64,000 nucleotides of DNA from Clostridia bacterium. Its GTDB lineage: Bacteria > Bacillota > Clostridia > JAAYHZ01. Shown piece by piece: positions 1-64,000 of the stretch; position 1 is the stretch's first letter; each line of letters starts with the position of its first letter. The stretch covers positions 64,001 through 128,000 of the forward strand of contig JBMNIH010000005.1 of the NCBI GenBank assembly GCA_050950825.1, read 5' to 3'. The position numbers and the translations under genes were made by a program. The notes beneath the pieces were generated by a model that saw only the letters and a program-made list of their open reading frames with translations, ran no database searches and was not told the DNA's origin.

Positions 1-1688
1 TTGTCCGCCAATTTTTGTATGATTCCCGCTCTTGTTGCGGATGTTCCGATACCGCAGGTTTTGATTTGTTCTCTTAATTCCTCGTCCTCAATGTATCTTC
101 CGGCCTTCTCCATGGCCACGATCAAGGTACCGTCGGTGTACCTTGGAGGAGGCTTTGTTTCCTTTTGCTCCGTATGAAACCCGTCGATGCGGCAGGGTTC
201 GCCCTTGATGAGGTTTTGTATCGGCGAGTCGGACAGGTCCTCTTCCTTTTTCTCGGACATATCGTAAACCTCTTTCCAGCCGATGGCCTTTAAAGCTTTG
301 GAATTCGTAACAAAGGTCTCTCCGTCCACATCCGTTTCCACCTTTACGGTATTGTATTCGGCGGGAGGATAAAAGACCGCTAAGAACCGCTTTACTATCA
401 AATCGTAAATCTTTTTTTCCTTCTCCTCCAACAAAGACAAATCCTTGGTTACATAGGTCGGGATAATGGCATAGTGATCCTGTACCTTGCCGTCATCCAC
501 AAACCGTTTGTTGTTTTTATTCACCGCAAAAGGCCCGAATGTCTTTATTTTCGCAACGCTTTCTTTGTATGCGACGTTTTTGTAAAGGCCGTTCAATATT
601 TTCGGCAGCTCCGGAAGCACCTCGGTGGATAAAACCCTGCTATCCGTTCTCGGGTAAGAAATGAGCTTTTTCTCGTAGAGGTCTTGGGCGATCTCCAAGG
701 TTTTGTTAACCGAAATTTTAAACCTTTTGTTGGCTTCCGATTGTAGCTCCGCAAGGTTAAACAAAAGAGGAGGCGGCTCCTTCTTTATTTTCTTTTCCAC
801 CTTTTTTACCTTGGCCGTCTTTCCTTCCAACCTTTTGATTAATTCTTCGGCTTCTTCCTTGCTCAGGTATTTTTCTTGAGGTTCTTCTTCGTCCTTGCCG
901 TTCTCCGCTTTTTTATCCTCTTTTTTCGGCTGCCACTTTCCTTTGTAGGAAATTTTGCTTTCCTCGGAGAAAAAGTCGGCGGTAACGATATAGTAGGGTT
1001 TGGGTATGAAGTTGCGAATCTCTCTTTCTCTTTGGACCACCAGACCCAAAACGCAAGTCATAACCCTGCCGATAGGAATGACTGTCTTTTTTTCTTCATT
1101 TAAAACTTGGGAGAGCTTTTTCCCGTATCGGATGGTATAGAGTCGGCTGAAGTTCATGCCGAAAAGCCAATCTTCCTTGGCTCGGCAATAGGCGGCATTC
1201 CCTAAGGAATCGTATTCCGAAAGGTCTTTTGCTTCTTGGATTCCTTTAAGGATGGCCTCTTTCGTTTGGGCGTTAATCCATACCCTCTTCACCGGTTTCG
1301 TACATTTCGTTCGATGGTATACCAGACGGAAGATGTACTCCCCTTCCCGTCCGCTGTCGGTACAGGAATAGACGATATCGATATCCTTTCGATTCATGAG
1401 CTTTTCAATGGTTTTAAACTGCTTGGCAACTCCTTTGCCCTTGATGACTTCGTAAATGTATTGATCGGGAATGATAGGCAGGTCTTCGATCCTCCAGTAC
1501 CGGTATTTCGGATCATATGCTTCCGGGTAAGCAAGCGTCACCAAGTGCCCGTAGCACCAGGATATGACGGAGTCGTTTTGTTCGGCAAAGCCTTTCTTAC
1601 GGTCGGAGGGCGTGATTTTTATTCCCAGTGCTTCCGCAAAGCTTACGGCTACCGACGGTTTTTCGGTTATGTATAGCTTTTTACCCAC
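1..1688 (-). CDS. topB: DNA topoisomerase III (type IA), 5' part; runs off the left edge of the window
   Basis: Not in the ORF track; translated by hand. GTG start at 1688 after AGGTGAGG gives MGKKLYITEKPSVA, then WCYGHLV, TDSGREGEYI (TOPRIM), SIGRV and LYEKKLISYPRTDS (catalytic Tyr motif). Confidence 0.93.
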   Translation of the reverse strand, partial: MGKKLYITEKPSVAVSFAEALGIKITPSDRKKGFAEQNDSVISWCYGHLVTLAYPEAYDPKYRYWRIEDLPIIPDQYIYEVIKGKGVAKQFKTIEKLMNRKDIDIVYSCTDSGREGEYIFRLVYHRTKCTKPVKRVWINAQTKEAILKGIQEAKDLSEYDSLGNAAYCRAKEDWLFGMNFSRLYTIRYGKKLSQVLNEEKKTVIPIGRVMTCVLGLVVQREREIRNFIPKPYYIVTADFFSEESKISYKGKWQPKKEDKKAENGKDEEEPQEKYLSKEEAEELIKRLEGKTAKVKKVEKKIKKEPPPLLFNLAELQSEANKRFKISVNKTLEIAQDLYEKKLISYPRTDSRVLSTEVLPELPKILNGLYKNVAYKESVAKIKTFGPFAVNKNNKRFVDDGKVQDHYAIIPTYVTKDLSLLEEKEKKIYDLIVKRFLAVFYPPAEYNTVKVETDVDGETFVTNSKALKAIGWKEVYDMSEKKEEDLSDSPIQNLIKGEPCRIDGFHTEQKETKPPPRYTDGTLIVAMEKAGRYIEDEELREQIKTCGIGTSATRAGIIQKLAD

Positions 1689-1832
1689 TTACCTCACCTT
1701 TCATCCCTTGTTCTTTGATTCATAGCCATTGTACATGCTTTGATTTTGGTTTTCAATGGAAACAGCCCTTCTTTCGAAAGGCTGTCCTTTTTCATCGAAT
1801 TTTTTCTCCGGTCGGGATTGTTGTACCCCTTC

Positions 1833-2192
1833 TCATTCGTTGTATTTTAAATTACTCCCTCGGAATTCGTCCTTCGGGTATTTTTCTTCGTTGGCATCCA
1901 GCTTGCTTTTCAATGCATCGGACAAATCCATGCCGTTCATTTGGGCAAATCGAAGGATAAAGAAAAAGGTATCCGCCAATTCCTCTTCGATCTTTTTCCG
2001 TTTTTCGGGAGATTCCATCATGCGTTGCATCTGTTCTTCCGACTTAAAGCGGAACAAATCCAACAATTCATTGGCTTCGGTGGATATTCCGATAGCCAAA
2101 TCCTTCGGATTATGAAACTGACTCCAGTCCCTATCCTCGCAAAACTTTTTAACCGCTTCTTTGCATTCTTTGACAGTGATTCGATCGTCCAT
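1833..2192 (-). CDS. MazG-like (all-alpha) nucleotide pyrophosphohydrolase
   Basis: RDWSQFHNPKDLAIGISTEANELL...EELAD and KLDANEEKYP are typical of dCTP pyrophosphatase/MazG-like proteins. Confidence 0.88.
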   Translation of the reverse strand: MDDRITVKECKEAVKKFCEDRDWSQFHNPKDLAIGISTEANELLDLFRFKSEEQMQRMMESPEKRKKIEEELADTFFFILRFAQMNGMDLSDALKSKLDANEEKYPKDEFRGSNLKYNE

Positions 2193-2201
2193 CGTCTTTT
2201 C

Positions 2202-4067
2202 CTACTTCATCATTCTTTTTAAATATTCTCTCAACCCCGGGTCCGTACAGTACACATAACAGCCCTTCATGCCCCGTGTCAAAAGCGTTCGGTACGTGTT
2301 GCGGATAATTTCATCGGCCAATTTTTCGGCTTTTTCAGGATCTTCTTTGGCCATCGCCTTTATTCCGTGAATGGATCGGTCGGATTTGGCACGTGCCGTG
2401 TAGTCGGTAATGACGCGGCCGTTTTCGTATCTTAAGTCATTGCCGATAATAACGCCTACGTAATCGAATTCCAAGCCTTGCGCCGTATGAATGCATCCCG
2501 CTTGGTATACCGAATCCTTGTCGATGGCATACGTGGAGGTGGAAGAAAGATTCCAGCTTATGCCGAAATCCCCGATTTTAATATCGTGATAGTTCGGGTT
2601 GTTCTGTTCCTTTTTCGGCCACTCCCAACAGTAGCCTGCAAGAATTCGTGCACGGTTTGAAGGACGATTGAGCTCGATAATAGTATCCCTTAAAACCTTC
2701 GGATCATCCAACACATGAAAATCGTAATCGATTCCTTCCAAGGTATAGTTGGCCGTCTCCCTTATACCCAATACATTATCGATCCAAGCCAAATAACCGT
2801 CGGACCCGTTGCAGCGGAATTGAGAAACCAATTCGTTTTCATATATTTCCGCTCCGAATAACATCGCTTGTTTTTTGATTTCCTCGACGCTTCCGATGTC
2901 TTTGATATGGATTCTTTGGTGTTCATCGATAAAGAAAATACTGCACTTGGCTGCGTTTATGATTTCTTTTATTTGGTTTTCGCCTACGTTGGACATCATC
3001 CCGGATTTTTCATTAAGACGATGGGCTTCGTCTACGATAAGGGTATCGATGTAGTTTTTCGGTACGTCCACGTAACTTCCGGAGCTTTTAAACAAGTTGT
3101 GGATACGGCCTTTTGTAAGAGTGCCGGTCAGCTTGGCTACATATACGTTTCTCGGTGCGCTGTTTTTCGAAACGTATTGGCACAGCTGATCTCTGTTTGT
3201 CAGTTCCGCCAAAAGGTTTACCGCCACAACGGATTTTCCTGTACCGGGTCCGCCTTTTACAATGTATACTCTCTTTTTCTCATCCTTCTTGCTTTTTTCA
3301 GCCAATTCCATGGCTTCATCAAAGACAACCTTTTGTTCGTCTAACATGATGAACTCTCGGTTCCCTTTCAACATACTAGTCAAGGAATCCTGCAAGCTTT
3401 TCGAAGGACGAATTTTCCCTTTATCGATTAGATACAGCGTTTCGCGGTTATCTCCGTACTTGATGAATTTTTTGATGAAAGCTCTTAGTTTTACGATATC
3501 GCCGTGGGCGAATACCGGTGCTTTCGTAAGGTACGCCCTATATTTCGGGTGCTCAATAACATCATGAGGTTCTTTTATGTAATTATGAAGATAGGCACAG
3601 GGTATAAGCTTTATTTTTTGGTCTTGAACATTGGCGTTATAATCTTCGAGCATGGCACAATAGGACCAAGCTTGATAAGAAGGATGTACGACTCTTCTCA
3701 ACCCTTGTCCAACATAGGTTTCCACGAGAGCATCGCTTCCTTCGACAAGTCGCACCTTGTCCCATTGTTTCAGCTCGATGACAACGGCATTTTTGCTTCG
3801 TTTTTCTCCGTAACCGGACAAGATAAAATCGATTCTCTTTGCCGTTTGCGGTATATTGTACTCGATGGCAACCCCGGAGTTATACGGTATGTGCGGATCG
3901 TTTAATACCTTGTACATATACTGCAGCGAATTCTCCCAAGCGTTGTATTCATTCTTCGAAATCCTTCTCCGCATCTTTTCATATATCAACGTTTCAATCC
4001 GTGAAGGCAGCACATCTTCTTCCATACCCGACATAAAATCCGATTTTATACCTTCGTATATGAGCAT
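2202..4067 (-). CDS. DUF2075 family protein (N-terminal PD-(D/E)xK-like region + SF1/Schlafen-group-3-like helicase)
   Basis: Walker A GGPGTGKS, DEAH, SQFRCNGS, GCIHTAQGLEFDY and YRTLLTRGMKG; N-terminal RIDFIL..VVIELKQW. Confidence 0.85.
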   Translation of the reverse strand: MLIYEGIKSDFMSGMEEDVLPSRIETLIYEKMRRRISKNEYNAWENSLQYMYKVLNDPHIPYNSGVAIEYNIPQTAKRIDFILSGYGEKRSKNAVVIELKQWDKVRLVEGSDALVETYVGQGLRRVVHPSYQAWSYCAMLEDYNANVQDQKIKLIPCAYLHNYIKEPHDVIEHPKYRAYLTKAPVFAHGDIVKLRAFIKKFIKYGDNRETLYLIDKGKIRPSKSLQDSLTSMLKGNREFIMLDEQKVVFDEAMELAEKSKKDEKKRVYIVKGGPGTGKSVVAVNLLAELTNRDQLCQYVSKNSAPRNVYVAKLTGTLTKGRIHNLFKSSGSYVDVPKNYIDTLIVDEAHRLNEKSGMMSNVGENQIKEIINAAKCSIFFIDEHQRIHIKDIGSVEEIKKQAMLFGAEIYENELVSQFRCNGSDGYLAWIDNVLGIRETANYTLEGIDYDFHVLDDPKVLRDTIIELNRPSNRARILAGYCWEWPKKEQNNPNYHDIKIGDFGISWNLSSTSTYAIDKDSVYQAGCIHTAQGLEFDYVGVIIGNDLRYENGRVITDYTARAKSDRSIHGIKAMAKEDPEKAEKLADEIIRNTYRTLLTRGMKGCYVYCTDPGLREYLKRMMK

Positions 4068-4084
4068 GCTATTCCCTCTTTCTC

Positions 4085-6643
4085 CTATTCATTACTATCA
4101 TAATCCATAAGACTTTTATACTTTTCCTCCAAGCGTTCTTTATAGAACCTTCTTGTTCGGTAATCTATCGTGTCTTTAAAATGCTTTAGGAATGAACCGT
4201 TGGTTATATACGGTTCCAGTTCTTCCGTTAAACAGAATAATCCGTCTTCCTCGTAGAAAAACTCTCCGGCTGACTGCATGAGAAATTTCATAGGATTTCT
4301 TCGGGCAAGACTGACATATTCTTTTTTACCCCAGTTTATATATTCGGCACTGCTTTTATCCTTTAAAAGGTCAATAGAATTGGACCTTTTGGCATAGAAC
4401 TCTTTAAAGCTTCTGTAAATATCCTCGTCAGTTACTTTAAGCTTCATGTCTCCGTTGTTATAGAAAGCCAATAATACGGGCATTTTATACATTTTCGTCA
4501 TACTCGTATTTTCAATTTCCCTAAGAAAAGCATGGGCTTTTGTGCCGATTAATAATTTTTCTTCTTCGGATGCTTCCCCGATCTTATCCAAAAAGGAAAG
4601 ATAATCACGAAAGATATTCAGCTCTTTTCTTGTTCTTATGGTTTTATACAATCCTTCGTCCATGTAGGTATAGATTGCAAGCCTTAAGGGTTTGGCATCA
4701 AGCTTGTCCTTTATTCGATCGTATTCATCACGTATTTTATCGTAGAGTCCTTTTTCTTCTTCCGCCATGCGCTTAAATAGGTCGATAATACGAAGGTCAA
4801 AGTCAACGATACAATCATCCGGATAATCTTCTTCCTTCGGTATAGAAAAAGCTTTGGATTTACCGTCATACCCCTTTATATCTCCCGTCAAGAAAAAGGG
4901 GATCAAGTACGCCTTTTTGTAATTTCCGATAAAGTCCAAAACATTGACGTATTTTTTGTTGCCTTTTTTACGTAAACCTCTTCCGAGCTGCTGCAAAAAT
5001 ACGGTGGGCGATTCGGTAGGTCTTAGAAACATGACCATATCCACTTCAGGGATATCAAGACCTTCATTGAACATATCTACGGAAAAGATTACGTTAATTT
5101 CGGCTCTTTTTAATTTCTCAACCGCTTCCTTACGGTCCAAAACAAAAGAGTTCCCGTCGGTTAAATTCTTATCGTCACTAATGACGGCACAGGCTTGAAT
5201 TCCGTTATTCATAAAATATTCCGCCATGTAAACGGCGTGCTTTCTACCTGAGCAGAATCCCAACGCTCTTATGCTGTTGTATTTTCTATAATGCTCTAAA
5301 ATGAGGTCCGCTCTGCTTTCGTTACTTAACGCATCTTCCAGCTGTCTTTCGTCGTATTTCCCGTGCCTATAATCAATCTCGCTGTAATTCGTCCGGTCAA
5401 ACACTCCGTAATAGCGGAAGGGCACCAGCCAGCCTTTGTTTATGGCTTCTTTCAAGCGAGCTTCATAAACGACGTTGTAATCGCAGAGGGCAAAAACGTC
5501 TTGGTTGTCCAATCTTTCGGGAGTAGCGGTAAGTCCGAGCAAAAATTTCGGCTTAAAATATTCGATGATGTTTAAATAGCTTTCAGCTACCGCATGGTGA
5601 AATTCGTCAATGACAATATAATCAAAGGCATCCTTGGCAAAATACGAATCGCTTAAATATTCTTTTCGTCCTAATGTTTGTACCGTGGAAAAGATGATAT
5701 CGGCATCCGTGTCCTTACGATTCCCGCTAAAAAAGCCCGTGGTAGCATCCGGTTTAACACGTTTAAAGGTTTGCTCCGCTTGATTCAAGATCTCTTCCCT
5801 ATGAGCGATAAACAGTATTCTTTCGAATTTCAGAGAATCAAAAGCCGCTAAAAACGTTTTACCGGTACCGGTGGCAGCCACTACAATTCCTCGGTCCCAT
5901 CCGTCGGATCTGGATTTTTTCAATTCGTATAAAGCTTCGATTTGGGGACCCATGGGACACGGAAACTTGATTATTTCACATTCCTTTTCAACCTCTCCAT
6001 TATCAAAATCCGCTTGCTCCTCCGCCGCCTTGGACTCTTCCGATAGAGCTTGCCCGTCTTCTAGCTTTTCGATTTCTTCAAAGATTTTTGGCTTTTTCCA
6101 GCTCTTTGAGTACCGGCGCATTTCATTGTCATCTACAATAATGGATTTATTTAAGAACAAGTCTTCGAAGGTTTTTCGGAAATAATTGAATTCTTCCGGA
6201 TTGATTTTGGAATTAATTCTGTAATTCCATTCGATACCGTCCGTTAAAGCCGAACGAGATATATTGGATGATCCGATGAAAATATCGCCGTGGTCCCCGT
6301 ATTCAAAAATATAAGCTTTCGGATGAAAGGATTTGTTAGGCACGCCGTAAAAGCGTAAATCCACTTTATCGCCTAAGATATCCTTTAGCAAATAAAGAGC
6401 GGGCGGCTGCGTTATCTTAAGGTAGTTTCCGCATAAAATCCTTAACCGGGCTCCCCGGTCCACCGCTTCTTTAAAATCATTCACCAAAAGCCTAACACCG
6501 GATTCCATAAGAAAAGATACGATAATATCGATATTCTGAGCTTTATAAATGCATTCCTTAAGATAGTAATACAAAAAGTCCGTATCACCGGTGATGCAAT
6601 TTCTTTTGAATGAATGATTGTTATCCCATATCATCTCAGACAT
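4085..6643 (-). CDS. PLD-nuclease (HKD-like) domain fused to SF2 DEAD/DEAH (ResIII-like) helicase
   Basis: HPKAYIF...GSSNIS (PLD), ATGTGKT, DEFHH, TATPER, MFNEGLDIP and QQLGRGLR. Start moved from 6712 to the ATG at 6643, which follows GAGG. Confidence 0.88.
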   Translation of the reverse strand: MSEMIWDNNHSFKRNCITGDTDFLYYYLKECIYKAQNIDIIVSFLMESGVRLLVNDFKEAVDRGARLRILCGNYLKITQPPALYLLKDILGDKVDLRFYGVPNKSFHPKAYIFEYGDHGDIFIGSSNISRSALTDGIEWNYRINSKINPEEFNYFRKTFEDLFLNKSIIVDDNEMRRYSKSWKKPKIFEEIEKLEDGQALSEESKAAEEQADFDNGEVEKECEIIKFPCPMGPQIEALYELKKSRSDGWDRGIVVAATGTGKTFLAAFDSLKFERILFIAHREEILNQAEQTFKRVKPDATTGFFSGNRKDTDADIIFSTVQTLGRKEYLSDSYFAKDAFDYIVIDEFHHAVAESYLNIIEYFKPKFLLGLTATPERLDNQDVFALCDYNVVYEARLKEAINKGWLVPFRYYGVFDRTNYSEIDYRHGKYDERQLEDALSNESRADLILEHYRKYNSIRALGFCSGRKHAVYMAEYFMNNGIQACAVISDDKNLTDGNSFVLDRKEAVEKLKRAEINVIFSVDMFNEGLDIPEVDMVMFLRPTESPTVFLQQLGRGLRKKGNKKYVNVLDFIGNYKKAYLIPFFLTGDIKGYDGKSKAFSIPKEEDYPDDCIVDFDLRIIDLFKRMAEEEKGLYDKIRDEYDRIKDKLDAKPLRLAIYTYMDEGLYKTIRTRKELNIFRDYLSFLDKIGEASEEEKLLIGTKAHAFLREIENTSMTKMYKMPVLLAFYNNGDMKLKVTDEDIYRSFKEFYAKRSNSIDLLKDKSSAEYINWGKKEYVSLARRNPMKFLMQSAGEFFYEEDGLFCLTEELEPYITNGSFLKHFKDTIDYRTRRFYKERLEEKYKSLMDYDSNE

Positions 6644-6818
6644 ACCTCTTAACACTACGGATATGCATTTATACAAGGTTTTTAACCCGCATATCGGAAG
6701 ACGCTCAAGCATAAAGCTTCAACCGTATTTATTATAGCAAATAACGACAATATTCGACATAAAGAATAAAAAGAAATGCAATAACACCCTATTTTAACCA
6801 AAATATCGGTTATCGCGA

Positions 6819-7502
6819 TCAGTCATTGGTAGCATCCCCGTCTCCCTGTACCGGGATGGTTTCTCCGAGGAAAGTAGGCTGAGGTTGTAGGATAACGTAT
6901 ATGAAGTCCTTGACACGGGCCAGTATTTCCCGTAGATCGCGGTATTCTTGACCTGCATAAGGCCTTAGATCCGAAGATACGCCGATAGCATCAATTCCTA
7001 AGCCTTTTGCGACGTACAATGCTCGATAAAGGTGGTATTCTTGCGTTACGATAACCGCCTTTTTCACCAAAAAGATATCTCTTGCTCGGTACAGGCTGTC
7101 GTATGTAGAAAATCCGGCATGGTCCATAAAGACATGAGAAGACGGAATACCTCGGTCAATGGCAAACTTTTTCATAACATTGACTTCGTCGTAATCGTCT
7201 TTTCCGTGGTCACCGCTCATAAGAAGCCGATTCGAAAGACCTTTTTCATAAAGCGCGGTACCGGTGATCAAACGGTCTTCCAGCATGTGGCTCGGCCGGT
7301 CTCCCCATACCCCTGCCCCTAATATCAATATACAGTCCGCCTCATAATTCGTTATATCATTAATTGTATAAATCCTGTCCTTTACCGAGTTTCGTACATA
7401 GCCGTTAATAAGGAAAACGGCTAAAAGACCTACCGTAACGAGCAGGATAATCGTTGTTATGAATTTTAATATGCATCGAAATAATATCTTCAATAGTTTC
7501 AT
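6819..7502 (-). CDS. SanA/YdcF (ElyC, DUF218) family membrane protein
   Basis: N-terminal TM segment; ILGAGV..PSHMLEDRL, LLMSGDH, MDHAGFSTYDS, VTQEYHLYRA. Confidence 0.88.
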   Translation of the reverse strand: MKLLKILFRCILKFITTIILLVTVGLLAVFLINGYVRNSVKDRIYTINDITNYEADCILILGAGVWGDRPSHMLEDRLITGTALYEKGLSNRLLMSGDHGKDDYDEVNVMKKFAIDRGIPSSHVFMDHAGFSTYDSLYRARDIFLVKKAVIVTQEYHLYRALYVAKGLGIDAIGVSSDLRPYAGQEYRDLREILARVKDFIYVILQPQPTFLGETIPVQGDGDATND

Positions 7503-7593
7503 CGCCGTCTACTCTTTTAATTTCTTTTCACCATGGTAGCATAGGTCAAAGGCTTCTATCAACCGTTAACATTTTACGGTATAAAAGGAAATC

Positions 7594-7651
7594 CTGTCAT
7601 GAAAAAATTCATATTTAATTCATTGATTATCTGAGGTTTTACCTGTATAAT
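7594..7651 (+). promoter_or_regulatory. Putative promoter with tandem direct repeats (OmpR/PhoB-type site) upstream of the phospholipase C-like gene
   Basis: CTGTCAT(7594), then AATTCAT at 7606 and 7617 (11-bp period), then TATAAT at 7646-7651. Confidence 0.4.
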
Positions 7652-7717
7652 TAAACACTGTATGTAATTGAAATTATTTCAGTAATCCTTTTGAAGTGGA
7701 GACAAAAAAGCAATCAG

Positions 7718-8329
7718 ATGAATGTATTAACTCATATAGGTATATCGTTACGCCTAAGGAATGCCATCAAGCGTTCCATGGACGTGAAGCTTTCAACGTT
7801 AGGGTTTATTTGGGGGAATGTTAAGCCGGATTTGATTTCGAGACAAAGAAAAATCCCTCATTTTAAGAAAGATGCGGATTTATATTTCCGCACGGAAGTA
7901 AGACGTATTATCAATAAAAGGATCTATGAAAACGAAAAGTGTCCCGTAGACTTTTCCGTTCACTTAGGCACAATTACCCATTATTTATCGGACTTTTTTT
8001 GCCACGCCCATTCCGAAAACTTTAAGGGCGGGTTTTTTAAACATAACCTTTATGAAGCTTGGCTTAATTTGCATTGCGCCGTCCATTCCGGGCGCATCGT
8101 TCAAGAACATGAAAATGCCGACGTGATATTCTACAACTCAAACGCTATCTGCAACCGCATTGATAAGCTTCAGTATAAGTACTTAAAATCCAAAAAAAGT
8201 GCTAGACCCGAAACCGATTTGAACTACCTGTACAAAGCATGCATGATGCTAAGCCGCTCGATTATAGCAAGCTGCTTGGTAGGCGTGGAAGCCGTTGCAA
8301 TTCCACAGCTATCTGTTTTTACCCCTTGA
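7718..8329 (+). CDS. Zinc-dependent phospholipase C family protein
   Basis: N-terminal TH, WGNVKPD, HYLSDFFCHAH and H..YE (Zn_dep_PLPC-like). ATG at 7718 preferred to TTG at 7691. Confidence 0.75.
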   Translation: MNVLTHIGISLRLRNAIKRSMDVKLSTLGFIWGNVKPDLISRQRKIPHFKKDADLYFRTEVRRIINKRIYENEKCPVDFSVHLGTITHYLSDFFCHAHSENFKGGFFKHNLYEAWLNLHCAVHSGRIVQEHENADVIFYNSNAICNRIDKLQYKYLKSKKSARPETDLNYLYKACMMLSRSIIASCLVGVEAVAIPQLSVFTP

Positions 8330-8333
8330 TCCT

Positions 8334-8366
8334 AAGAACCGGCAGAGAAATCTTCCGGTTCTTTTT
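8334..8366 (+). terminator. Rho-independent terminator
   Basis: AAGAACCGG...CCGGTTCTT stem followed by a T run, just after the stop at 8329. Confidence 0.8.
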
Positions 8367-8471
8367 CATATGAACACGCATCAATACTCTCATTCACAAT
8401 CTTAGAAAATCTAATATATCTCATATTCTATATAATTCATTAATACTTATTGTAGCTTTCTTGGAATGATA

Positions 8472-8600
8472 TGGTATAATACCCGTGTAGCCGGTATGAA
8501 TATACGGCAGCTTATAGACATTCGTTAAGGTTGACTGTTCTGTTGACGGAACGGGGGCAAAAGTCCCCGTTTGATATAATCAACAAACCTTAAGGAGGTA
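8472..8600 (+). promoter_or_regulatory. Extended -10 promoter and structured 5' leader of the solute-binding protein gene
   Basis: TGGTATAAT at 8472-8480; three nested inverted repeats over 8525-8593 that end on the AAGGAGG RBS. Confidence 0.5.
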
Positions 8601-8606
8601 TATTGC

Positions 8607-10472
8607 ATGTTAAAAAAACAACTGCAAGGAATCTGTCTGCTACTGGCGGCAATGCTACTGTTGGCATCGGTAGGCTGTACGGGGTCGGAGGTGGAACCGG
8701 AAGCAACCTCAGAAACAACCGTAACTTCAAAGCAAGCTGTCGTAACTACAACGGCAGGCGTAACGACGACGACAAAAACGGAGACAACGACCCAAGCGGT
8801 AGAGGAGAATCCTTTTGAGGAATTCTATGAAATTTCCTGGATATTCGGCTTTTGCGATACTTACGTAGAAGGCGCATACGACGAGCTGATGATCGAAGAA
8901 AGATATAACATCGATCTTAAGTGCTGGAATATCAGCTACTACGACACGGAAGGTCTTACCATGATGTTAGCCGCCGGAGACATACCGGATTTCAGTAACC
9001 TTGCAAGAGGCGGAAAAACACCTCAGCAATTGTACGAAGAAGGCTACACAAGATCCGTATCCTTGGATATGTACAAAAAGTACTTCCCCTATTATTATGA
9101 ATTGATGCAAAATCATGCGCCTACAAGCTTTGAACGAAATAATATCCGAGGTACCGAGGAATATTACGGAATCTCTTGGGTCCGAAGCAACTACAAGATG
9201 TTTTACAACGCTCCTTTGTTCAGGCTTGATTGGCTTGAAAATATCGGTTATTCCATTCCCGAAGAAGAGCTTATTCCCATTGTACTGACATCCGAAAAAC
9301 TGGCAAAATACAGCGGCCAAACCTACATAACAACGTATATGTTCGAACACGATGAGCTAAACGACATCTTCCGTGCATTCACCGAGGACGACCCGGACGG
9401 AAACGGAGAAGACGATACTTATGCCGCCGTGATTAACCCGAACACATTCAGAAACGTGTGGGTGGACCTGTATTGGGGTCAATTCGGGGTCATTTCTTCG
9501 GAAGCCAACTATTTATATCTGGATGAGATCACGGGCGATGTGGTTCCTTGGTTTGCATACACCGGGTACAGGGACTATGTCATATGGGCATCGGATATGT
9601 ACCGTAAAGGCTATATGCGAACTCTTCCTGACGGTACTTTCTACGACATCCTTCTGGCTACCTGGATGACAGGCAAAGTCGGTTACTTTAATGCGGACAG
9701 ACAATACATCGCAAGACCCGATGCTCCGGACTATTCCGACAGGCAGCCTCCCCAAGGTCTATGGCTTCGAGGCGAAGAAGACGCTACTTTCGTGATGATG
9801 CCTTGCTTGAAAGGCCCCGGAAAGTCATGGGGAAACAAAAGATATGTTCTTGACGCGTTTATTGACGGTGCAGGAGGCACTACCGTTATCGGAGCCCAAG
9901 TTTCCGACGGAAAATTGGCGAGAATTCTGACCATCTATAATGATTATAACGTTAACAAAGACGATCCTTGGTTCCGTCAAGTCTACCAAGGAATTGAAGG
10001 CGTACATTTTACATGGTCCGGCGAACCTTGGAACAGCTCGAAGATCACAACTCCCGAGGAACTCATACCTCCGAAATATCGAAGAGGCGGATCGAACATC
10101 GGCGTAGGGGCTTTCTCTCCCGATCCGAACCTTTATGTTCATGAAGCTTACAGACAAATCTGGCTCATCCATATCGAAGACCGCTGGGTGGAAAAATACG
10201 CAATTCATCCGTACAAATTCATCAGCTTGTTGGATATGGGAGAAGATCTGTATAACAAGTATAACGAAGCTTGGGCGGAAATCAGCCCCCAACTGAATCC
10301 GATTATCAATGACTTTGCGAACCGCACTTGGAACGGCGAAATCGCCAACATCAATACGGAGTGGGAGGAATACCTCAATCGGTTATACGCGGCAGGCTTG
10401 GAAGATTTGATCCGCGACTACTATATGAACGATAACTTCCGATTGTACACACCTCCTGAAATATACGAATAA
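8607..10472 (+). CDS. ABC transporter extracellular solute-binding lipoprotein (carbohydrate, LplA-like)
   Basis: Lipobox LASVGC, Thr-rich linker, LAAGDIPD, FRLDWLENIG, FTEDDPDGNGEDDTY and GIEGVHF. Confidence 0.85.
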   Translation: MLKKQLQGICLLLAAMLLLASVGCTGSEVEPEATSETTVTSKQAVVTTTAGVTTTTKTETTTQAVEENPFEEFYEISWIFGFCDTYVEGAYDELMIEERYNIDLKCWNISYYDTEGLTMMLAAGDIPDFSNLARGGKTPQQLYEEGYTRSVSLDMYKKYFPYYYELMQNHAPTSFERNNIRGTEEYYGISWVRSNYKMFYNAPLFRLDWLENIGYSIPEEELIPIVLTSEKLAKYSGQTYITTYMFEHDELNDIFRAFTEDDPDGNGEDDTYAAVINPNTFRNVWVDLYWGQFGVISSEANYLYLDEITGDVVPWFAYTGYRDYVIWASDMYRKGYMRTLPDGTFYDILLATWMTGKVGYFNADRQYIARPDAPDYSDRQPPQGLWLRGEEDATFVMMPCLKGPGKSWGNKRYVLDAFIDGAGGTTVIGAQVSDGKLARILTIYNDYNVNKDDPWFRQVYQGIEGVHFTWSGEPWNSSKITTPEELIPPKYRRGGSNIGVGAFSPDPNLYVHEAYRQIWLIHIEDRWVEKYAIHPYKFISLLDMGEDLYNKYNEAWAEISPQLNPIINDFANRTWNGEIANINTEWEEYLNRLYAAGLEDLIRDYYMNDNFRLYTPPEIYE

Positions 10473-10499
10473 CGAAGCGTAGCGGTTTGTACAAATTTT

Positions 10500-10524
10500 G
10501 AAGGCGGCTTTTTAAGCCGCCTTC
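10500..10524. terminator. Hairpin terminator between convergent genes
   Basis: GAAGGCGGCT-TTTTA-AGCCGCCTTC inverted repeat. Confidence 0.7.
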
Positions 10525-10542
10525 TGATTCTATCATTCAATT

Positions 10543-11778
10543 CTAAAAGTGAATCATGACGCCGGTGTCGGCCAAAGCTTGCTGCAATTGCTCGATAGGG
10601 ATTTCGGTTAAGTCCTTCGACATTTTTACCGCCATTGCCGCCGCTTGGCCGGCCGCTTGACCGGTTAAAATGGCGGGCGGTATTACTCTTGTCACGTCCC
10701 ATGCCCAACCGGCTGCGGATACGGATCTTCCGGCAGTGAGCAGATTGGAGAACTTCGAGTTGTACAAACAACGGTAGGGCACCTCGTAAACAATGTCTCG
10801 CTTGGTAAAATCGCATATGGCGCCGATAGAGTCGTCAAAGTGCTTGTATTGATCTTGCTCCGTCAGCTCATAGTCCCCTATGATTCTTCGTGTTGTACGG
10901 AATTGCGGCATAAAGGGAAGCATTACGATATCTCTTTCGAAACGATTGTCATTTTGAATAAGCTCAACGGTTCTTCTATGGCCTTCGATTACATACTCCG
11001 TAATATCCCTTACGTCGGTTCCGTCAAGCTTCTTCATCCCTTCCGGATGGCCTTTTCCGTAAAGGTTCGACCCGATATTAAAGGGACGAACACCTTTTTC
11101 TATTTTTCGATCGCCGAGGGCCGCCTCCATGGATTCCATATCCATCACCCGCCCCCAAAAAGAAAACCAATTGCCCGTCGTTTCCGTCGGGACTCCTGCT
11201 CGATACAAAAGGTCGGAATCTCCCGTCGCATCAATGACGATCTTCGCTTTGTAATATTGTCGTCCGGATTTGTTTTCCACTATCACCCCTTGGCAGGCTC
11301 CTTGGTCCATAACCGGCTTGCAGGCCAAGGTGTCAAACAAAAGGTCCGTTCCGTGTTCCTTCAGAAAACCGGTTAACGACATGGCAAATATGTAAGGAGA
11401 AAAACGGGTTACGTAACGGGGAGGATTCTGCCGATTGCTATCCGTTAAAAGCTCCGGATTGATGTTTTCTCGTTTTCCTTCCGCCGCATCCTTCCAGGGT
11501 CCCGGTACGGTATCGTAACCGTACTTGATGGAGAAGCGCAAAAGCTCCTCGCATACTCCCCCGATGATTTTTCGGCCTCGGCCGTCGCATAAGGGTTCGA
11601 TATAGTTTATGAGTCCGTTTGTGGCAAGACCGCCTAGCAAAATGCTTTTTTCCATCAAGAGGGTTTTACATCCGGCTCTTGAAGCCGTTAGCGCCGCCGC
11701 CACACCGGCGACTCCTCCTCCGGCCACCAAAACGTCGTATTCCGCTATCTTAGGCACTTCCAAATATTCCTTAATCAT
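10543..11778 (-). CDS. FAD-dependent oxidoreductase (FAD_oxidored family)
   Basis: DVLVAGGGVAGVAAA (Rossmann fold), LGGLATNG, IDATGDSD, YEVPYRCL..NLLTAGR and GQAAG. Start at ATG 11778 after GGAGG. Confidence 0.88.
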   Translation of the reverse strand: MIKEYLEVPKIAEYDVLVAGGGVAGVAAALTASRAGCKTLLMEKSILLGGLATNGLINYIEPLCDGRGRKIIGGVCEELLRFSIKYGYDTVPGPWKDAAEGKRENINPELLTDSNRQNPPRYVTRFSPYIFAMSLTGFLKEHGTDLLFDTLACKPVMDQGACQGVIVENKSGRQYYKAKIVIDATGDSDLLYRAGVPTETTGNWFSFWGRVMDMESMEAALGDRKIEKGVRPFNIGSNLYGKGHPEGMKKLDGTDVRDITEYVIEGHRRTVELIQNDNRFERDIVMLPFMPQFRTTRRIIGDYELTEQDQYKHFDDSIGAICDFTKRDIVYEVPYRCLYNSKFSNLLTAGRSVSAAGWAWDVTRVIPPAILTGQAAGQAAAMAVKMSKDLTEIPIEQLQQALADTGVMIHF

Positions 11779-11938
11779 CCGCCCTACCTCCAAAAGATCG
11801 TGTGCGTTGGTACCTTTATTGTACATTAAAAATTCTCATCTTGCAGTATGGACTTTCTATTCTTTCTATATATAATATTCTTAAATGAGGCAAATCAGGT
11901 TTTTTCAAGAAGAAAAAGTAAAATGCCGAGAGGTTCCT

Positions 11939-13513
11939 ATGCAAAATATTGATCGAATCCAAGAAACCGCTTATCAACTGATTTTAGAATTTTTAACCGG
12001 TGAAGAAAAACCGATTCCCCGTTTCGACCTTAACGACGAAACGGCGCTTTTGAACCTGTTATATAACCGCAAAGTTCTGTTTGCTTTGTCGCCTCTTTTG
12101 GAAAAAAAGCTTTCCGCACCTTCCGTAACCAAAATGAAGGTTCTAACGGCTCATCATAAGAACGTAATTCGGAAAAGGCTTTCCGTTGCAAAAGAGGTGA
12201 TGGATACCGCCATAGAAAACCGTATCCCTTGCGTCTTCATCAAAGGCATGGCTTTATCCCGGCTCATATACGAAGACATATACATAAGACCGGGTAACGA
12301 TTTGGATTTTTGGACGGGCCCCGAATATGCATTGCCCCTTGCAGAAATCTTATTACAAAAAGACTTCTATATCAGCGGCCGCCCGGATCCGAAGACCGGG
12401 AAGGCGGAAAAAATTAAAAAGCCCGTTATGATTCCGGGCTCCTACTATTACGAATACACCGTAGAAAAGGAAGTCGACGGTTTTTCCATAAAAGCGGAGA
12501 TTAAAAAGCTATCCAGCGCCTTGCTATTCTTAAAGAACAGTCCCTATCGGGAAAACATGCTCCAATACACGGAAGAAATCGATTTGGAAGGAAACCGGTT
12601 TGTAACAAGCGATTTGGAATATACCCTTCTTCATTTGTGCGCAAACACATATGTTAATACCGAAAGCGAATTCGGCGTCCTTCATTCTCATCATTGGATC
12701 GATTACATGGATTTGTACCTTTTCTTAAAAAAGTATCAAAATGCTCTGGATTGGAAAAAGGTAAAAGAGCACGGAGAAAACTTGGGCATAACCCATCGAA
12801 TCTACAAAACCTTTAACGACGTCAAAGAATTGTTCGGTTTTCCGATGGACGAATCGATTATCGGACAGTTTACCTTTAACCCCGAAAATGTTACGCATGA
12901 AAGGGTATTCCCGAGCGGTTCCTTAACCGATTGGAAAATGAGCATCAAGGAAAGGTTTTTCTACCCTAAGGAACGGATTATCGAATACTATAAAGGTATA
13001 AGAGCCGAAAAATTCCGACAAGAATACGTAGAAAAAAGCACGTATCGGGTAGAAACAATCGACGACAATCCTCCTTTCTTACGGATGGCGGATGAAGCGG
13101 GGATTGATTACGCCGATTTAAGAATATATAAAGACGATAAAGGACTCTATTTTCATTTGGATCTTGCCGAGGTTGTTAAGAAAAATCCTACGGATTATCA
13201 AGTGCTTTTGTCCTTGTTCAATAACGACATGGAATCCGACGTCTACCAAACCGTCATCCGAACCCATTACGACTCCAACGGCATCTACGCCGATTTGGAG
13301 GATCACAAGCACAAAACGACCGACGCCCTAACGGCGGTGCAAAAGGATGACAGTATTCTTTTACATATCCCCTTCGACAGCATAATCGGGTGGAAAAAAA
13401 GGCTTCTTGCCTTCTCCATCTATTTTTTCAAAAAGATCGAAAACGGTGCCTACGATTACACGGCAGGGGTTATAAAGTCCGATTTGGAAAAAGCAAAGTA
13501 CATCCGGTTCTGA
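11939..13513 (+). CDS. Nucleotidyltransferase family protein (NTP_transf_5-like) with C-terminal extension
   Basis: FIKGMALSRLIY...RPGNDLDF and LLHLCAN...WIDYMDL match the NTP_transf_5 pattern. Start at ATG 11939 after GAGG. Confidence 0.75.
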   Translation: MQNIDRIQETAYQLILEFLTGEEKPIPRFDLNDETALLNLLYNRKVLFALSPLLEKKLSAPSVTKMKVLTAHHKNVIRKRLSVAKEVMDTAIENRIPCVFIKGMALSRLIYEDIYIRPGNDLDFWTGPEYALPLAEILLQKDFYISGRPDPKTGKAEKIKKPVMIPGSYYYEYTVEKEVDGFSIKAEIKKLSSALLFLKNSPYRENMLQYTEEIDLEGNRFVTSDLEYTLLHLCANTYVNTESEFGVLHSHHWIDYMDLYLFLKKYQNALDWKKVKEHGENLGITHRIYKTFNDVKELFGFPMDESIIGQFTFNPENVTHERVFPSGSLTDWKMSIKERFFYPKERIIEYYKGIRAEKFRQEYVEKSTYRVETIDDNPPFLRMADEAGIDYADLRIYKDDKGLYFHLDLAEVVKKNPTDYQVLLSLFNNDMESDVYQTVIRTHYDSNGIYADLEDHKHKTTDALTAVQKDDSILLHIPFDSIIGWKKRLLAFSIYFFKKIENGAYDYTAGVIKSDLEKAKYIRF

Positions 13514-13536
13514 TCAAAAAGACGGTACATAATAAA

Positions 13537-13576
13537 ACATGGGCGGAAAAAAAGCATGCTCTTTTTCCGCCCATGT
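13537..13576. terminator. Long hairpin between convergent genes (likely bidirectional terminator)
   Basis: ACATGGGCGGAAAAA / TTTTTCCGCCCATGT, a perfect 15-bp inverted repeat. Confidence 0.7.
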
Positions 13577-13606
13577 GTATATATATCAAACGGTCACGTA
13601 CGTTTA

Positions 13607-14320
13607 TTACACTTTTTCTATATTCTCAATCAAAGCGCCAAGCCCGATGGCGCTGTCCACCGGCAACGAAAAGCAAATACCGGTTCCTGCGGTATTCAGC
13701 CCCACTTCATGCGTGATGCTTTCCATAATCGCCAGCTTCTTTTCCTTCGGGGCTAAAATCAGGACAAGATCTTTTTCCGGCTGTATGGTAATACCCAAGT
13801 ATTTTTTCGCTTCCTTCGATCCCAAACCGCGGGCATGAACAACGGTTCCTCCGCCGGCACCCGCTTTTTTTGCCGCTTCCATCACTTGGTCATAAAATCC
13901 GCTGTTGACGATGGTTACGATTAAATGATAAGGTTCTTTTGACGTTAAAGGCATATCCTCACTTCCTATCTTTAAATTCTCTTCCGCTTGCACACAAATT
14001 CCGGAAAGAATGCTGCTGACGCTGCTTACGTTCACGGTAAATGCGATTCCCGTACCGGGCTTGCTAAAGTCGATACAATCCTGCAATTGCTTTAACAAGT
14101 AATTCGTCATTCGTTTTGTTTGTACGCTAATGGAAACGGTTTTCTTAGGACCTCCGTATCCGAGTATCTCATATACGGCGGATTTTGCCGAACCCTTTCC
14201 GTGGGTCAATAACAATATGGGAGCATCGTTATTCTTAAACACGTTCGTAAGAACGTCTTCCAAACCGTGATCCACAATTGCGAACAAAGCATCCAGCTTG
14301 GTTTCAGAGTGATTAACCAT
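13607..14320 (-). CDS. P-II-like regulatory protein (tandem P-II domains)
   Basis: GKGSA...GTGIAFT and GAGGGTVVHARG...GTGICFSLPV; the usual partner of DUF1538. Confidence 0.8.
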   Translation of the reverse strand: MVNHSETKLDALFAIVDHGLEDVLTNVFKNNDAPILLLTHGKGSAKSAVYEILGYGGPKKTVSISVQTKRMTNYLLKQLQDCIDFSKPGTGIAFTVNVSSVSSILSGICVQAEENLKIGSEDMPLTSKEPYHLIVTIVNSGFYDQVMEAAKKAGAGGGTVVHARGLGSKEAKKYLGITIQPEKDLVLILAPKEKKLAIMESITHEVGLNTAGTGICFSLPVDSAIGLGALIENIEKV

Positions 14321-15971
14321 CTTTCCCCTCCATCTCGCTAAAATCGGCGGTTATCCTTTTGCCATTATACTCATTCGTTTTATCACTTGCAACGGAAGCA
14401 TAAACCGCCTCTTTATCCTCTTGTTCCACAGGACCTGCAATTTCACCTTCTTGTTTTTCTTCTTGGTCCTCAAAAGAGTACTCCAACTCGATAATGGTAT
14501 CCTCGATCTCGGGAACCACCATTTCTTTTCTTGCCCTCTTGGATTTTATTGCATATACCAATCCGAACAGCTGCAAAGTAATAACCGGTGTCAAGGCCAC
14601 CAAAGCAACGATTCCGAATGCATCGGCATAGATGTTTCCGCCCATAGCCTCGGATGCGCCGATAGCCAGAGGAAGCATAAACGTTGCGGCCAACGGCCCG
14701 GAAGCCACGGCACCGGAGTCAAAGGCGATGGACGTAAAAAGCCGAGGTACAACAAACGTAAGGGCCAAAGCGAATACATACCCGGGAATAACAAAATACA
14801 AAAGGGAAAGTCCTGTGACAACTCGCAGCATGGCCAATCCTACCGAAACGGCTACCCCTACGGACAATCCGATTCCCATGGATTTTGCCGAAACGGCGCC
14901 CTCCGTTACTTCCTCCACTTGTCTTTTTAAAACAAAAACGGCCGGTTCGGCGGCAACCACAAAATAGCCGATCACCATTCCTACCAAAATGAGTACGACG
15001 GGACCGTTATTCTTCAACAATACGCTGCCTAACCGGTATCCTATCGGAAGAAAACCCGTGTTGACACCCAGCAAAAACAACACAAGACCTAAAAACGTGT
15101 AGACGGTCCCCGTGCCGATTTTTAAAATCTCTTTGAGCTTTAAACGAAGCTTAAAGACTTGAAAAACGGCAAAGGTTGCAATCATGGGCAACAAGGCTAC
15201 CGCTACCTGCTTTGTATACTCTCCAAAATGGGAGCGAAAAAGCTTCGCTATATCCCTTACGGACGTTACGGAAGGAACCGTCATGGCGCTTCCTCCGGAG
15301 GGAGTAAAGAACATCCCCAAAATCAATACGGTAATAATGGGGCCGATCAAGCAAAGAGAAATTAAGCCGAAGCTGTCTTCTTCCGACGTTTTATCGGCAC
15401 GAATGGATGCCAACCCCAGTCCCAAAGCCATGACAAAGGGCACCATAATAGGTCCCGTGGTAACTCCCCCCGATTCCCAAGCAATGGAAAGAAAGCTTTT
15501 GCCGGTAAAACAGGAGAGCACAAAGGCGATTGAATAACAGCTTATCAGTATGTAGGACAGCGGGATTTGGAATAAAACACGTAAAAAAGCGCCTACAAGG
15601 GCAAGTCCTACGCCTACGGATACGCCGATAATGATAACGGTGTTCGGCACGCCGTTGATTTGTCCCGCCATAACCGCAAGGTCCGGCTCCGCGATGGTTA
15701 TAAACACACCGATAATGAAAGATAATATGACGATTAACAACAGTTTTCCGGTCTTTACCAATGCCGATCCGATATGTTCGCCTATAGGGATGAGGGACAT
15801 GTCGACACCGAAATTAAACAAGGTGATCCCTGCAATCACCGCGGCTGCACTTACAAGAAAAAGAATCACGTTCCATGACGGCATCGGCGCAATGGTATAG
15901 CTTAGGAGCACAACCAGAATTACAATTGGAAATACCGAAAAGGATGACTCCTTCAATTTCGCTAAAAGCAA
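14313..15971 (-). CDS. DUF1538 family membrane protein (two repeats)
   Basis: Repeated IAEPD/AAEPA, ESGGVTTGP/DSGAVASGP and FGL/FGI motifs; multiple TM segments. Confidence 0.88.
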   Translation of the reverse strand: MLLAKLKESSFSVFPIVILVVLLSYTIAPMPSWNVILFLVSAAAVIAGITLFNFGVDMSLIPIGEHIGSALVKTGKLLLIVILSFIIGVFITIAEPDLAVMAGQINGVPNTVIIIGVSVGVGLALVGAFLRVLFQIPLSYILISCYSIAFVLSCFTGKSFLSIAWESGGVTTGPIMVPFVMALGLGLASIRADKTSEEDSFGLISLCLIGPIITVLILGMFFTPSGGSAMTVPSVTSVRDIAKLFRSHFGEYTKQVAVALLPMIATFAVFQVFKLRLKLKEILKIGTGTVYTFLGLVLFLLGVNTGFLPIGYRLGSVLLKNNGPVVLILVGMVIGYFVVAAEPAVFVLKRQVEEVTEGAVSAKSMGIGLSVGVAVSVGLAMLRVVTGLSLLYFVIPGYVFALALTFVVPRLFTSIAFDSGAVASGPLAATFMLPLAIGASEAMGGNIYADAFGIVALVALTPVITLQLFGLVYAIKSKRARKEMVVPEIEDTIIELEYSFEDQEEKQEGEIAGPVEQEDKEAVYASVASDKTNEYNGKRITADFSEMEGKDG

Positions 15972-16096
15972 TCTACGTATTTTATTTCACTCCTTCTTCA
16001 GTTTTTTTGGAAAATAAGCTTTTGTTTTACTAAGGTTGATATGTATTAAAACAAAAAGAAATGTACGACATTACTTATGATAACATAAACAGAAAC

Positions 16097-16146
16097 CAAA
16101 AGCAGCCTCTTATTCTTTAATTGTATGTTAAAGATCAAGAGGCTGC
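16097..16146 (-). terminator. Rho-independent terminator of the VTC/CotH/two-component operon
   Basis: GCAGCCTCTT...AAGAGGCTGC stem with an inner TCTTTAA/TTAAAGA pair, followed by TTTT on the minus strand. Confidence 0.7.
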
Positions 16147-16189
16147 GTTAATATAATAGGGTTTCACATAGGCTAACGTAACGAAATTT

Positions 16190-17482
16190 TTACTGCTCGA
16201 TTTGGATTTCAAACCAAAAGAGGCTTCCTTTCCCCTCTTCGGTTTCCACTCCGTAGGTACCGTCGTGCATCTCGATAATCTTTTTGACAATGGAAAGACC
16301 TAAGCCCGTACCCATAATGGGCCGCTTATGATTCTTATCCACCTTATAATACCGATCCCGGATATAGGGTAAATCGCTCTTTCGAATCCCTTCTCCTTTG
16401 TCGATGACTTCGATTCTTACGTTTTTATCGTTTGTTCTTTGCCGTACCAAAACCGTTTTGTCTTCTCCGCTGTGGGTTATGGCATTGAGAAGAAGGTTAT
16501 ATAATACTTGGGTGATTTTCACCTCGTCGGCAACTACGCCAACATCCTCGAAGGCTTCAAACTCCAGCCGATAACCCTCGTGCTTTACAAGCTCGTTCAT
16601 CCGGTTGACGGTTCGTTTTAAGCTCTCCGTCAAGTTGTAGCTCATCTTGTTCAGCTTCGATACCCCCGCTTCAAGTAAAGAAATGTCCGGCATATCGTTC
16701 ACCAAGGAGGTTAATCGTTTTGTTTCGTCCATAATGATTTGACTTTGGTCCGGCGTAACCTCGTCCGGGAAGTCGTGCATCATCTCCGCATAGCTGTATA
16801 TGAGAGCAAGAGGGGTACGCAAATCGTGGGAGACGTTTGCAATCAGCTCCCGCCGCAGCCGCTCCGTCTTCGAAAGCTCGGTAGCCGCCGTGTTTAACGT
16901 ATCCGACAATTCCTTGATTTCCAAATACCCTTTCCCGCGAAATTCCGTGTCGTAGTTTCCCTTTGCCAATGCTTTTGCGCTTTGGTTGATTTTCTCAATG
17001 GGCTTGGATATGTGCTTGGCGATGAGGATGGCAAGCATGGTTGCCAAAAGCACCATCATCCCCGTAATGATAACAAGCCGGATTTGCAGGGTGGACACGG
17101 TGGAATCGACCGGGGTTATCATGGCGTGAAAGGTAAGCGATATCTTTTTGCCGTCCTCCAAAACAAACTCCCGGACCGAGGTTATGGTCTCCGGTCCGTT
17201 TTTATGTCTTCCCGGCGCAGGGAGAGAAGGAGGATAAAATTCTTGAGTCGGCCTTACGGTAATGGCTTTGGACGCTTCCAGCTCAAGCAGTATATTCCCT
17301 AGCTCCGGATTGTTAATATTTTTCTCCACCGTCTGAATCGCTTTTTCCATCTCCATCTTACGAACGAATTTATACATGTCGCTTAAAAAAACCGTCTGAA
17401 AAATCCACAGGATGGCCAAAAGCAATACGCAAAACCCCAGGAGAAAAATAAATATTTTCCATTTTAATTTCAGCTTATCCAT
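16190..17482 (-). CDS. HAMP-domain sensor histidine kinase
   Basis: Two TM segments, HAMP, ANVSHDLRTPL (H box), NLLLNAI, DKGEGI and GTGLGL. Confidence 0.95.
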   Translation of the reverse strand: MDKLKLKWKIFIFLLGFCVLLLAILWIFQTVFLSDMYKFVRKMEMEKAIQTVEKNINNPELGNILLELEASKAITVRPTQEFYPPSLPAPGRHKNGPETITSVREFVLEDGKKISLTFHAMITPVDSTVSTLQIRLVIITGMMVLLATMLAILIAKHISKPIEKINQSAKALAKGNYDTEFRGKGYLEIKELSDTLNTAATELSKTERLRRELIANVSHDLRTPLALIYSYAEMMHDFPDEVTPDQSQIIMDETKRLTSLVNDMPDISLLEAGVSKLNKMSYNLTESLKRTVNRMNELVKHEGYRLEFEAFEDVGVVADEVKITQVLYNLLLNAITHSGEDKTVLVRQRTNDKNVRIEVIDKGEGIRKSDLPYIRDRYYKVDKNHKRPIMGTGLGLSIVKKIIEMHDGTYGVETEEGKGSLFWFEIQIEQ

Positions 17483-18161
17483 CGAATCGATACCCCAGCC
17501 CGCGAAGGGTTTTTATATACTGTGCATAGGGGCCTAAGGATTTTCTTAGCAATTTCATATGGGTATCCAACGTTCGGTCGTCGCCGTAGTAGTTAAAGCC
17601 CCACACCTCCGTCATAATCTTTTCCCTTGGCACCGCTATGTTTTTATTCCGTATTAAGAAAAACAACAGGTCGTATTCTTTCGGCGACAAATTCACTTCC
17701 TCGCCGTCAATAAACACCTTGTATGCCGTCAAATCCGCTTTAAAGCCGTCTTTTTCGAAAACCACGTGGCCTTCGTCATCGGATTTTGCAGGCTTGCTTT
17801 TTTCCATACGGCGTAATATGGCGCCGATTCTCAGCATAATCTCCTTGGAAGAAAAGGGCTTTACCACGTAGTCGTCTACGCCGAGTTCAAAACCCAATAC
17901 CTTGTCATACTCTTCGCCCCGGGCGGACAGCATGATGATGGGAGTGTCCGAAAATTTACGAATTTCCTTTACGGCGGAAAAGCCGTCCATTCCCGGCATC
18001 ATGATATCCATAATGATGATGTCAAAATCGTTGTTTCGGCAAAGCTCTATGGCTTCCAAGCCGTCATCGGCTTCGAAAACCTCGTTGCCCTCGAAAACGG
18101 CATACCTTTTGATCACCGCTCGAAGGCCCGCTTCATCGTCGCATATTAGAATTTTTGCCAT
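17475..18161 (-). CDS. OmpR/PhoB family response regulator
   Basis: ILICDDE, MDIMMPGMDG, DDYVVKPF, LSPKEYDLL and TLRGLGYRF. Confidence 0.96.
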   Translation of the reverse strand: MAKILICDDEAGLRAVIKRYAVFEGNEVFEADDGLEAIELCRNNDFDIIIMDIMMPGMDGFSAVKEIRKFSDTPIIMLSARGEEYDKVLGFELGVDDYVVKPFSSKEIMLRIGAILRRMEKSKPAKSDDEGHVVFEKDGFKADLTAYKVFIDGEEVNLSPKEYDLLFFLIRNKNIAVPREKIMTEVWGFNYYGDDRTLDTHMKLLRKSLGPYAQYIKTLRGLGYRFDG

Positions 18162-18249
18162 TTATCACATCATCCCTTTCTTCGGTATGCTTGATTTTAC
18201 CATAGAATAATCGGGAGCATACCGTATCGTCATCCGCCTTGATTTTAAC

Positions 18250-20307
18250 CTAATAGCTTCTTTTATACCGTGCCACAAATACCGTGGCGGCAACCGGTAA
18301 AAGAACAAGCACACCCGTGAGTATCGGCGAATTGCTTTGATTATCCCGTGATCTCGGTATATTTATATTCGTACGGTTTTGGGTCCGCCCTTCCCGGTTC
18401 TCTTGGCCTCCCGGAAAGAACCCTCCCTGTCCCGGGCCGCCTTGGGCCGGCATTTGTCGGTCGGGAACGGCTCTTTGTTGTCCGTCTTGGAAAAACCATC
18501 CAAACCCGCCTTCTTGTTGGAATCCTCCCGGAAACTCAAAATTTCTACCGTCTCTGCCTCCTAGCATGCTTCCTAATACGGACAGGTTCAAATTTCCCGC
18601 AGGCACCAACTTATTCGGATTTTGGGCCTGTTCCTGCGTTGTAGAAGGAACCGATCCGTCAAGCTGCCCTTGCACGCTTTGGGCGCGGAGATTCCCTAGG
18701 GTTATAAACGCGGAGACGGCCGTTTTGTATTCCTCGTAAGAGCAAAAGGCGGTAGGGTCGTTTTTCACGTATTCGGAAATCAAAGCGTCCAGCTCTTTGA
18801 TTTTCTGCTCGAACTTCCCTTCCGAGAAATAGTTGTCAACCAACCGCTGCAAATAGCCGTGGTAGCGATCCTTGTATTCTTCATCGGACAACAGCTTATC
18901 GATCAAAGGACGGCTTGCCATGCTCACACCGCTTACGGGCGTGTCAACGGGAAAGTTGATCACGGAAGAAGCGCTGCTGTTAAAGAATCCGCCCCAAGCA
19001 AGGTTGTAGTCCCAAGGCAGGACGGTAACTTTTCCGTCTCGCTCGTAAATATAGTAGTTTTGCGCCATTTGGGAGCTGTAGCTGTCCAAGTTCACAACAA
19101 AGGTATGTGCCGCCAAATAGCGTAATATCTTGTCGATGTCAAAGTACTTTTCAAGGTCTTTTCCTTCCGATAAAGCTTTGATCGCTTCGATAACGCGTAA
19201 ATAATCTTTTTCCGTTCCTTTTCCTACCGTGTTGTTAAAAATCGCCGGGTAGCTTTGGGGGTTGTCATCGATGTATTCCAAGCTGCCTCCCGAGCCTCCT
19301 CTCATGCCCATACCCCCGAAGTTCCAATTAAACCCGCCGTTATTATTCCATGCCGGCGGATTGAAATCATCCATTGCCGGCGGATTATTATCACTCGTCC
19401 CCGGAGGATTGTTTTGAGGAGGATTCATAAAAGGCCAAGCGTTTTGCTGCGGAAAACGCGGAGTATTCGAGTCGGAGGGTTCTCTTGTCTCGGGAGGCGA
19501 ATCGGAAGGCGAAAACCCTCTCGGAGGTGTCGACGGCGCCCCTCCTTCATTTCGAGGCCCCTGTTGAAAACCGGGATTCTGCTGAAACGCACCTCCGAAA
19601 GGCATTTGGGGCCATCCTTCTTGCCTGTTCGGCATGTTTTCTTGTTCTCCCCGTCCGAAATCGCCGATGTTTCCTCCGAATCCCGACATTTTTACGTTGT
19701 ACAGCATTCCTTTCGTATCGCCGAAAACCCGCTGTTCATAGCTGTCGTTATACAGTTCCACGGCAAGGTACAGTCCCCAAGGTTCACCGTTTACCTTAAC
19801 CTCCGCATAACCGAAATAGGGAGCGTCTACGCCGGCTTCACGCGTCAAATCGTAGGAGATATACTCCTTCATGTATGTATAATCCCCTAGCATGTTGTTG
19901 ATAACAAAGCTTTCCAGGCCGAAACAGGTCTGTTTTTTGACGTATTCGTTAAATTGAAGGCGAAAGCTGTATCGATCGCTGTTGGAGCTTGCCACTTGGG
20001 TTAAGCTGGAGTTCCCTTTGGGGCGAATGCCGATGTTCATAAATTTCGTGCCGTTTACAATCACATCCGCCATAATAAACTGCTCGTTGATGGCATTGTC
20101 CAGCATTTCCTGCCAGTCGTCTTCATCCGCGAGGATGTCAATGGAAATGATGTCGGTACCGAAAATCTTCCGCGCATACTCCGGTTCCGTTTTCAGATTC
20201 CCCTTTTGGGCTTCCGTATTCGCTACCGCCACAAGGGTAACGCTTACGGCCAAGGCGAAAATTACGGCAATCGCCACGACAATATGTATCTTATTATTCT
20301 TAATCAT
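18250..20307 (-). CDS. cotH: CotH kinase family protein, secreted and C-terminally membrane-anchored, with low-complexity Gly/Pro/Gln inserts
   Basis: IGIRPKGNSS, SFRLQF, VNGEPWGLYLAVE, NLDSY, NYYIY and LPWDYNLAWG; N-terminal signal peptide and C-terminal TM segment. Confidence 0.85.
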   Translation of the reverse strand: MIKNNKIHIVVAIAVIFALAVSVTLVAVANTEAQKGNLKTEPEYARKIFGTDIISIDILADEDDWQEMLDNAINEQFIMADVIVNGTKFMNIGIRPKGNSSLTQVASSNSDRYSFRLQFNEYVKKQTCFGLESFVINNMLGDYTYMKEYISYDLTREAGVDAPYFGYAEVKVNGEPWGLYLAVELYNDSYEQRVFGDTKGMLYNVKMSGFGGNIGDFGRGEQENMPNRQEGWPQMPFGGAFQQNPGFQQGPRNEGGAPSTPPRGFSPSDSPPETREPSDSNTPRFPQQNAWPFMNPPQNNPPGTSDNNPPAMDDFNPPAWNNNGGFNWNFGGMGMRGGSGGSLEYIDDNPQSYPAIFNNTVGKGTEKDYLRVIEAIKALSEGKDLEKYFDIDKILRYLAAHTFVVNLDSYSSQMAQNYYIYERDGKVTVLPWDYNLAWGGFFNSSASSVINFPVDTPVSGVSMASRPLIDKLLSDEEYKDRYHGYLQRLVDNYFSEGKFEQKIKELDALISEYVKNDPTAFCSYEEYKTAVSAFITLGNLRAQSVQGQLDGSVPSTTQEQAQNPNKLVPAGNLNLSVLGSMLGGRDGRNFEFPGGFQQEGGFGWFFQDGQQRAVPDRQMPAQGGPGQGGFFPGGQENREGRTQNRTNINIPRSRDNQSNSPILTGVLVLLPVAATVFVARYKRSY

Positions 20308-20326
20308 GCTTTCACCCCATTAAACT

Positions 20327-20998
20327 TTAGTCGGCGTATTCGCCGTTGAAGCTTACAAGGCAAGCATTGTTCACTCCGTTTATCTTTAACAATTCATTTA
20401 AAAGCTTTGCCGACATGTCCAAAAGGCGTACTTCGACGGTAAGCTCGATGCCGTTTTTGGAAACGGTCTTCGATTTGATTATATTCTTCTTTGTTTTTTC
20501 CTTGATTAAATTCATGCAATCCTGCTCCGCTTTATCATCCGCAAGGTTCAGCACCACGATGTACGGCGTATCGGTGCTTTTCCTGTTTACGAAAATAAAG
20601 AGCATAAGACCGATGAATAGCGATCCGATGATGGCAAGCGGAATCAACCCCGCACCCAATACGATGCCCGCCGAAATCGCCCAGAACAAAAAGGCAATAT
20701 CCAAGGGCTCCTTAATGGCCGTTCGAAAACGAACAATGGATAACGCGCCTACCATACCGAGGGACAGCACCAAATTCGATGTGACCGCAAGGATGATGAG
20801 GGTAGTGATCATGGTCATCGCCATAATGGAAACACCGAAGGCCGCGGAGTACATGACCCCCGAATAGGTTTTTTTGTAAACGTAAAAGATAAACAGCCCG
20901 ATGGCGAAAGCAAGTAGCATGGCAAGGGCTACATCCAAAACGGAAAATTCAACGGCCTTTTCCAAAAAGCTCGATTTAAAAACATCTCGAAAAGTCAT
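20327..20998 (-). CDS. DUF4956 family membrane protein (MgtC-like)
   Basis: SNLVLSLGMVGALSIVRFRTAIKEPLD signature. Confidence 0.9.
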   Translation of the reverse strand: MTFRDVFKSSFLEKAVEFSVLDVALAMLLAFAIGLFIFYVYKKTYSGVMYSAAFGVSIMAMTMITTLIILAVTSNLVLSLGMVGALSIVRFRTAIKEPLDIAFLFWAISAGIVLGAGLIPLAIIGSLFIGLMLFIFVNRKSTDTPYIVVLNLADDKAEQDCMNLIKEKTKKNIIKSKTVSKNGIELTVEVRLLDMSAKLLNELLKINGVNNACLVSFNGEYAD

Positions 20999-21022
20999 AG
21001 CATTTCCTCCTCACAATCTCTT

Positions 21023-21700
21023 CTAAATATATCTTGCCGCTGCATATTTGGAAAACGACGTACTTTTTCTGCCGGAAAGCGAAACCGCACCTCGGATGAT
21101 TTCAGGCAAGAAGCTGTCGTACTTAACTTCGAGATTATACACGTCTTGAATGGGTATGGGAGCCGGTTCTTTTTTTAAGAAACCATAAACATTGGAGCCT
21201 GTTCGTATGTCGTAATCCAGCGTCACCCTCACGTTCCCCGGAGAGTATACAAACGCTTCGCGCCAATACTCCACAATGTTTTTCGGTCGAAGCTGCAGGT
21301 AAAACATTTTCGCATAAAGCTCCAAGCAGAAAGGATTCTCCTTTTCCTTTAAAACGGCATAATCCCCCGAAAGGAGCCTTTTGCAATCTTCCTCCGATAA
21401 AAGGGCACCTTCTTTATAGCATAAGCCGCCTTGCTTGCTCTTTTTTTCAAGGCGTATAAAAGAGGTATCGTTGTTGTACAACCTTAAGCGAAATTTCTCA
21501 CGCCCGTCTACTCCGTTGATTTTTTCCATTAACACTTTGTCGTTGTAATTATCGAAGTAGAGGCTTTTGACACGATAGCCGTATCCTTCCTTGGAGTTCT
21601 CATCCCGTTTTGCGATTAGGGAAAGCCGGGACCGAAGCTCCAACAAATCGGCGTAATTGATATAGTGCTTCAGCTCACGTCTGCCGCATGGTCGGCTCAT
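21023..21700 (-). CDS. VTC-domain (polyphosphate polymerase-like, CYTH superfamily) protein
   Basis: RRELKH, SLYFD, EKINGVDGREKFRLRLY, LEKKSK, RVTLD, LEVKYD and FSKY. Start at ATG 21700 after AGGAGAGG. Confidence 0.9.
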   Translation of the reverse strand: MSRPCGRRELKHYINYADLLELRSRLSLIAKRDENSKEGYGYRVKSLYFDNYNDKVLMEKINGVDGREKFRLRLYNNDTSFIRLEKKSKQGGLCYKEGALLSEEDCKRLLSGDYAVLKEKENPFCLELYAKMFYLQLRPKNIVEYWREAFVYSPGNVRVTLDYDIRTGSNVYGFLKKEPAPIPIQDVYNLEVKYDSFLPEIIRGAVSLSGRKSTSFSKYAAARYI

Positions 21701-21731
21701 CCTCTCCTCTCCTTTCCTCTCGGATAAGTCC

Positions 21732-21785
21732 ATTATAGGCGATGAAACTGAAATGCATTTGTCCGTTATCTGAACTTTATCTGAA
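21732..21785 (-). promoter_or_regulatory. Promoter with an OmpR-type direct-repeat operator upstream of the VTC operon
   Basis: TTATCTGAA at 21766 and 21777 (11-bp period) and an in-phase CTGAA at 21748; TATAAT on the minus strand at 21732-21737. Confidence 0.6.
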
Positions 21786-21834
21786 AATTTTATAAAGAAT
21801 CCATATAAAAAAGTCAAGAAGAAAATATCCGGTA

Positions 21835-23205
21835 TTATCCGTACAAACGCTTGATCAGCTTAAGTCCCTTTTTCCCGGTAGAGTAACGGAAAGGGATGTC
21901 AAAAAGCGTGGTTTGCTTCAAAATAATTTTTTTATGAGAAAAAGCATCGAAGCTTGCTTTCCCGTGGTAATATCCCATCCCGCTTTTCCCTACTCCTCCA
22001 AAGGGCAAATAGGGAGACGTCACGTGAAATATGGTATCGTTGATACAGCCTCCCCCAAAGGAGACGTTACTTAAAACTTCTTTTTCGACGGCGGAGCTTT
22101 CCGTAAACAAGTACAGGGCCAAAGGATCGGGATGCCGAAGAATTCCGTTGAAAACCTCCGTTAAGCTGTCGTACTCCATAACGGGAAGTACGGGTCCGAA
22201 TATTTCCTCCTGCATAACGTGATGCTCCCAAGTGATGCCGGTTAAAACCGTAGGTTCGATTACCAAGCGCTCTTCATCAAAGGAGCCTCCTAAGATAATT
22301 TCTCCTTCGTTCAAATAACCGGTCAGACGTTGAAAATGCTTCCGGTTCACAATCCTTGTATAATGAGGGTTTTTTACGGGAGAAGCACCGTAAAGATCAA
22401 AAACGGCTTTTTTCAGCTCTTCCAAAAAAAGATCACGGACATTTCGGTGTACGTAAACGTAATCCGGAGCTATGCATGTTTGACCTGCATTGATAAACTT
22501 CCCCCAAACGATTCTTTTTGCGGCAAGCCGGATTTTGGCATCCTCATGGACGATGCAAGGCGATTTTCCTCCAAGCTCCAGGGTAACGGGAGTCAAATGC
22601 CTCGCCGCCTTTTCCATCACGATTTTCCCCACTCTTTCGCTGCCGGTGAAAAATATTTTATCAAACGGCTCCTCCAAAAGATCTTGTCCGGTATCGATAT
22701 CGCCCGGCACTACGGCGATATATTCTTCCGGATAGAGTTTTTTGATGATGTCCTCCAAAACCTCGGAGGTTTTCAAGGACATCTCCGACGGCTTGATGAC
22801 GGCACAGTTACCCGCACCGATAGCCCCGATCAAAGGAGCGATGGCAAGCTGAAAAGGATAATTCCAAGGGGATAAAATAAGCGCCGTGCCGTAAGGGTCG
22901 GAGTACACGGTATTTACAGAACCGATCTGAAACCAAGATGACTTTACTCTTTTCGGTTTTGCCCAAGACCGAAGATTTTTTAAGAAAAAGCGAATCTCCT
23001 CCAAGACATAGCCGATTTCGGTGGTATAGGCTTCGAAATCCGATTTATTTAAGTCTTTTTTCAAAGCATCCGTTATTTTGCTTTCGTTTTCCTTGATGGA
23101 TTCTTTTAAGTCTTGTAAGGCTTTTATCCGATACTCTATGTTCTTGGTCTTACCGGTTAAAAAGAAATCTTTTTGCTTTCGGACAAGATCGTGAGCATCC
23201 TTCAT
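21835..23205 (-). CDS. NAD(P)-dependent aldehyde dehydrogenase (ALDH3/YwdH-like)
   Basis: PWNYP, KPSE, FTGS, LELGGKSP, GQTC, EEIFGP and PFGGVGKSG. Confidence 0.95.
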   Translation of the reverse strand: MKDAHDLVRKQKDFFLTGKTKNIEYRIKALQDLKESIKENESKITDALKKDLNKSDFEAYTTEIGYVLEEIRFFLKNLRSWAKPKRVKSSWFQIGSVNTVYSDPYGTALILSPWNYPFQLAIAPLIGAIGAGNCAVIKPSEMSLKTSEVLEDIIKKLYPEEYIAVVPGDIDTGQDLLEEPFDKIFFTGSERVGKIVMEKAARHLTPVTLELGGKSPCIVHEDAKIRLAAKRIVWGKFINAGQTCIAPDYVYVHRNVRDLFLEELKKAVFDLYGASPVKNPHYTRIVNRKHFQRLTGYLNEGEIILGGSFDEERLVIEPTVLTGITWEHHVMQEEIFGPVLPVMEYDSLTEVFNGILRHPDPLALYLFTESSAVEKEVLSNVSFGGGCINDTIFHVTSPYLPFGGVGKSGMGYYHGKASFDAFSHKKIILKQTTLFDIPFRYSTGKKGLKLIKRLYG

Positions 23206-23223
23206 CTGCATTCCTCCTGACAT

Positions 23224-23248
23224 AAAAAGGAGTCGCTCGTGACTCCTT
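23224..23248 (-). terminator. Rho-independent terminator ending the RiPP operon
   Basis: Minus strand reads AAGGAGTC-ACGAGC-GACTCCTTTTT. Confidence 0.65.
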
Positions 23249-23316
23249 GATATTTTCCGTATTTTATCCGCTCCATAGCCGACGTAAAGTTTTTCGGCGG
23301 CAACAAGCTTTCCCCT

Positions 23317-23790
23317 TTATTTTATCCTATGCTTCGAAAGCATGCAAATCCATTTGTAATATCGGCCTTTAAAAACTTGCTCCGTGTTTTTCACAACAAG
23401 AAACCTTTTATGCATCTTTAAAGAAAGAAAGACAATCAAAATGCTTTTTAAGCCGTAGGAGACCTTCTGCTCCGTTCCGTCGTCCCTGATTATTGTAACC
23501 ACCCTTCCGAAGCAATCCTTCGGATCAACGCTTTCGACGGCTACGGCATGGTCGCCTTTTATATACCACATATCCTTTTTCATTCGAACGATTCGGTGGG
23601 TAAGAAGCCTTCCTTTTTGATCAAAGGCGGTCACGATATCCCCTATTCGATAGCTTTCCGCTTTTTCAAGAACCACTTGATCCCCGGAGGATATGATAGG
23701 TTCCATACTGACTCCCTTCACCGTGATGCGATTGTTGTTTTGTCTTAATTGTATTTCGGTCAGAGCTTTATACAGATTGGTTTGATCCAT
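23317..23790 (-). CDS. S24/S26 family (signal peptidase-like) serine peptidase
   Basis: GVSMEP (catalytic Ser), GDIV, LTHRIV and IKGD. Confidence 0.85.
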   Translation of the reverse strand: MDQTNLYKALTEIQLRQNNNRITVKGVSMEPIISSGDQVVLEKAESYRIGDIVTAFDQKGRLLTHRIVRMKKDMWYIKGDHAVAVESVDPKDCFGRVVTIIRDDGTEQKVSYGLKSILIVFLSLKMHKRFLVVKNTEQVFKGRYYKWICMLSKHRIK

Positions 23791-24601
23791 GGACGGTTCC
23801 TCTTAAAACCTCTTCTACATAATCCATACGGCTGTAGTTTAATTCATGCGTTCCGGCCTTTGCAAGCTCAATCAACAATTGGACGAAAGAAGGATCCGGT
23901 TTTTGGACGGTATATTGATTCTTCAAAAGCATTAAAAACCCTTCCTGTGACGAGAGCGGGCTTAAAGCTTGGATATCCTTTGTTCTTGCGATCTTGAATA
24001 TTCCTGCCAATGAATACTCCGAGTTTTTATATGACGCGTATACGACCTTTCTCTTGATATCTCCGTACTCGAAAAACTCCCCTTCGACGTCGATTCCGCA
24101 ATTTGTTAAAACCTCCGCTCCGCCTTCTCTTAATTGGATCGGACGAGGAAAAGGAATGATTTTTTTATCTTTTTTACGTATAAGCGCCAAGTCGTCCGAC
24201 AAATAGTCGAATCCCCGCTTGACCAAATAGGCGGTGAGGGTGGATTTTCCGGATCCCGTAGTTCCGGTTAGGATAAAGGCTTTGCCGGATAAACCGACTA
24301 CGGCTCCGTGTATGGCAAGAATCTCCTCGTCTACGGTCGTGGATTCGAACAGAATGTTTTCTATGGCTTGCAAGGCATAGCCACGAGGGATTTTTATCGT
24401 GCTTCCTTGGCAAGTAAAAAGACCGATTTTTGCTTCGTAGGTAATCTCCACGGTCCGGTCTTCGGAGACAGTTTCAAGGCGCATCGGGTTTTGTATAAAG
24501 GGATTGTAGAAAGCATAGAGAATTCGGGTTAACGATTCATCGTCGGTATTCACAACAACAACGGGTTTTTGATAGGGGCGTTTGATTCGTATTTTATGCA
24601 T
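23768..24601 (-). CDS. HPr kinase-related P-loop kinase
   Basis: IHGAVV...AFILTGTTGSGKSTL...YLSDD...IIPFP pattern of HprK-related (PadeK/ScmC-like) kinases. Confidence 0.8.
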   Translation of the reverse strand: MHKIRIKRPYQKPVVVVNTDDESLTRILYAFYNPFIQNPMRLETVSEDRTVEITYEAKIGLFTCQGSTIKIPRGYALQAIENILFESTTVDEEILAIHGAVVGLSGKAFILTGTTGSGKSTLTAYLVKRGFDYLSDDLALIRKKDKKIIPFPRPIQLREGGAEVLTNCGIDVEGEFFEYGDIKRKVVYASYKNSEYSLAGIFKIARTKDIQALSPLSSQEGFLMLLKNQYTVQKPDPSFVQLLIELAKAGTHELNYSRMDYVEEVLRGTVHGSNQSV

Positions 24602-25625
24602 GTAGATCTTCCCTGCGCATAGTCAGTACGTTTTTTGCCACTTGTCTGGATATTTGCAGTTTTCGGAAATTGCAGTCCCCGTCATCGGCAAGATAATCCT
24701 TCGTAAGATGATATGCGGATGCGGCGCAGCCTCTTCCGCATAAGTTTTTGCTTATACATTTGTGGCATCCGTAGTCGCACTTTTGTCTTTCCGACAATAG
24801 CGATTGCAGCTCCTTCAGTTTTTCTTCCATGGAGTCGAAATCAAGCCGGTACAAGGAACCGACGGAAAATTCGGGTTCATACAAGTTTTGGCAAGGTTGA
24901 ATGTCTCCGTTGGATTTAACGCAGATACTCAGCCGGTCTAAATTAATTATGGAGCAATTAAAAGTGGCGTAAGGTACGGTAGTCTTAATCCCGTACTTTT
25001 CTTGAAGCTTCTCGATTTTTTCAATGACCTTCAGTTTTTCTTCGGGAGTCAGTTCGATTTCCCTCCAATACCGGTCCGCATGTCCCATTTTCTCCGCAAA
25101 TGCAAAGGAAGGCTTGCAATTGTTTTCAATTGCAAGCACAAAATACTCCTCAACTAAACTGAAATTAAGTCGAGAAACGGTCATTTTGATGATCGGAGAG
25201 ACCTTAGGCTGAAAAGAAGACAAATTTCTCATTGTCTTCATGTAACTGCCTTTTTCCCGAACCCTTGCGTTAGTTTCGTCATCGATACCGTCAATACTGA
25301 ACTGTACGGAGAAACGATCATCCGTTTCCAGTAGACGATAAAAACGGTCGCATCGTACGGTGCCGTTTGTCACCACGAAGAAAGACAATTCTTTGTGCTT
25401 TTCCATCACATCCAGAACCTGTCCCCACTGTCGGTGCAGCAACGGTTCGCCTCCGGAAATGTCAAAGATGGATAATCCGTATCTTTGATGAAAAGCAACA
25501 AGAAACTTTTCAAGCTCATCGGCCGGAATTTCCTGCAGTTCCCTTTTTGAGCCGGATGCGTTGTAGCAATGTCGGCAATTCAGATTGCACCTATTCGTAA
25601 TTTCCACATAGCAAGACCGTATCAT
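24594..25625 (-). CDS. Radical SAM / SPASM domain peptide maturase
   Basis: CNLNCRHC (CxxxCxxC), SGGEP, TNG and SIDG; SPASM cysteines C..NGDIQPC...CHKC....CGRGC...DGDC. Confidence 0.93.
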   Translation of the reverse strand: MIRSCYVEITNRCNLNCRHCYNASGSKRELQEIPADELEKFLVAFHQRYGLSIFDISGGEPLLHRQWGQVLDVMEKHKELSFFVVTNGTVRCDRFYRLLETDDRFSVQFSIDGIDDETNARVREKGSYMKTMRNLSSFQPKVSPIIKMTVSRLNFSLVEEYFVLAIENNCKPSFAFAEKMGHADRYWREIELTPEEKLKVIEKIEKLQEKYGIKTTVPYATFNCSIINLDRLSICVKSNGDIQPCQNLYEPEFSVGSLYRLDFDSMEEKLKELQSLLSERQKCDYGCHKCISKNLCGRGCAASAYHLTKDYLADDGDCNFRKLQISRQVAKNVLTMRREDLHA

Positions 25626-25906
25626 CCGACTGTTTCTTTCTCCGCTTTTTTCAGTAAACCGTTCTCTACAAACCGGTTTACCAATTCCTTAATGTCATTT
25701 TGAATAACGCTGCGTTCACCTTCGTACTTTTCAAGCAGCATGTCCGTAGCTTCTTCAAGATCCCTTTCGGTCTCAAAGCAGTTCAAGACATCCAAAGCTA
25801 TACCGTCTAACACCAGGGTATTCCCCGTGCTGCCGTCAAAGTATACACAGCCTTCTCCGTCGTCTAAGGGCATTTCCTCATAGACGATGCTCTTTATGAA
25901 CCTCAT
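25622..25906 (-). CDS. PqqD family RiPP recognition element (RRE)
   Basis: 94 aa; VYFDGSTGNTLVLDGIALDVLNCF...LLEKYE...IQNDIKELVNRFVENGLL. Confidence 0.88.
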   Translation of the reverse strand: MRFIKSIVYEEMPLDDGEGCVYFDGSTGNTLVLDGIALDVLNCFETERDLEEATDMLLEKYEGERSVIQNDIKELVNRFVENGLLKKAEKETVG

Positions 25907-26052
25907 AGAGCCATCCTACCTATGCGTATGAGATCACAAGCAACTCCATAGGTTGAGCATGCTCCGGAAACCACAACCTTATTGAGCTCATCCAACGTGA
26001 TGACCTCCATTGTCGGTTTCTGCCACTGCTTCTTGATCGTTTCTTGTTTCAT
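25903..26052 (-). CDS. Putative RiPP precursor peptide, 49 aa: MKQETIKKQWQKPTMEVITLDELNKVVVSGACSTYGVACDLIRIGRMAL
   Basis: Not in the ORF track; translated by hand. AGGAGG RBS upstream; its TGA overlaps the RRE start (ATGA); KKQWQKPTMEV leader; two Cys in the C-terminal part. Confidence 0.88.
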   Translation of the reverse strand: MKQETIKKQWQKPTMEVITLDELNKVVVSGACSTYGVACDLIRIGRMAL

Positions 26053-26074
26053 TGTTCAATCCTCCTATCGATTA

Positions 26075-27136
26075 TTAGTGTATAATCTTTTTCAGTTGTC
26101 TTAAGGCAATATTGATTGAATCCGGTCGGATCTTGTAATAGGAGCGCTTGCCTTCGTTTCTTCTTTCCACCAATCCCGATTGGTACAAAATATCCAAATG
26201 GTGGGACAGGGAGGATAAGGGTAATCCCAATCGCTCCGCGATTTCACTGGCAAACAATTCCCCGTCTTTAATGGTTTTGATGATGCTTATTCGTGTTTCA
26301 TCGGTAAAGGCTTTGAAGAACGTAATTTCATCCTCGTGAATATCCTGTACGACCTGCAAGCCTCTATCGTAATCAAATCCTAAATATACATTCAAAGTCC
26401 GTCTATACATTCGATATTGTATGGTATAGGGTATGAAAAATCCTACGGCAAGTCGAACCGTTGTAAATCGGCCTGATTTTACAAGGCTTGCATAGTTATC
26501 GGACATCTTCATAAGCCGGCTGTCGCCGTAGGCTTCAAATCTTTTTCCGACGGTTTCATAATATTCATCGATCAATTTTCGGTGGTTATCGTACTCGATT
26601 TCCAACTCTCTTGCAAAGTCCGTCAATGATTTGACTATTTTTCGCTTCGTTCCTTCAGGGGATTCGATCAACGATAGCATGTTCCATTTCAGGTCCGCAT
26701 CCAAATTGATGCCGTCCAAAAACACCATTAACAGTTTCTTGTTTTCTAATAGGAATTGATAAAAGGAGTCGGGAAAATGATTCTTCGAATCATAAAAATC
26801 CAATAATTTTATTTGCAATTCATCGGTGTCGATATCGTTAAAAGCATTGATTAACTCCTCAATGGATTCACCGTTCACCAACGATTCCGCCATTAAATTA
26901 GGAAAAAAGGTCATTCCGTTATCACATGTGTGAAAAAAAAGGCGAATCAAAGGAAGGTCATTTTTTATGTATTCTCGTAAACGAGAATACGCGGTTTTAA
27001 CATTTCGCGGCACAGAGAGGTCATAATCGGTATAGATTTCATCAAGATTTTTGCACCGCGTTAACAGATTAAGAAGAGCAGTAAAATCATAAATTTTACC
27101 CTTCTCCGGCTCGTACAAGTATGTTATGTCATTCAT
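26075..27136 (-). CDS. ArsR/SmtB family regulator (C-terminal wHTH, large N-terminal domain)
   Basis: FFKAFTDETRISII...FASEIAERLGLPLSSLSHHLDILYQSGLV...GKRSYY. Confidence 0.85.
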   Translation of the reverse strand: MNDITYLYEPEKGKIYDFTALLNLLTRCKNLDEIYTDYDLSVPRNVKTAYSRLREYIKNDLPLIRLFFHTCDNGMTFFPNLMAESLVNGESIEELINAFNDIDTDELQIKLLDFYDSKNHFPDSFYQFLLENKKLLMVFLDGINLDADLKWNMLSLIESPEGTKRKIVKSLTDFARELEIEYDNHRKLIDEYYETVGKRFEAYGDSRLMKMSDNYASLVKSGRFTTVRLAVGFFIPYTIQYRMYRRTLNVYLGFDYDRGLQVVQDIHEDEITFFKAFTDETRISIIKTIKDGELFASEIAERLGLPLSSLSHHLDILYQSGLVERRNEGKRSYYKIRPDSINIALRQLKKIIH

Positions 27137-27153
27137 TATATTACCTCAAAAAT

Positions 27154-27168
27154 ATTATCAATGATAAT
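27154..27168. promoter_or_regulatory. Perfect 7-1-7 palindrome just upstream of the ArsR RBS (candidate operator)
   Basis: ATTATCA-A-TGATAAT. Confidence 0.45.
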
Positions 27169-27327
27169 GGAAAACACGAACCAAAACAGTTCGATCGGTT
27201 ATCTGTCGTAATTTTTTCGTATAATTTTATATTTTTCTTTAGTAACGACCGATAAATTCATTAATATCGCCTAAATTGGTTGATATCCCCTAAAAATCTT
27301 CCTTTATTTTACCTCACATCGAAATTA

Positions 27328-27355
27328 ATTATATCATTCCTTTGTTTAAATTCAA
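27328..27355 (-). promoter_or_regulatory. SigmaA promoter for the ArsR-RiPP operon
   Basis: Minus strand TTGAAT-N16-TATAAT with an extended TGn, in an AT-rich intergenic region. Confidence 0.6.
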
Positions 27356-27521
27356 TCACTTTATTACTAAAATCTTGATTTTTAGCACAAATTTATTTTT
27401 AAAAATGTTAAATTTCTGCCTTCAAGCCTTATATATCCCCGTTACCACTACAGTTCCGAAGGGTTTTATGGTAAGATGGAAAAAATAATTTCAACATCAA
27501 AGAACAGCGGAGATACCATAC

Positions 27522-28211
27522 ATGATCATGTACAAATACGAAACCCATGCTCACACATCGGAAATCAGCCTGTGCGGAAAAATCAGCGCCGCGGATTTGG
27601 TCAGGTTCTATAAACAACAAGGATACAAAGGCATATTCATAACCGACCATTTCATAACCGGCAACACAACGGTACCGAAGGATTTGCCTTGGAAAACACG
27701 CATCGATATGTACTGCAAGGGCTTTGAAAACGCATATGCGGAGGGAAAGCGTATCGGGATTGACGTCTTTTTCGGTTGGGAACACTCATTTCAAGGAACG
27801 GACTTTTTGACCTACGGTTTGGACAAAGAATGGCTTTACGAACATCCGGAGCTGGAGGCAGCGGACCTGAATACATACAGCGACATTGTAAGGGCTAGCG
27901 GCGGTTTTGTGGTTCATGCCCATCCCTTTCGCGAAGCCGGCTATATCAGTATGATCCGTCTGCTTCCCCGTAAGGTGGATGCGGTGGAAACGGACAATTC
28001 ATGCCGAACGGATTTTGAAAACTTTTTGGCCAATCAGTATGCCGAAAATTACGGCCTTTTGAAATTCGCCGGGTCCGATAACCACAGAGGGCCTCTTCCT
28101 CGCCTTGCGGGAATACAGGTGGCCGAGCCTTTAAAAACGGAAACGGATCCGGTTGATGCCATAAAATCCGGGAAATTTGAAATGTTCTCGCTTATCAACG
28201 ACGGAAAATGA
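27522..28211 (+). CDS. PHP domain metal-dependent phosphoesterase
   Basis: ETHAHT, ITDH, VHAHPFR and AGSDNH. Confidence 0.88.
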   Translation: MIMYKYETHAHTSEISLCGKISAADLVRFYKQQGYKGIFITDHFITGNTTVPKDLPWKTRIDMYCKGFENAYAEGKRIGIDVFFGWEHSFQGTDFLTYGLDKEWLYEHPELEAADLNTYSDIVRASGGFVVHAHPFREAGYISMIRLLPRKVDAVETDNSCRTDFENFLANQYAENYGLLKFAGSDNHRGPLPRLAGIQVAEPLKTETDPVDAIKSGKFEMFSLINDGK

Positions 28212-28344
28212 CATTCAATATTCCATAGAAACTATGGTGTATAGAAGAAAAAGTTGAATCATCATTCGGGGAATGCTAGAATGAAACAAAGAAGCTTTGA
28301 AGCTTTTGGCTAGGCCAATAGGATAAATAAAAGGAGTTGATTGT

Positions 28345-29169
28345 ATGCCATTACCGGTAGCGCTGCAAATGTATTCGGTAAGAGACGAATTAAGTAAAGA
28401 TTACAAAGCCACGTTAGAAAAAGTCAAGGCCATGGGCTACGACTATGTGGAATTAGCCGGGTTCGGAGGAAAAAGCGTCGATGAAATAAAGAAACTGTAC
28501 CAAGATGCCGGACTATGCATCATATCCGCCCATGTAGCTATTTCGGAACTGTTAGAGGACACGAAGAAAACCTTGTCGGAATATGCCTCTTTAGGCTGCT
28601 CCTATATCGCCATTCCTTGGCTGGAAGAAGAAAGACGTCCGGGGCATAAGGGATTTGAACCGACCATTCAAGACATTTTAAACATCGGAAGAATCGCAAA
28701 GGAAATGGGAATGAGCCTGCTTTATCACAACCACGATTTTGAGTTTGTCACAATCGACGGAAAATACGCTTTGGACATTCTGTACGAAACGATACCGGCG
28801 GATATCTTACAGTCCGAAATCGATACCTGTTGGGTTCATTTTGCCGGCGTCAATCCCGTGGAATATTTGAAAAAATTCAAAGGACGTGCACCCGTTGTAC
28901 ACTTGAAAGATTTCACCGCCGACGACACATCCTCTTCCGACACTCCCTACGACCTCATCATGAGCAATGCGCCGAAAAAGACAAGAGAGGAATCCCACTT
29001 TAAATTCCAACCTTTAGGCTACGGAAAACAAGACATTCCTTCTTTATTGGAAGCTTGCGAATACGTAGGAGCCAAATACGTTATCGTGGAACAAGACGTT
29101 TCAACCGATCGAACCGGTTTGGAGGATGCGGAAATCAGCCGTAACACATTGAAAAAATACGGATGGTAA
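28345..29169 (+). CDS. Sugar phosphate isomerase/epimerase (AP endonuclease 2 / IolE-like TIM barrel)
   Basis: LQMYSVR, GYDYVELAG, YHNHDFEF, EIDTCW, HLKD and IVEQD. Confidence 0.9.
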   Translation: MPLPVALQMYSVRDELSKDYKATLEKVKAMGYDYVELAGFGGKSVDEIKKLYQDAGLCIISAHVAISELLEDTKKTLSEYASLGCSYIAIPWLEEERRPGHKGFEPTIQDILNIGRIAKEMGMSLLYHNHDFEFVTIDGKYALDILYETIPADILQSEIDTCWVHFAGVNPVEYLKKFKGRAPVVHLKDFTADDTSSSDTPYDLIMSNAPKKTREESHFKFQPLGYGKQDIPSLLEACEYVGAKYVIVEQDVSTDRTGLEDAEISRNTLKKYGW

Positions 29170-29227
29170 AATAGAAGGATATATTAAAAGGGGTAAGATG
29201 TCCGATTCATTTTTTAAATCGGACACC

Positions 29228-29800
29228 TTACCCCATTTCTATAAGGTCGCCTTCCATGGCTTCCGCCTCTTTTTTATCGTGAGTCACCATAATCACGGTT
29301 TTTCCTTTTGTATACTCTTTGATGTATTCCATAACCGAAATCTTCGTATCCTTATCCAATCCTTTAAAAGGCTCGTCAAGAAAAAGGATGTCACGGTCCG
29401 CCAAAACGGCGCGGACAATGGACACTCTCCGCCTCATACCGCCGCTTAACCGGTTCACCGGTTTATTCATGCTGTCTCCCAAACCGATTCGATTTAAATG
29501 CTCTTTAATCGTTTCGATTTTTACGTTTTTGCCGCAAACAATACGTACGTTGGATATGGCGCCGAAGGTTTCGCATAAGCGTTCTTCTTGAAAAACGGCG
29601 CTCTTTCTTTCAGGGATGCCCGTAATATTCCCTTCGTCGGGAGTCAATAAGCCCGCCATAATATTAAGCAGAGTCGTTTTCCCGCATCCGGAGGGTCCCA
29701 TAATGCAAGTGACTTTGCCTTTTTTAATGACGGCGGAAAAATTCGTCAGTACTTTTTTGTCGCCGAAGCTTTTGGAGATATTGTCGAGCCGTATATCCAT
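29228..29800 (-). CDS. NitT/TauT family ABC transporter ATP-binding protein
   Basis: GPSGCGKTT, LSGGM, LDEPF and VTHD. The real start is probably ATG 29800, overlapping the permease TGA. Confidence 0.9.
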   Translation of the reverse strand: MDIRLDNISKSFGDKKVLTNFSAVIKKGKVTCIMGPSGCGKTTLLNIMAGLLTPDEGNITGIPERKSAVFQEERLCETFGAISNVRIVCGKNVKIETIKEHLNRIGLGDSMNKPVNRLSGGMRRRVSIVRAVLADRDILFLDEPFKGLDKDTKISVMEYIKEYTKGKTVIMVTHDKKEAEAMEGDLIEMG

Positions 29801-30618
29801 CAATATGTCTCCCTTAGGTTCAAAAGATATGCCAATGTCTTTACAAAAATCTTTTCCGCTAGGATGCTTAAGGCGATAATCACCAAGGTCCAAGCGAAAA
29901 GATCTCCCGTACTGAAATACACCTTCGCTTCGTAAAGCCTCTCTCCGATTGAGCCCGTAGGAATACCGATTACCTCGGCGGCGACGCCGGCCTTCCAGGA
30001 AAGCCCGATGGACACGGTGCAAGCGGAGAGAATGTAGGGCGTAAGGTGCGGTATATATATGTACCGCAGTCTTCTCCACCATCCGATATTAAACAAGTCG
30101 GCCATTTCCAAAAGCTGTTTGTCCGTGCTTCGTATCCCCAAAAGTACATTGGTATATACAATGGGCAGCACCATCAGAAAGGAAATGAATACGGATAGAT
30201 TCCTGGAATTCAACCAAATAAGGCAAAGAATGATGAAAGAAGCCACAGGCGTAGCTTTTATGGCCGCCATGTAAGGGCGAAGCAAGATATCGGCAATACG
30301 AAATCGGCCGGCGATGACGGCCAGCAAGGTGCCGATGAAAGACCCGATTAAAAAGCCGGATAGAATTCGGGATACGGAAAAAGCAACGGAACGCCAAAAA
30401 TCCCCTGTCGGAATCATGCGGAATAACCGCTCCAAAACGACAAAGGGCGTTACCAAAAGCAGCCGGTTGTTTATGGCCATGGCAAGAAGCTGCCATAAAA
30501 GGAGGGCGGCTAAAACAGCCGCCGCTTTTTCCAACCTCTTTTTATTTCGATTGATAATAGAAATCAGCCTCCGGAAGCTTTCCTCCCACGGCTTTCGGGT
30601 TTTGTGTGAAGAGCACAT
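29800..30618 (-). CDS. NitT/TauT family ABC transporter permease (true start probably about 30530-30570)
   Basis: Multiple TM segments; LLEMADLF...YIYIP and WKAGVAAEVIG (EAA-loop region). Confidence 0.88.
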   Translation of the reverse strand: MCSSHKTRKPWEESFRRLISIINRNKKRLEKAAAVLAALLLWQLLAMAINNRLLLVTPFVVLERLFRMIPTGDFWRSVAFSVSRILSGFLIGSFIGTLLAVIAGRFRIADILLRPYMAAIKATPVASFIILCLIWLNSRNLSVFISFLMVLPIVYTNVLLGIRSTDKQLLEMADLFNIGWWRRLRYIYIPHLTPYILSACTVSIGLSWKAGVAAEVIGIPTGSIGERLYEAKVYFSTGDLFAWTLVIIALSILAEKIFVKTLAYLLNLRETY

Positions 30619-31519
30619 TCAAATATCCCTCCAAGACGGTCTTCATTTCATCCCCGTCTATATATGTGATATTGCAGTACGGAATCGCTTTTTCCGCTAC
30701 CTTCGCCGCAACGATACCGAATTGCTCCGATAACTCGGCGGTCTTCGCGACATCGTCATTGGCTTTTTCCGTGGACGTTTTGTATTCTTTCAAAAACGCG
30801 GCAATTTGATCAGGATACTGTTCCGCAAATTCGCTTCTTACCACCAACACACCGGTAACCGATAAGCTTCCCGTTTTCAGATCCTCCCACGCCTTGTTCA
30901 AATCCAGCGCCATCCGCAGTCCTTCCACTTGGGTTTGGGCAACCGTTACGTAAGGTTGGGGAAGCATCGCCACTCCGGTTGCCGATTGGGAAAGAAGAGC
31001 CACGATTTCGGTAGGCTCGGATTTCCATTCCAGGGTTACGTCGTTGTCCGGATCGATTCCGTTTTCTTTAAGCAAGTAGCGTAGGTTGTATTCCGGAACG
31101 GAACCTTTGCCGCTGGCGTAAATGGTCTTGCCCTTCAAATCGGCGAAGGATTTCACAGAATCTCCTTTTTCCACAATGTACAAAACGCCTAAGGTGTTAA
31201 TAGCCAAAATTTTGATCTTTCCTTCGGTGTTGTTGTATAGAACCGAGGCCAAGTTGGCCGGTACGGCGGCAATGTCCAGTTCTCCTTGCAAAAGCTTCGG
31301 AGTCACTTCATCCGCGGAACCGTACACCGTAAGTTCATATTTATTCTTCGTTTCTCCTTTATCGGAAGAATCGATTAAATTCACCAAGCCGATGGATGTA
31401 GGGCCCTTTAATCCCCCTATGCGAATATCAACGCCTTCAACGGACTCGTCTTTTTTACATGCCGTTAAAAACGATAAAACCAGCGTTAAAACTGTGAGCA
31501 AGCAAATAATCTTTTTCAA
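30542..31519 (-). CDS. NitT/TauT family ABC transporter substrate-binding lipoprotein
   Basis: Lipobox FLTAC, LKGPTSIG, DIAAVPANLA, LPQPYVT and GGKLP. Confidence 0.9.
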   Translation of the reverse strand: MKKIICLLTVLTLVLSFLTACKKDESVEGVDIRIGGLKGPTSIGLVNLIDSSDKGETKNKYELTVYGSADEVTPKLLQGELDIAAVPANLASVLYNNTEGKIKILAINTLGVLYIVEKGDSVKSFADLKGKTIYASGKGSVPEYNLRYLLKENGIDPDNDVTLEWKSEPTEIVALLSQSATGVAMLPQPYVTVAQTQVEGLRMALDLNKAWEDLKTGSLSVTGVLVVRSEFAEQYPDQIAAFLKEYKTSTEKANDDVAKTAELSEQFGIVAAKVAEKAIPYCNITYIDGDEMKTVLEGYLNVLFTQNPKAVGGKLPEADFYYQSK

Positions 31520-31706
31520 CTGTATTCCCTTCTTTCTGTTAACAATTTATCAATCAAGTATTCTTTGCCTGCTATTATATAACCACACGACATGGAAAGC
31601 AAGTTTACATTATTGATTATCCGTCCGGCGAAACGGAGTAAAAAAATAGTTTAGAAGTGACGAAAAGGCTTTTTATGCTTAAACATATATTTTCATTGAT
31701 CCGACT

Positions 31707-31753
31707 AAAAAGCAAATGGAAGAACGCATTGTCGGCTCTTCCATTTGCTTTTT
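31707..31753. terminator. Perfect 17-bp inverted repeat (bidirectional terminator-like)
   Basis: AAAAAGCAAATGGAAGA ... TCTTCCATTTGCTTTTT. Confidence 0.7.
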
Positions 31754-31821
31754 CAATGATTTTTCAATATTAAAACTTTCCGACTCTTACCTTTTCGTTG
31801 TTGTCCTCATTGCAAGGTTTA

Positions 31822-32454
31822 TCAAAATCTATAGGGGAACTGTCCAATAATACCTTGTGTCATCACATCCGCCATTCTTAAAGCAAGCGCTTCAATTCGA
31901 TCAAATATATCTATACTCTCCTCGTATTGTCCGGTTAAGATATAAACAGCTTCGGATTTGGTCATTGCCAAATGCTCATACAGCATTGTCTTCCATTCTT
32001 GGACAGACCAATAAGGGTTTATGCTCCCTAGGAAAGCTGCAATTTCATCTGCATTTGCATACCAACTTTTTTCAGCATCTTCAGCAGCCTCGGTATCTCC
32101 CGCTTTTGCCGCTTGGACAAGTTGTGCCGCGATTACAAGATGACTTGTAAATAGGTCTGCAAAAGCGGAGGCGATTCTTTCACCGTAAAGCGGACTTAAC
32201 AGCATTTCAAAATCCTTTGGATTTCTTAACAATCGATTCGTCACAAAATCCACATCCGGTAAATCGAAAACCATAGAGACAATTGTCAACCTCGTCCAGA
32301 CAACATGCTACTCCCAAAGTAAACGTAAATAATTGCTTAAATCTAATTGAGCCTGATTGATTATAGAATAAGCTTTATTGGCATACCGCCGACTAAACGG
32401 ATGAATCAATGGTGTATACCCGGAGTTATAAGGGTATGATTCTGAATAATACAT
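31822..32454 (-). pseudogene. Conserved Bacillota helical protein (often mis-annotated 'acetylglutamate kinase') interrupted by an in-frame TAG
   Basis: ORFs 32308-32538 and 31822-32289 share one frame: LRLLWE*HVVWTRLTIVS with TAG at 32308-32310; WYANADEIAAFLGSINPYW motif. Confidence 0.75.
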
Positions 32455-32587
32455 TTTTTCACGACCTCTAATGGTATTTTTATATAGTATGATTATGTTA
32501 ACGGTAAAGTACCTTGTACTATATAACCGGTCAGGCAATATATTCAGGATGCCAAGCGATTACTTACGGATAATGCTTATTGCAATG

Positions 32588-33358
32588 TCATTTTTGGCTT
32601 TGTGCTTCCGATCGCTCCAAAACGATCCACCCGTTACCGTTCCAATAAACGGTTTGGATTACTCGGTCGTCCACAGGGCCCGAATACCCGTCTCCGGTAG
32701 AATGAAGAACGAGACCCTGCAGCGGTTTGTCTTGTATATCCGCAACGGAGGTTCCCGTAACAAGGCTCCCTATATACAGCTTCTCGCCGTCGGAAGACAA
32801 GACCGGCTCTTCCCCTGTCGTATTAAGACGCTCCGCCACCGAAGGGAACGGGTCGACCTCACCTGCGCCGTAAACATCAAGGGCAAATACGGATACAAGC
32901 CCGGAATTGGCGTACTTCGTATGGACTTCCAAAACGATGGCATCCTTTTTTTCGGAAAACAGCTTTGCCGTATAGAATTCATAGTCGCCTACGGCTTGTA
33001 CGATATGCGCCGTCGTATCGCCGGTTCCGAATCGAATCCGTATGACAAGAAAAGATGCATCGTATCGATTGAAGCCGTTATGATCAAAAACGTATAAGCT
33101 TACATACGCTTCGTCGTCATTTTCTCCGATACCGTCCAAGTTTAAGCCGGTAAAAAGCTTGCCGTGTTCTTCCACAGGCCGTATCCAAGATAACTCGTCA
33201 TCGTTATCCGTATTGTTCACATTTTCTTCTTCCTGCATATTTTCAAAAGCAGTCATAGCTGCCGTCGGGTCACCGACCTTCGATTCGCTTGCGAAAGCGG
33301 AGCACCCCGCGGTAAAAAGCAACATCAAGCAAAGAAGAACAAGGAGCCGTTTATTCAT
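32588..33358 (-). CDS. Hypothetical lipoprotein
   Basis: MNKRLLVLLCLMLLFTAGC lipobox, GAGG RBS, acidic beta-rich body. Confidence 0.75.
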   Translation of the reverse strand: MNKRLLVLLCLMLLFTAGCSAFASESKVGDPTAAMTAFENMQEEENVNNTDNDDELSWIRPVEEHGKLFTGLNLDGIGENDDEAYVSLYVFDHNGFNRYDASFLVIRIRFGTGDTTAHIVQAVGDYEFYTAKLFSEKKDAIVLEVHTKYANSGLVSVFALDVYGAGEVDPFPSVAERLNTTGEEPVLSSDGEKLYIGSLVTGTSVADIQDKPLQGLVLHSTGDGYSGPVDDRVIQTVYWNGNGWIVLERSEAQSQK

Positions 33359-33503
33359 GATCCCATAACCTCACCTGTAAAAACTAAGCTTAAGGCAATG
33401 CACGATTCATCTTCATACATTGCCTATCATTTATCTTATCACTATTCTATACTTAATGCTTCAACAAATTGGATAAATTACGGACTTCATATCTCAAATT
33501 GTT

Positions 33504-34882
33504 CTATTCTCCGTCAATCCGTTTCTGATATTCTTTGACAAATTGATCCCTTTCTTCCGAACGAAGCATTTCGCGGTATTCATTAAAGTTGACGTTGTTC
33601 GGTAATACGGGGCGATTGATTCCGTCTCCAAAAAAGTTATATAACAAATCGGATCGGTTTTGCAAAAACTCATCCATAGGATAAGAATAAAAGATTCGAT
33701 CGTTGGGAACTCCGGGAATGATTTGCCTTTCACCGGTTTCTAAAAGTCTTAGATACTCGTCATGTCCTACAGGATCGTTAATATGTATGAGGGGCGATGT
33801 GGGAATGCAGAAGCTTTGTTCTATTTTAAAAGCATCGCCGGGGACATAGTATCTTCCGTCTTGGAATTTATAGTGAACGTCCTCAACGCCGTAGCACAGC
33901 AGACGGTTAAATTCAAGGTCGGTAGCGACCCACCGTAAAAAGATCAAGGATCGTTCCGTTTTCTCGTTGTCATAAATACCGTAACGGCCGACGATTCTCT
34001 TTTTGGTGTAGGGGACGGTATCGTTGATATACAGAACTTCCATATTTTCATGAAACCTTAAGTGGTCACTTATAAGACCGGGGCTGATATATCGCGAGTC
34101 CACTAAACTCATTTTTGCCCTGCTTTCAAAAGTAAACAAGGCATAATTAAGAAAAAGGGTTTCCTTTTCATCGAGACGGCTTACGGTCTCAAAAAGTTTA
34201 TCAAAGACTTCCGTTTCTTCCAAAGGTACGACATTTCCGTCCTTTAACCCGAAACCAAAGTCAAGGTCGATATATCCCATCTCTTGGCATATAAGTCCGA
34301 TCAGACTATATTCGTCCGTTGTAAAGCACTGCTTTGTCCTACGGTTAAAATATCTGTTATTTACGCCGAATTCCGCAAGAGCAATGATATCGTCTACCGT
34401 ATTGATCGGAGGTCTTCCGGCGGCGTTATAAAATTCTCGGTTCACTACCAAACAGTATTTCATTGTAAGCGGTACTTGATGAGCCTCCGGAACCGGGTAG
34501 ATTCTTCCTTTATAGATAACGGGGTTGTCTTCGTCTTGGATATCTTGTATCTGCATATAGCTTTCCGGATACAGGTTCGGCAAAAGGTCCGTAAGGTCCG
34601 CAAGCAGGCCTTCCTCTATTAATCTCTCGATTTCGGGCGGAAAGCATATAATATCGGCCGGTTCTCCGGATAAAACCCGTGAAACAAAGTCTTCTTGACT
34701 TTTAATAAAATCTATAACGAAATCGGTATTGTACTTTTCCATGGTCATGGCAGAGGCCATATCAACGATTTTGGTAAAACTCGTGCTGCCTTCCGCTAAA
34801 TGAGGAGTCCCCTGTCGTCAGGATGCGAAGGGTCAAAGGCTTTAACAAAGCCTCTTCCTTCTCATGACTACTACAATCACCA
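33504..34882 (-). pseudogene. Solute-binding-like lipoprotein paralogue 1; signal peptide deleted and +1 frameshift near 34775
   Basis: Highly similar to 37065-38537. The LKPLTLRILT segment lies in another frame (ORF 34762-35097) and the lipobox region is missing. Confidence 0.75.
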
Positions 34883-34969
34883 ACCTCTTCCTGCATTTTT
34901 ATAACCATTTGTTTATCCGTACCGATATATTTTCGGAAAATACGATATATGATTCGTTTATGAATTGTT

Positions 34970-36434
34970 CTATTCCCCGTCAATCCGCTTCTGATAATCT
35001 TTGACAAATTGATCCCGTTCCTTCGAGCGAAGCATTTCACGGAATTCTTGTAACGTTGCGTTTTCCGGCAATATGGGACGATTGTTTCCGTCTCCAAAGA
35101 AGTTTTTTATCAAATTGGATCTGTTGAATAAATAATCATCCGAGAAGGAAGAAAAGATTCGTTCGTTGGGAATTTCCGGGAATGATTTGCTTTTCATCGG
35201 TTTCTACAGACTCGAGAAATTCCTCATATCCCACCGGATCGAGGATATGTATAAGAGGCGATGTCGGTTTACAGAAATTATTCACGATTTTAAAAACATC
35301 GCCGGGGACATAGTATCTTCCGTCTAGGAATTTATAATGAACGTCCTCAACGCCGTAGCACAGCAGCCGGTTCAATTCAGGGTCGGTAGCGACCCATCTT
35401 AAAAAGATTAACGATCGTTCCGTGTTATCATTTGCAGTAATACCGTAACGGCCGACTATTCTCTTGTTGGTATAAGGTACGGTGTCGTTGATATACAGAG
35501 TTTCCATTGTGTTGTAAAATTTTGTGTGGTCTTTTATAGCATTAGGACCGATATATTGCGAGTCGAGTAAGCTCATTATTCCCGTGCTCTCAAAATTCGT
35601 ATAGTTATATTTAAACACAATCGCTTCCTTTTCATCGAGACGGGTTATGGTCTCAAATAATTTTTCAAAAACTTCCGTTTCTTCCAAAGGTACGACCTTT
35701 CCGTCCTTTAACCCGAAGCCATGACCAATGTCGATATATCCATTCTCTTGGCATATAACTCCGATCAGGTCAAATACGTCCGCCAAAAAGCATCGCTTTG
35801 CCCCACGGTTGAAATATCCGTTATTCACGCCGAATTCCGCAAGAGCAATGATGTCGTCCGCCGTATTGACCGGAGGCCTTCCGGCGGCGTTATAGAATTC
35901 CCGATTCACCGTCAAACAATATTTAATTGTAAGATAATTTCGATAAACTTCCGGAACCAAGTAGATTCTTCCTTTATAGATATCGGGTTGTCTTCGTCTT
36001 GAATATCTTGTATGCGCATATAGCTTTCCGGATACAGGTTCGGCAAAAGCTCCGTAAGGTCCGCAAGCATTCCTTCCTCGATTAATCTTTTGGTTTCGGG
36101 CGGACTGCATATAATATCGGCCGGTTCTCCGGATAAAACCCTCAAAACATAGTCCTCGTACATGGGGATGAATTCCATGATGAAAGCGGTATTGTATTTT
36201 TCCATGGTCATGGCGGAGGCCATATCGACAATTTTGGAAAACTCGTACTGATTTCCTTTTAAAGGGGTCGCATCTCCTATCGTCAGAATGCGAAGAGTCA
36301 AAGGCTTTAACAAGGCATCTTCATTGGCATGACCTTGCTCATCATCCGTCCGGTTTGTGCAGCTTGCGGAGAATATAACGAAAAGGATGAGCAAATATAC
36401 GACCGTTCTTTTTCCCGTAATCACGATAATCACC
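34970..36434 (-). pseudogene. Solute-binding-like lipoprotein paralogue 2 with two frameshifts
   Basis: Split into ORFs 35912-36487, 35136-36110 and 34970-35197. There is a -1 at GGG 35985-35987 (GGGG in copy 1) and a +1 at TTT 35173-35175. Confidence 0.8.
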
Positions 36435-36515
36435 AACCTCTTATTGAATTCTTTATTTACAATTTCGACCCGTGAGCCTTTTGGCATATCCCGTTATATC
36501 TAATCAGCTCATGCC

Positions 36516-36950
36516 TTATCGAAATCCCATTTCCTCAAGAATCAAGACGGCCGTTTCTATGGCTTTCGGGCATACTTCTTTTTGTCTGCCCGGAAAGCTT
36601 TTTCTTTTTTCATAATCGCGTATATCGTATCCTAAAAGATCACGGCAAAGAACCGTTCCTTTTCTTTTCGCGAATTCTTCCATGAATTGCGACGTTATGT
36701 CATAACACCTTTGCTTCGAATCCTTGTCCTCTTTTATGTATTGACCGTATTTTAATCCGATGACCATAACGGCACCGGAAACCGCACCGCATACTTCACC
36801 GCATCGCATGCCGCCTCCGAACCCGCCGGCGATTTTCAATACCCATTGTCGGTCCGCACCAAGCTGTTCACAGAATGCACCGGCAACGGCCTGGCAGCAG
36901 TTAAAACCGTCGTGAAACAATTCAAAGGCTTTTTGAACCTTTTCGCTCAT
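36516..36950 (-). CDS. C-GCAxxG-C-C family putative redox protein
   Basis: GFNCCQAV, GFGGGM..GEVCGAVSGA, VLCRDLLG and EVCP. Confidence 0.9.
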   Translation of the reverse strand: MSEKVQKAFELFHDGFNCCQAVAGAFCEQLGADRQWVLKIAGGFGGGMRCGEVCGAVSGAVMVIGLKYGQYIKEDKDSKQRCYDITSQFMEEFAKRKGTVLCRDLLGYDIRDYEKRKSFPGRQKEVCPKAIETAVLILEEMGFR

Positions 36951-37064
36951 GGCATCACCACCATTTCTTTCTATCTGAAATAATATTTATGCTATTATTA
37001 TACTACTTGTAAGCATCGTCGTACAGGGAGCCGGTAAAATTCGGCAATTTATCCCGGCATTGTT

Positions 37065-38537
37065 CTATTCCCCGTCAATCCGCTTCTGATACTCTTTGAC
37101 AAATTGATCCCGTTCCTTCGAACGAAGCATTTCGCGGAAATCTTGTAAAGTGGCGTTTTCCGGTAATATGGGGCGGCCGATCCCGTCTCCAAAGAAGTTG
37201 TATAACAGGTTGGCTCTGTTTAGTATAAAATCCTCGTAAGTATAATAGGGATAAAAGATTCGATCGTTGGGAATTCCGGGGATAATTTGTTTTTCACCGG
37301 TTTTTAAAAGCTCAAGAAACTCTTCGTATCCCACCGGATCGTTGATATGTATGAGCGGCAATACGGGATTACAGAAATTATTCACTATTTTAAAAACATC
37401 GCCGGGGGCATAGTATCTTCCGTCTTGGAATTTGTAGTGAACGTCCTCAACACCGTAGCACAGCAGGCGGTTCAGCTCAATATCGGTTGCGATCCATCTT
37501 AAAAAGATTAGCGATCGTTCCGTATTCTCATTCGCGACAATACCGTAACGGCCGATTATTCTCCTTGCGGTGTAGGGTACGGTATCGTTGATATAAAGGG
37601 TTTCCATTCTTTCGTAAAACTTTAAGTGATCGCTTATACTATCATGATACAGTGCTTGCGAATCGATTAAGCTCATTTTAACACCGCTCTCAATGGACCT
37701 TACATCGTTGTATTTCAGTAAAATCGCTTCCTTTTCATCGAGACGGCTTACGGTCTCAAAGAATTTTTCGAAGACTTCCGTTTCTTCCAAAGGTACGACT
37801 TTTCCGTCCTTGATCCCGAAACCGATATCGACATCGATATATCCCGTCTCTTGGCATAGAAGTCCTATGAGACTTCTTTCGTCCGCCGTAAAGCATTGTT
37901 TTTTCTTTCGATCGAAATATCCGTTATTCACACCGAATTCCGCAAGAGCAATGATGTCGTCTAACGTATCGACGGGAGGTCTTCCGGCGGCGTTATGGAA
38001 TTCCCGATCCACCGTCAAACAGTATTTACTCGTAAGCTGTTCTTGATAAGCCTCCGGAACCAAGTAGATTTTTCCTTTATAGAATACAGGGCTGTCTTCA
38101 TCTTGAATATCTTGTATCTGCATATAGCTTTCCGGATACAGGTTCGGCAAAAGCTCCGTAAGGTCCGCAAGCAGTCCTTCCTCAATTAATTTCTCGGTTC
38201 CGGGCGGATTGCATATAATATCGGCCGGTTCTCCGGATGAAACCCGTAAAACATAATCGTCATACTTGGGTATAAATTCCATGACGAAAGCGGTATTGTA
38301 TTTTTCCATGGTCATGGCGGAGGCCATATCGACGATTTTGGAAAACTCGTACTGCCTTCCGTTTACGGACGAGTCGCCTATCGTCAGTATGCGAAGAGTC
38401 AAAGGCTCAAGCTTGGTTTCTTCCGGCTCTTGGCCCGGTTTTTCCTCCGTCCCTTTTGTGCAGCCTGCGGAGAATATAACGAAAATGACGAGGAGAAATA
38501 TAACCGTTCTTTTTCTCGTTTCCACAATAATCACCAA
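37065..38537 (-). CDS. Solute-binding-like lipoprotein paralogue 3 (intact)
   Basis: Lipobox FSAGC, SGEPADI, LADLTELL, KGKIYLVP and LCYGVEDVHY resemble family-1 sugar-binding proteins. Confidence 0.8.
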   Translation of the reverse strand: MVIIVETRKRTVIFLLVIFVIFSAGCTKGTEEKPGQEPEETKLEPLTLRILTIGDSSVNGRQYEFSKIVDMASAMTMEKYNTAFVMEFIPKYDDYVLRVSSGEPADIICNPPGTEKLIEEGLLADLTELLPNLYPESYMQIQDIQDEDSPVFYKGKIYLVPEAYQEQLTSKYCLTVDREFHNAAGRPPVDTLDDIIALAEFGVNNGYFDRKKKQCFTADERSLIGLLCQETGYIDVDIGFGIKDGKVVPLEETEVFEKFFETVSRLDEKEAILLKYNDVRSIESGVKMSLIDSQALYHDSISDHLKFYERMETLYINDTVPYTARRIIGRYGIVANENTERSLIFLRWIATDIELNRLLCYGVEDVHYKFQDGRYYAPGDVFKIVNNFCNPVLPLIHINDPVGYEEFLELLKTGEKQIIPGIPNDRIFYPYYTYEDFILNRANLLYNFFGDGIGRPILPENATLQDFREMLRSKERDQFVKEYQKRIDGE

Positions 38538-38566
38538 ACCCTTTTTACATATTTTTCATTATCGAT

Positions 38567-38836
38567 TAAAACCCATAAGCTCTTTGATATGCTCCGTCAA
38601 TTTCGTCGGCGGACACCCTGTTCGTCAAGTCCTTGTATTGCGCAAGGTCCTTCTCGAAATCTCCCGTATCATTAACCGCATAATGATGCATAATCCAAAT
38701 TTTCATACCTTGAAACGGTTTTCACGGTTTCCGTCCCTTCAATTTCTTCCGGTTCTTTAGGAAAATCGTTACACCCTGAAAACAAAAGGATTCCTATAAT
38801 CGGCATTAAGAATGCGGCTTTCATTTTTTTGCCCAT
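38567..38836 (-). pseudogene. Probable lipoprotein remnant (short, frameshifted)
   Basis: MGKKMKAAFLMPIIGILLFSGC lipobox, stop after about 54 aa; another frame continues YAVNDTGDFEKDLAQYKDL... Confidence 0.4.
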
Positions 38837-39078
38837 GTTAGACCTGCTTTCTCGTTGATAATGACAAGCAAAACACACCGGGCATATTTACTCAATATGC
38901 AAATGTCATATGGAAATATCCAAATCACACCACATATCCATTATATCAATATATAGGTAAAAAGGAAACATATCATAAATACGAATAGATCTTGTTAAAT
39001 AACGGCAAAAAACTTTTTCCCGCAAGATATGCTTTCTCAAGGAGAAGAATATCCGGCTGTTCTTTTTGGAATTAACAA

Positions 39079-39930
39079 TCAGGATTTGTTTTTTCGTTTT
39101 GACATGATAAGAACGGACAGGATGTAGAAAACCACGGAGCTTGAAAGTAAAATCGCCAAATGCCCCCAAAAGGGCAGAAATCCGTTCCCCGCCTCAAACC
39201 GAATACCCATAAACAAAACGGTGTGCTCCGGAATATACGACAAAGGAACCGCTTCTTCGATCATGATTTGTCGCAAAGCGCAGGCGGCGTGGGATACGGG
39301 TATCCATTTTATGATCGTTTGGATAAAAGAAGGCAGGTTCCCGATGGGGATATACACCCCCGTGAGAAAGCCGATCAAGGTACCGATGAGAGTTGACAAT
39401 GTTCCGAAGGCATTGGGACTTTTTACGGATGTGACAAGCAAGAAAACAAGGGCGCCGGATGAGCTTACGGACAAAAGAATCACGACTAAAGCTTTGAGCA
39501 GTGCCTTGAAAGGAAGAAATCTTCCGCCGAAAAGAACGATATACGCCTCGCCGAGGAAAAAGGTGAGCAACGACATCAATCGTCCGATTACAAGGGAGGA
39601 TAAAACATAAGAGAGGACCAAATAGGCTCGAGGTACGGGTGAGCTTTCGAAGTCCTTGAAAATTCCTTTTCCCCTATCCTCCACCATAATGCCGAAGCCT
39701 CCTAAGCAGGTGGTCGTGGAGGTTGCCGCAACAATGCCGGACATGAGCCAGGAATCCATAAAGAACCGAGCCGCTTCCCCTGCATATTTTTCGGCCTCTT
39801 GTACCACCAAGGAACCGAGAAACAAAATATACATCAGAATCATGACAATAACACCGAGCATGGAGAAGAATACGGCGGCTCTGTCGCGAAAATACAGTTT
39901 GAGGTTTCGTATTACCAAAGCCTTAAGCAC
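39079..39930 (-). CDS. ABC-2 type exporter permease
   Basis: RNLKLYFRDRAAVFFS, about 6 TM segments, GTLIGFLTGVYIP. Confidence 0.9.
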   Translation of the reverse strand: MLKALVIRNLKLYFRDRAAVFFSMLGVIVMILMYILFLGSLVVQEAEKYAGEAARFFMDSWLMSGIVAATSTTTCLGGFGIMVEDRGKGIFKDFESSPVPRAYLVLSYVLSSLVIGRLMSLLTFFLGEAYIVLFGGRFLPFKALLKALVVILLSVSSSGALVFLLVTSVKSPNAFGTLSTLIGTLIGFLTGVYIPIGNLPSFIQTIIKWIPVSHAACALRQIMIEEAVPLSYIPEHTVLFMGIRFEAGNGFLPFWGHLAILLSSSVVFYILSVLIMSKRKNKS

Positions 39931-40842
39931 CTATCTCATCTCCTTTCCGGTGATCCGGATAAAAACATCGTCCATGGATCCGTTAATAACTTGGAAATCT
40001 TCCAGGTTACCGCTCAACAGATTTAATAGAGGCAGGCTGTCTACGGATCGGTTCAATTCAACGACATACTCCCCGTTTTCCCTTCGGTACTTTATGTTTT
40101 CCCGCAGCAGCGCCTCTTCCGCTTTTTGCTTGTCGATAGGAATAAAACGTAAGGTATCCGTGGTATAGCGATTTTTAAGCTCCGTCGGCGTTCCTTTGGC
40201 AACGACGGATCCTTCGTCGATGACAACCACATAATCGGCGGATGCCGCTTCTTCCATGTAGTGGGTGGTCAAAAACACCGTCATACCCGTGCTTTGTTGT
40301 ATGGATCGGATCGTGTCCCAAACGCTTTTCCGCGTTTGGGGATCTAAGCCCGTTGTAGGCTCGTCAAGAAAAAGAATATCCGGACGGTGAACCAATGCGC
40401 GGGCGATATCGGCTCTGCGGCGCTGTCCTCCGGAAAGTTTCCCGTAGGGGCGGTTTGCAAGATCGGATATTTGCACCGTTTCCATGGCTTTTCTCACCCG
40501 ATCTTCAATTTCCGCTTTTGTACCGCCGTAAAAGCTTCCCCGTGTCGTTAAGTTTTCTTTTACGGTAAGCAAATCATCCAAAAAATGATTTTGAAATACG
40601 ATGCCTATCCGTTTTCGTATCGAAGCATCCTCCGTGCCGACTCGAAGCCCGTCGACGAAAATGACGCCTTCATCGTAAGTAAGTAAAGTCGTAATCATGT
40701 TGATTACGGTGGTCTTTCCGGCTCCGTTGGGCCCTAAGAACGCAAACAGCGTTCCTTTTTCCACATAAAAATCGATCCCCTTTACGGCATAAAGGGACCC
40801 GTAATACTTTTTAAGACCTTGTACCTCGATAACTTTATCCAA
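39931..40842 (-). CDS. ABC exporter ATP-binding protein (DrrA-like)
   Basis: GPNGAGKTT, LSGGQ, LDEPTTGLDP and TTHYMEEA. Confidence 0.93.
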   Translation of the reverse strand: MDKVIEVQGLKKYYGSLYAVKGIDFYVEKGTLFAFLGPNGAGKTTVINMITTLLTYDEGVIFVDGLRVGTEDASIRKRIGIVFQNHFLDDLLTVKENLTTRGSFYGGTKAEIEDRVRKAMETVQISDLANRPYGKLSGGQRRRADIARALVHRPDILFLDEPTTGLDPQTRKSVWDTIRSIQQSTGMTVFLTTHYMEEAASADYVVVIDEGSVVAKGTPTELKNRYTTDTLRFIPIDKQKAEEALLRENIKYRRENGEYVVELNRSVDSLPLLNLLSGNLEDFQVINGSMDDVFIRITGKEMR

Positions 40843-40968
40843 TTACCGCCACCTCGACCGGTATCCATAAAATCGACTTTAAACGTAAAAACGATTTTCT
40901 CTTCTCATACCGCATTTATTATATCTTACTTTCACCCATCAAAAAAAGTAAAAAAGGTATAATCGAAT

Positions 40969-40997
40969 TGAAACTATTTCATCCTCCGAAACGAATA
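40969..40997 (+). promoter_or_regulatory. ECF sigma-type promoter (probably autoregulatory)
   Basis: TGAAAC-N17-CGAATA about 30 nt upstream of the ECF sigma GTG; resembles B. subtilis SigW/SigM promoters. Confidence 0.55.
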
Positions 40998-41026
40998 TAT
41001 GGATAGGAGGACAAGTAAAAGGAGGT

Positions 41027-41581
41027 GTGGCTTTGGAGGAAGAAATCCGGCTGATACGAAAAATTCAAGCATCCGGCAACAGGGCGGCTGCCGACCTGTT
41101 GGTACGAAAATACTTCGATGAAATATATGCTTATGTCTGTAAGCAGACCTCCGACAAGCACACCGCCATGAACCTTGTGCAAAATATTTTTGTGTCCATG
41201 CTGCAATCCATTGGAGGCTTCGATGCAAAAAAAGCAAGCTTTCGTACCTGGCTGTACCGCATCGCCACGAACAAGACCATCGATTATTTTCGCAGCCAAA
41301 AAACGGAGAAAATGCATGTGCTTTGCATCGACGATATGGACATTCCGGACGAAACCGAATTTACGAAAAGGACGGAAGAAAAGGACTTGGTGTCCAAAGT
41401 GCTGTGCTATGTCAATTCGTTGGAAATGAGCTTGCAGCAAATTTTTCGATTGAAGTTCTTCGGAGAATACACTTTTTCGGAAATAGCGAGCCTTTTGGAC
41501 ATGCCGGAGTCCACGGTGAAATCGAAATATTACCGATTATTAAAATTATTGAGGGAGGAGTTTAAAAATGAATATGATTAG
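41027..41581 (+). CDS. ECF RNA polymerase sigma-70 factor
   Basis: FRTWLYRIATNKTIDYFR (region 2) and YTFSEIASLLDMPESTVKSKYYR (region 4); AAGGAGG RBS. Confidence 0.92.
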   Translation: MALEEEIRLIRKIQASGNRAAADLLVRKYFDEIYAYVCKQTSDKHTAMNLVQNIFVSMLQSIGGFDAKKASFRTWLYRIATNKTIDYFRSQKTEKMHVLCIDDMDIPDETEFTKRTEEKDLVSKVLCYVNSLEMSLQQIFRLKFFGEYTFSEIASLLDMPESTVKSKYYRLLKLLREEFKNEYD

Positions 41582-42296
41582 ACCTTCCGACGAAGAAAAG
41601 GAACGAGCCGTCGAATATATTCTATCCAAAGGATTGAAAAAACCGAAAAGCCTATGGCAAGAGCTATACGATATGTACCGTGCCCTCGGGCTTCGTTACG
41701 TCTTTTACGATGCGGCATCCTCTATGGGTATAGCCGTTTTTGTCATGATAGGATTTTATATGATAAGCCTTATGTCATCGGAGCAATATACCAATGCCTC
41801 CATGTTTGCCGCGGCTCCCGTATTTTTCATTTTCGTTCTGATTCTTACGGAAACGGCGGAGCGGATGAGCGTGTTGTACGAATTGAAAATGACCTGCAAA
41901 TATACGATCCGGCAAATCGCCGCCTTTCGTATCCTTTGCTTTTCGCTGATGGGCACCGTTTTTTGCACCCTTGCAAGCCTTTTTGTCGGATATACGGATA
42001 TCGGGGATTTTCTCCGACCTTTTTCGCTATCGCTCTGTGCATTATTCCTCTGCTCATTTCTAAGCCTGTACATCATAGAGGCTTTTCGTAAGATCCCGTT
42101 CACTCCCGTACTGCTTTGGTTCGCCATGAATCTTTTACCCCTCCTTTTCTTCGGAGAACACTGGGAAAACTTTTTATCCCGTGTTCCGATCGCCCTCACC
42201 TTCTGTGTTGCTTTTGTCGCCTTCGTGTTGTTTATTACGGAAATTAAAAAGCTGATGAAAATCAAAAGAGAGGTACCGTATTATGCTGGCTGTTAA
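41568..42296 (+). CDS. Membrane protein coupled to the ECF sigma (possible anti-sigma factor)
   Basis: About 6 TM segments; overlaps both the sigma and ABC genes; YELKMTCKYT motif. Confidence 0.65.
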   Translation: MNMIRPSDEEKERAVEYILSKGLKKPKSLWQELYDMYRALGLRYVFYDAASSMGIAVFVMIGFYMISLMSSEQYTNASMFAAAPVFFIFVLILTETAERMSVLYELKMTCKYTIRQIAAFRILCFSLMGTVFCTLASLFVGYTDIGDFLRPFSLSLCALFLCSFLSLYIIEAFRKIPFTPVLLWFAMNLLPLLFFGEHWENFLSRVPIALTFCVAFVAFVLFITEIKKLMKIKREVPYYAGC

Positions 42297-43137
42297 CCGT
42301 GTTACAAAAAAATATGGAGGCTTTACCGCCCTTGAGGATATCTCTATCGAGTTTACAAAGGGCGTGTACGCCTTGCTTTCGCCTAACGGCGGAGGGAAAA
42401 CCACCTTGATCAAAATGCTTGTCACCCTGCTTTTTCCCACGAAGGGGGAAATCCTATGGGACGGAAGCGATATATCAAGTCTAGGGGAAGAATATAGAGA
42501 GATCATCGGGTATCTGCCCCAAGACTTCGGATATTACAAAAACCAAACTCCCCGCACCTTTTTAAATTACTTGGCGGCCTTGAAAGGTATCGAGCCCGGC
42601 ACGGCAAAGAAAAAAACGGAGGAGCTTTTGCGTCTTGTATCCCTTGGCGATGTTGCGGATAAAAAAATGCGGAAATTCTCGGGCGGTATGATACAAAGGG
42701 TCGGCATCGCACAAGCCTTGCTGAACGATCCGAAATTATTGATACTGGACGAGCCTACGGCAGGCCTTGACCCGAAGGAGCGGGTCCGCTTTCGCAATTT
42801 GATCTCGGAGCTTTCCAAGGATCGAATCGTCATTTTATCCACCCATATCGTATCGGACGTAGAAACCATTGCCAACCGCGTTATCATGCTTAAGGACCGC
42901 AAAATCTTATGCAACGATACGCCCTCCAATATCTGCAATACGTTAAAAGGCAAGGTCTATGAAACAAGGAATACGGATGCCATCCCGAAGCCCTATTTCC
43001 CTTTGACGCAGAGGCAGGAGGACGGGTATACCTATGTTCGATTTGTTTGCGACGAGGAATGTCCCGGTCCGGCAAAGCCCGTAACGCCGAATTTGGAAGA
43101 CGTGTTTTTATATGTCTTCCGAGACGAGGTGATATGA
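42283..43137 (+). CDS. ABC exporter ATP-binding protein
   Basis: SPNGGGKTT, FSGGM, LDEPTAGLDP and STHIVSD. Confidence 0.93.
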   Translation: MLAVNRVTKKYGGFTALEDISIEFTKGVYALLSPNGGGKTTLIKMLVTLLFPTKGEILWDGSDISSLGEEYREIIGYLPQDFGYYKNQTPRTFLNYLAALKGIEPGTAKKKTEELLRLVSLGDVADKKMRKFSGGMIQRVGIAQALLNDPKLLILDEPTAGLDPKERVRFRNLISELSKDRIVILSTHIVSDVETIANRVIMLKDRKILCNDTPSNICNTLKGKVYETRNTDAIPKPYFPLTQRQEDGYTYVRFVCDEECPGPAKPVTPNLEDVFLYVFRDEVI

Positions 43138-44291
43138 TGCGTATTTACCGATTCGAGCTGAAAAAATTACTCTCATCCGTTGCCGTATGGGGATTTTTAG
43201 CCGCTTGTCTTTCGGTTAACATGGCGTTTGTTTGCAATTCCCGTGATCCTTACGGGGATTTTATCGGCACCGTATCGAAGCAAACGGGATACGTTTTGAA
43301 TAACGACTTTTATGATAAACTCTCGAAGCTTACGGTAGAAAAAGCTCATGCCGATTACTTGGAACGGCTAAAAATCGAGACGGAAAATGTTGAAGATGTG
43401 TTTGAAGGCTACAATGCAAAAAGAATAGGAGAAAGATACATTGAAGCGGCGAAATTGGAAGGCATATTTGCCGAGGCCATGCGTCATAAATACACAAGGC
43501 TGCAGAAGGTAACGGACGAAAAAGCGAAAAACGACGAAAGCCTGTCCCTTTATTTTGCAGGCTCCACATATTACCGCCATCAATTTCTTTTTAACGATTT
43601 AATAGGCGTTCTGTTAACCGAAGGGGCTCTTGCTTCCGTTCTTTTGGCTTTGCTCGCGGCAGGATACGAAGGAATTTATCGAACGGAGAATCTTGTGTAT
43701 TCCTCTAAAAAAGGCCGTGAAATCCTACGTCCGAAGCTTTTCGCCTCCCTGTCGGCGGGAGTTATGTTTTACGCACTTTTGGCGTTTATCACTTTCCTTG
43801 TCTATTTCGGTATCAACGATTTCGGAGGTATCGGGAAAAGCTTCGTGTCAAGCGTATTCAATTACAGAATCGACCTTATTGCAGGCGATCGACCGTTTAT
43901 AACGTGGCAAAGCTTTACTGTCCAAACGTACCTTTTGGCGGTGCTCTTTGTAGGGGCAGGCATCGTTCTGTGCTTTTCCTTAATGGCATTCGGCATCGGG
44001 GTGTTTGTTCGAAACAGCTACATATCCTTTTTCCTATTCCTTATCGCCAACGCGGCAACCCTCGCGCTGCCTTTGCAAATGCCTTTAAACTCCATAGGGT
44101 ATGCCGTAATCTCCGTCATTGTACTTTCGCCGGTAACGCTGTGGCTAAAGCACGGCTTGTGGTTTACCGACGGAGACATTGACATTGTATGGACGCATTT
44201 TGAAACGTTAGGGCTTTTCGTATCCCTTGTTGTTTTAACGGCTTTTTGCCTTCTTGCTCTACATTATTTCAGAAAGAGGAATTTGACATGA
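43134..44291 (+). CDS. ABC exporter permease with extracellular loop
   Basis: MRIYRFELKKL start, multiple TM segments, YSSKKGR. Confidence 0.8.
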   Translation: MMRIYRFELKKLLSSVAVWGFLAACLSVNMAFVCNSRDPYGDFIGTVSKQTGYVLNNDFYDKLSKLTVEKAHADYLERLKIETENVEDVFEGYNAKRIGERYIEAAKLEGIFAEAMRHKYTRLQKVTDEKAKNDESLSLYFAGSTYYRHQFLFNDLIGVLLTEGALASVLLALLAAGYEGIYRTENLVYSSKKGREILRPKLFASLSAGVMFYALLAFITFLVYFGINDFGGIGKSFVSSVFNYRIDLIAGDRPFITWQSFTVQTYLLAVLFVGAGIVLCFSLMAFGIGVFVRNSYISFFLFLIANAATLALPLQMPLNSIGYAVISVIVLSPVTLWLKHGLWFTDGDIDIVWTHFETLGLFVSLVVLTAFCLLALHYFRKRNLT

Positions 44292-45469
44292 GAATTGTTT
44301 TTCATGAGATGAGAAAAATTTGGAATATACGAATACTTGGAATTATCGTTCTGCTATGTTCTTTGTATTACCTTTTATTCATGAGCTTTAACATCGTGTA
44401 CTTTCCTAACGGCCATTCGATGACCGAAGAATTCGAATACAGCGTAGAGCTTCTCAATCGTTACGGTCCTACGTTGGAAGAGGAGGAATTTATCGAATTT
44501 ACGACGGAAACGCGTGAAAAGCTGATCGCCGAGATGAACGGGTATATAAAGAGCATGCCGGTATTTGCCGATGCCGGAATATTCTCTTTCGAAGATTATG
44601 AAAAAGTAAGAGAAAAACCGACAAATACGGAAGCGGAAAGAAAAGCTGTTTGGACTTTATTAGGAGAAGAATGCGATTACGTTCGGTTCAAGCTTCAAGC
44701 CCTCGATTTGATTTCCGAGCGGTATCGTAATTATCCTATGTACATGCTGCCAAGATTGATATCGGAGGCCGAGTCTTACGGAAAGCGGGAAACGGCCCGA
44801 TTGAACTTCATCGAAGCGACGGAAGAATACCGAAACATTATGGATCAATACACATACGAAGACAGCGTAGAGTATTTTGTCGCCTTAGCCGTATTATCGG
44901 TCCTGTCGGTGTTGGTGCTGGTCTCCCCCCTTATTACGGGCGATCGGGCGAGAGAAATTCATCTTCTTCAATACACCGCAAAGCAAGGACGGAAAATTTT
45001 ACGCAAGCAGCTTACGGCCATCATCCTTTCGGCCTTTATTCTCACGACCTTGTTGGTCCTTATCTTCGGTGCCATTTACAGCGTTAACGGAACCTTCGTA
45101 TTTTGGAACAGCGGCATAACTTCCTTTTTGAACCGGACCTTTTGGATTGACATTACGTACGGACAATACATTCTGCTTTCCGTTGCCATGCTCTATATAA
45201 TTTGCTTAGGCACGGCGACTTTCGCCTTCTTGGCATCGAGGTTCAGCCGAAACCTCATTGCCTTGATCCTGAAGTTGATTCCCGTATTTTTCGCACTGTT
45301 GGCCTTATGCAGAATCGTTTTGAGATACACCTTCAGTCCGGGAAATTCCCTGTATCGAATTACAAGAATCATCGGAACGGAGCCTTTTGTTTGCATCCTT
45401 GTAATGATTATCGGTTTAGTCATGTCCTTTTATGTCCTTCGTAAGGAAAAGAGGGCGGATACGGTATAG
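44288..45469 (+). CDS. ABC exporter permease with extracellular loop
   Basis: MRIVFHEMRKIW start (ATGA overlap), LQYTAKQGRK, multiple TM segments. Confidence 0.8.
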   Translation: MRIVFHEMRKIWNIRILGIIVLLCSLYYLLFMSFNIVYFPNGHSMTEEFEYSVELLNRYGPTLEEEEFIEFTTETREKLIAEMNGYIKSMPVFADAGIFSFEDYEKVREKPTNTEAERKAVWTLLGEECDYVRFKLQALDLISERYRNYPMYMLPRLISEAESYGKRETARLNFIEATEEYRNIMDQYTYEDSVEYFVALAVLSVLSVLVLVSPLITGDRAREIHLLQYTAKQGRKILRKQLTAIILSAFILTTLLVLIFGAIYSVNGTFVFWNSGITSFLNRTFWIDITYGQYILLSVAMLYIICLGTATFAFLASRFSRNLIALILKLIPVFFALLALCRIVLRYTFSPGNSLYRITRIIGTEPFVCILVMIIGLVMSFYVLRKEKRADTV

Positions 45470-45603
45470 GAGAAAAGACCGTATGAACGTCCCGGCACTT
45501 GTCCATAAGGCTTCCGGCCGCCCTTGTTGCAAAGGATGCGCTTAATTACCCCTTCGTCGTTGCCGTAAACATAATTAGGATAGCCTTTTATCGTGTCATA
45601 CGG

Positions 45604-46167
45604 TTAGTCTCCGAAGGCATTCTCATTCTTTCGAATGTAGCATACCAATAAAGAATCGAAGTCGATTGCCCTTTTGACAAATTCATTGTCGAACTCGTCG
45701 AAAAGCTTTTCCTTGTATGATGCGGAAAAGCTTTCGACGGTTCCGTCGTTGTATTTTGCAAGCCGTTCCTCGTTTTTTTCATAGATTCTTATGGCTTCCT
45801 TCATAATACGGCTCAAATCCTCATCTCCGATAACCGAAAATCCCTCTTGTGCCGTTGATACAAACCTTTTTGTCGTATTGAAAAACAATTGTGTTAGCCC
45901 GCCGTTGTTGATTTCATCAATAACGGTACAGCACGCATATACATACCGGCAGGGTATTGGCAAGGATTCCATGACTTCATTTTCATCGATTCTTTTCTCA
46001 TTGAATTTTTCTTGCATCCGGCTCATGACGGCGGTTTTCAGATCGTCATCGGCTACGGAAGCCAATTGTCCCTTCTTGAGTGTTTTGTATTTTTCCAATT
46101 TATGAATATATTCATTCAAGCTATTCTCGATGTCTTTATTCATCTTTAAAAGATCAAATAATCTCAT
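45604..46167 (-). CDS. DUF4375 / DMP19 family protein
   Basis: EINNGGLTQLFFN, FDEFDNEF and LLVCYIRKN. The start could be 46200 instead. Confidence 0.75.
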   Translation of the reverse strand: MRLFDLLKMNKDIENSLNEYIHKLEKYKTLKKGQLASVADDDLKTAVMSRMQEKFNEKRIDENEVMESLPIPCRYVYACCTVIDEINNGGLTQLFFNTTKRFVSTAQEGFSVIGDEDLSRIMKEAIRIYEKNEERLAKYNDGTVESFSASYKEKLFDEFDNEFVKRAIDFDSLLVCYIRKNENAFGD

Positions 46168-46237
46168 GCTTTCTTTTCCCTTCTTATGTTTAGAATTCAA
46201 GCGTATTCCCTGCCGGCAAAATATTTACGAATCTACG

Positions 46238-48238
46238 CTATTTTCGAACCCCTACTTTGGACAAGTCGATCTTCTTAAATCCCGTTTTGAAAGCGGGAGA
46301 AGATTCGTCAAGAGTAAAATCAAAGTTTTCGGGGTCTTTAAAGCCGGGATCGGCTATGATGCTGCCTTTTTCAAGACCGTATTTTTGCACCTCGGAAAGG
46401 GTGCGAAATCCGTCTTGATTCAAGATTATCGGCTCCGACCCGTCGGAACACCAAAGAACATTGTTAGCGGAAACCACCGTGGCCGCCGTAACGTGATTCT
46501 CTCCCGTTCCGGCACCGTATCCGAATCCGTATACGGGACATCCCTTTGTATAGATAATATTGTTTTCGAATAGGATGGAAAGATGGCACTCAAACCGAGA
46601 GACCCGAAGCATTTCCTTCCCCGCAAAGGCAAAGATGTTGTTGCGGACCGTGTTGCTCGTTCCGTAGTGTTGGTGATAACCGTTATCCGAGGTGTTGTAG
46701 CAAACGTTGTTTTCCAAAAGGATGCCGGCGCTGCCCTCGTCCGTATACAACGCCCAGCCTCCGTATTCTTTGCTTTGAATATCGTGTATGAGGTTATTGG
46801 ATACGACCGTTCCGGGCTGTGCTCCTAACAGGTATACCCCGCCCATATCGCTTAAGACACCTTGACCCAAGTTATATATATGGTTGTAGCTTATGATATT
46901 GTCGCGAGTAACGCTAGGGGTGTATCCCCATACCCAGCCGCAGGATATCCCCGTATAGTAAAGGTCGCTGATTTCGTTATGGGAGATATCGTTTCCAAAG
47001 GTATGCATCGCCAAGATGCCGCAAGCGGCAAAGTGCCTTCTGCCGCAACGGTTAATGATATTGTCGGTAATCGTATTTCCGTATGTATATGTATATTCGG
47101 GAGCGTAGGCATCGCCTCCGTTGATCTTGATACCGCCTGCTCCTCCGTCGTAAAATTCACAGCCCGAAATTTTAATATTGGAACAGCCTTCGTTGACGGC
47201 GATGCCATGTAAGCCGTAGTTACGGAACTTACAGTTTTCAAAGGCACATCCCTTTGCTCCGGTAAGGCTTACGACTCCTCCCGCATTGGATACCGCTTGG
47301 GCGTCCGACGCAAAACCCTCCTCTTCTTTCTCCCGCTGCACGCCTTTGGAGCTAATGTAGTCTCCCCTCGTATAGGCGAAGGTAAGACCGCGGAAGCGGA
47401 TATTGTTTACGTGGCGTTGGTTTTTGTGATCTCCGTTTATATTCACAAGGGTTGCGGTAACCGGTGCGTAAGCTTCGATACGGTCCAAGGCTTCTTCATC
47501 GCTTCGCGGGATGTAATAGAGCATGCCGGAGGGGCGGTCCAAGTACCATTCTCCCGGGTTCTTAAACTGTTCGGCAACGTTTTCGATATAGTAGCCGATG
47601 TTGCCGTGGATTTCAAAACGAGATCGGTATTTTAGCGTAAGCCGCCCCGTTTCTTTGTCATAGCTTTCGATGGGAGAATGCTCGTCGATCCAATAGTGGC
47701 AGAAGCTTACAATGCAGTCGTTTATGTTTTTAAAATCCTTTATGTCTTCTTTTTTGGCGATGAACCATTTCGAGCCTGCAAACAGTTCTCTTCCGGGTAC
47801 CTCTTCCCCCAACTTATACAGATATCCTTGGTCCGGATAACGTGTCAGGGACGCACGAAGGCCGTTTACGTACAAGTCGGTAAAGTACCAAGTGCCGTTT
47901 TTAACTTCTTCGATATAGGCGGCGTAACACGGAACTCCGTTGAATACGGACGGCTCAAAACCGGTAATTTTTTTGCCGCCGCTTATGATAACAGGCGATT
48001 CGTCGTAAGGTTCAACGGTGACGCTGTACACAGGGTTTGAAATCGTCAAAGGAGACGACATCAAGTATTCGCCGCCCATCATACGGATGACGATAGGCTG
48101 CAGCATCCCTCCTCCCCGCATTTCCTCTACAACCCGAAAAGCCGCATTTAAACCGGAAAGCGGCCTAACCTGCGAATATCCGTCGCCTTTTCCGTCGGGG
48201 GATACATAAAGAACGGTAATCTCATGGTATCTTCTCAT
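46238..48238 (-). CDS. Right-handed parallel beta-helix protein (GH141-like glycoside hydrolase/lyase), no signal peptide
   Basis: LYVSPDGKGDG, YIENVAEQFKNPGEWYLD, repeated PbH1 turns, LSDMGGVY, YGGWALYTDEGS and IIADPGF. Confidence 0.85.
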   Translation of the reverse strand: MRRYHEITVLYVSPDGKGDGYSQVRPLSGLNAAFRVVEEMRGGGMLQPIVIRMMGGEYLMSSPLTISNPVYSVTVEPYDESPVIISGGKKITGFEPSVFNGVPCYAAYIEEVKNGTWYFTDLYVNGLRASLTRYPDQGYLYKLGEEVPGRELFAGSKWFIAKKEDIKDFKNINDCIVSFCHYWIDEHSPIESYDKETGRLTLKYRSRFEIHGNIGYYIENVAEQFKNPGEWYLDRPSGMLYYIPRSDEEALDRIEAYAPVTATLVNINGDHKNQRHVNNIRFRGLTFAYTRGDYISSKGVQREKEEEGFASDAQAVSNAGGVVSLTGAKGCAFENCKFRNYGLHGIAVNEGCSNIKISGCEFYDGGAGGIKINGGDAYAPEYTYTYGNTITDNIINRCGRRHFAACGILAMHTFGNDISHNEISDLYYTGISCGWVWGYTPSVTRDNIISYNHIYNLGQGVLSDMGGVYLLGAQPGTVVSNNLIHDIQSKEYGGWALYTDEGSAGILLENNVCYNTSDNGYHQHYGTSNTVRNNIFAFAGKEMLRVSRFECHLSILFENNIIYTKGCPVYGFGYGAGTGENHVTAATVVSANNVLWCSDGSEPIILNQDGFRTLSEVQKYGLEKGSIIADPGFKDPENFDFTLDESSPAFKTGFKKIDLSKVGVRK

Positions 48239-48298
48239 AATGCATTACACCTCCATAAACCGTGAAAGTTGTTTTATGAATGAAGCATGAAAATATAC

Positions 48299-49024
48299 TT
48301 AAAAATATCCTTCCAATACATCGGCAAATCGTTGAATCACCCTATTGTCGATAGATCTGTCTTCTTTTGAATAACGAAAAGGCTTCTTTCGGATTTGCAA
48401 AGCTTTTTGCAGCATATCCTTGTCGGGGCAAAGGCTTTGTTCCAAAGCCCATTCTCCCGCTTTTGTTTTGGAAATGATTTTCCCGGTACGTAAGGTATAT
48501 ATCCCGCGGGCAATATCCAAAAGCCATCCTACCTCTTCACCGTATTTTCGTGCCGCTTGGACATGCAATCGAATATCCTCACGCATTTGTTCGTATGAGG
48601 GGTACGTCATTTTAGGACGGATATCGGATCCGTATAGCACAACTCCGTAATCCAACAGATCCGCCGTACTGAGGCTGTTGAATATGTAGCTGTCGACGAT
48701 TCGCTGCCCCCTTGTCCCCCAATAGACCGTCCTTTCTTTTTTCTTCTCCAAAAAAGCATCCAACGAAAGCATGCCGCCTTCAAACAGACGAAAATAGGGG
48801 TTTTCGGGATAGCGTTCCTGCAGCCTCTGGCGAAGATGAACCAAGCCTTCCGCTTGTTGTTCGGTGATTTCACGATCGGTAAGGACGAGAATATCGATAT
48901 CGCTCCAACCGAGCTTAAAATCACCGGTTGCAACGGAACCGTAAAGATAAATAGACGGATTATGATCTCCAAGAATCGAAAGAATTTCATTTATCATTAT
49001 TTCCATTGCTTCCCTCAAGATCAT
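48299..49024 (-). CDS. Nucleotidyltransferase with DUF4111/AadA-like C-terminal domain
   Basis: IYLYGSVATGDF..GWSDIDILV (pol-beta G-S..DxD) and ISKTKAGEWAL. Confidence 0.8.
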   Translation of the reverse strand: MILREAMEIMINEILSILGDHNPSIYLYGSVATGDFKLGWSDIDILVLTDREITEQQAEGLVHLRQRLQERYPENPYFRLFEGGMLSLDAFLEKKKERTVYWGTRGQRIVDSYIFNSLSTADLLDYGVVLYGSDIRPKMTYPSYEQMREDIRLHVQAARKYGEEVGWLLDIARGIYTLRTGKIISKTKAGEWALEQSLCPDKDMLQKALQIRKKPFRYSKEDRSIDNRVIQRFADVLEGYF

Positions 49025-49053
49025 AACCCGTCTCCTATTATGTTCAACAATCT

Positions 49054-49704
49054 CTACGATATTATCTTTTTAAGCTGACTCCAAATCGTTCCATACGCTT
49101 CTTCGGCCGACCCTTGTTCTTCGGCAAGCTTTTGCAAGACGCCTTTTTTAAATAGCTCTCTTCCCGCAAGGACGCCCTGCGGGCAGTCGAGAGTCATTTG
49201 GGAAAGTATATGCTCGTAGCGGTTAATGCTTTTATCCAATTCGAAATAGGTATGCAAGGCGATTTGTACGGCTTCCAAGATGTCATGGGGACCTTCGATT
49301 TGGATGTTTTTCGATTTTACATAATCGCTGTGCTCCGTATACCGTGCCGCGCCTGCGTAACGGTCCCGTGCCGCATATTTACAATGCCGAACATTCCCCA
49401 TTACAATGGCACCGAAGCAAAGGATGCAGGGCTCGGTTGTGGTATAGAGGGTATAGGCTCGTATGTTCGGATGCTCTTTTCGTTTCAATTGGACAATGGC
49501 ATTGATTTCCGCGTGAGCAAGGTTGTTTCCGTATAGGGCCGGTCCTTCGCCTTGCTCGATATAAACCATGTTTTGTCCGGACGAAACGAGATTCCCGTTT
49601 TCATCGAATATGGCGGCTCCTACGGGAATCGTACCGGAGCAAAAAGCCTCCCAGGCTTTTGTAAAAGCCGTTTGCCACCCGCACTCAAGGTCTTGCCAAG
49701 TCAC
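49054..49704 (-). CDS. Zinc-dependent nucleoside deaminase (TadA/cytidine deaminase-like)
   Basis: PVGAAI, AHAEINA and TTTEPCILC. Confidence 0.88.
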   Translation of the reverse strand: MTWQDLECGWQTAFTKAWEAFCSGTIPVGAAIFDENGNLVSSGQNMVYIEQGEGPALYGNNLAHAEINAIVQLKRKEHPNIRAYTLYTTTEPCILCFGAIVMGNVRHCKYAARDRYAGAARYTEHSDYVKSKNIQIEGPHDILEAVQIALHTYFELDKSINRYEHILSQMTLDCPQGVLAGRELFKKGVLQKLAEEQGSAEEAYGTIWSQLKKIIS

Positions 49705-49708
49705 TTGA

Positions 49709-51562
49709 TTACTCCTTTAACTCGATTTTATATACCTTCGGCCCTCCGCAGTAATAGACGGCATCGTCGGTTACGGCTATACCGGATGTTGCCGCATAAG
49801 GAAGCTTTGCGGCACATTGTACCGTGTAATTCGAAGGATCGATTGCAAGCAAGGCTCCGGACAGCAACAGATAAATCACCCCGTGCTTATACGTCATACC
49901 CTGCCTTACGACCCCGCCGTAGCTACGAAGGTCTTCTTGGTAAAGCACTCTTTGTGTTTTGTAGTCGTATACAAAATAGGTACAAGCGGAATTGATTCCG
50001 AAAACAACGTCCCCTACCCTTACCATATGGGCAATTTCGGGCACGCCCTTGAAGGGGTATGCAACGTTGCATATTTCCAACGTATTCGGATTGAACTCAA
50101 AGATGGCCGCCGTATCGTATACCGGTGTGCCTCCTCCGGGCGCCAAAACCGTTGATCCGCACAAAACGTTGCCGGAAGGAAGCTCCGTCATGGCCAAGAT
50201 GCCGTGGTATTTTAAAAGCTCTTCGTTTTCAATGATACGGGAATAGCGGGATTTGACGTCATAGATCACCATTCCGCCTCCTACCACGCCATAGCCTCCG
50301 TAACCGCTGAAAAGGCATGTTCTTCCGTCGGACAAAGCAAGAGCCGATCGGGGTCGGTGTATGGCTTCCGCCTTTGCTTCCTGCTTCGGGCTTACATTGA
50401 CAGCGTCATTGACAATTCCTCGTTTGGTATCGATACGGTAGATGTATCCTCCGGAATAGGCGGCACCCGCCAAGATATCTCCTTGGTAGCAGTAGCAGCA
50501 AATATTGCCTACGCCTTTTCCGATGGATTTGATGCCGTGGTCCGTTATTTTATCCGTTTTCGGATCAACGGTGAATATGTTCATGGGGTGGTTCGTGGTA
50601 CCGTATATGATACCGTCCGGTCCTAGCGTGATGGGGGAGCAGTTGGCGCCTTCGCAGTCGTAAGCAAAGCTTACCGTTTTCGTTTCACCGGTATCGGCGT
50701 CCTTGTATGAAAAGGTTTTCGCAGGATAATCCATAGACTCGAGAATCGGCGCATTGTCAAAAGGAACATGAAGCCCCCACGGGTAGCCGCTTTGATAATA
50801 ATGGGAAACGGAATCCGTTTTTTCTATGATTTCTCCGTTATCAAGTATGTACCAATGTCCGAGGTGCTCTCCGTCGGCTTCGGTTTTTCCGTCTACGGTC
50901 ACTCTTGCCGCTACCTTACCGTCTTTGGTTTTATACACCTCCGCATGTCCGGTTCCCGGCATACGGGGGAATATGAATTTTTTCTCCCCTGTTTCGATAT
51001 GAAACGCCACCACGTTCACTTCCGCCGTTCCGATAGCGTTATATATCCGGCCCGAAGAATCCGCCGCTTGGGAGAAGCAATATTTCTGAACCTCGTCGAT
51101 GATTCCTAAGTTCTTGATCTTCTTCGTTAAAGGATCAAAGGAATACAAATAGAGGACAGGGTACCCGGCAAAATAGATGTTGCCGTTGTCGTCTTCGCAA
51201 AATCCCCATCCGATAAGAGACATCCCCGCGTCGTTGACACGAATGACGGCGGTGTATTTCTTTAATACCGGATCGAACTCGTAGAAATAGGCATTGGCAC
51301 CCGTATAGAATTTCCCTGCCTTCGATGCAAAGCATTTAAAGGGTGCCCCGGATAGGTTGTTCTCGAAAATATGCTGTGAAGAGGTGCCTTTTTCAAAGTC
51401 ATAGCACACCAAAAATCCTAAAGAAGGAAAAACTCCGTAGAATTTGCTGTCCGAGCCTTTAAGAATGGCTCCGGAGCGGGCCTCCGCCGTGTTGGATGCG
51501 ATTCCTAAGCATTGAATCCGAACATGTCCTAAAGCGTTGATTTGCTTTTCATCCCCTGCCAT
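49709..51562 (-). CDS. Beta-propeller repeat protein, no signal peptide
   Basis: Repeated YxFDP.T / G.IY blades; paralogue of 52772-54850. Start at ATG 51562 after GGAGG. Confidence 0.75.
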   Translation of the reverse strand: MAGDEKQINALGHVRIQCLGIASNTAEARSGAILKGSDSKFYGVFPSLGFLVCYDFEKGTSSQHIFENNLSGAPFKCFASKAGKFYTGANAYFYEFDPVLKKYTAVIRVNDAGMSLIGWGFCEDDNGNIYFAGYPVLYLYSFDPLTKKIKNLGIIDEVQKYCFSQAADSSGRIYNAIGTAEVNVVAFHIETGEKKFIFPRMPGTGHAEVYKTKDGKVAARVTVDGKTEADGEHLGHWYILDNGEIIEKTDSVSHYYQSGYPWGLHVPFDNAPILESMDYPAKTFSYKDADTGETKTVSFAYDCEGANCSPITLGPDGIIYGTTNHPMNIFTVDPKTDKITDHGIKSIGKGVGNICCYCYQGDILAGAAYSGGYIYRIDTKRGIVNDAVNVSPKQEAKAEAIHRPRSALALSDGRTCLFSGYGGYGVVGGGMVIYDVKSRYSRIIENEELLKYHGILAMTELPSGNVLCGSTVLAPGGGTPVYDTAAIFEFNPNTLEICNVAYPFKGVPEIAHMVRVGDVVFGINSACTYFVYDYKTQRVLYQEDLRSYGGVVRQGMTYKHGVIYLLLSGALLAIDPSNYTVQCAAKLPYAATSGIAVTDDAVYYCGGPKVYKIELKE

Positions 51563-51682
51563 ACCGTCGTAACCTCCCGTGAAGTTATGCAATAATTATA
51601 CCATAGTCTTACATAGAAAAATTCGGAACGATGCGCAAAATATTGTATACTTAAAATATCAATAGAGGGGAGTTGTAAAAAG

Positions 51683-52765
51683 ATGAGGTTTCGAATGTAC
51701 GGTTTCGATAAAAACGACGAATCGATTTTTTCTCGATTCAAAAAAGAAGGCATTGATGCGGTAGTATGGGTTAAAAACGATGAAGCCATGAAAAAAGCCG
51801 AGGATACGGGCCTTTCCTATTACATCTGTATGGGAGCCTTCGGCTCCTCCGACGAAAAGGAATTTTGCATCAACGTAAACGGAAAAGCCGTCTCTTGGTT
51901 TAGCTCCGGATGTCCGAACCGTCCGGAAATACAAAAACGATGTCTTGATAAAGCGGAAGAGTTGGCAAGACTCCCGCATCTAAAAGGCATTATCATCGAC
52001 GGTGCCCGGTTTTCATCGCCGGCATCCGGCGACAGCATTGAAGCATTTCTAACCTGCCTTTGCCCTTATTGCGTTTCCAAAATGGAGCGTTTGGGCATGA
52101 ACACAGAGGGTATCAAAACCTCCCTTACGGCTTTTTATCGGTTATTGAAATACGGAGAAGAATTTTCAATATCGGACCATATCGATAATCTTAAGGAATG
52201 GCTGCGGTTTCGAAGAATAACCGTAACGGAGTTTTTGAAAGCCTATGTTAAAAGGATAAAGGCTCAAAATCCGAATCTTGAAACCGGCATCTACATTTTT
52301 ACTCCGTCGTTGTCCGATTTGGTAGGACAAAGCTACGAAGACTTGTCTTCCTATTTTGACTTCTTCTCTCCTATGATATATCGGCATTTTAAACACCCGA
52401 GCGGACCTGCCTGTTTGGACCATGAAATTTCCGCCATTTTAGGATACGGGGAAGGAAAAAACGAAGATGCGAAAAATACGATCCGTGAAACCTTTATCCG
52501 GTTAACCGGGGTCGATTACTTTGGCTTCGGCACAAGGGAATCTTTAAAAGAAGAAGGCTTGCCCCCTGAAACGGTCGGAGCGGAAACAAAAAAAGCCGCG
52601 GACCGTTCCTGCGGCCGTAGGGTAATTCCCATCATTTTATTGGATGACGATCGGTTGGAAAGATCCTTAGGACAAATTTCCAATCTTGTGGATGAAATCG
52701 ATTTTTACGTCTACGATAAAACGGTTTTTGACAAGGCGATTGCCGTATTAAAGAAGTTTTCGTAG
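51683..52765 (+). CDS. Hypothetical protein, probable glycoside hydrolase-like TIM barrel (GHL10-like)
   Basis: GCPNRPEIQ...KGIIIDGARF, CLCPYC, WLRFRR, GQSYEDL and FSPMIY. Confidence 0.6.
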   Translation: MRFRMYGFDKNDESIFSRFKKEGIDAVVWVKNDEAMKKAEDTGLSYYICMGAFGSSDEKEFCINVNGKAVSWFSSGCPNRPEIQKRCLDKAEELARLPHLKGIIIDGARFSSPASGDSIEAFLTCLCPYCVSKMERLGMNTEGIKTSLTAFYRLLKYGEEFSISDHIDNLKEWLRFRRITVTEFLKAYVKRIKAQNPNLETGIYIFTPSLSDLVGQSYEDLSSYFDFFSPMIYRHFKHPSGPACLDHEISAILGYGEGKNEDAKNTIRETFIRLTGVDYFGFGTRESLKEEGLPPETVGAETKKAADRSCGRRVIPIILLDDDRLERSLGQISNLVDEIDFYVYDKTVFDKAIAVLKKFS

Positions 52766-52771
52766 TCATAA

Positions 52772-54850
52772 TCATCGTTTTAGCAAAGCCTTGTATACCA
52801 CGGGGCCCGAGCAAAAGTATACGGCATCCTCCGTTACCGCGATACCGGAGGTTACTTGCTTGGGAAACGTTTCTAAAAAGGTTATCGAATAATCCTCGGG
52901 GTTAATCTTTAAAAGCGCTTGGGTCATCAAAAGATAAATAACCCCGTCCTTGTACACCATGCCCTGCCTGACCGCAGGGCCTGCGGTATGAAGGTTGTAT
53001 TGATATGTGACCTTTTGCTCCTTGTAATCGTAGACAAAGAGAATGGCGCAGGAAGTGACACCGATGACCTTATCCCCTACGCAAACCATATGGGCGATTT
53101 CAGGCAAGCCCTTTAAGGGATACGTAATGTTGCTGACTTCATAGGTTTGCGGATTGAATTCGAAGAGGGCCGCCGTATCGTAAACCGGAGTTCCCCCTCC
53201 GGGGGCTAAAACCGTGGTACCGCACAGAACGTTGCCGGAAGGAAGCTCCGTCATGGCCGTGATTCCGTGGTACTCCAGCAAATCCTTGTTTTCGATGACA
53301 CGGGTCTTGCCGGTTTTCACGTCGTATATGGCCATACCGGCTCCTACCACACCGTAGCCTCCGTACCCGCTGAAAAGACATGTCCTTCCGTCGGACAAGG
53401 CCAAGGCCGAACGAGGCCGATATATGGCATCCGACTTCGCCTCAAGCCTCGGGTTCATGCCCGCATAGGTGTTTATAATCTCCGTCTTGGTATCAAAGCG
53501 GTAGATGTATCCTCCTGCATAGGCGGCGCCTACGAGAATATCTTCTTGGGATGCGTAGCAGCAAATATTGCCTACGCTGCTGCCGATGCTTTTGATCCCG
53601 TAGTCCGTTATGGTGTCGGTCTTCGGATCAACGGTAAAAATATTCATGGGATGGCTTGTGGTTCCGTATATGATGCCGTTCGGACCCAACGCCAAAACGG
53701 AGCAGTTCGCCCCTGCGCTTTTGTAGTCAAATACCGCCTTCTTTATCTTTTTCGTTTTCGGATCCCAATAGGTAAAGGTTTTCCCGGGATAGTCCATGCC
53801 GCCAATGGAAGGTGCATCGTCGTAAGGGATGTGAAGCGTCCAAGGATAAGCGGTGTCGTAACAGTGACGGATCTGCGTTACCTTTTCCTTTACTTCCCCG
53901 TTTTCCAGCACAAACCAAGAGCCCAAATGCTCCCCGTCGGCACTGCTTTTTCCGGTTACGGTTACGTTTGCAACGACCTTGCCGTCTTTGGTTTTATACA
54001 CAACCGCATTGCCGGTTCCGGGAATTCTCGGGAACATGAATTTCTTTTCTCCCGTTTTTACATTAAACCCGATGACGTTCACTTCCGCCGTTCCGATGGC
54101 GTTGTAGACCCAACCGTACGAATCCGCTCCTTGGGTAAAGCAGTACTGCTGCGTTTCATCCAAAAGGCCGTGGTTTTTCACTTCCCCCGTTTCGGGGTTA
54201 TACGAATAAAGATGGATTTTCGGGTAGTTGGAAAAATAAATGATTCCGTTATCGTCCTCGCAAAAGCCCCAGCCTACTTCCGAAGCGCCCATCTCTCTCA
54301 TGTTGATAACCTTCGTAAATTCCTTGTCAACCGGATCAAACTCGTAAAAGTAAACGCCTGCACCGGTATAGAATTTACCGGCTTGGGATGCGAATGATTT
54401 GTAAGGTGCGCCGTTAGCATTGTTTTCGAAGTTATGTTGGGTGTAGGAATCGGTTTCCAAATCATAGCAAACCAAAAAACCGATGGACGGCAGCACCGCG
54501 TAGAATTTGCCGTCTCTTCCCTTGACAATGGCTCCGGACCGAGCTTCGGAGGTGTTCGAAGCGATACCCAAGCGCTTGACGGTCTCCGATTCCATGATAT
54601 CGATTTCCTCTTCCGTTACGAAAGGTTCGCTCTTTTCGGTAACGGATTCCGGATTCACGGTATCGGAAGGCGCGGACGTTGCTTCGGTTTTTTCGGTTGT
54701 CGTTTCTTTTTTTGCTTCCGTTTCCTTAAAGGTAACGGATTGCGAGTAAGGGACCGTTTGTTTTTCCGAAACTTCGGCTTCCCTTGAGCAGCCGACAACG
54801 GATATAAGAAAAACGAACAGACAAAGAATCGCTTTTGCTTTTACGGACAT
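52772..54850 (-). CDS. Beta-propeller repeat lipoprotein
   Basis: Lipobox SVVGC and a Thr/Glu-rich linker, then the same domain as 49709-51562 (LGIASNT.EARSGAI). Confidence 0.78.
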   Translation of the reverse strand: MSVKAKAILCLFVFLISVVGCSREAEVSEKQTVPYSQSVTFKETEAKKETTTEKTEATSAPSDTVNPESVTEKSEPFVTEEEIDIMESETVKRLGIASNTSEARSGAIVKGRDGKFYAVLPSIGFLVCYDLETDSYTQHNFENNANGAPYKSFASQAGKFYTGAGVYFYEFDPVDKEFTKVINMREMGASEVGWGFCEDDNGIIYFSNYPKIHLYSYNPETGEVKNHGLLDETQQYCFTQGADSYGWVYNAIGTAEVNVIGFNVKTGEKKFMFPRIPGTGNAVVYKTKDGKVVANVTVTGKSSADGEHLGSWFVLENGEVKEKVTQIRHCYDTAYPWTLHIPYDDAPSIGGMDYPGKTFTYWDPKTKKIKKAVFDYKSAGANCSVLALGPNGIIYGTTSHPMNIFTVDPKTDTITDYGIKSIGSSVGNICCYASQEDILVGAAYAGGYIYRFDTKTEIINTYAGMNPRLEAKSDAIYRPRSALALSDGRTCLFSGYGGYGVVGAGMAIYDVKTGKTRVIENKDLLEYHGITAMTELPSGNVLCGTTVLAPGGGTPVYDTAALFEFNPQTYEVSNITYPLKGLPEIAHMVCVGDKVIGVTSCAILFVYDYKEQKVTYQYNLHTAGPAVRQGMVYKDGVIYLLMTQALLKINPEDYSITFLETFPKQVTSGIAVTEDAVYFCSGPVVYKALLKR

Positions 54851-54893
54851 GATACAAACCTCCTTTTAACCGCGATACGGAAAACTACCGCAA

Positions 54894-57083
54894 TCATTTT
54901 CTCGGTCCGTCATTCTCTCCTTTATGATTCCTACGGACTCCCGTTTGAGACATATCGATTTTTTGAAATCCCATTTCAAAAGCAGGAGAATTCTCTTTTA
55001 ATGTAAAATCATAATTCTCGGGATCCGTAAATCCCGGATCGGCAATAATGCTTCCTTTTTCAAAGCCGTACTTTTGCACCTCGGAAAGGGTGCGTAAGCC
55101 CTCCCGGTCCGTTATCATCGGCTCTTCTCCGTCTTTCGACCAAAGGATATTGTTCGACGAGAGTATCTTTGCCGCCGTAATGTGGTTTTCTCCCGATTCG
55201 GGGTCATCGCCGACGGAATATACGGGGCATCCGTCGGTATAGATGATATTGTTCACAAATTCGATAGAAACGTGTTTTTCAAATCGTGCCACTTGTATCA
55301 TACCTTTTCCCGAGAAAGCAAAGATGTTGTTTCGGACCGTGTTGCGGGTTCCGTAGTGCTGGTTGAAGCAGTTATCCGACGTGTTGTAGCAAATGTTGTT
55401 CTCAAACAAAATCCCCATACTTCCTTCATCGGCGTACAAGGCCCAGCCGCCGTAAGTACCGCTTTGGATATCGTGTATGAGGTTGTTGGAGACCGTTGTT
55501 CCCGGCTGGGGTCCTAATAGGTATATGCCTCCCATATCGCTTAAAAGCCCTTGTCCGATATTGTAAATATGATTGTAGGATATGATATTGTTTTTGTTGA
55601 CGCTCGGATAATATCCCCAAATTCGGCCGCAGGATATGCCCGAGTAGAAAAGATCGCTGATTTCATTATGGGAGATGTCGTTATCGTACGTATGCATGGC
55701 AAGAATGCCGCAAGCGGCAAGATGCCTTCTGCCGCAGCGGGTGATGGTATTATCCGTTATCGTGTTGCCGAAGGTACGGCTGTTTTTAGGCGATTGAACG
55801 TGCCCGCCGTTGATTTTGATGCCGCCCGCTCCCCCGTCATAAAATTCACAGCCCGTAATACGGATACCGGAGCATCCTTCGTTTACGGTTATACCGTACA
55901 AGCCGTAGTTTCGGAAGGTGCAATCCTCCACAAAGCAGTCCTTGGCACCGAAAAGATTCACAACCCCTTGTGCACCGGATACCCCTTGGCTGTCCGATGC
56001 GAACCCTTCCTCGCCCGGCGGGACTCCTTCCATGCTTACGTAGTCTCCCTTGGTATAGGCAAAGGTAAGCCCGTAGAATCGTATATTGCTTACATGAAGA
56101 TTGTCGTCGTAATCGCCCTTTATCTCGATCAGGGTTTCCGTAACCGGTGCGTACACCTCGATATTATCAGGGGTTTCGTCGTCGCTTCGGGGGATATAGT
56201 AAAGCATTCCTTCGGGACGGTCCAAATACCATTCCCCCGGATTTTTAAACTGTTCCGCAACGTTTTCAATATAGTAGCCGATGTCGAAGTAGATTTCATA
56301 ACGGGATCGGTATTTTAACGTAAGCTTTCCCGTTTCCTTGTCGTAGCTTTCAATGGGAGAGTGTTCGTCCACCCAATAGTGGTTAAAGCTTACGATGCAG
56401 TCGTTTAGGTTTTTAAAGTCCTTGATGTCTTCTTTTTTGGCTATAAACCACTTGGAGCCTCCCAAAAAACCGCCGTCCGACACTTCTTGCCCTATTTTAT
56501 ACAAATACCCTTCATCCGGATACCGCGTAAGAGACGCCCGCTCCTCGTTTACATAAAGGTCCGTAAAAACCCAATCTCCTTTTTTCACGTCTTCGATAAA
56601 GGCGGCGTAGCAATTCGTGCCGTTAAAAACGGCCGGAGAAAAACCGGAGATTCTCCTTCCTCCGCTGATGACCACCTTTTCGTCGTCGTAGGGCTCAACG
56701 GTAACGTCGTATACGGAATGTGCGATCGTCAACGGGGACGGCATAGCATAGGTGCCGCCGAGCATGCGGATGACAATCGGATCAAGCACCCCTTCCTCCC
56801 GCAGATCCGAAACGGCTTCAAAAGCCTTATATAGGTCGGGAAGGGGCTTATCGGGTGAGCTTCCGTCGCCGGTGCCGTCTAAAGATACATAAAGAACGAC
56901 AACCGTATCTTCCTCATTCGTTTCTTCTTCCGGGATTTCCGTTTCAAGCACGGAAGAGGTTTCCGAAAGTACAGTCGTTTCGGTTATTTCGACACGGGAA
57001 TCGTTTTGATAATTCTTCGAGCAGCCGACAAAAAACAGAAGGAAAACAAGCAGGCAGACAACCGCCCGATATTTTACCGGCAT
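54894..57083 (-). CDS. Right-handed parallel beta-helix lipoprotein (GH141-like)
   Basis: Lipobox FFVGC and a Glu/Thr linker, then a close paralogue of 46238-48238. Start at ATG 57083 after GGAGG. Confidence 0.85.
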   Translation of the reverse strand: MPVKYRAVVCLLVFLLFFVGCSKNYQNDSRVEITETTVLSETSSVLETEIPEEETNEEDTVVVLYVSLDGTGDGSSPDKPLPDLYKAFEAVSDLREEGVLDPIVIRMLGGTYAMPSPLTIAHSVYDVTVEPYDDEKVVISGGRRISGFSPAVFNGTNCYAAFIEDVKKGDWVFTDLYVNEERASLTRYPDEGYLYKIGQEVSDGGFLGGSKWFIAKKEDIKDFKNLNDCIVSFNHYWVDEHSPIESYDKETGKLTLKYRSRYEIYFDIGYYIENVAEQFKNPGEWYLDRPEGMLYYIPRSDDETPDNIEVYAPVTETLIEIKGDYDDNLHVSNIRFYGLTFAYTKGDYVSMEGVPPGEEGFASDSQGVSGAQGVVNLFGAKDCFVEDCTFRNYGLYGITVNEGCSGIRITGCEFYDGGAGGIKINGGHVQSPKNSRTFGNTITDNTITRCGRRHLAACGILAMHTYDNDISHNEISDLFYSGISCGRIWGYYPSVNKNNIISYNHIYNIGQGLLSDMGGIYLLGPQPGTTVSNNLIHDIQSGTYGGWALYADEGSMGILFENNICYNTSDNCFNQHYGTRNTVRNNIFAFSGKGMIQVARFEKHVSIEFVNNIIYTDGCPVYSVGDDPESGENHITAAKILSSNNILWSKDGEEPMITDREGLRTLSEVQKYGFEKGSIIADPGFTDPENYDFTLKENSPAFEMGFQKIDMSQTGVRRNHKGENDGPRK

Positions 57084-57099
57084 GATGCAAACCTCCCTG

Positions 57100-57140
57100 A
57101 AAAACAAGAACCAAGGGATAAACCCTCGGCTCTTCTTTTT
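57100..57140 (-). terminator. Rho-independent terminator
   Basis: Minus strand AAGAGCCGAGGG-TTTAT-CCCTTGGTTCTT-GTTTTT. Confidence 0.65.
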
Positions 57141-58436
57141 TTATATCAATTTCTTAAGATAGTCCAGTATAATATCTCCCGCTTCTTTTGCCAACGGTCC
57201 CGGGTATCCGTAATACAAATGAGCGCTTTTCACTTCGTAAACGGATCGATCGTACATCGCTCCGTAAGGCAAATAGCCGAATACGCCGCCGGTGTAGCCT
57301 AAGACCACGGTGTTTTCTTTTCCGAACAGCTCCTTGACGCGAAGACCCAACTCGTGGAAGATTTCAAAGGGCATGGCCACAAAAACCAATTCCCCTATTT
57401 TCCATGTTCGGATCAGAGGATGTACTTCGGTCATCAGCGTGTTGTTCTCGTACCCTTTAACGCCTCGATCCGCCCAAAGTACTCTGACCGCTGCCGCCTG
57501 CACATGGGCAAAAGAAGGCGAATACTTGTTTTCGATCATTTTTTTACAAGAGTCAAGGGCCTCTTCATAAATCCTTTTGTATTCCTCTTTGGAAAGGACC
57601 GAAAGAGGAAGGGTCAATTCCGAAGCGTTGCAACGAATATCCGCATCGGTACTGTTTTTGAATTTGAACATTGCATCCTTTACCGAATCGGCAAGGTTTT
57701 CACCGTTGGCTTTGGCTTTTTCGAAGGAGCCTCGTTCTTTCGGGTCGATATCTCCGCAGCATCCCGTTGTAAAGATCACGGTAACGCCGTCGCCGTATTC
57801 TTCCTCCAGCTTCCGTATCGTGAAGTAGGGATAATCCGCCGTGTAGGTGTAATTGCTGTTGCCTAAGGTAACCGGGTGGCAGCCGTAGTTTACAATCACT
57901 CCTTTTAACCGGTCGGTGTTCGATTCGAATATACGGATGACGCCGACTTGCTTATCCATGATATCTTGGTAAGGCAGCTCGTCTTTATACAAAAGCGCAA
58001 CCCGGTTCATACCGATACCGCATTCCCCTACGGAGTAATCCAAATATCCTTCAAAAAGATTTTTTTCGGCTTCTTTCGCCAATCGAATCAAATCCCCTTG
58101 GGTTTCTTCCAACCAAGCCTTGTCGGCAATGCCGCATCCGTAAAGCGTTCCGGAAGCGGGACCCGCATGGGTATGGATGGAATGGATCATAATGTTGCTT
58201 ACGGGGATATTTAAAGCTTCGCTGATTTTCAGTTCCGTTTCTCTCGAAAAACCGGGGTCGAACCCGAGTATCTGGCATACCATCAAAAGGGTCTTCACGC
58301 CTTTTGACTCCATATATACCGCGCTGATTTTCAATTGGTCGTTTATATCAAGAGCTCCAATGACTCTTCCGCCGTATCCGGTCATTTGCATACCGATGGG
58401 GGTTCGGACATCGGTTTCGGCGATTCCTATCTTCAT
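57141..58436 (-). CDS. Neutral/alkaline ceramidase N-terminal domain-like hydrolase
   Basis: TPIGMQMTGYGGR, HSIHTHAGP, NYGCHP, TADYP, GCCGDIDP and PFEIF. Confidence 0.8.
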   Translation of the reverse strand: MKIGIAETDVRTPIGMQMTGYGGRVIGALDINDQLKISAVYMESKGVKTLLMVCQILGFDPGFSRETELKISEALNIPVSNIMIHSIHTHAGPASGTLYGCGIADKAWLEETQGDLIRLAKEAEKNLFEGYLDYSVGECGIGMNRVALLYKDELPYQDIMDKQVGVIRIFESNTDRLKGVIVNYGCHPVTLGNSNYTYTADYPYFTIRKLEEEYGDGVTVIFTTGCCGDIDPKERGSFEKAKANGENLADSVKDAMFKFKNSTDADIRCNASELTLPLSVLSKEEYKRIYEEALDSCKKMIENKYSPSFAHVQAAAVRVLWADRGVKGYENNTLMTEVHPLIRTWKIGELVFVAMPFEIFHELGLRVKELFGKENTVVLGYTGGVFGYLPYGAMYDRSVYEVKSAHLYYGYPGPLAKEAGDIILDYLKKLI

Positions 58437-58505
58437 ACGTCGTATCCTCCTCAATCTTTGACATGGGTAATATTATACCACTTCCTTAAAGGGGTGAAAA
58501 TACGT

Positions 58506-59345
58506 TTATCCGCATACTTCCTTAATGACTTTTTTCATATAGGCGACGCTTTCCGGAACGCCTACGGATTCGTCTTCGCGGCCTTCGTATTCCAATGCAA
58601 TATATCCGTTGTATCCGGCTTCTTTTAAGATTTTCAAGCAGCCAACATGGTCTACGTCCCCTTGTCCCACGATACAGGGCACCGTTCCCCAACCCCAAGG
58701 CTTGCTCGGATCCGGTATCTTTTTGTTGTCCTTAAAGTGGACATAAGCGCAGTAGTCTTTCGCTACCTTTGTCCCTTCAACCCCTTCTTGGCCTCCGGCC
58801 ATATAGTTGCCCACATCGATGGTGGCTTTCACAAAATCCGATCCTACGGCTTTCAGCATTTCCACCTGCTCTTCGCCGGTACAGGGAAGTCCGCCGTGGT
58901 TTTCCAAAGCCAGCACCAAACCGATCTCCTTCGCCGTTTCCGACAGAATTCCCAAAGCCTCAATGACTCTTTTGAAGGCCTCCGATTTTGTTTTTTCATC
59001 CGTTTCCAAGCGCTTCAAGCCTCCGCCGAAGATTCGGGATACCGGGGCGCCCGTTTGTGCGGCTACCTGCATCCACGCTTTCGTATTCTTTATTTCCTCT
59101 TGAAACTTCTCCTTGTCCGGAACGTTAAAATTGGTGGACAAGGACAAGCCGGAAAGCTTAAGACCGCTGTTCTTCAACGCCGCGCTTACGCGTTTGGCTG
59201 CATCCTTGATATCTCCCAAATACCGGACATGAAAATCCAGAGCATCCACATCCAATGCCGCAACCTCGCTGCACAACCTGTCCAAATCCCACCCTTCGTC
59301 AACATAACGCCGATGGAAGCTGTAATGACAAATCGATATTTTCAT
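58506..59345 (-). CDS. Sugar phosphate isomerase/epimerase (TIM barrel)
   Basis: RIFGG, LALENHGG, DVGN, VHFKD and GYNGYIALEYEG. Confidence 0.88.
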   Translation of the reverse strand: MKISICHYSFHRRYVDEGWDLDRLCSEVAALDVDALDFHVRYLGDIKDAAKRVSAALKNSGLKLSGLSLSTNFNVPDKEKFQEEIKNTKAWMQVAAQTGAPVSRIFGGGLKRLETDEKTKSEAFKRVIEALGILSETAKEIGLVLALENHGGLPCTGEEQVEMLKAVGSDFVKATIDVGNYMAGGQEGVEGTKVAKDYCAYVHFKDNKKIPDPSKPWGWGTVPCIVGQGDVDHVGCLKILKEAGYNGYIALEYEGREDESVGVPESVAYMKKVIKEVCG

Positions 59346-59385
59346 CTTGCCTTCCTCCAAATTCATTTATATATATCCGAATATT

Positions 59386-60225
59386 CTATTCGATCCTTAT
59401 CATTTTACCGGGGTCTACGGATAGGGTTTTCCCGTTAACAAACAGCCAAATCGTTCTTCCGGTGGGGTTTTGTACAAGGGTGCCGTCTACGCTGAAATTC
59501 AAGCGATTGTAGTCCTGTACATATTCGTATATTTCCATGTTGGTTGCATACCAAATATCGTCCCGATTCCCCACTTGTTCGGCGAAGACTTCGATATCAT
59601 GCCAGCTGTCGTTGGTATCGAAGTCGTAGCTGTGACCCCAGAGGGAGAATAAATAGGGGCGGTTGTCGGCACATTCTTTTAAAAATGTCGTTGTCAATTT
59701 TCTTAAAGCAGGGGATCGATGGTAGCAGGTGGTAGGCATTCTCAACCAGTCCGTGGGAATATCAAAGGTGTTGGTGGATACGGTGGTTCGGGCATAAACA
59801 ATACCGCAGCTTTTAATGGCCTCCACCGCTTGGTCCGAGGTGTTTCCGTAAGGGTATGCCATTCCCTTAACGATGACACCAAACTGCTTTTCCAAGTTCT
59901 CGCGGTCCTTCATCACCTCGTAAACGACTCGGTCCGAAGGCAGCCGGTCCAAATAGGGGTGGGTCAGGGTATGGACCGCCACTTCGTGTCCCGAATTCAA
60001 ATAGACTTCGGTGGATTTACTCATCGTCATCCGGCGGTGAATTCTGTCGGCAGGATAAACGGTTCCTTCCGGTGCATACAAACCGCTGTTTAAATTAAAG
60101 GTTCCTTTTAGTCCGTGTCGGTTCATAATATTTAACAGACGGATGTCTTGTTCAACACCGTCGTCATAGCTCAGGGTTAACGCTTTCGCTTTTCCGTTCG
60201 GAAATCTTAAGAATACACTGGTCAT
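59386..60225 (-). CDS. Polysaccharide deacetylase family protein (CE4-like)
   Basis: LSYDDG, GTFNLNSG, HEVAVHTLTHP, MAYPYG and LWGHSYDF. Confidence 0.9.
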   Translation of the reverse strand: MTSVFLRFPNGKAKALTLSYDDGVEQDIRLLNIMNRHGLKGTFNLNSGLYAPEGTVYPADRIHRRMTMSKSTEVYLNSGHEVAVHTLTHPYLDRLPSDRVVYEVMKDRENLEKQFGVIVKGMAYPYGNTSDQAVEAIKSCGIVYARTTVSTNTFDIPTDWLRMPTTCYHRSPALRKLTTTFLKECADNRPYLFSLWGHSYDFDTNDSWHDIEVFAEQVGNRDDIWYATNMEIYEYVQDYNRLNFSVDGTLVQNPTGRTIWLFVNGKTLSVDPGKMIRIE

Positions 60226-60332
60226 AGGCTAAACTCCACTTTCTTTTCGAAATTTCTTTTTATTTAACATTATATATCAAATTCAGCCGAAGGATAACAA
60301 AACTTTCTTTTTATAACCGATATTGTCGATCC

Positions 60333-62768
60333 TCATTTTTTCATAAAATATTCGCAAGCCGGATAAAGGCTGCAGCGGACAAAGGATCCGTAAGGTCCGG
60401 TTGTTTTCTCTTGTATTCCGATTTTGCACAAAGGACAGTGATACGGGGTCCTCAGCTCCGGGTTTTCGGCAATATCCTTTTCCAACTCTTGTATAAACAC
60501 CGATTTGTTCTTGTCGTTCACAAGAAGATAGACCGTATCCTTTGCTCGGGTAAGGGCGACGTAAAAAAGCCTTCTTTCTTCCGCGTAAGGAAAAGGATCC
60601 GATCGGTCAAGGAGCAAATCCATAACCGAATCGTCGGACATACGGCTTGGAAACCCGAATTTTCCGGCTTCGTTGTTCAATACAAAAACCAAATCCCCTT
60701 GCAGTCCTTTGGACTTGTGTACCGTCATAAACTCCATGGATATATCCGGACGAAGAGAATAAAAGACAAAGGTGCGCCCTGAGGGAGTCTGTTTCACGGT
60801 CAGCCCGGAGCCTAAAAAGGGATGAATGTCGTCTCGGTACCTTCCCAAAAGCAAAACAAAAGAACCGGAAGGAATCGTTTTAAGGATTTCCCTCAGCTTT
60901 CCGGGTAAATCTTCTTTTCGATTTCCGTAGATAAAACGGAGGGCCGGATAAGAATCCTCCTTCAAACAACGAAACGTTTTCTTGATTTGATTCGGATTTT
61001 TTAAAATGAAGCGGCTGCTGACAAGAGCCAAATGGTTGTTAAACCGATACGTGGTGCGGATAAAGGATCGTTGGGCCGCTCCGAAATATTTCTCAAAGGA
61101 TACGAACAAATCGATATTGCTTCCCGCAAAACGATAGATGCTCTGCCAATCGTCCCCCACGCAGAAAAGATCCGCATTGCACCGATCCTTTAAGGCTTTG
61201 ATTAATCGGTACCTTGACGGCGATATGTCTTGGTATTCGTCTACGATGATGTATCGATACCTTCTTGCAACCGTTCCTTGCCGCACATAGAAGGCGGCTT
61301 TGTTGATCATATCGTTAAAATCGATGGCTTCGGTTAAGCGAAGCCGTTCGTCATAGGCGTAGCTTATAGGGGCTATGATATTCAAAAACATCCGGTTTCG
61401 CTTTTTTCGAAGAATATCATATTCTTTACGGATTCGGCTTAAATCCATAACCGACAAGGAATTGGCTTTCATATGGTGCATAAAAGAGGCCGCTACGGAC
61501 ACAAAGCGGTTGATGTTCTCCTTGGTATGAAGCATTTGCTTTAAATCCTCTTGGGAAAGAGGAGAAAAACGTACATGGAATTTTTTCAGCTTTTGCGTCA
61601 AGCTTTCAAAAAGTATTCCTTGGGATTGCTCGAAGGAATAGGTTTCGATCAGCGGATTACCGTTCTTTTCATTGATCCTTCTTACCTTCTTTATGTATCT
61701 TTTGTATTTTCTCGGTGCCTTTCCCGCTGCTCTTTCGTTGTTATTTTCTCCTCCGGCCGGTTTTTGGATATAAAAATGTTCTATGACGATTCCGTAATCC
61801 GGAAGGTAAATCATAGGCTTGTACGGAAATTTGCTTTTCTTTATGGGGATATACGGTCGGATTTGGTACCGTATACCGCCGGTATGTAAAAAGTCGGCAA
61901 TCAGCATCTCCTCAAAGGACTGAACTTCTTCGTTTTGAAGGGTTCGGATGCCTTGGTCGGCCAAATAGCTTTTGTATTCTTCTTCCGTATCAAAATCAAA
62001 TATGCTTTTATACTCCCTCAAATACCGTAGGAAATATTCGTTCAGAAGAGAAAGGTAATAGGGTTCTTCGGAAAGACTTAAGATTTGCTCGTGAATGAAT
62101 GCCGGAAGATCGATATCCGAAAGCAAGGGCTGCTTTCCTTCCGCCTCCGCAATCAATTCCTTTCCCAGCTTGTGAAAAGTGAAAACATCAACGGGTGCCT
62201 TGGTTTCCTTTTGTATGCGGTTTTTTAACTCCTCCGCCGATGCATTAGTAAAGGACAATACCAAAAGCCGGTCCGGCGGAATGCCTAAACGCTTTATCAA
62301 ATATTTGACTTTTCCGACGATGACGGTGGTTTTTCCGGACCCTGCACCGGCAATCACCAAATGGTTCCTGTCCTTTTTCACGATGCATTCTCTTTGGTCC
62401 GAATCCAAGGCTCGGCCTTCCACACGGTCGAAAAGGTCTTTGCAAGCATTTAGTTCCGACTCGATATACCTTCGATTGACCCTTTGCCCGGTATCCTCTA
62501 TCCGGTCGTAAGCGTCCAAGAATCGCTGAATGACCGCATAACATCGCATTCCTTTGGTCCGAAAAATCGCTTTTCTTAACGGTTCGTATGCTTTCACCGT
62601 AGAAAGCATTTTTTCTATGTCAATATATCCGTCGGAGGGATCATTCTCCATCCTTTGCACCGCTTCGTAAGCCTTTTCCAAAAGCTCCTCAACCAAAGCT
62701 TTTCTTTGTTGTCTTTTCTTTTGCCATAGAAAAAGTACGTTTTTAACGGATTTTATGAGCCTCTTCAT
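60333..62768 (-). CDS. helD: UvrD-family helicase IV-like protein with C-terminal topoisomerase-type Zn finger
   Basis: AGAGSGKT, DEYQD, VGDDWQSIYRF, TVHKSKGL, EERRLFYVALTRA and C-terminal CPLC...CSLYPAC. Confidence 0.82.
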   Translation of the reverse strand: MKRLIKSVKNVLFLWQKKRQQRKALVEELLEKAYEAVQRMENDPSDGYIDIEKMLSTVKAYEPLRKAIFRTKGMRCYAVIQRFLDAYDRIEDTGQRVNRRYIESELNACKDLFDRVEGRALDSDQRECIVKKDRNHLVIAGAGSGKTTVIVGKVKYLIKRLGIPPDRLLVLSFTNASAEELKNRIQKETKAPVDVFTFHKLGKELIAEAEGKQPLLSDIDLPAFIHEQILSLSEEPYYLSLLNEYFLRYLREYKSIFDFDTEEEYKSYLADQGIRTLQNEEVQSFEEMLIADFLHTGGIRYQIRPYIPIKKSKFPYKPMIYLPDYGIVIEHFYIQKPAGGENNNERAAGKAPRKYKRYIKKVRRINEKNGNPLIETYSFEQSQGILFESLTQKLKKFHVRFSPLSQEDLKQMLHTKENINRFVSVAASFMHHMKANSLSVMDLSRIRKEYDILRKKRNRMFLNIIAPISYAYDERLRLTEAIDFNDMINKAAFYVRQGTVARRYRYIIVDEYQDISPSRYRLIKALKDRCNADLFCVGDDWQSIYRFAGSNIDLFVSFEKYFGAAQRSFIRTTYRFNNHLALVSSRFILKNPNQIKKTFRCLKEDSYPALRFIYGNRKEDLPGKLREILKTIPSGSFVLLLGRYRDDIHPFLGSGLTVKQTPSGRTFVFYSLRPDISMEFMTVHKSKGLQGDLVFVLNNEAGKFGFPSRMSDDSVMDLLLDRSDPFPYAEERRLFYVALTRAKDTVYLLVNDKNKSVFIQELEKDIAENPELRTPYHCPLCKIGIQEKTTGPYGSFVRCSLYPACEYFMKK

Positions 62769-62891
62769 TTTTACTTTACTTTTTATCTTTTGTATTTTTA
62801 CAAGCTATGTATTTACAGTGTAGTACAAATTTCGTTTCTACTCAAGCCGTAAAAAAAACAGCTGCCGTGCAGCTGCTCTACCTCTATTGCT

Positions 62892-63710
62892 CTATTTTCC
62901 GCCGTAGGGCATATTAAAGACTCCGATGATGCTTGAGGGGTGTTCCCATTTGCTGTATCTCGGGGGAATGTCGCCGTTTTTTCTCGTCTCCATTTCAAGT
63001 ATATAGGGCGGATCTAATTTCGGCACTTGAAAGCTTTTCGGATCATTTATAAACCGTGTCAATGCGTCGTAAGCGCCTTTTTTGATCATTTCCCTCGCCC
63101 GTTCGGGATGGATATGCTCCGCCGCCAAATTCCGATTGCGGTATTGGTCCGTATCGCACTCGATACCGGTTCCCGGTGTCAATCCTCTTTTTACGGCAAC
63201 GGTTTCGATCCCCGGTACAAGGGCTTGGGCTTCTTTCGTAAAGGCAAGGTCTCCCGATCCGAAAATCGGCGTGACGCCCAATTCGGAGCAAATGAAGACG
63301 GCGGTGCCGAACTCGCCGATGGAAATGCCGTTCAACCTTTTATCGATGACATTGAACCATCCGGTATGGGATATGTGTCCGTATTCGGTACCGGCCTTCG
63401 GATGCTGTCCGATAACGGCATAACAATCAAAATTGTTTTCCAGTCCTCCGGGATACGGCACGGGACTCCAGCCCCTACGGTAATCCACCCGACGATCGAG
63501 AAGCTCTAAGGTCAGCCCGCCATAGCCGTGGCCGTCGCTTACCAGTATGTACTCCGCTCCGGCTTCGAAAAAGCCTTCTATGGCGGCATTGACTTCTCTT
63601 GTCAGAAGCTCTTTACCCCGTTCGTAATATCGCCCTTCCGGCGTGACCCACGTATCGTGGTCAATCACGCCCGCTACGCCTTCCATGTCCGTTCCTATCA
63701 TGATACGCAT
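62892..63710 (-). CDS. dppA: M55 family D-aminopeptidase
   Basis: TDMEGVAG, EVNAAIEG, DGHG, GQH...SHT, GE, SGD and VAVK. Confidence 0.88.
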   Translation of the reverse strand: MRIMIGTDMEGVAGVIDHDTWVTPEGRYYERGKELLTREVNAAIEGFFEAGAEYILVSDGHGYGGLTLELLDRRVDYRRGWSPVPYPGGLENNFDCYAVIGQHPKAGTEYGHISHTGWFNVIDKRLNGISIGEFGTAVFICSELGVTPIFGSGDLAFTKEAQALVPGIETVAVKRGLTPGTGIECDTDQYRNRNLAAEHIHPERAREMIKKGAYDALTRFINDPKSFQVPKLDPPYILEMETRKNGDIPPRYSKWEHPSSIIGVFNMPYGGK

Positions 63711-63890
63711 AGTCCCTACTCCTGATACATACGAATTTTATTTACCATCATACTACCACAAAAACACGATCGGTTACACGATAAAGTACGAGGGTTTTTG
63801 TGGTATTTTATCGGAATATCGCGAACCTGATCATTTATACAACGAGATTGTCGTGCAATCCGATAAGCACAAAAAAGAAGTGAAAGCTTC

Positions 63891-64000
63891 CTAACGTTTC
63901 GGCATTTCCTTCGTCAACGGCCGGCAATTCCCGGTTGTATCTTTCGCCCCGGAGCTGAAGGCCATGGCATATTTGCAGCCTTGCCATTTGCAGTATTCTT
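63891..64000 (-). other. 3' end of an ORF entering from the right edge; possibly a truncated DegT/DnrJ-type aminotransferase
   Basis: Reads ...EYCKWQGCKYAMAFSSGAKDTTGNCRPLTKEMPKR*; the first half resembles the 'G.KYA.A.SSGT' N-terminal motif. Confidence 0.3.

Follow-up and report, generated by a model that had tools for sequence, protein, structure and literature searches.

The window, a stretch of 64,000 nucleotides considered over its full length, contains at positions 23317 to 27136 a minus-strand operon of six genes for an ArsR-like regulator, a precursor peptide, an RRE, a radical SAM/SPASM enzyme, an HprK-like kinase and an S26 peptidase (Table 1). The source is an anaerobic-digester bacterium with a genome of the anaerobic Clostridia type that is 97.1% complete. 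A gap of 22 nt with an AGGAGG sequence separates the regulator gene from the precursor gene, followed by overlaps of 4 nt (ATGA) at both the precursor/RRE and the RRE/radical SAM junctions, 8 nt between the radical SAM and kinase genes, and 23 nt between the kinase and peptidase genes. The open reading frame list and the junction sequences agree on the coupled, overlapping gene run of the original prediction, and the terminator placed there at 23224-23248 corresponds to a hairpin found at 23248-23227, 68 nt past the peptidase stop codon. The promoter-like site, ∼190 nt upstream of the regulator gene in a spacer with 30% G+C, is a weak candidate because the region shows 12 such sites compared to 10.4 in shuffled sequences, which is no excess. 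Metatranscriptome contigs from four runs cover the operon, one of them (2,635 nt) spanning positions 23683 to 26317, which gives a weak hint at transcription. No exporter, immunity or nucleotidyltransferase gene is found in the operon of the window.

Table 1. Features of the operon and its flanks (positions in the window)
Feature	Positions	Strand	Basis
Two-domain ArsR-like regulator, 353 aa	26075-27136	-	ORF list, HTH profiles, structure models
Precursor peptide, 49 aa	25903-26052	-	ORF, RBS, weak paeninodin-leader match, homologous precursors
Discrete PqqD-type RRE, 94 aa	25622-25906	-	PqqD profile, family profile
Radical SAM/SPASM enzyme, 343 aa	24594-25625	-	Domain profiles, conserved Cys, clade
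HprK-like P-loop kinase, 277 aa	23768-24601	-	Domain profiles, invariant residues
SipW/archaeal-type signal-peptidase-I-like (S26) leader peptidase, 157 aa	23317-23790	-	Domain profiles, invariant residues
Terminator-like hairpin closing the operon	23227-23248	-	8 pairs, 4 of them G-C, then T-rich tail
Promoter-like site, TTGAAT, 16 nt, TATAAT, with TG	27328-27355	-	10/12 matches

The precursor contains the leader motif W10-Q-K-P13 and, in its core, the residues S33 and C39. The motif is thus WxxP and not of the YxxP type that had been proposed; residues 7 to 19 match the paeninodin-family leader model weakly (E value of 0.0016). Homologous loci keep the precursor, and an alignment of 35 homologues shows W10, P13, S33 and C39 as the only invariant positions. 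The spacing between the Trp and the Ser is 23 residues in all 35 precursors, position S-6 is always Ile or Val, and positions S-4 (Ala, Val, Leu, Ile, or Ser) and S-2 (Ala, Gly, or Ser) are each conserved in 34. Counted from S-1, the cores comprise 9 to 28 residues, mostly 9 to 18, with one or two Cys residues in every case and a Ser-to-Cys spacing of 2 to 8. No conserved acceptor residue is visible in the core across this alignment. A C-terminal Arg, usually preceded by an aromatic residue, is found in 19 of the precursors; the aromatic-Arg pair is absent from the clade of the window. The peptide core also varies at the strain level.

Related loci, 54 to 56 in number, stem mostly from uncultured gut and digester Clostridia and show the same partner genes. 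The radical SAM/SPASM gene is kept in all 56, accompanied by the RRE (54 loci), the kinase (49), the peptidase (46), a PF14907-like nucleotidyltransferase (41) and an ABC exporter (18). Since the same set is found again in 54 further loci, the assembly of genes in the window goes beyond chance. Fusions of the peptidase with the RRE (244 aa in locus L005, for example) or with the PF14907 nucleotidyltransferase (709 aa in L021, for example) occur among these loci. Part of these loci yielded no kinase or peptidase, among them L049, a whole contig of 12 kb containing the regulator, precursor, RRE, radical SAM and ABC genes; phosphorylation would therefore not be universal in the family. Among 61 genomes of relatives, the distribution is patchy, with the cluster in only 3, including that of the window.

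The RRE reaches 40.1 bits with the PqqD profile (cutoff of 23.4). Its family profile shows the best matches with two B1 proteins of lasso peptide clusters, TbiB1 (8e-10) and TfuB1 (1e-6), followed by LppB (9x8z_B) with 7.7e-6 and PbaB1 with 1.9e-5. The lasso_PqqD_Bac model is matched by 18 of 19 RRE members, and PqqD_rel_X weakly by 17. The kinase scores 31.2 bits with Hpr_kinase_C, slightly below the cutoff of 33.3, and 73 bits with the HprK-related kinase A equivalog TIGR04352, for which the cutoff is 200; H98, G118, K119, T121, D137, R158, G160 and G161 are invariant in 47 kinases. The peptidase matches Peptidase_S24 (32.3 bits), with the archaeal-type signal peptidase I TIGR02228 as its best model (42.4 bits, below the cutoff of 51.85). 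Invariant residues in 46 peptidases are G26, S28, M29, P31, H65, R66, K78, G79, D80 and E86, including S28, H65 and D80 in every sequence, which would correspond to S29, H68 and D93 in the description of LppS.

LppB and LppS belong to the pathway of the linear polyphosphorylated peptides (LPPs), a module of RRE, HprK kinase and SipW-like leader peptidase characterized in May 2026 (Popov et al., Nat Commun 2026, PMC13381572). According to the main text of that study, the genes LppA/K/B/S/D/N are found in Paenibacillus alginolyticus and other Bacillota; deletion of lppK abolishes phosphorylation of the target of LppK, core Ser3, and deletion of lppS abolishes cleavage, for which LppS requires LppB. 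LppS, with the catalytic residues S29, H68 and D93, cuts after the Thr of an FET motif and not at an AxA-like site. The LPP precursors share the motif YxxPxVLxHQxIxFETxxS, with a spacing of 18 from the motif to the Ser and a core of 45 residues in LppA (PMC13381572).

The radical SAM enzyme shows the Radical_SAM domain (69.1 bits) with the CxxxCxxC motif formed by C13, C17 and C20, and seven invariant SPASM Cys residues, C224, C245, C287, C290, C296, C300 and C318. Approximately 57 close homologues score at least 190 bits, after which the next match drops to 128 bits, and a quick tree places 54 of the enzymes in one clade against three more distant radical SAM/SPASM proteins (SH-aLRT of 97). 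Together with the precursor and the regulator, the enzyme belongs to an unstudied family. The closest solved structure to the family profile is SkfB (1.5e-28, 102.9 bits), a thioether synthase, ahead of anSME (1.3e-19), PqqE (2.8e-19) and CteB (6e-19, matched over its full length), all at ∼73 bits. Among the NCBIfam models, no maturase attains its cutoff. The highest score belongs to MftC (96 bits, cutoff of 265), a non-thioether enzyme; the thioether models PapB (83/340), StsB (76/625), SkfB (58/300) and AlbA (52/850) score lower, and NirJ2, AhbD and anSME score as well.

This leaves a rather unlikely alternative within the same pathway, in which the enzyme would catalyze the oxidation of Cys (or Ser) to formylglycine like anSME, epimerization, a C-C or C-O cross-link, or an MftC-like C-terminal decarboxylation. 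It draws on the leading position of MftC, the scores of NirJ2, AhbD and anSME, and the nearly equal profile matches of anSME, PqqE and CteB, and the C-terminal Arg in 19 of the 35 precursors could be the sign that, in the largest clade, the reaction takes place at the C terminus. However, the aromatic-Arg pair is missing from the clade of the window, all 35 precursors have just a single Ser and a single Cys of the core in common, SkfB exceeds the other solved matches by 102.9 to ∼73 bits, and the MftC, anSME and PqqE models all stay far under their cutoffs.

The regulator had been described simply as an ArsR protein, which holds for its last ∼90 residues: HTH_5/HTH_20 is located at residues 278 to 326, and NF033788 scores 74.6 bits (cutoff of 55). 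The predicted structure shows two domains, a family-specific and mostly helical N-terminal domain (residues ∼1 to 255) and an ArsR/SmtB winged helix-turn-helix (residues ∼265 to 353). In the AF2 model (pLDDT of 90.4), ArsR structures match the C terminus only (Z score of 14.1), and the N-terminal domain modeled by itself (pLDDT of 93.6) finds no match in a PDB structure search. Relatives of this domain number 43 in 1.84 billion representatives, nearly all of 350 to 370 aa. As far as the model indicates, it is a system-specific domain without structural match and a further novelty of the system. The precursor gene lies directly downstream of an ArsR-like/N-domain gene, on the same strand and at a distance of −50 to +28 nt, in 32 of 35 cases. 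Paralogues of the N-terminal domain without the HTH also sit ahead of precursors (L021:7283-8137 and others).

This arrangement, the rarity of the domain, the HTH-less paralogues preceding precursors, and the lack of an exporter or immunity gene in the operon of the window would suit a peptide that acts not as an antibiotic but as an autoinducer-like signal, sensed by the N-terminal domain and switching the operon. Such a role, in which peptide binding by the domain is hypothetical, is considered unlikely: the pairing of regulator and precursor also fits plain autoregulation, and ABC exporters typical of secreted RiPPs are found in 18 of the 56 loci. The strain-level variability of the core is compatible with a role as either signal or antibiotic.

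The reading given slightly better than an even chance is that the operon makes a RiPP by means of an LPP-like module plus a SPASM enzyme acting at the invariant Cys, probably with formation of a thioether. In the chemistry as inferred here, the ArsR-like protein would control the operon, and the PqqD-type RRE would bind W10-x-x-P13 of the precursor, setting a fixed register, as suggested by the invariant Ser exactly 23 residues past the Trp in every homologue. The HprK-like kinase may phosphorylate S33 by analogy to LppK acting on core Ser3, and the radical SAM/SPASM enzyme would act on C39, most probably tying the Cys sulfur to a carbon atom in a second residue of the core, as a thioether of the sacti- or ranthipeptide type. 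With the RRE presenting the substrate, the SipW-type peptidase would cleave off the leader at one or two residues ahead of S33. The sequence pattern would place this cleavage site most likely between A31 and C32, since S-2 and S-4 are small or aliphatic, as at the −1 and −3 positions of a signal-peptidase site. The product would be a cross-linked phosphopeptide of 18 or 19 residues. The original prediction of a radical-SAM-modified, possibly phosphorylated peptide, trimmed by a signal-peptidase-like enzyme without a lasso cyclase, is the best-supported reading, with experimental precedent in the LPPs for three of its five parts; the chemistry of the radical SAM enzyme is a part that we only infer.

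The PQQ and mycofactocin pathways use a PqqD-like chaperone, a radical SAM/SPASM enzyme and a peptidase, the same kinds of parts as seen here. With MftC as the top NCBIfam match and no exporter in the operon of the window, a peptide-derived small-molecule cofactor made in the same fashion has to be weighed. It is very improbable. The precursors of such cofactors hold their reacting residues in a fixed register, in contrast to cores of 9 to 28 residues with Ser-to-Cys spacings of 2 to 8; the cluster is patchily distributed among relatives (3 of 61 genomes), the operon is without redox partner genes, and the MftC, PqqE and PqqD models all remain under their cutoffs. Mycofactocin biosynthesis (MftA/B/C/E) shares the RRE, the SPASM enzyme and the peptidase with the family of the window, which differs in its kinase, in an MftC score of 96 against 265 bits, and in variable, Cys-containing cores without a fixed C-terminal dipeptide.

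Compared with SkfB, CteB, PapB, StsB and AlbA, the likeness consists of a seven-Cys SPASM radical SAM enzyme working with an RRE and a short Cys-containing core. Unlike in these sacti- and ranthipeptide systems, the RRE is a separate protein instead of an N-terminal domain, and the cluster includes a kinase, an S26 peptidase and a lasso-type leader; the curated models stay far under their cutoffs. The proposed resemblance to the SynChlorMet and HPr-rel-A cassettes extends to the types of parts, HprK-like and PqqD-like proteins in both and a radical SAM/SPASM enzyme in SynChlorMet. The relationship is distant, with all NCBIfam models far under their cutoffs (ScmE at 91/400, ScmF at 78/400 and ScmC at 18/125 bits), and the cluster of the window contains one radical SAM enzyme and not two, plus the S26 peptidase and the WxxP precursor.

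Phosphorylated lasso peptides of the paeninodin type (PadeA/B1/B2/C/K) were reportedly described by Zhu et al. in 2016. The WxxP leader, presumably bound by the RRE as judged from sequence, the discrete PqqD RRE and the HprK-like kinase are common to both systems. The differences are a peptidase of the serine S26 type, the presence of the radical SAM enzyme, and the lack of an asparagine-synthetase-like cyclase or a transglutaminase-like B2 protease. This absence, noted earlier for the operon, extends to the whole genome of the window, in which both PF00733 and PF13471 have 0 matches; the control search with PF00733 was positive in 11 of 14 known genomes. The shared leader, the kinase and the RRE, whose best matches are lasso B1 proteins, could also be remnants of a decayed paeninodin-type cluster from which cyclase and protease have disappeared, with the radical SAM gene as an unrelated neighbor. 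This candidate is contradicted by the conservation data and highly improbable: every junction is translationally coupled with all reading frames intact, the set including the radical SAM enzyme recurs in 54 loci with invariant catalytic residues, and the cyclase and B2 protease are absent genome-wide. In the precursors of paeninodins, too, the Trp hardly varies, according to the main text of the LPP study (PMC13381572).

The closest comparison is that with the LPPs, as far as the main text describes them. Both systems show a [Y/W]xxP leader and, just past it, a conserved Ser whose distance from the motif is constant, an HprK-like kinase and a discrete RRE in one cluster without a lasso cyclase, and a SipW-like peptidase with a Ser/His/Asp triad, likened to LppS by its described catalytic residues. 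Relatives of the cluster further share the PF14907 nucleotidyltransferase (41/56) and the ABC exporter (18/56), both missing from the operon of the window. Here, W is always first in the motif, the spacing is 23 compared to 18 with a different intervening consensus, and the cores, mostly of 9 to 18 residues, contain an invariant Cys in contrast to the 45 residues of LppA. The host is a Clostridia-type anaerobe instead of a member of the Bacilli, and the cluster has a dedicated ArsR-like regulator and a radical SAM/SPASM gene coupled within the operon, an enzyme set that suggests a product other than a plain linear peptide. The terms “radical,” “rSAM,” and “thioether” are absent from the main text of the LPP study (PMC13381572), and the literature search returned no report of a radical SAM enzyme combined with an RRE, an HprK kinase and a SipW-like peptidase. 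In the literature searched, the precursor is still without a characterized product, as originally stated. The claim of a new RiPP class is too strong, since the module of RRE, kinase, peptidase and [W/Y]xxP leader was published in May 2026; with relatives containing the nucleotidyltransferase and exporter, the cluster is better regarded as a radical-SAM-bearing variant of the LPP kind. On the best reading, the radical SAM enzyme replaces the class-defining enzyme of an LPP/paeninodin-type module for recognition, phosphorylation and cleavage, a place taken by the lasso cyclase in the paeninodins and by nothing in the LPPs.

The six genes at 23317-27136 form an operon on the minus strand, and the open reading frames, gene junctions, domain matches and hairpin bear out the original prediction on this point. 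The precursor gene is preceded by a 22-nt gap containing AGGAGG, and across the family 32 of 35 precursor genes are found -50 to +28 nt downstream of a same-strand gene for an ArsR-like protein or for the N-terminal domain (N-domain) of such a regulator. The junctions downstream of the precursor consist of two ATGA overlaps followed by an 8-nt and then a 23-nt overlap. The promoter-like site upstream of the regulator is a suggestion only, because the count of such sites in the operon region is no higher than in shuffled sequences. One flank shows an aldehyde dehydrogenase followed by a VTC/DUF4956/CotH trio, and the other a PHP-domain protein, a xylose-isomerase-like protein and an NMT1-type ABC importer; these flanking genes are unrelated, and the unit therefore consists of six genes.

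Features of the operon and its boundaries in the window
Feature	Position	Strand	Basis
ArsR-like regulator, 353 aa	26075-27136	-	ORF
Precursor peptide, 49 aa, MKQETIKKQWQKPTMEVITLDELNKVVVSGACSTYGVACDLIRIGRMAL	25903-26052	-	ORF
PqqD-type RRE, 94 aa	25622-25906	-	ORF, domain search
Radical SAM/SPASM enzyme, 343 aa	24594-25625	-	ORF, domain search
HprK-like kinase, 277 aa	23768-24601	-	ORF, domain search
Archaeal/SipW-type signal-peptidase-I-like protein, 157 aa	23317-23790	-	ORF, profile search
Hairpin, then T-rich tail	23248-23227	-	Sequence scan
Promoter-like site, 10/12 matches, with TG, in a 30% G+C spacer	27355-27328	-	Region's best

The members of the adjoining trio, a VTC-domain protein (21023-21817), a DUF4956 protein (20327-20998) and a CotH kinase-family protein (18250-20307), are encoded consecutively on the minus strand, and genes for a response regulator and a histidine kinase (16190-18161, minus strand) come next as a pair. 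The stretch 16190-21817 (minus strand) represents a module separate from the operon.

The radical SAM (rSAM) enzyme contains the radical motif CxxxCxxC (C13, C17, and C20) and the seven-cysteine SPASM pattern (C224, C245, C287, C290, C296, C300, and C318), all of which are invariant in an alignment of 25 family members. The HprK-like kinase keeps H98, G118, K119, T121, D137, R158, G160, and G161 in all 45-46 homologues aligned, and the peptidase keeps G26, S28, M29, P31, H65, R66, K78, G79, D80, and E86 in 46/46. The closest model for the peptidase is that of the archaeal/SipW-type signal peptidase I (TIGR02228, 42.4 bits), with the SipW model at 25 bits. A word-index protein search with the peptidase returned only the query itself, the method being too insensitive for named relatives or for LppS, the peptidase of the linear polyphosphorylated peptides (LPPs). 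The rSAM enzyme, the kinase, and the RRE reach the curated cut-off of no NCBIfam family. The best scores of the rSAM enzyme (cut-offs in parentheses) are those for MftC at 96 (265), ScmE at 91 (400), NirJ2 at 85 (500), and PapB at 83 (340); the kinase scores 73 bits against HprK_rel_A, with a cut-off of 200. The thioether synthase SkfB is the nearest match to the rSAM family profile (1.5e-28, 102.9 bits), which aligns end to end with CteB (6e-19), with similar scores for anSME (1.3e-19) and PqqE (2.8e-19). The RRE family profile matches the structures of LppB (9X8Z, 7.7e-6) and PbaB1 (9X90, 1.9e-5), both described in PMC13381572, less well than the lasso proteins TbiB1 (8e-10) and TfuB1 (1e-6) and PqqD (2e-6), and the NCBI Bacillota lasso PqqD model is matched by 18 of 19 family RREs. 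The host genome (3.55 Mb in 11 contigs, 97.1% complete) contains no Asn-synthase-family gene and no PF13471 transglutaminase core and therefore offers no lasso cyclase or B2 protease acting in trans, in agreement with the predicted lack of a lasso cyclase.

The operon belongs to a conserved family. A collection of 5.8 billion proteins contains ∼57 close relatives of the rSAM enzyme at 190-781 bits, with the next match at 128 bits, and 54 loci that encode a close relative (L001-L054) were found when one genome was scanned for each species. Their hosts are mostly uncultured Oscillospiraceae, Ruminococcaceae, Acutalibacteraceae, and other Clostridia of animal guts, besides single bins labeled Margulisbacteria, Opitutales, and Paludibacteraceae. 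The rSAM enzyme is patchily distributed: at an E value of 1e-40 or lower, it occurs in 3 of 61 related genomes, the host's own counted among them. In a quick maximum-likelihood tree with three more distant rSAM/SPASM proteins as the outgroup, the 54 full-length family enzymes form one clade (SH-aLRT 97), in which the enzyme of the window groups with those of loci L001 and L087 (SH-aLRT 96). Not all loci count as independent, since L021, L022, and L086 have the same row.

Partner genes were sought by iterated searches within ∼6 kb at 56 loci (L001 to L054, L086, and L087; L085 was dropped as it shares a contig with L001), many of which are cut by contig ends. The RRE is present in 54 of the 56, the kinase in 49, the peptidase in 46, a PF14907-type nucleotidyltransferase in 41, the regulator N-domain in 29, and an ABC exporter, as an ABC_tran protein (Pfam, L015), in 18. 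The largest clade shows a fusion of peptidase and RRE (Pfam; e.g., 244 aa in L005), which is independent evidence for a joint action of the two proteins. Another clade shows a fusion of peptidase and PF14907 domain (Pfam; 709 aa in L021 and 501 aa in L040). A few loci, such as L049 on a whole 12-kb contig, have regulator, precursor, RRE, and rSAM genes, but the searches found neither kinase nor peptidase there. This suggests that the family is built around the radical SAM step, to which the LPP-type steps would be accessory.

The sole PF14907 (NTP_transf_5) protein of the host genome, with 542 aa, is encoded at 11885-13513 on the plus strand of the window. This gene was rejected as an operon partner, lying 10 kb off on the opposite strand with unrelated genes in between. 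The protein shows 24% identity (E 3e-4) with the cluster-linked enzyme of L043 and nothing better than an E value of 0.014 with the fusion protein of L021. In locus L012, which belongs to the peptidase-RRE fusion clade, a 391-aa protein with a phosphopantetheine-attachment (PP-binding) domain (L012:7021-8196) is encoded between the rSAM enzyme and the nucleotidyltransferase and may provide a further tailoring step in this one locus. The genomes of L025 and L012 contain second loci (L055:3527-7002 and L056:30-7005) with an ArsR-like gene and a precursor of the same family. About 1 kb beyond lies the gene of a far more distant rSAM/SPASM protein with 27 to 29% identity to that of the window, so that precursors of this family occur with two rSAM clades.

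The precursor was found in 30 of the 56 loci. An iterated search (jackhmmer) of small ORFs gave 36 matches, of which 35 were aligned; a regular-expression scan had given mostly false positives. A search for a second copy in the host genome gave a chance-level match only (E 0.094). Only W10, P13, S33, and C39 (numbering of the window's precursor) are invariant. The distance from Trp to Ser, counted in ungapped sequences, is 23 residues in 35/35 precursors, and that from Ser to Cys ranges from 2 to 8. Counted back from the Ser, position S-6 is I or V in 35/35, S-4 is A, V, L, I, or S in 34/35, S-3 is A, S, or G in 32/35, and S-2 is A, G, or S in 34/35, and the residue directly preceding the Ser is variable (C in 17, R in 7, W in 6, and others in 5). 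This fixed register and the invariant positions make the leader a ruler of fixed length, leading from the WxxP motif to a (-3, -1)-like site of small residues and the invariant Ser. Downstream of the Ser, the alignment indicates a short core of variable sequence in which one Cys is obligatory; the cores contain one Cys in 15 precursors and two in 20, and 19/35 end with Arg. In the window's precursor, residues 7 to 19 weakly match the leader in a paeninodin-family model (E 0.0016).

The regulator shows an ArsR/SmtB winged helix confined to residues ∼272 to 342 of its 353 aa (NF033788, 74.6 bits; cut-off, 55). The AlphaFold2 model of the whole protein (pLDDT 90.4, 34-row alignment) matches solved structures at residues ∼262 to 353 only, all of them ArsR/SmtB proteins (3f6o, Z 14.1; SrnR, E 6e-5). 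The N-domain alone (residues ∼1 to 255, 26075-26845 as a window span) is modeled with a pLDDT of 93.6 and a pTM of 0.90 as a predicted arrangement of ∼14 helices and a three-stranded sheet. Among solved structures no assignable match to this fold was found, the best hits being an E value of 0.055 at a TM of 0.14 with Foldseek and a Z of 4.8 over 79 residues with VIA-align; such absence does not prove a new fold. An assignment to DUF5937 was rejected, as the best atlas score of 0.87 lies below the lead threshold of 0.9, the matching clusters contain 18 to 41% DUF5937 members, and the regulator has no Pfam match to it at an E value of 0.01 or lower. A full phmmer search of 1.84 billion representatives gave 43 N-domain relatives (21 at an E value of 1e-10 or lower), nearly all of 350 to 370 aa. 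In rarity the domain thus resembles the rSAM clade, and it seems specific to the RiPP system of this operon family. An insensitive word-index search with the regulator had found 5 proteins. In the peptidase-PF14907 clade, each locus contains three regulator paralogues, one of them without the HTH. HTH-less paralogues of the N-domain (L021:7283-8137, L007:7370-8203, L038:7492-8307, L018:7357-8214, and L023:7349-8206) each immediately precede a precursor gene and share their locus with full-length paralogues; that of L021 has no Pfam match. Complex prediction of the N-domain with the precursor gave ipSAE values of 0.02 and 0.01, which, obtained without controls, speak neither for nor against binding.

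The 4.1-kb operon stretch occurs in metagenome runs from biogas fermenters, anaerobic digesters, bioreactors, and sludge; half or more of its words are present in 20 rows from 17 coded studies, six of these rows being RNA libraries. RNA contigs of four metatranscriptome runs, three of which share year and habitat and may represent one campaign, were placed on 21000-29200, and stretches with little or no cover (e.g., parts of 21000-23190 and 27300-27575) were excluded as evidence. The operon is covered by these contigs, one of which, with 2,635 nt from run X8, spans 23683-26317, from the 5' part of the peptidase gene into the 3' end of the regulator gene. RNA libraries may contain DNA, and contig depth does not permit a ranking of genes; the evidence for transcription in digesters amounts to a weak hint. 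The contigs of X8 and a second run, X18, provisionally represent a strain variant whose listed differences cluster in codons of the C-terminal half of the core. For the 2,635-nt contig of X8, 18 of 36 differences listed fall in 25885-25953, and the S33 and C39 codons are without difference among those listed.

Popov et al. (Nat Commun, 20 May 2026; PMC13381572) defined the LPPs in Bacillota. As described there, the clusters encode a SipW-like signal peptidase I, LppS, a discrete RRE, LppB, and an HprK-like kinase, LppK, as well as the NTP transferase LppN and the MsbA-like exporter LppD. The precursors carry YxxPxVLxHQxIxFETxxS; LPP leaders show YxxP, whereas paeninodin leaders nearly always show WxxP. 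In Bacillus subtilis, LppK adds one to four phosphates to Ser3 of the core, and deletion of lppS abolishes leader cleavage after T-1. The unphosphorylated precursor is poorly cleaved, and LppS depends on LppB, with S29, H68, and D93 being essential. The main text of that paper contains none of the terms "radical," "rSAM," "thioether," "Clostridi," and "ArsR." The interpretation given in the original prediction was thus right in substance, and its claim of a new class is reduced, as the LPPs, going by this account, already cover part of it.

Three features agree with an LPP mechanism: the constant 23-residue spacing, the small residues found at S-2 and S-4, and the fusions of peptidase and RRE. 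Here, the RRE would hold the WxxP motif and present the leader-core junction to the peptidase, and the kinase would phosphorylate the invariant Ser directly after the junction. Cleavage of the leader is predicted between A31 and C32, where the canonical (-1, -3) rule is met with S-2 as P1 and S-4 as P3. A strict analogy to the LPPs, with the Ser as the third core residue, would place the cut between G30 and A31 instead. The target of the rSAM enzyme has to be a feature common to all cores, so that C39 (and S33) remain as candidates. A Cys-derived thioether is the first choice for the product and is not established, since the family profile is closest to SkfB but anSME and PqqE score like CteB; no conserved acceptor residue can be named in the cores. 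A more far-reaching reading, which appears improbable, proposes a distinct RiPP class. The lasso-type leader and RRE would act as the ruler that sets the Ser at 23 residues from the Trp and so directs phosphorylation and leader cleavage, and the new SPASM clade would modify the invariant Cys. The phospho-thioether peptide would be the ligand of the family-specific ArsR-type receptor, with its ∼255-residue sensor domain without structural relative, in a peptide-signaling circuit and not as an antibiotic.

The family is conserved and, within the literature searched, uncharacterized. Full texts outside subscription journals and supplements gave no paper combining an HprK-like kinase, an rSAM/SPASM enzyme, PqqD, and a signal peptidase in a RiPP system. 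One retrieved paper deals with lasso peptides alone. The Rgg-linked rSAM clusters treated in bioRxiv 10.1101/467670 are not the family of this operon, and kinases and signal peptidases are not mentioned in PMC12710340 and PMC7470986. With five enzymes or fewer, short precursors, two invariant core residues, and RNA-derived contigs from digesters, the system is tractable. It is suited to asking what an orphan SPASM clade does, whether phosphorylation gates radical chemistry or cleavage, and what system-specific ArsR-like proteins sense. Most family members belong to uncultured gut and rumen Clostridia, in which RiPPs with known products are few. The operon represents a relative of the LPP/paeninodin toolkit that includes an rSAM enzyme. 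In LPPs and paeninodins, one toolkit of recognition, kinase, and peptidase serves two peptide classes; here, the same toolkit is joined to an rSAM enzyme, so that it looks like a portable module recruiting different class-defining chemistries.

Follow-up and report, generated by a model that had tools for sequence, protein, structure and literature searches.

A 49-codon gene overlooked in a Clostridia operon probably encodes the RiPP precursor of a pathway with a radical SAM/SPASM enzyme, a kinase and a peptidase

Within the window (the whole 64,000-nucleotide stretch of DNA analysed here), neighbouring minus-strand genes encode a regulator, a discrete RRE, a radical SAM (rSAM)/SPASM enzyme, an HprK-like kinase and a SipW-type peptidase, which raises the question of what these proteins act on. 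The gene caller overlooked the substrate of what is a six-gene operon; with a 49-aa peptide ORF between the regulator and RRE genes included, the operon can be read as one pathway. From comparison of the sequences we consider it likely, at a probability of roughly 0.7, that this ORF encodes a RiPP precursor and that the operon regulator-peptide-RRE-rSAM/SPASM-kinase-peptidase matures its product. Within this reading we infer RRE binding, the kind of cross-link, the phosphosite, the cleavage site, the order of the steps and the biological role. The genes and flanking signals are, in the direction of transcription:

27328..27355, minus strand: promoter-like site TTGAAT-16-TATAAT, TG-extended (10/12 in a consensus scan), about 190 nt upstream of the regulator gene
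26075..27136, minus strand: regulator, 353 aa, with an N-domain of about 270 aa and a C-terminal ArsR/SmtB winged helix (NF033788, Pfam)
26061..26066, minus strand: Shine-Dalgarno sequence AGGAGG, read from the sequence, 8 nt before the peptide ATG (26050-26052)
25903..26052, minus strand: precursor peptide gene, 49 aa and stop (ORF, translation and family conservation)
25622..25906, minus strand: discrete RRE of the PqqD family, 94 aa (Pfam PqqD, 40.1 bits vs. cut-off 23.4)
24594..25625, minus strand: radical SAM/SPASM peptide maturase, 343 aa, without fused RRE (Pfam Radical_SAM, Fer4_12)
23768..24601, minus strand: HprK-like P-loop kinase, 277 aa (TIGR04352 HprK_rel_A, sub-threshold; P-loop GTTGSGKST in the translation)
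23317..23790, minus strand: SipW/archaeal-type signal-peptidase-I-like serine peptidase, 157 aa, with a hydrophilic N-terminus (Pfam Peptidase_S24)
23227..23248, minus strand: hairpin followed by a T-run, terminator-like (scan, 8-9 pairs, both strands; pattern match alone)

Downstream of the peptide gene the reading frames overlap by 4 nt (RRE/rSAM), 8 nt (rSAM/kinase) and 23 nt (kinase/peptidase). The rSAM/SPASM gene, placed between the RRE and kinase genes, is translationally coupled, and the gene is conserved in relatives. The promoter-like site at 27328..27355 is a pattern match alone, the scan having returned 11 sites vs. 9.9 expected in shuffles. The hairpin, which lies between the peptidase gene and the next gene, is the probable end of the operon. 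Searches with NCBIfam and Pfam found no transporter or exporter among the genes at 23317-27136 or the four genes downstream, and no NTP_transf_5 gene within the operon.

Translation of 25903..26052 on the minus strand gives MKQETIKKQWQKPTMEVITLDELNKVVVSGACSTYGVACDLIRIGRMAL, the same string from which the sequence-only reading had claimed a hidden 49-aa ORF, and Cys32, Ser33 and Cys39 are at the positions it gave. The AGGAGG ribosome-binding site and the coupling to the RRE gene, also claimed there, could be confirmed directly: the spacing to the start codon is 8 nt, and the peptide TGA (25903-25905) shares bases with the ATG of the PqqD/RRE gene (25904-25906), which results in an ATGA overlap. 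The peptide is divided as follows:

25960..26052, minus strand: predicted leader, residues 1-31, ending in V-S-G-A (Trp-Cys1 spacing; small residues at -1/-3)
26014..26025, minus strand: codons of W10-Q-K-P13, a putative WxxP RRE-binding motif (conserved in the family; lasso_PadeA_fam match)
25906..25959, minus strand: predicted core, residues 32-49, CSTYGVACDLIRIGRMAL, with Cys32, Ser33, Tyr35 and Cys39 (C-[ST]-x-[aromatic]-x(n)-C conserved)

The leader up to the proposed cut reads KKQWQKPTMEVITLDELNKVVVSGA and is followed by CS.

A word-index search with the window peptide returned 6 near relatives, and a profile search of 1.84 billion representatives gave 34 short proteins at E<=1e-3. By six-frame search, peptide matches were observed in 13/399 scored genomes of the class sample and in 0/400 other genomes of the phylum sample. 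Motifs were counted in a family set of 59 unique peptides with the consensus WxxP...ELKK...ACS. WxxP and Cys1-Ser/Thr are each present in 56/59, and a second Cys, as C[ST]x(2-9)C, in 55/59. The distance from Trp to Cys1 is 22 residues in 54/55 peptides, and this fixed spacing between WxxP and core provides a simple search rule for further members. All rows of a 37-row alignment have P13 and C32, and conservation reaches at least 90% for W10, E22, L23, A31, S33 and C39. Conservation of the WxxP motif and of the Cys across homologous loci had been set beforehand as a test on which the precursor would stand or fall, and both are kept.

A metagenome copy of the locus (L049) is 97% identical to the window over 2807 bp, with mismatches of 13.3% in the peptide gene, 6.2% in the regulator, 1.8% in the RRE and 0.3% in the rSAM gene. 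Residues 10-33 of the peptide show synonymous changes only, and the peptide ends and the core vary; a constant leader with a variable core is the usual RiPP pattern. An untranslated chance ORF in a short intergenic stretch would be in line with the small size of the frame and with Pfam, which gave zero family matches for the peptide. However, sequence, motif spacing and position are conserved across genera, changes in residues 10-33 are silent, and the frame has a strong RBS and a coupled stop/start. As far as sequence can show, the comparative data refute a chance ORF, to which we assign a negligible probability.

Orthologues of the RRE, rSAM, kinase and peptidase are found together with the peptide, which, along with the conserved WxxP and Cys, bears out the precursor role proposed for it. 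By these comparisons, the 49-aa ORF is very probably the real precursor of an RRE/rSAM/kinase/peptidase pathway. Two loci of another genus have the order regulator-peptide-RRE-rSAM, and one of them goes on with kinase and peptidase. The full gene set was seen in loci L032, L033 and L039 and also in L034, where RRE and peptidase form one fusion protein; in L047 the set is complete except that no peptide gene adjoins it, and L046 has RRE, peptidase and rSAM. Natural fusions are of two kinds, peptidase-PqqD in L034 and peptidase-NTP_transf_5 in L032, and NTP_transf_5 is encoded separately in L034 and L041. An ABC transporter was found near L034 only, among the loci examined. In the 400-genome class sample, the rSAM matched at E<=1e-60 in 9 genomes, 8 of which carry the peptide; the ninth (G397, E=1e-65) has a kinase, a two-Cys peptide with a YxxP leader, PqqD, rSAM and peptidase. 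Three genomes (G240, G342 and G029; 86%, 92% and 72% complete) hold family peptides with no rSAM match at E<=1e-20 to the query used, and two (G057 and G108) show weak peptide matches with no rSAM match at E<=1e-60. Judged from these matches, the link between peptide family and rSAM is not strict. Both the peptide and the rSAM are missing from the other genome of the window's genus.

The RRE is the sole PqqD-family gene in the window's genome, and a word-index search with it returned only 2 near-identical proteins. In NCBIfam the lasso PqqD chaperone model matches it best, at a score under the cut-off, and in the PDB the best sequence matches, although weak, are to two lasso B1 proteins, TfuB1 (E=0.077) and TbiB1 (E=0.22). 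As a first step of the proposed pathway, the discrete RRE would bind the leader via W10-x-x-P13, as lasso RREs and those of linear polyphosphorylated peptides (LPP) do with [Y/W]xxP, and would present a core starting 22 residues after the Trp. A model of the RRE-peptide complex, which the sequence-only reading had called for, speaks weakly for such binding: it scored 0.36 in each of 3 runs vs. 0.01 for the best of 3 controls, in a range (0.60 or under) where only 7/80 solved complexes, but both of the mismatched pairs that passed, are found. The mark itself is reached by 58/80 solved complexes and 2/110 mismatched pairs. At least 72% of the contacts agreed between runs and the partner pLDDT was at least 54, with an RRE alignment of 8 rows only. 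Structures of RRE-leader complexes of a similar kind have been solved, and the model may reflect this likeness only.

The leader had been described as closely resembling that of paeninodin. This likeness is measurable, since NCBIfam lasso_PadeA_fam (NF033524) matches residues 7-19 of the window peptide (E=0.0016), but its 18.1 bits stay below the cut-off of 27, and only 4/37 family members match at E<=0.01. Paeninodin-type lasso systems (PadeA) share with the window a WxxP leader with preceding basic residues, a discrete B1-like RRE and an HprK-like kinase (plus a nucleotidyltransferase) among the tailoring enzymes. If the peptide were a lasso precursor of this type, Cys1 and Asp9 would close a 9-residue macrolactam ring. 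Asp40 is indeed residue 9 from Cys32 in the window core, and the matches of both leader and RRE point in the same direction. Yet the 97%-complete genome contains 0 PF00733 (Asn_synthase) and 0 PF13471 (Transglut_core3, B2) matches and only one RRE, the precursor remains under the model's cut-off, the Cys spacing in the family varies from 3 to 8, and D or E directly follows Cys2 in just 16/54 peptides. We rejected the lasso precursor on the ground that the genome lacks both a lasso cyclase and a B2 cysteine protease, and consider it extremely improbable.

Returning to the rSAM/SPASM pathway, the next question is which reaction the enzyme performs. C13, C17 and C20 of its CX3CX2C motif are invariant in 9 orthologues, in which the 7-Cys SPASM pattern is also complete (C224, G240, C245, C287, C290, C296, C300 and C318). 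The Pfam SPASM model did not match the window rSAM at E<=0.01, although the Cys pattern is complete. Of the matches obtained by searching the genome contigs with the rSAM, only one was a true orthologue, and five were unrelated rSAMs (22-35% identity); the family as a whole comprises at least about 55 clusters at 90% identity (E<1e-60), which carry generic names only. As a second step this enzyme, having no RRE of its own, would modify the two-Cys core C-S-x-Y-x(n)-C, and the most likely product would be one or two Cys-derived thioether cross-links of the sacti- or ranthipeptide type.

SkfB and CteB are thioether-forming enzymes, SuiB forms a C-C cross-link and EpeE is an epimerase. Among PDB sequences SkfB was the best match of the window rSAM (E=8.9e-13), and CteB was matched at E=2e-6. 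Fold comparison matched CteB (2.1e-14) and SuiB (1.3e-13) and also anSME, SkfB and EpeE. The best NCBIfam matches are spread over the mycofactocin maturase, ScmE, NirJ2 and PapB, all far under their cut-offs. On this evidence, we give a thioether product a chance slightly short of even. The acceptor residues proposed for it did not hold: at 16/54 an acidic residue after Cys2 is no family feature, Thr34 occupies a variable position, and we rejected both Asp40 and Thr34 as conserved thioether acceptors.

Alternatively, the precursor may be real and the radical reaction a different one, that is, a C-C or C-O cross-link at Tyr35, epimerisation or another radical reaction, with the two Cys engaged in a disulfide or in metal binding. 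At Cys1+3, aromatic residues (Y 34, F 12, H 3 and W 2, or 51/56 in all) come close to Cys2 in conservation, SuiB, anSME and EpeE are about as close in fold as CteB, a thioether acceptor is conserved in no position, and the NCBIfam matches extend across many chemistries. Against this stand the two Cys themselves (Cys1 in all and Cys2 in at least 90% of the 37 rows, both present in 55/59), the replacement of the aromatic residue by G, N, L or Q in 5/56 peptides, and the fact that the best sequence match among solved structures is to the thioether synthase SkfB. We regard a non-thioether reaction as a less probable outcome, at well under even odds.

Sacti- and ranthipeptide maturases (SkfB, CteB, PapB) resemble the window enzyme in combining rSAM with a full SPASM domain and in acting on Cys-containing cores. 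They differ in that their RRE is an N-terminal domain, here a separate protein, and the window rSAM scores far below the cut-offs of all curated models of this group (PapB 82.7/340 bits over the full length, StsB 76.3/625, SkfB 57.9/300 and AlbA 52.4/850). No sacti- or ranthipeptide cluster with a kinase and a SipW-type peptidase was found in the literature covered. The short, variable two-Cys cores of this rSAM family are easy to express and to analyse, so new cross-link chemistry would be directly testable.

The two remaining enzymes would act on the modified core and on the leader. The kinase matched TIGR04352 HprK_rel_A with 73.2 bits (E=1.9e-20; cut-off 200), Pfam Hpr_kinase_C with 31.2 bits (cut-off 33.3) and HPr kinases of the PDB at E=3.4e-4. 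The peptidase exceeded the cut-off of Peptidase_S24 (32.3 vs. 23.3 bits) and remained below those of TIGR02228 sigpep_I_arch (42.4 vs. 51.85 bits) and SipW (25.4 bits). G26, S28, M29, P31, H65, R66, K78, G79 and D80 are invariant in 9 homologues, and by alignment S28/H65/D80 are the predicted catalytic Ser/His/Asp, which is intact.

As a third step, the HprK-like kinase would phosphorylate Ser33, possibly more than once. Ser33 is the only conserved hydroxyl residue of the family core, with Thr in its place in a few members (e.g., P0022 and the L035 peptide). Of the two phospho-acceptors suggested earlier, Thr34 is variable in the family, and Ser33 is plausible because it is the sole conserved core hydroxyl and because LppK, the kinase of the LPP pathway of Bacilli (Popov et al., Nat Commun 2026), places several phosphates on core Ser3 and does not accept Thr, according to the accessible text of PMC13381572. 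By this analogy, we put phosphorylation of Ser33 at about even odds. In paeninodin it is the C-terminal Ser that is phosphorylated (PMC7533575 and PMC13381572, accessible text); phosphorylation in this style is ruled out here because 0/59 family peptides end in Ser. The rumen lasso clusters of PMC7533575 include an HPr kinase, and the word radical does not occur in the accessible part of that paper.

In the fourth step, the soluble Ser/His/Asp peptidase would remove the leader at Ala31|Cys32 while it is held by the RRE. Signal peptidases prefer small residues at -1 and -3. At -1, 48 of 55 family peptides have A, 6 have G and 1 has T; the residues at -3 are A (25), S (14), V (6), L (5), I (2), T (2) and K (1). 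The cut after ...SGA with small -3/-1 residues, as anticipated from the single sequence, fits this distribution (A or G at -1 in 54/55), and we consider cleavage at A31|C32 somewhat more likely than not.

The closest match to this set of proteins is the LPP system, as described in the accessible text of PMC13381572. There the SpI-like peptidase LppS (S29/H68/D93) cuts the leader only with the RRE LppB, and a [Y/W]xxP leader motif serves RRE binding. Both systems, which belong to the Bacillota, have an RRE, an HprK-like kinase and an SpI-like Ser/His/Asp peptidase, the discrete RRE being encoded together with the peptidase; a [Y/W]xxP leader at a fixed distance from the cleavage site; a Ser near the start of the core; and an NTP_transf_5 accessory, found here in relatives of the window locus. 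They differ, first of all, in the rSAM/SPASM gene within the operon: the terms radical, rSAM and SPASM are absent from the accessible text of PMC13381572, and phosphorylation would not be the sole class-defining modification here, the rSAM/SPASM being conserved in the operon. The LPP leader YxxPxVLxHQxIxFETxxS given in that text contrasts with WxxPxME...(D/E)EL...[SA]xA|CS here, and the distance from the motif to the core is 16 residues there vs. 22 from the Trp here. The core is short in this family (roughly 10-20 residues) and has two Cys, the operon is without an MsbA-like exporter and without a nucleotidyltransferase, and the peptide gene follows one for an ArsR-type regulator that has a private N-domain. 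As hosts, instead of Bacilli, there are class-level relatives of the window (13/399, vs. 0/400 elsewhere in the phylum).

The RRE/kinase/SpI-like peptidase kit known from LPP of Bacilli would thus also serve an rSAM enzyme in another class, and RRE-guided leader removal by a signal-peptidase-like enzyme would therefore be in more general use among RiPPs. Clusters linked to an rSAM, outside SSN cluster 1, might be included in Supplementary Data 1-2 of PMC13381572, which list 199 SpI homologues with their co-occurring domains. In the literature covered, outside of which lie most subscription journals, no RiPP cluster with an rSAM, an HprK-like kinase and a signal-peptidase-like protease was found.

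Among in silico systems of NCBIfam/TIGRFAMs, the GeoRSP and SynChlorMet cassettes combine rSAM/SPASM, PqqD and HprK-related proteins. The window proteins scored far below the cut-offs of the GeoRSP models (GeoRSP_rSAM 58.9/400 bits, geo_PqqD_fam 17.2/100, HprK_rel_B 30.9/200) and of the SynChlorMet models (ScmE 91.3/400, ScmF 78.3/400, ScmC 18.2/125). These weak matches suggest the same kind of three-part gene set. No experimental description of GeoRSP or SynChlorMet was found in the literature covered.

What remains to be placed is the regulator, of which only the C-terminal part has a recognizable family. NF033788 HTH_metalloreg matched residues 272-342 with 74.6 bits, above the cut-off of 55, and the Pfam matches are HTH_20 and HTH_5. 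With Foldseek and with VIA-align (wide), only residues ~250-353 of the AF2 model (pLDDT 89.7) aligned, to ArsR-family repressors. DUF5937 came up in the ESM Atlas at 0.87, a value that the tool ranks as no more than a lead. In the window the N-domain forms one protein with ArsR, and some relatives encode it as a protein by itself; a 284-aa form without HTH is homologous to it (hhalign probability 93%, E=3e-7, 247 columns). An N-domain homologue is encoded directly upstream (-29 to +41 nt; 22 nt in the window) of 14/19 locus peptides, and in L034 and L040, 2 of the 5 misses, blastp detected a regulator ORF adjoining the peptide. Regulator-peptide pairs also occur apart from enzyme genes (L035, L036 vs. 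L046, L047). Across four genomes of a single genus, identity is 30-48% among the N-domain proteins encoded next to the peptide, vs. 37-69% for the enzymes and 55-93% for the other regulator.

The steady pairing of the peptide gene with a fast-evolving N-domain points to a receptor or immunity function. The peptide could then be mainly a signal or cognate ligand, with the N-domain reading the variable core or the mature product and the two forming specificity pairs that control the operon; such a role would be compatible with maturation by the operon enzymes. It accords with the adjacency in 14/19 loci, with pairs located away from the enzymes, with the N-domain form that has no HTH, and with the low identity of the N-domain proteins relative to the enzymes within one genus. 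Peptide and regulator are also the divergent genes between near-identical strains (the 13.3% and 6.2% vs. 1.8% and 0.3% of the L049 comparison). However, the regulator of L048 shows 11 non-synonymous changes with an identical peptide, so co-variation is not strict. Fast evolution could also stem from relaxed constraint or recombination, the operon has neither exporter nor importer, and RiPP clusters often have, beside the precursor gene, a regulator that is not a receptor. We consider a mainly signalling peptide rather unlikely.

Taken with the preferred reading of a matured RiPP precursor, these features allow for a RiPP class of its own, in which a cross-linking rSAM/SPASM enzyme has been added to a lasso/LPP recruitment kit of WxxP leader, discrete RRE, HprK-like kinase and signal-peptidase-like leader protease, and in which every precursor gene is paired with a rapidly diversifying receptor domain of ~270 aa, free or fused to an ArsR DNA-binding domain. 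We give this proposal an outside chance. If true, it would describe a separate class so far seen only in part of one Bacillota class, and, based on radical-SAM chemistry, a pherotype-like system of peptides and receptors specific to the strain.

One further gene of the window may belong to the accessory functions:

11885..13513, plus strand: NTP_transf_5 protein, 542 aa (PF14907, 71.3 bits; single match in the genome)

The gene is located ~11 kb from the operon on the opposite strand. Its product is a possible trans-acting tailoring enzyme, and its membership of the pathway is uncertain. The similarity to the peptidase-fused form in L032 reached E=0.014 only, and the NTP_transf_5 protein encoded beside a peptide/regulator pair in L041 is 22% identical to it over 416 aa (E=1e-17).

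The sequence-only reading had placed in the window a hidden 49-AA precursor peptide with a paeninodin-like, RRE-binding leader and a two-Cys core. Translation of the ORF at 25903..26052 (minus strand) gave MKQETIKKQWQKPTMEVITLDELNKVVVSGACSTYGVACDLIRIGRMAL. An AGGAGG motif, read as the reverse complement of 26061-26066, is located 8 nt 5′ of the peptide ATG, inside the 22-nt gap that follows the stop codon of the 353-AA gene, and the peptide's stop codon TGA shares bases with the start ATG of the gene that follows, encoding a PqqD-family protein (ATGA). The ORF, its ribosome-binding site and its coupling to the RRE gene, as described earlier, were all confirmed in the sequence. From their coordinates, the downstream genes overlap by 4, 8 and 23 nt, in this order, and a terminator-like scan revealed a hairpin with a T-run at 23227-23248, 3′ of the last operon gene.

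Genes of the operon
26075-27136, minus strand: regulator, 353 AA; C-terminal ArsR/SmtB winged helix (NF033788, 74.6 bits, above cut-off), approximately 270 N-terminal residues without family match
25903-26052, minus strand: peptide, translated ORF
25622-25906, minus strand: PqqD-family protein (the RRE), 94 AA; Pfam 40.1 bits; top NCBIfam model is a lasso PqqD chaperone, below cut-off
24594-25625, minus strand: radical SAM (rSAM) protein, 343 AA
23768-24601, minus strand: HprK-related P-loop protein, 277 AA; HprK_rel_A E=1.9e-20, below cut-off
23317-23790, minus strand: Peptidase_S24/archaeal-type signal peptidase I homologue, 157 AA

Beyond the hairpin lie an aldehyde dehydrogenase gene and a VTC-domain/DUF4956/CotH group; we treated these as separate from the operon. 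Close downstream of the operon, the group (18250-21817 with 16190-18161, minus strand) encodes a VTC-domain protein, DUF4956 and CotH kinase, then a response regulator and histidine kinase; the CotH kinase has 685 AA and a long Pro/Gly/Asn/Gln-rich insert. VTC domains are those of polyphosphate polymerases. For a peptide that may be phosphorylated, such a neighbour is curious; the hairpin lies between the two.

A word-index search returned six near relatives of the peptide (39-49 AA), and an 8-sequence profile run against 1.84 billion representatives gave 34 proteins at E<=1e-3, all of 31-66 AA. In a 37-row alignment no row departs from P13 or C32, and conservation is at least 90% at W10, E22, L23, A31, S33 and C39. 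Pooling the database matches with the peptides of the fetched loci, and keeping close kin, gave 59 unique peptides. The expected conservation of WxxP and of both Cys was borne out among them: WxxP and [AGST]-C-[ST] each occurred in 56/59, and a second Cys 2-9 residues past Cys-Ser/Thr in 55/59. Motif misses were two truncated entries (P0007, P0031), P0019 with R for W, P0035 with no second Cys, and the doubtful match L042. The distance from Trp to the first Cys was exactly 22 in 54 of 55 peptides. Before this Cys, position −1 held A 48, G 6 and T 1 times, and position −3 held A 25, S 14, V 6, L 5, I 2, T 2 and K 1 times (n=55 each); no peptide ended in Ser (0/59).

Comparison with a metagenome contig (L049) sharing 97% identity with the window across 2807 bp showed differences at 20/150 bases of the peptide gene, 55/891 (6.2%) of the regulator part, 5/281 of the RRE gene and 4/1463 (0.3%) of the rSAM part. 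The amino-acid changes of the peptide fall at residues 5, 6 and 14 and at core residues 34, 37, 42, 44 and 47-49, with residues 10-33 otherwise changed synonymously only. This is the pattern of RiPP precursors, whose leader stays constant and whose core varies. On the comparative data the peptide ORF is real, and its interpretation as a precursor stands.

Some family members depart from this form. Another metagenome contig (L052, 554-691) has a copy of an L003-type peptide in which Ser is replaced by a stop codon (...IV*GACS), either a pseudogene or a sequencing error. In the peptides of loci L040, L043 and L019 (G240, G342), just three residues separate the two Cys (CSDWC, CSLFC, CSNYC) and the tail is rich in Trp; those of L040 and L043 adjoin a regulator. 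No rSAM orthologue in their genomes was matched with the rSAM query used, and these peptides may be matured differently.

Two loci from another genus of the same family carry regulator, peptide, PqqD and rSAM genes in the window's order, one running on into kinase and peptidase and the other stopping at a contig edge. Among the fetched loci, the full gene set was found in L032, L033 and L039 and, with RRE and peptidase fused, in L034; L047 has RRE, kinase, peptidase, regulator and rSAM with no adjoining peptide gene, and L046 has RRE, peptidase and rSAM. In a six-frame search of a 400-genome class sample, the peptide profile matched 13/399 scored genomes and 9/217 genera, compared to 0/400 other genomes of a like phylum sample at E<=1e-4. 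A 9-row rSAM alignment matched 9 genomes of the class sample at E<=1e-60; eight of these are sources of the query alignment and match by construction, and no further genome of the 400 held a close rSAM orthologue. Five genomes had a peptide match without an rSAM match, which counts against a strict peptide-rSAM tie; among them, G057 and G108 gave weak peptide matches. No rSAM match at E<=1e-20 was seen in G029, G240 and G342 (72%, 86% and 92% complete). Neither peptide nor rSAM was found in a second genome of the window's genus.

Three of the operon's genes match the kit of the linear polyphosphorylated peptides (LPP), a family of Bacilli defined by Popov et al. (Nat Commun 2026, PMC13381572). 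According to the article text, the LPP leader carries YxxPxVLxHQxIxFETxxS, core Ser3 receives several phosphates from the kinase LppK, and the SpI-like peptidase LppS (S29/H68/D93), of a type previously undescribed in RiPP pathways, cleaves after T-1 solely with the leader presented by the RRE, LppB; RRE specificity is determined by the Tyr or Trp of [Y/W]xxP (PMC13381572). The terms radical, rSAM, SPASM and Clostridi have zero occurrences in this text. The window leader differs from that of LPP, with a Trp-to-core distance of 22 in its family vs. 16, and the operon is without exporter and nucleotidyltransferase and adds an rSAM enzyme. Judged by gene content, it would recruit and process its peptide in the manner of the LPP kit, in the service of a radical-SAM maturase. 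The tests run placed the peptide in neither the LPP, the lasso nor any curated sacti/ranthi family.

A distant cousin in genome G397 (L053, G397:C3, 5559-10294), an extra, weaker rSAM match (E=1e-65), encodes kinase, a 69-AA two-Cys peptide with a YxxP-type leader (YSKP), PqqD, rSAM, a 542-AA unknown protein and peptidase, indicating that the design of rSAM plus LPP kit exists with a Tyr-type leader too. At L046 (G198:C2, 14680-16176), approximately 5 kb from the RRE-peptidase-rSAM genes, a second small set with an HprK-like protein, a 97-AA ORF (PqqD-like by eye) and an S24-type peptidase, and no rSAM, resembles a plain LPP-type cluster.

The paeninodin likeness of the leader held in part: residues 7-19 match the precursor model of the paeninodin family at E=0.0016 and 18.1 bits, vs. 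a cut-off of 27, and 4/37 family members match it at all. Among solved sequences, those closest to the RRE belong to the lasso B1 proteins TfuB1 (E=0.077) and TbiB1 (E=0.22). A lasso peptide was rejected, as the 97% complete window genome has no Asn_synthase-family or Transglut_core3 protein and its sole PqqD gene is the operon's RRE. Lasso peptides with a Cys1-Asp9 ring have a ring of 9 residues. The span from Cys32 to Asp40 in the window peptide is also 9 residues; given that the genome lacks a cyclase, this may be a trace of lasso-precursor ancestry or a coincidence.

Binding of the leader by the RRE was examined by controlled complex prediction, using alignments of 8 rows for the RRE and 37 for the peptide. 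Each of three runs scored 0.36, vs. 0.01 for the best of three controls, with at least 72% contact agreement and partner pLDDT of at least 54. The score mark was passed by 58/80 solved complexes and 2/110 mismatched pairs, and at <=0.60 by 7/80 and both of these mismatches; as similar RRE-leader complexes are already solved, a pass may show likeness alone. The model lends weak support to the proposed binding and shifts the view little, since the motif had already made it probable.

Among solved sequences, the rSAM protein matches the thioether synthase SkfB best (E=8.9e-13) and CteB next (E=2e-6). Foldseek with its AF2 model (pLDDT 89.2) ranked CteB (2.1e-14), SuiB (1.3e-13), anSME and SkfB (1.8e-13), then ChlB and EpeE, effectively tied. 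NCBIfam matches (mycofactocin maturase 96 bits, ScmE 91, NirJ2 85, PapB 83) are all far below cut-offs, and database relatives carry generic names only. Because the peptide has two conserved Cys, Cys-derived thioethers are the likeliest product, a tentative assignment to which we give slightly less than even odds. Asp40, put forward earlier as a possible acceptor, is not a family feature: D or E follows the second Cys in 16/54 peptides, and no thioether acceptor is conserved. This, with the conserved aromatic residue three positions past the first Cys (Y 34, F 12, H 3, W 2; n=56), keeps in play a carbon-carbon or carbon-oxygen link at an aromatic residue instead of a thioether.

Nine rSAM orthologues keep C13, C17 and C20 (the CX3CX2C cluster site) and C224, G240, C245, C287, C290, C296, C300 and C318, the complete 7-Cys SPASM pattern; the Pfam SPASM model gave no match to the window rSAM at E<=0.01. 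Nine peptidases keep G26-x-S28-M29-x-P31, H65-R66 and K78-G79-D80, with the Ser/His/Asp set of SipW-type signal peptidases. By these residues both enzymes look active, and the peptidase is expected to be soluble, given its hydrophilic N-terminus (by eye). In L034 peptidase and PqqD (RRE) domains form a single 265-AA protein, which argues that the two share one substrate. A 709-AA protein in L032 has an N-terminal peptidase followed by NTP_transf_5, with similar proteins of 693-714 AA (by length and blastp) in L033, L039, L047 and L054. The sole NTP_transf_5 gene of the window genome (11885-13513, plus strand) lies 11 kb from the operon; its product, a possible member of the pathway, matches one beside the L041 peptide/regulator pair (E=1e-17 over 416 residues).

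A profile of the regulator's N-terminal domain (N-domain) picked out an ORF −29 to +41 nt upstream of 14/19 locus peptides (22 nt in the window). Among the misses, L034 and L040 have an adjoining regulator ORF by blastp, one overlapping beyond the limit set and the other cut by a contig end; in L041 it is downstream, L019 is on a 2.4-kb contig, and L042 is doubtful. Some regulator-peptide pairs lie on contigs separate from those of the enzymes. One genus encodes, ahead of the first peptide gene, a 284-AA protein that consists of the N-domain and has no DNA-binding part (hhalign probability 93%, E=3e-7, 247 columns). N-domain proteins evolve fast: the L049 regulator part differs at 6.2% of bases, vs. 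0.3% for the rSAM part, the L048 regulator has 11 non-synonymous vs. 3 synonymous changes, and across four genomes of one genus these proteins are 30-48% identical, vs. 37-69% for the enzymes and 55-93% for the other regulator. In L048 the peptide is unchanged, which argues against strict co-variation. Two structure searches with the confident AF2 model of the regulator (pLDDT 89.7) aligned the winged helix alone. Lacking a family match, the N-domain (window 26075-27136, minus strand; L032:8961-9815; L032:7404-8801; L036; L038) stands ahead of nearly all peptide genes, in some joined to an ArsR winged helix and in others on its own, as the fastest-evolving gene of the locus.
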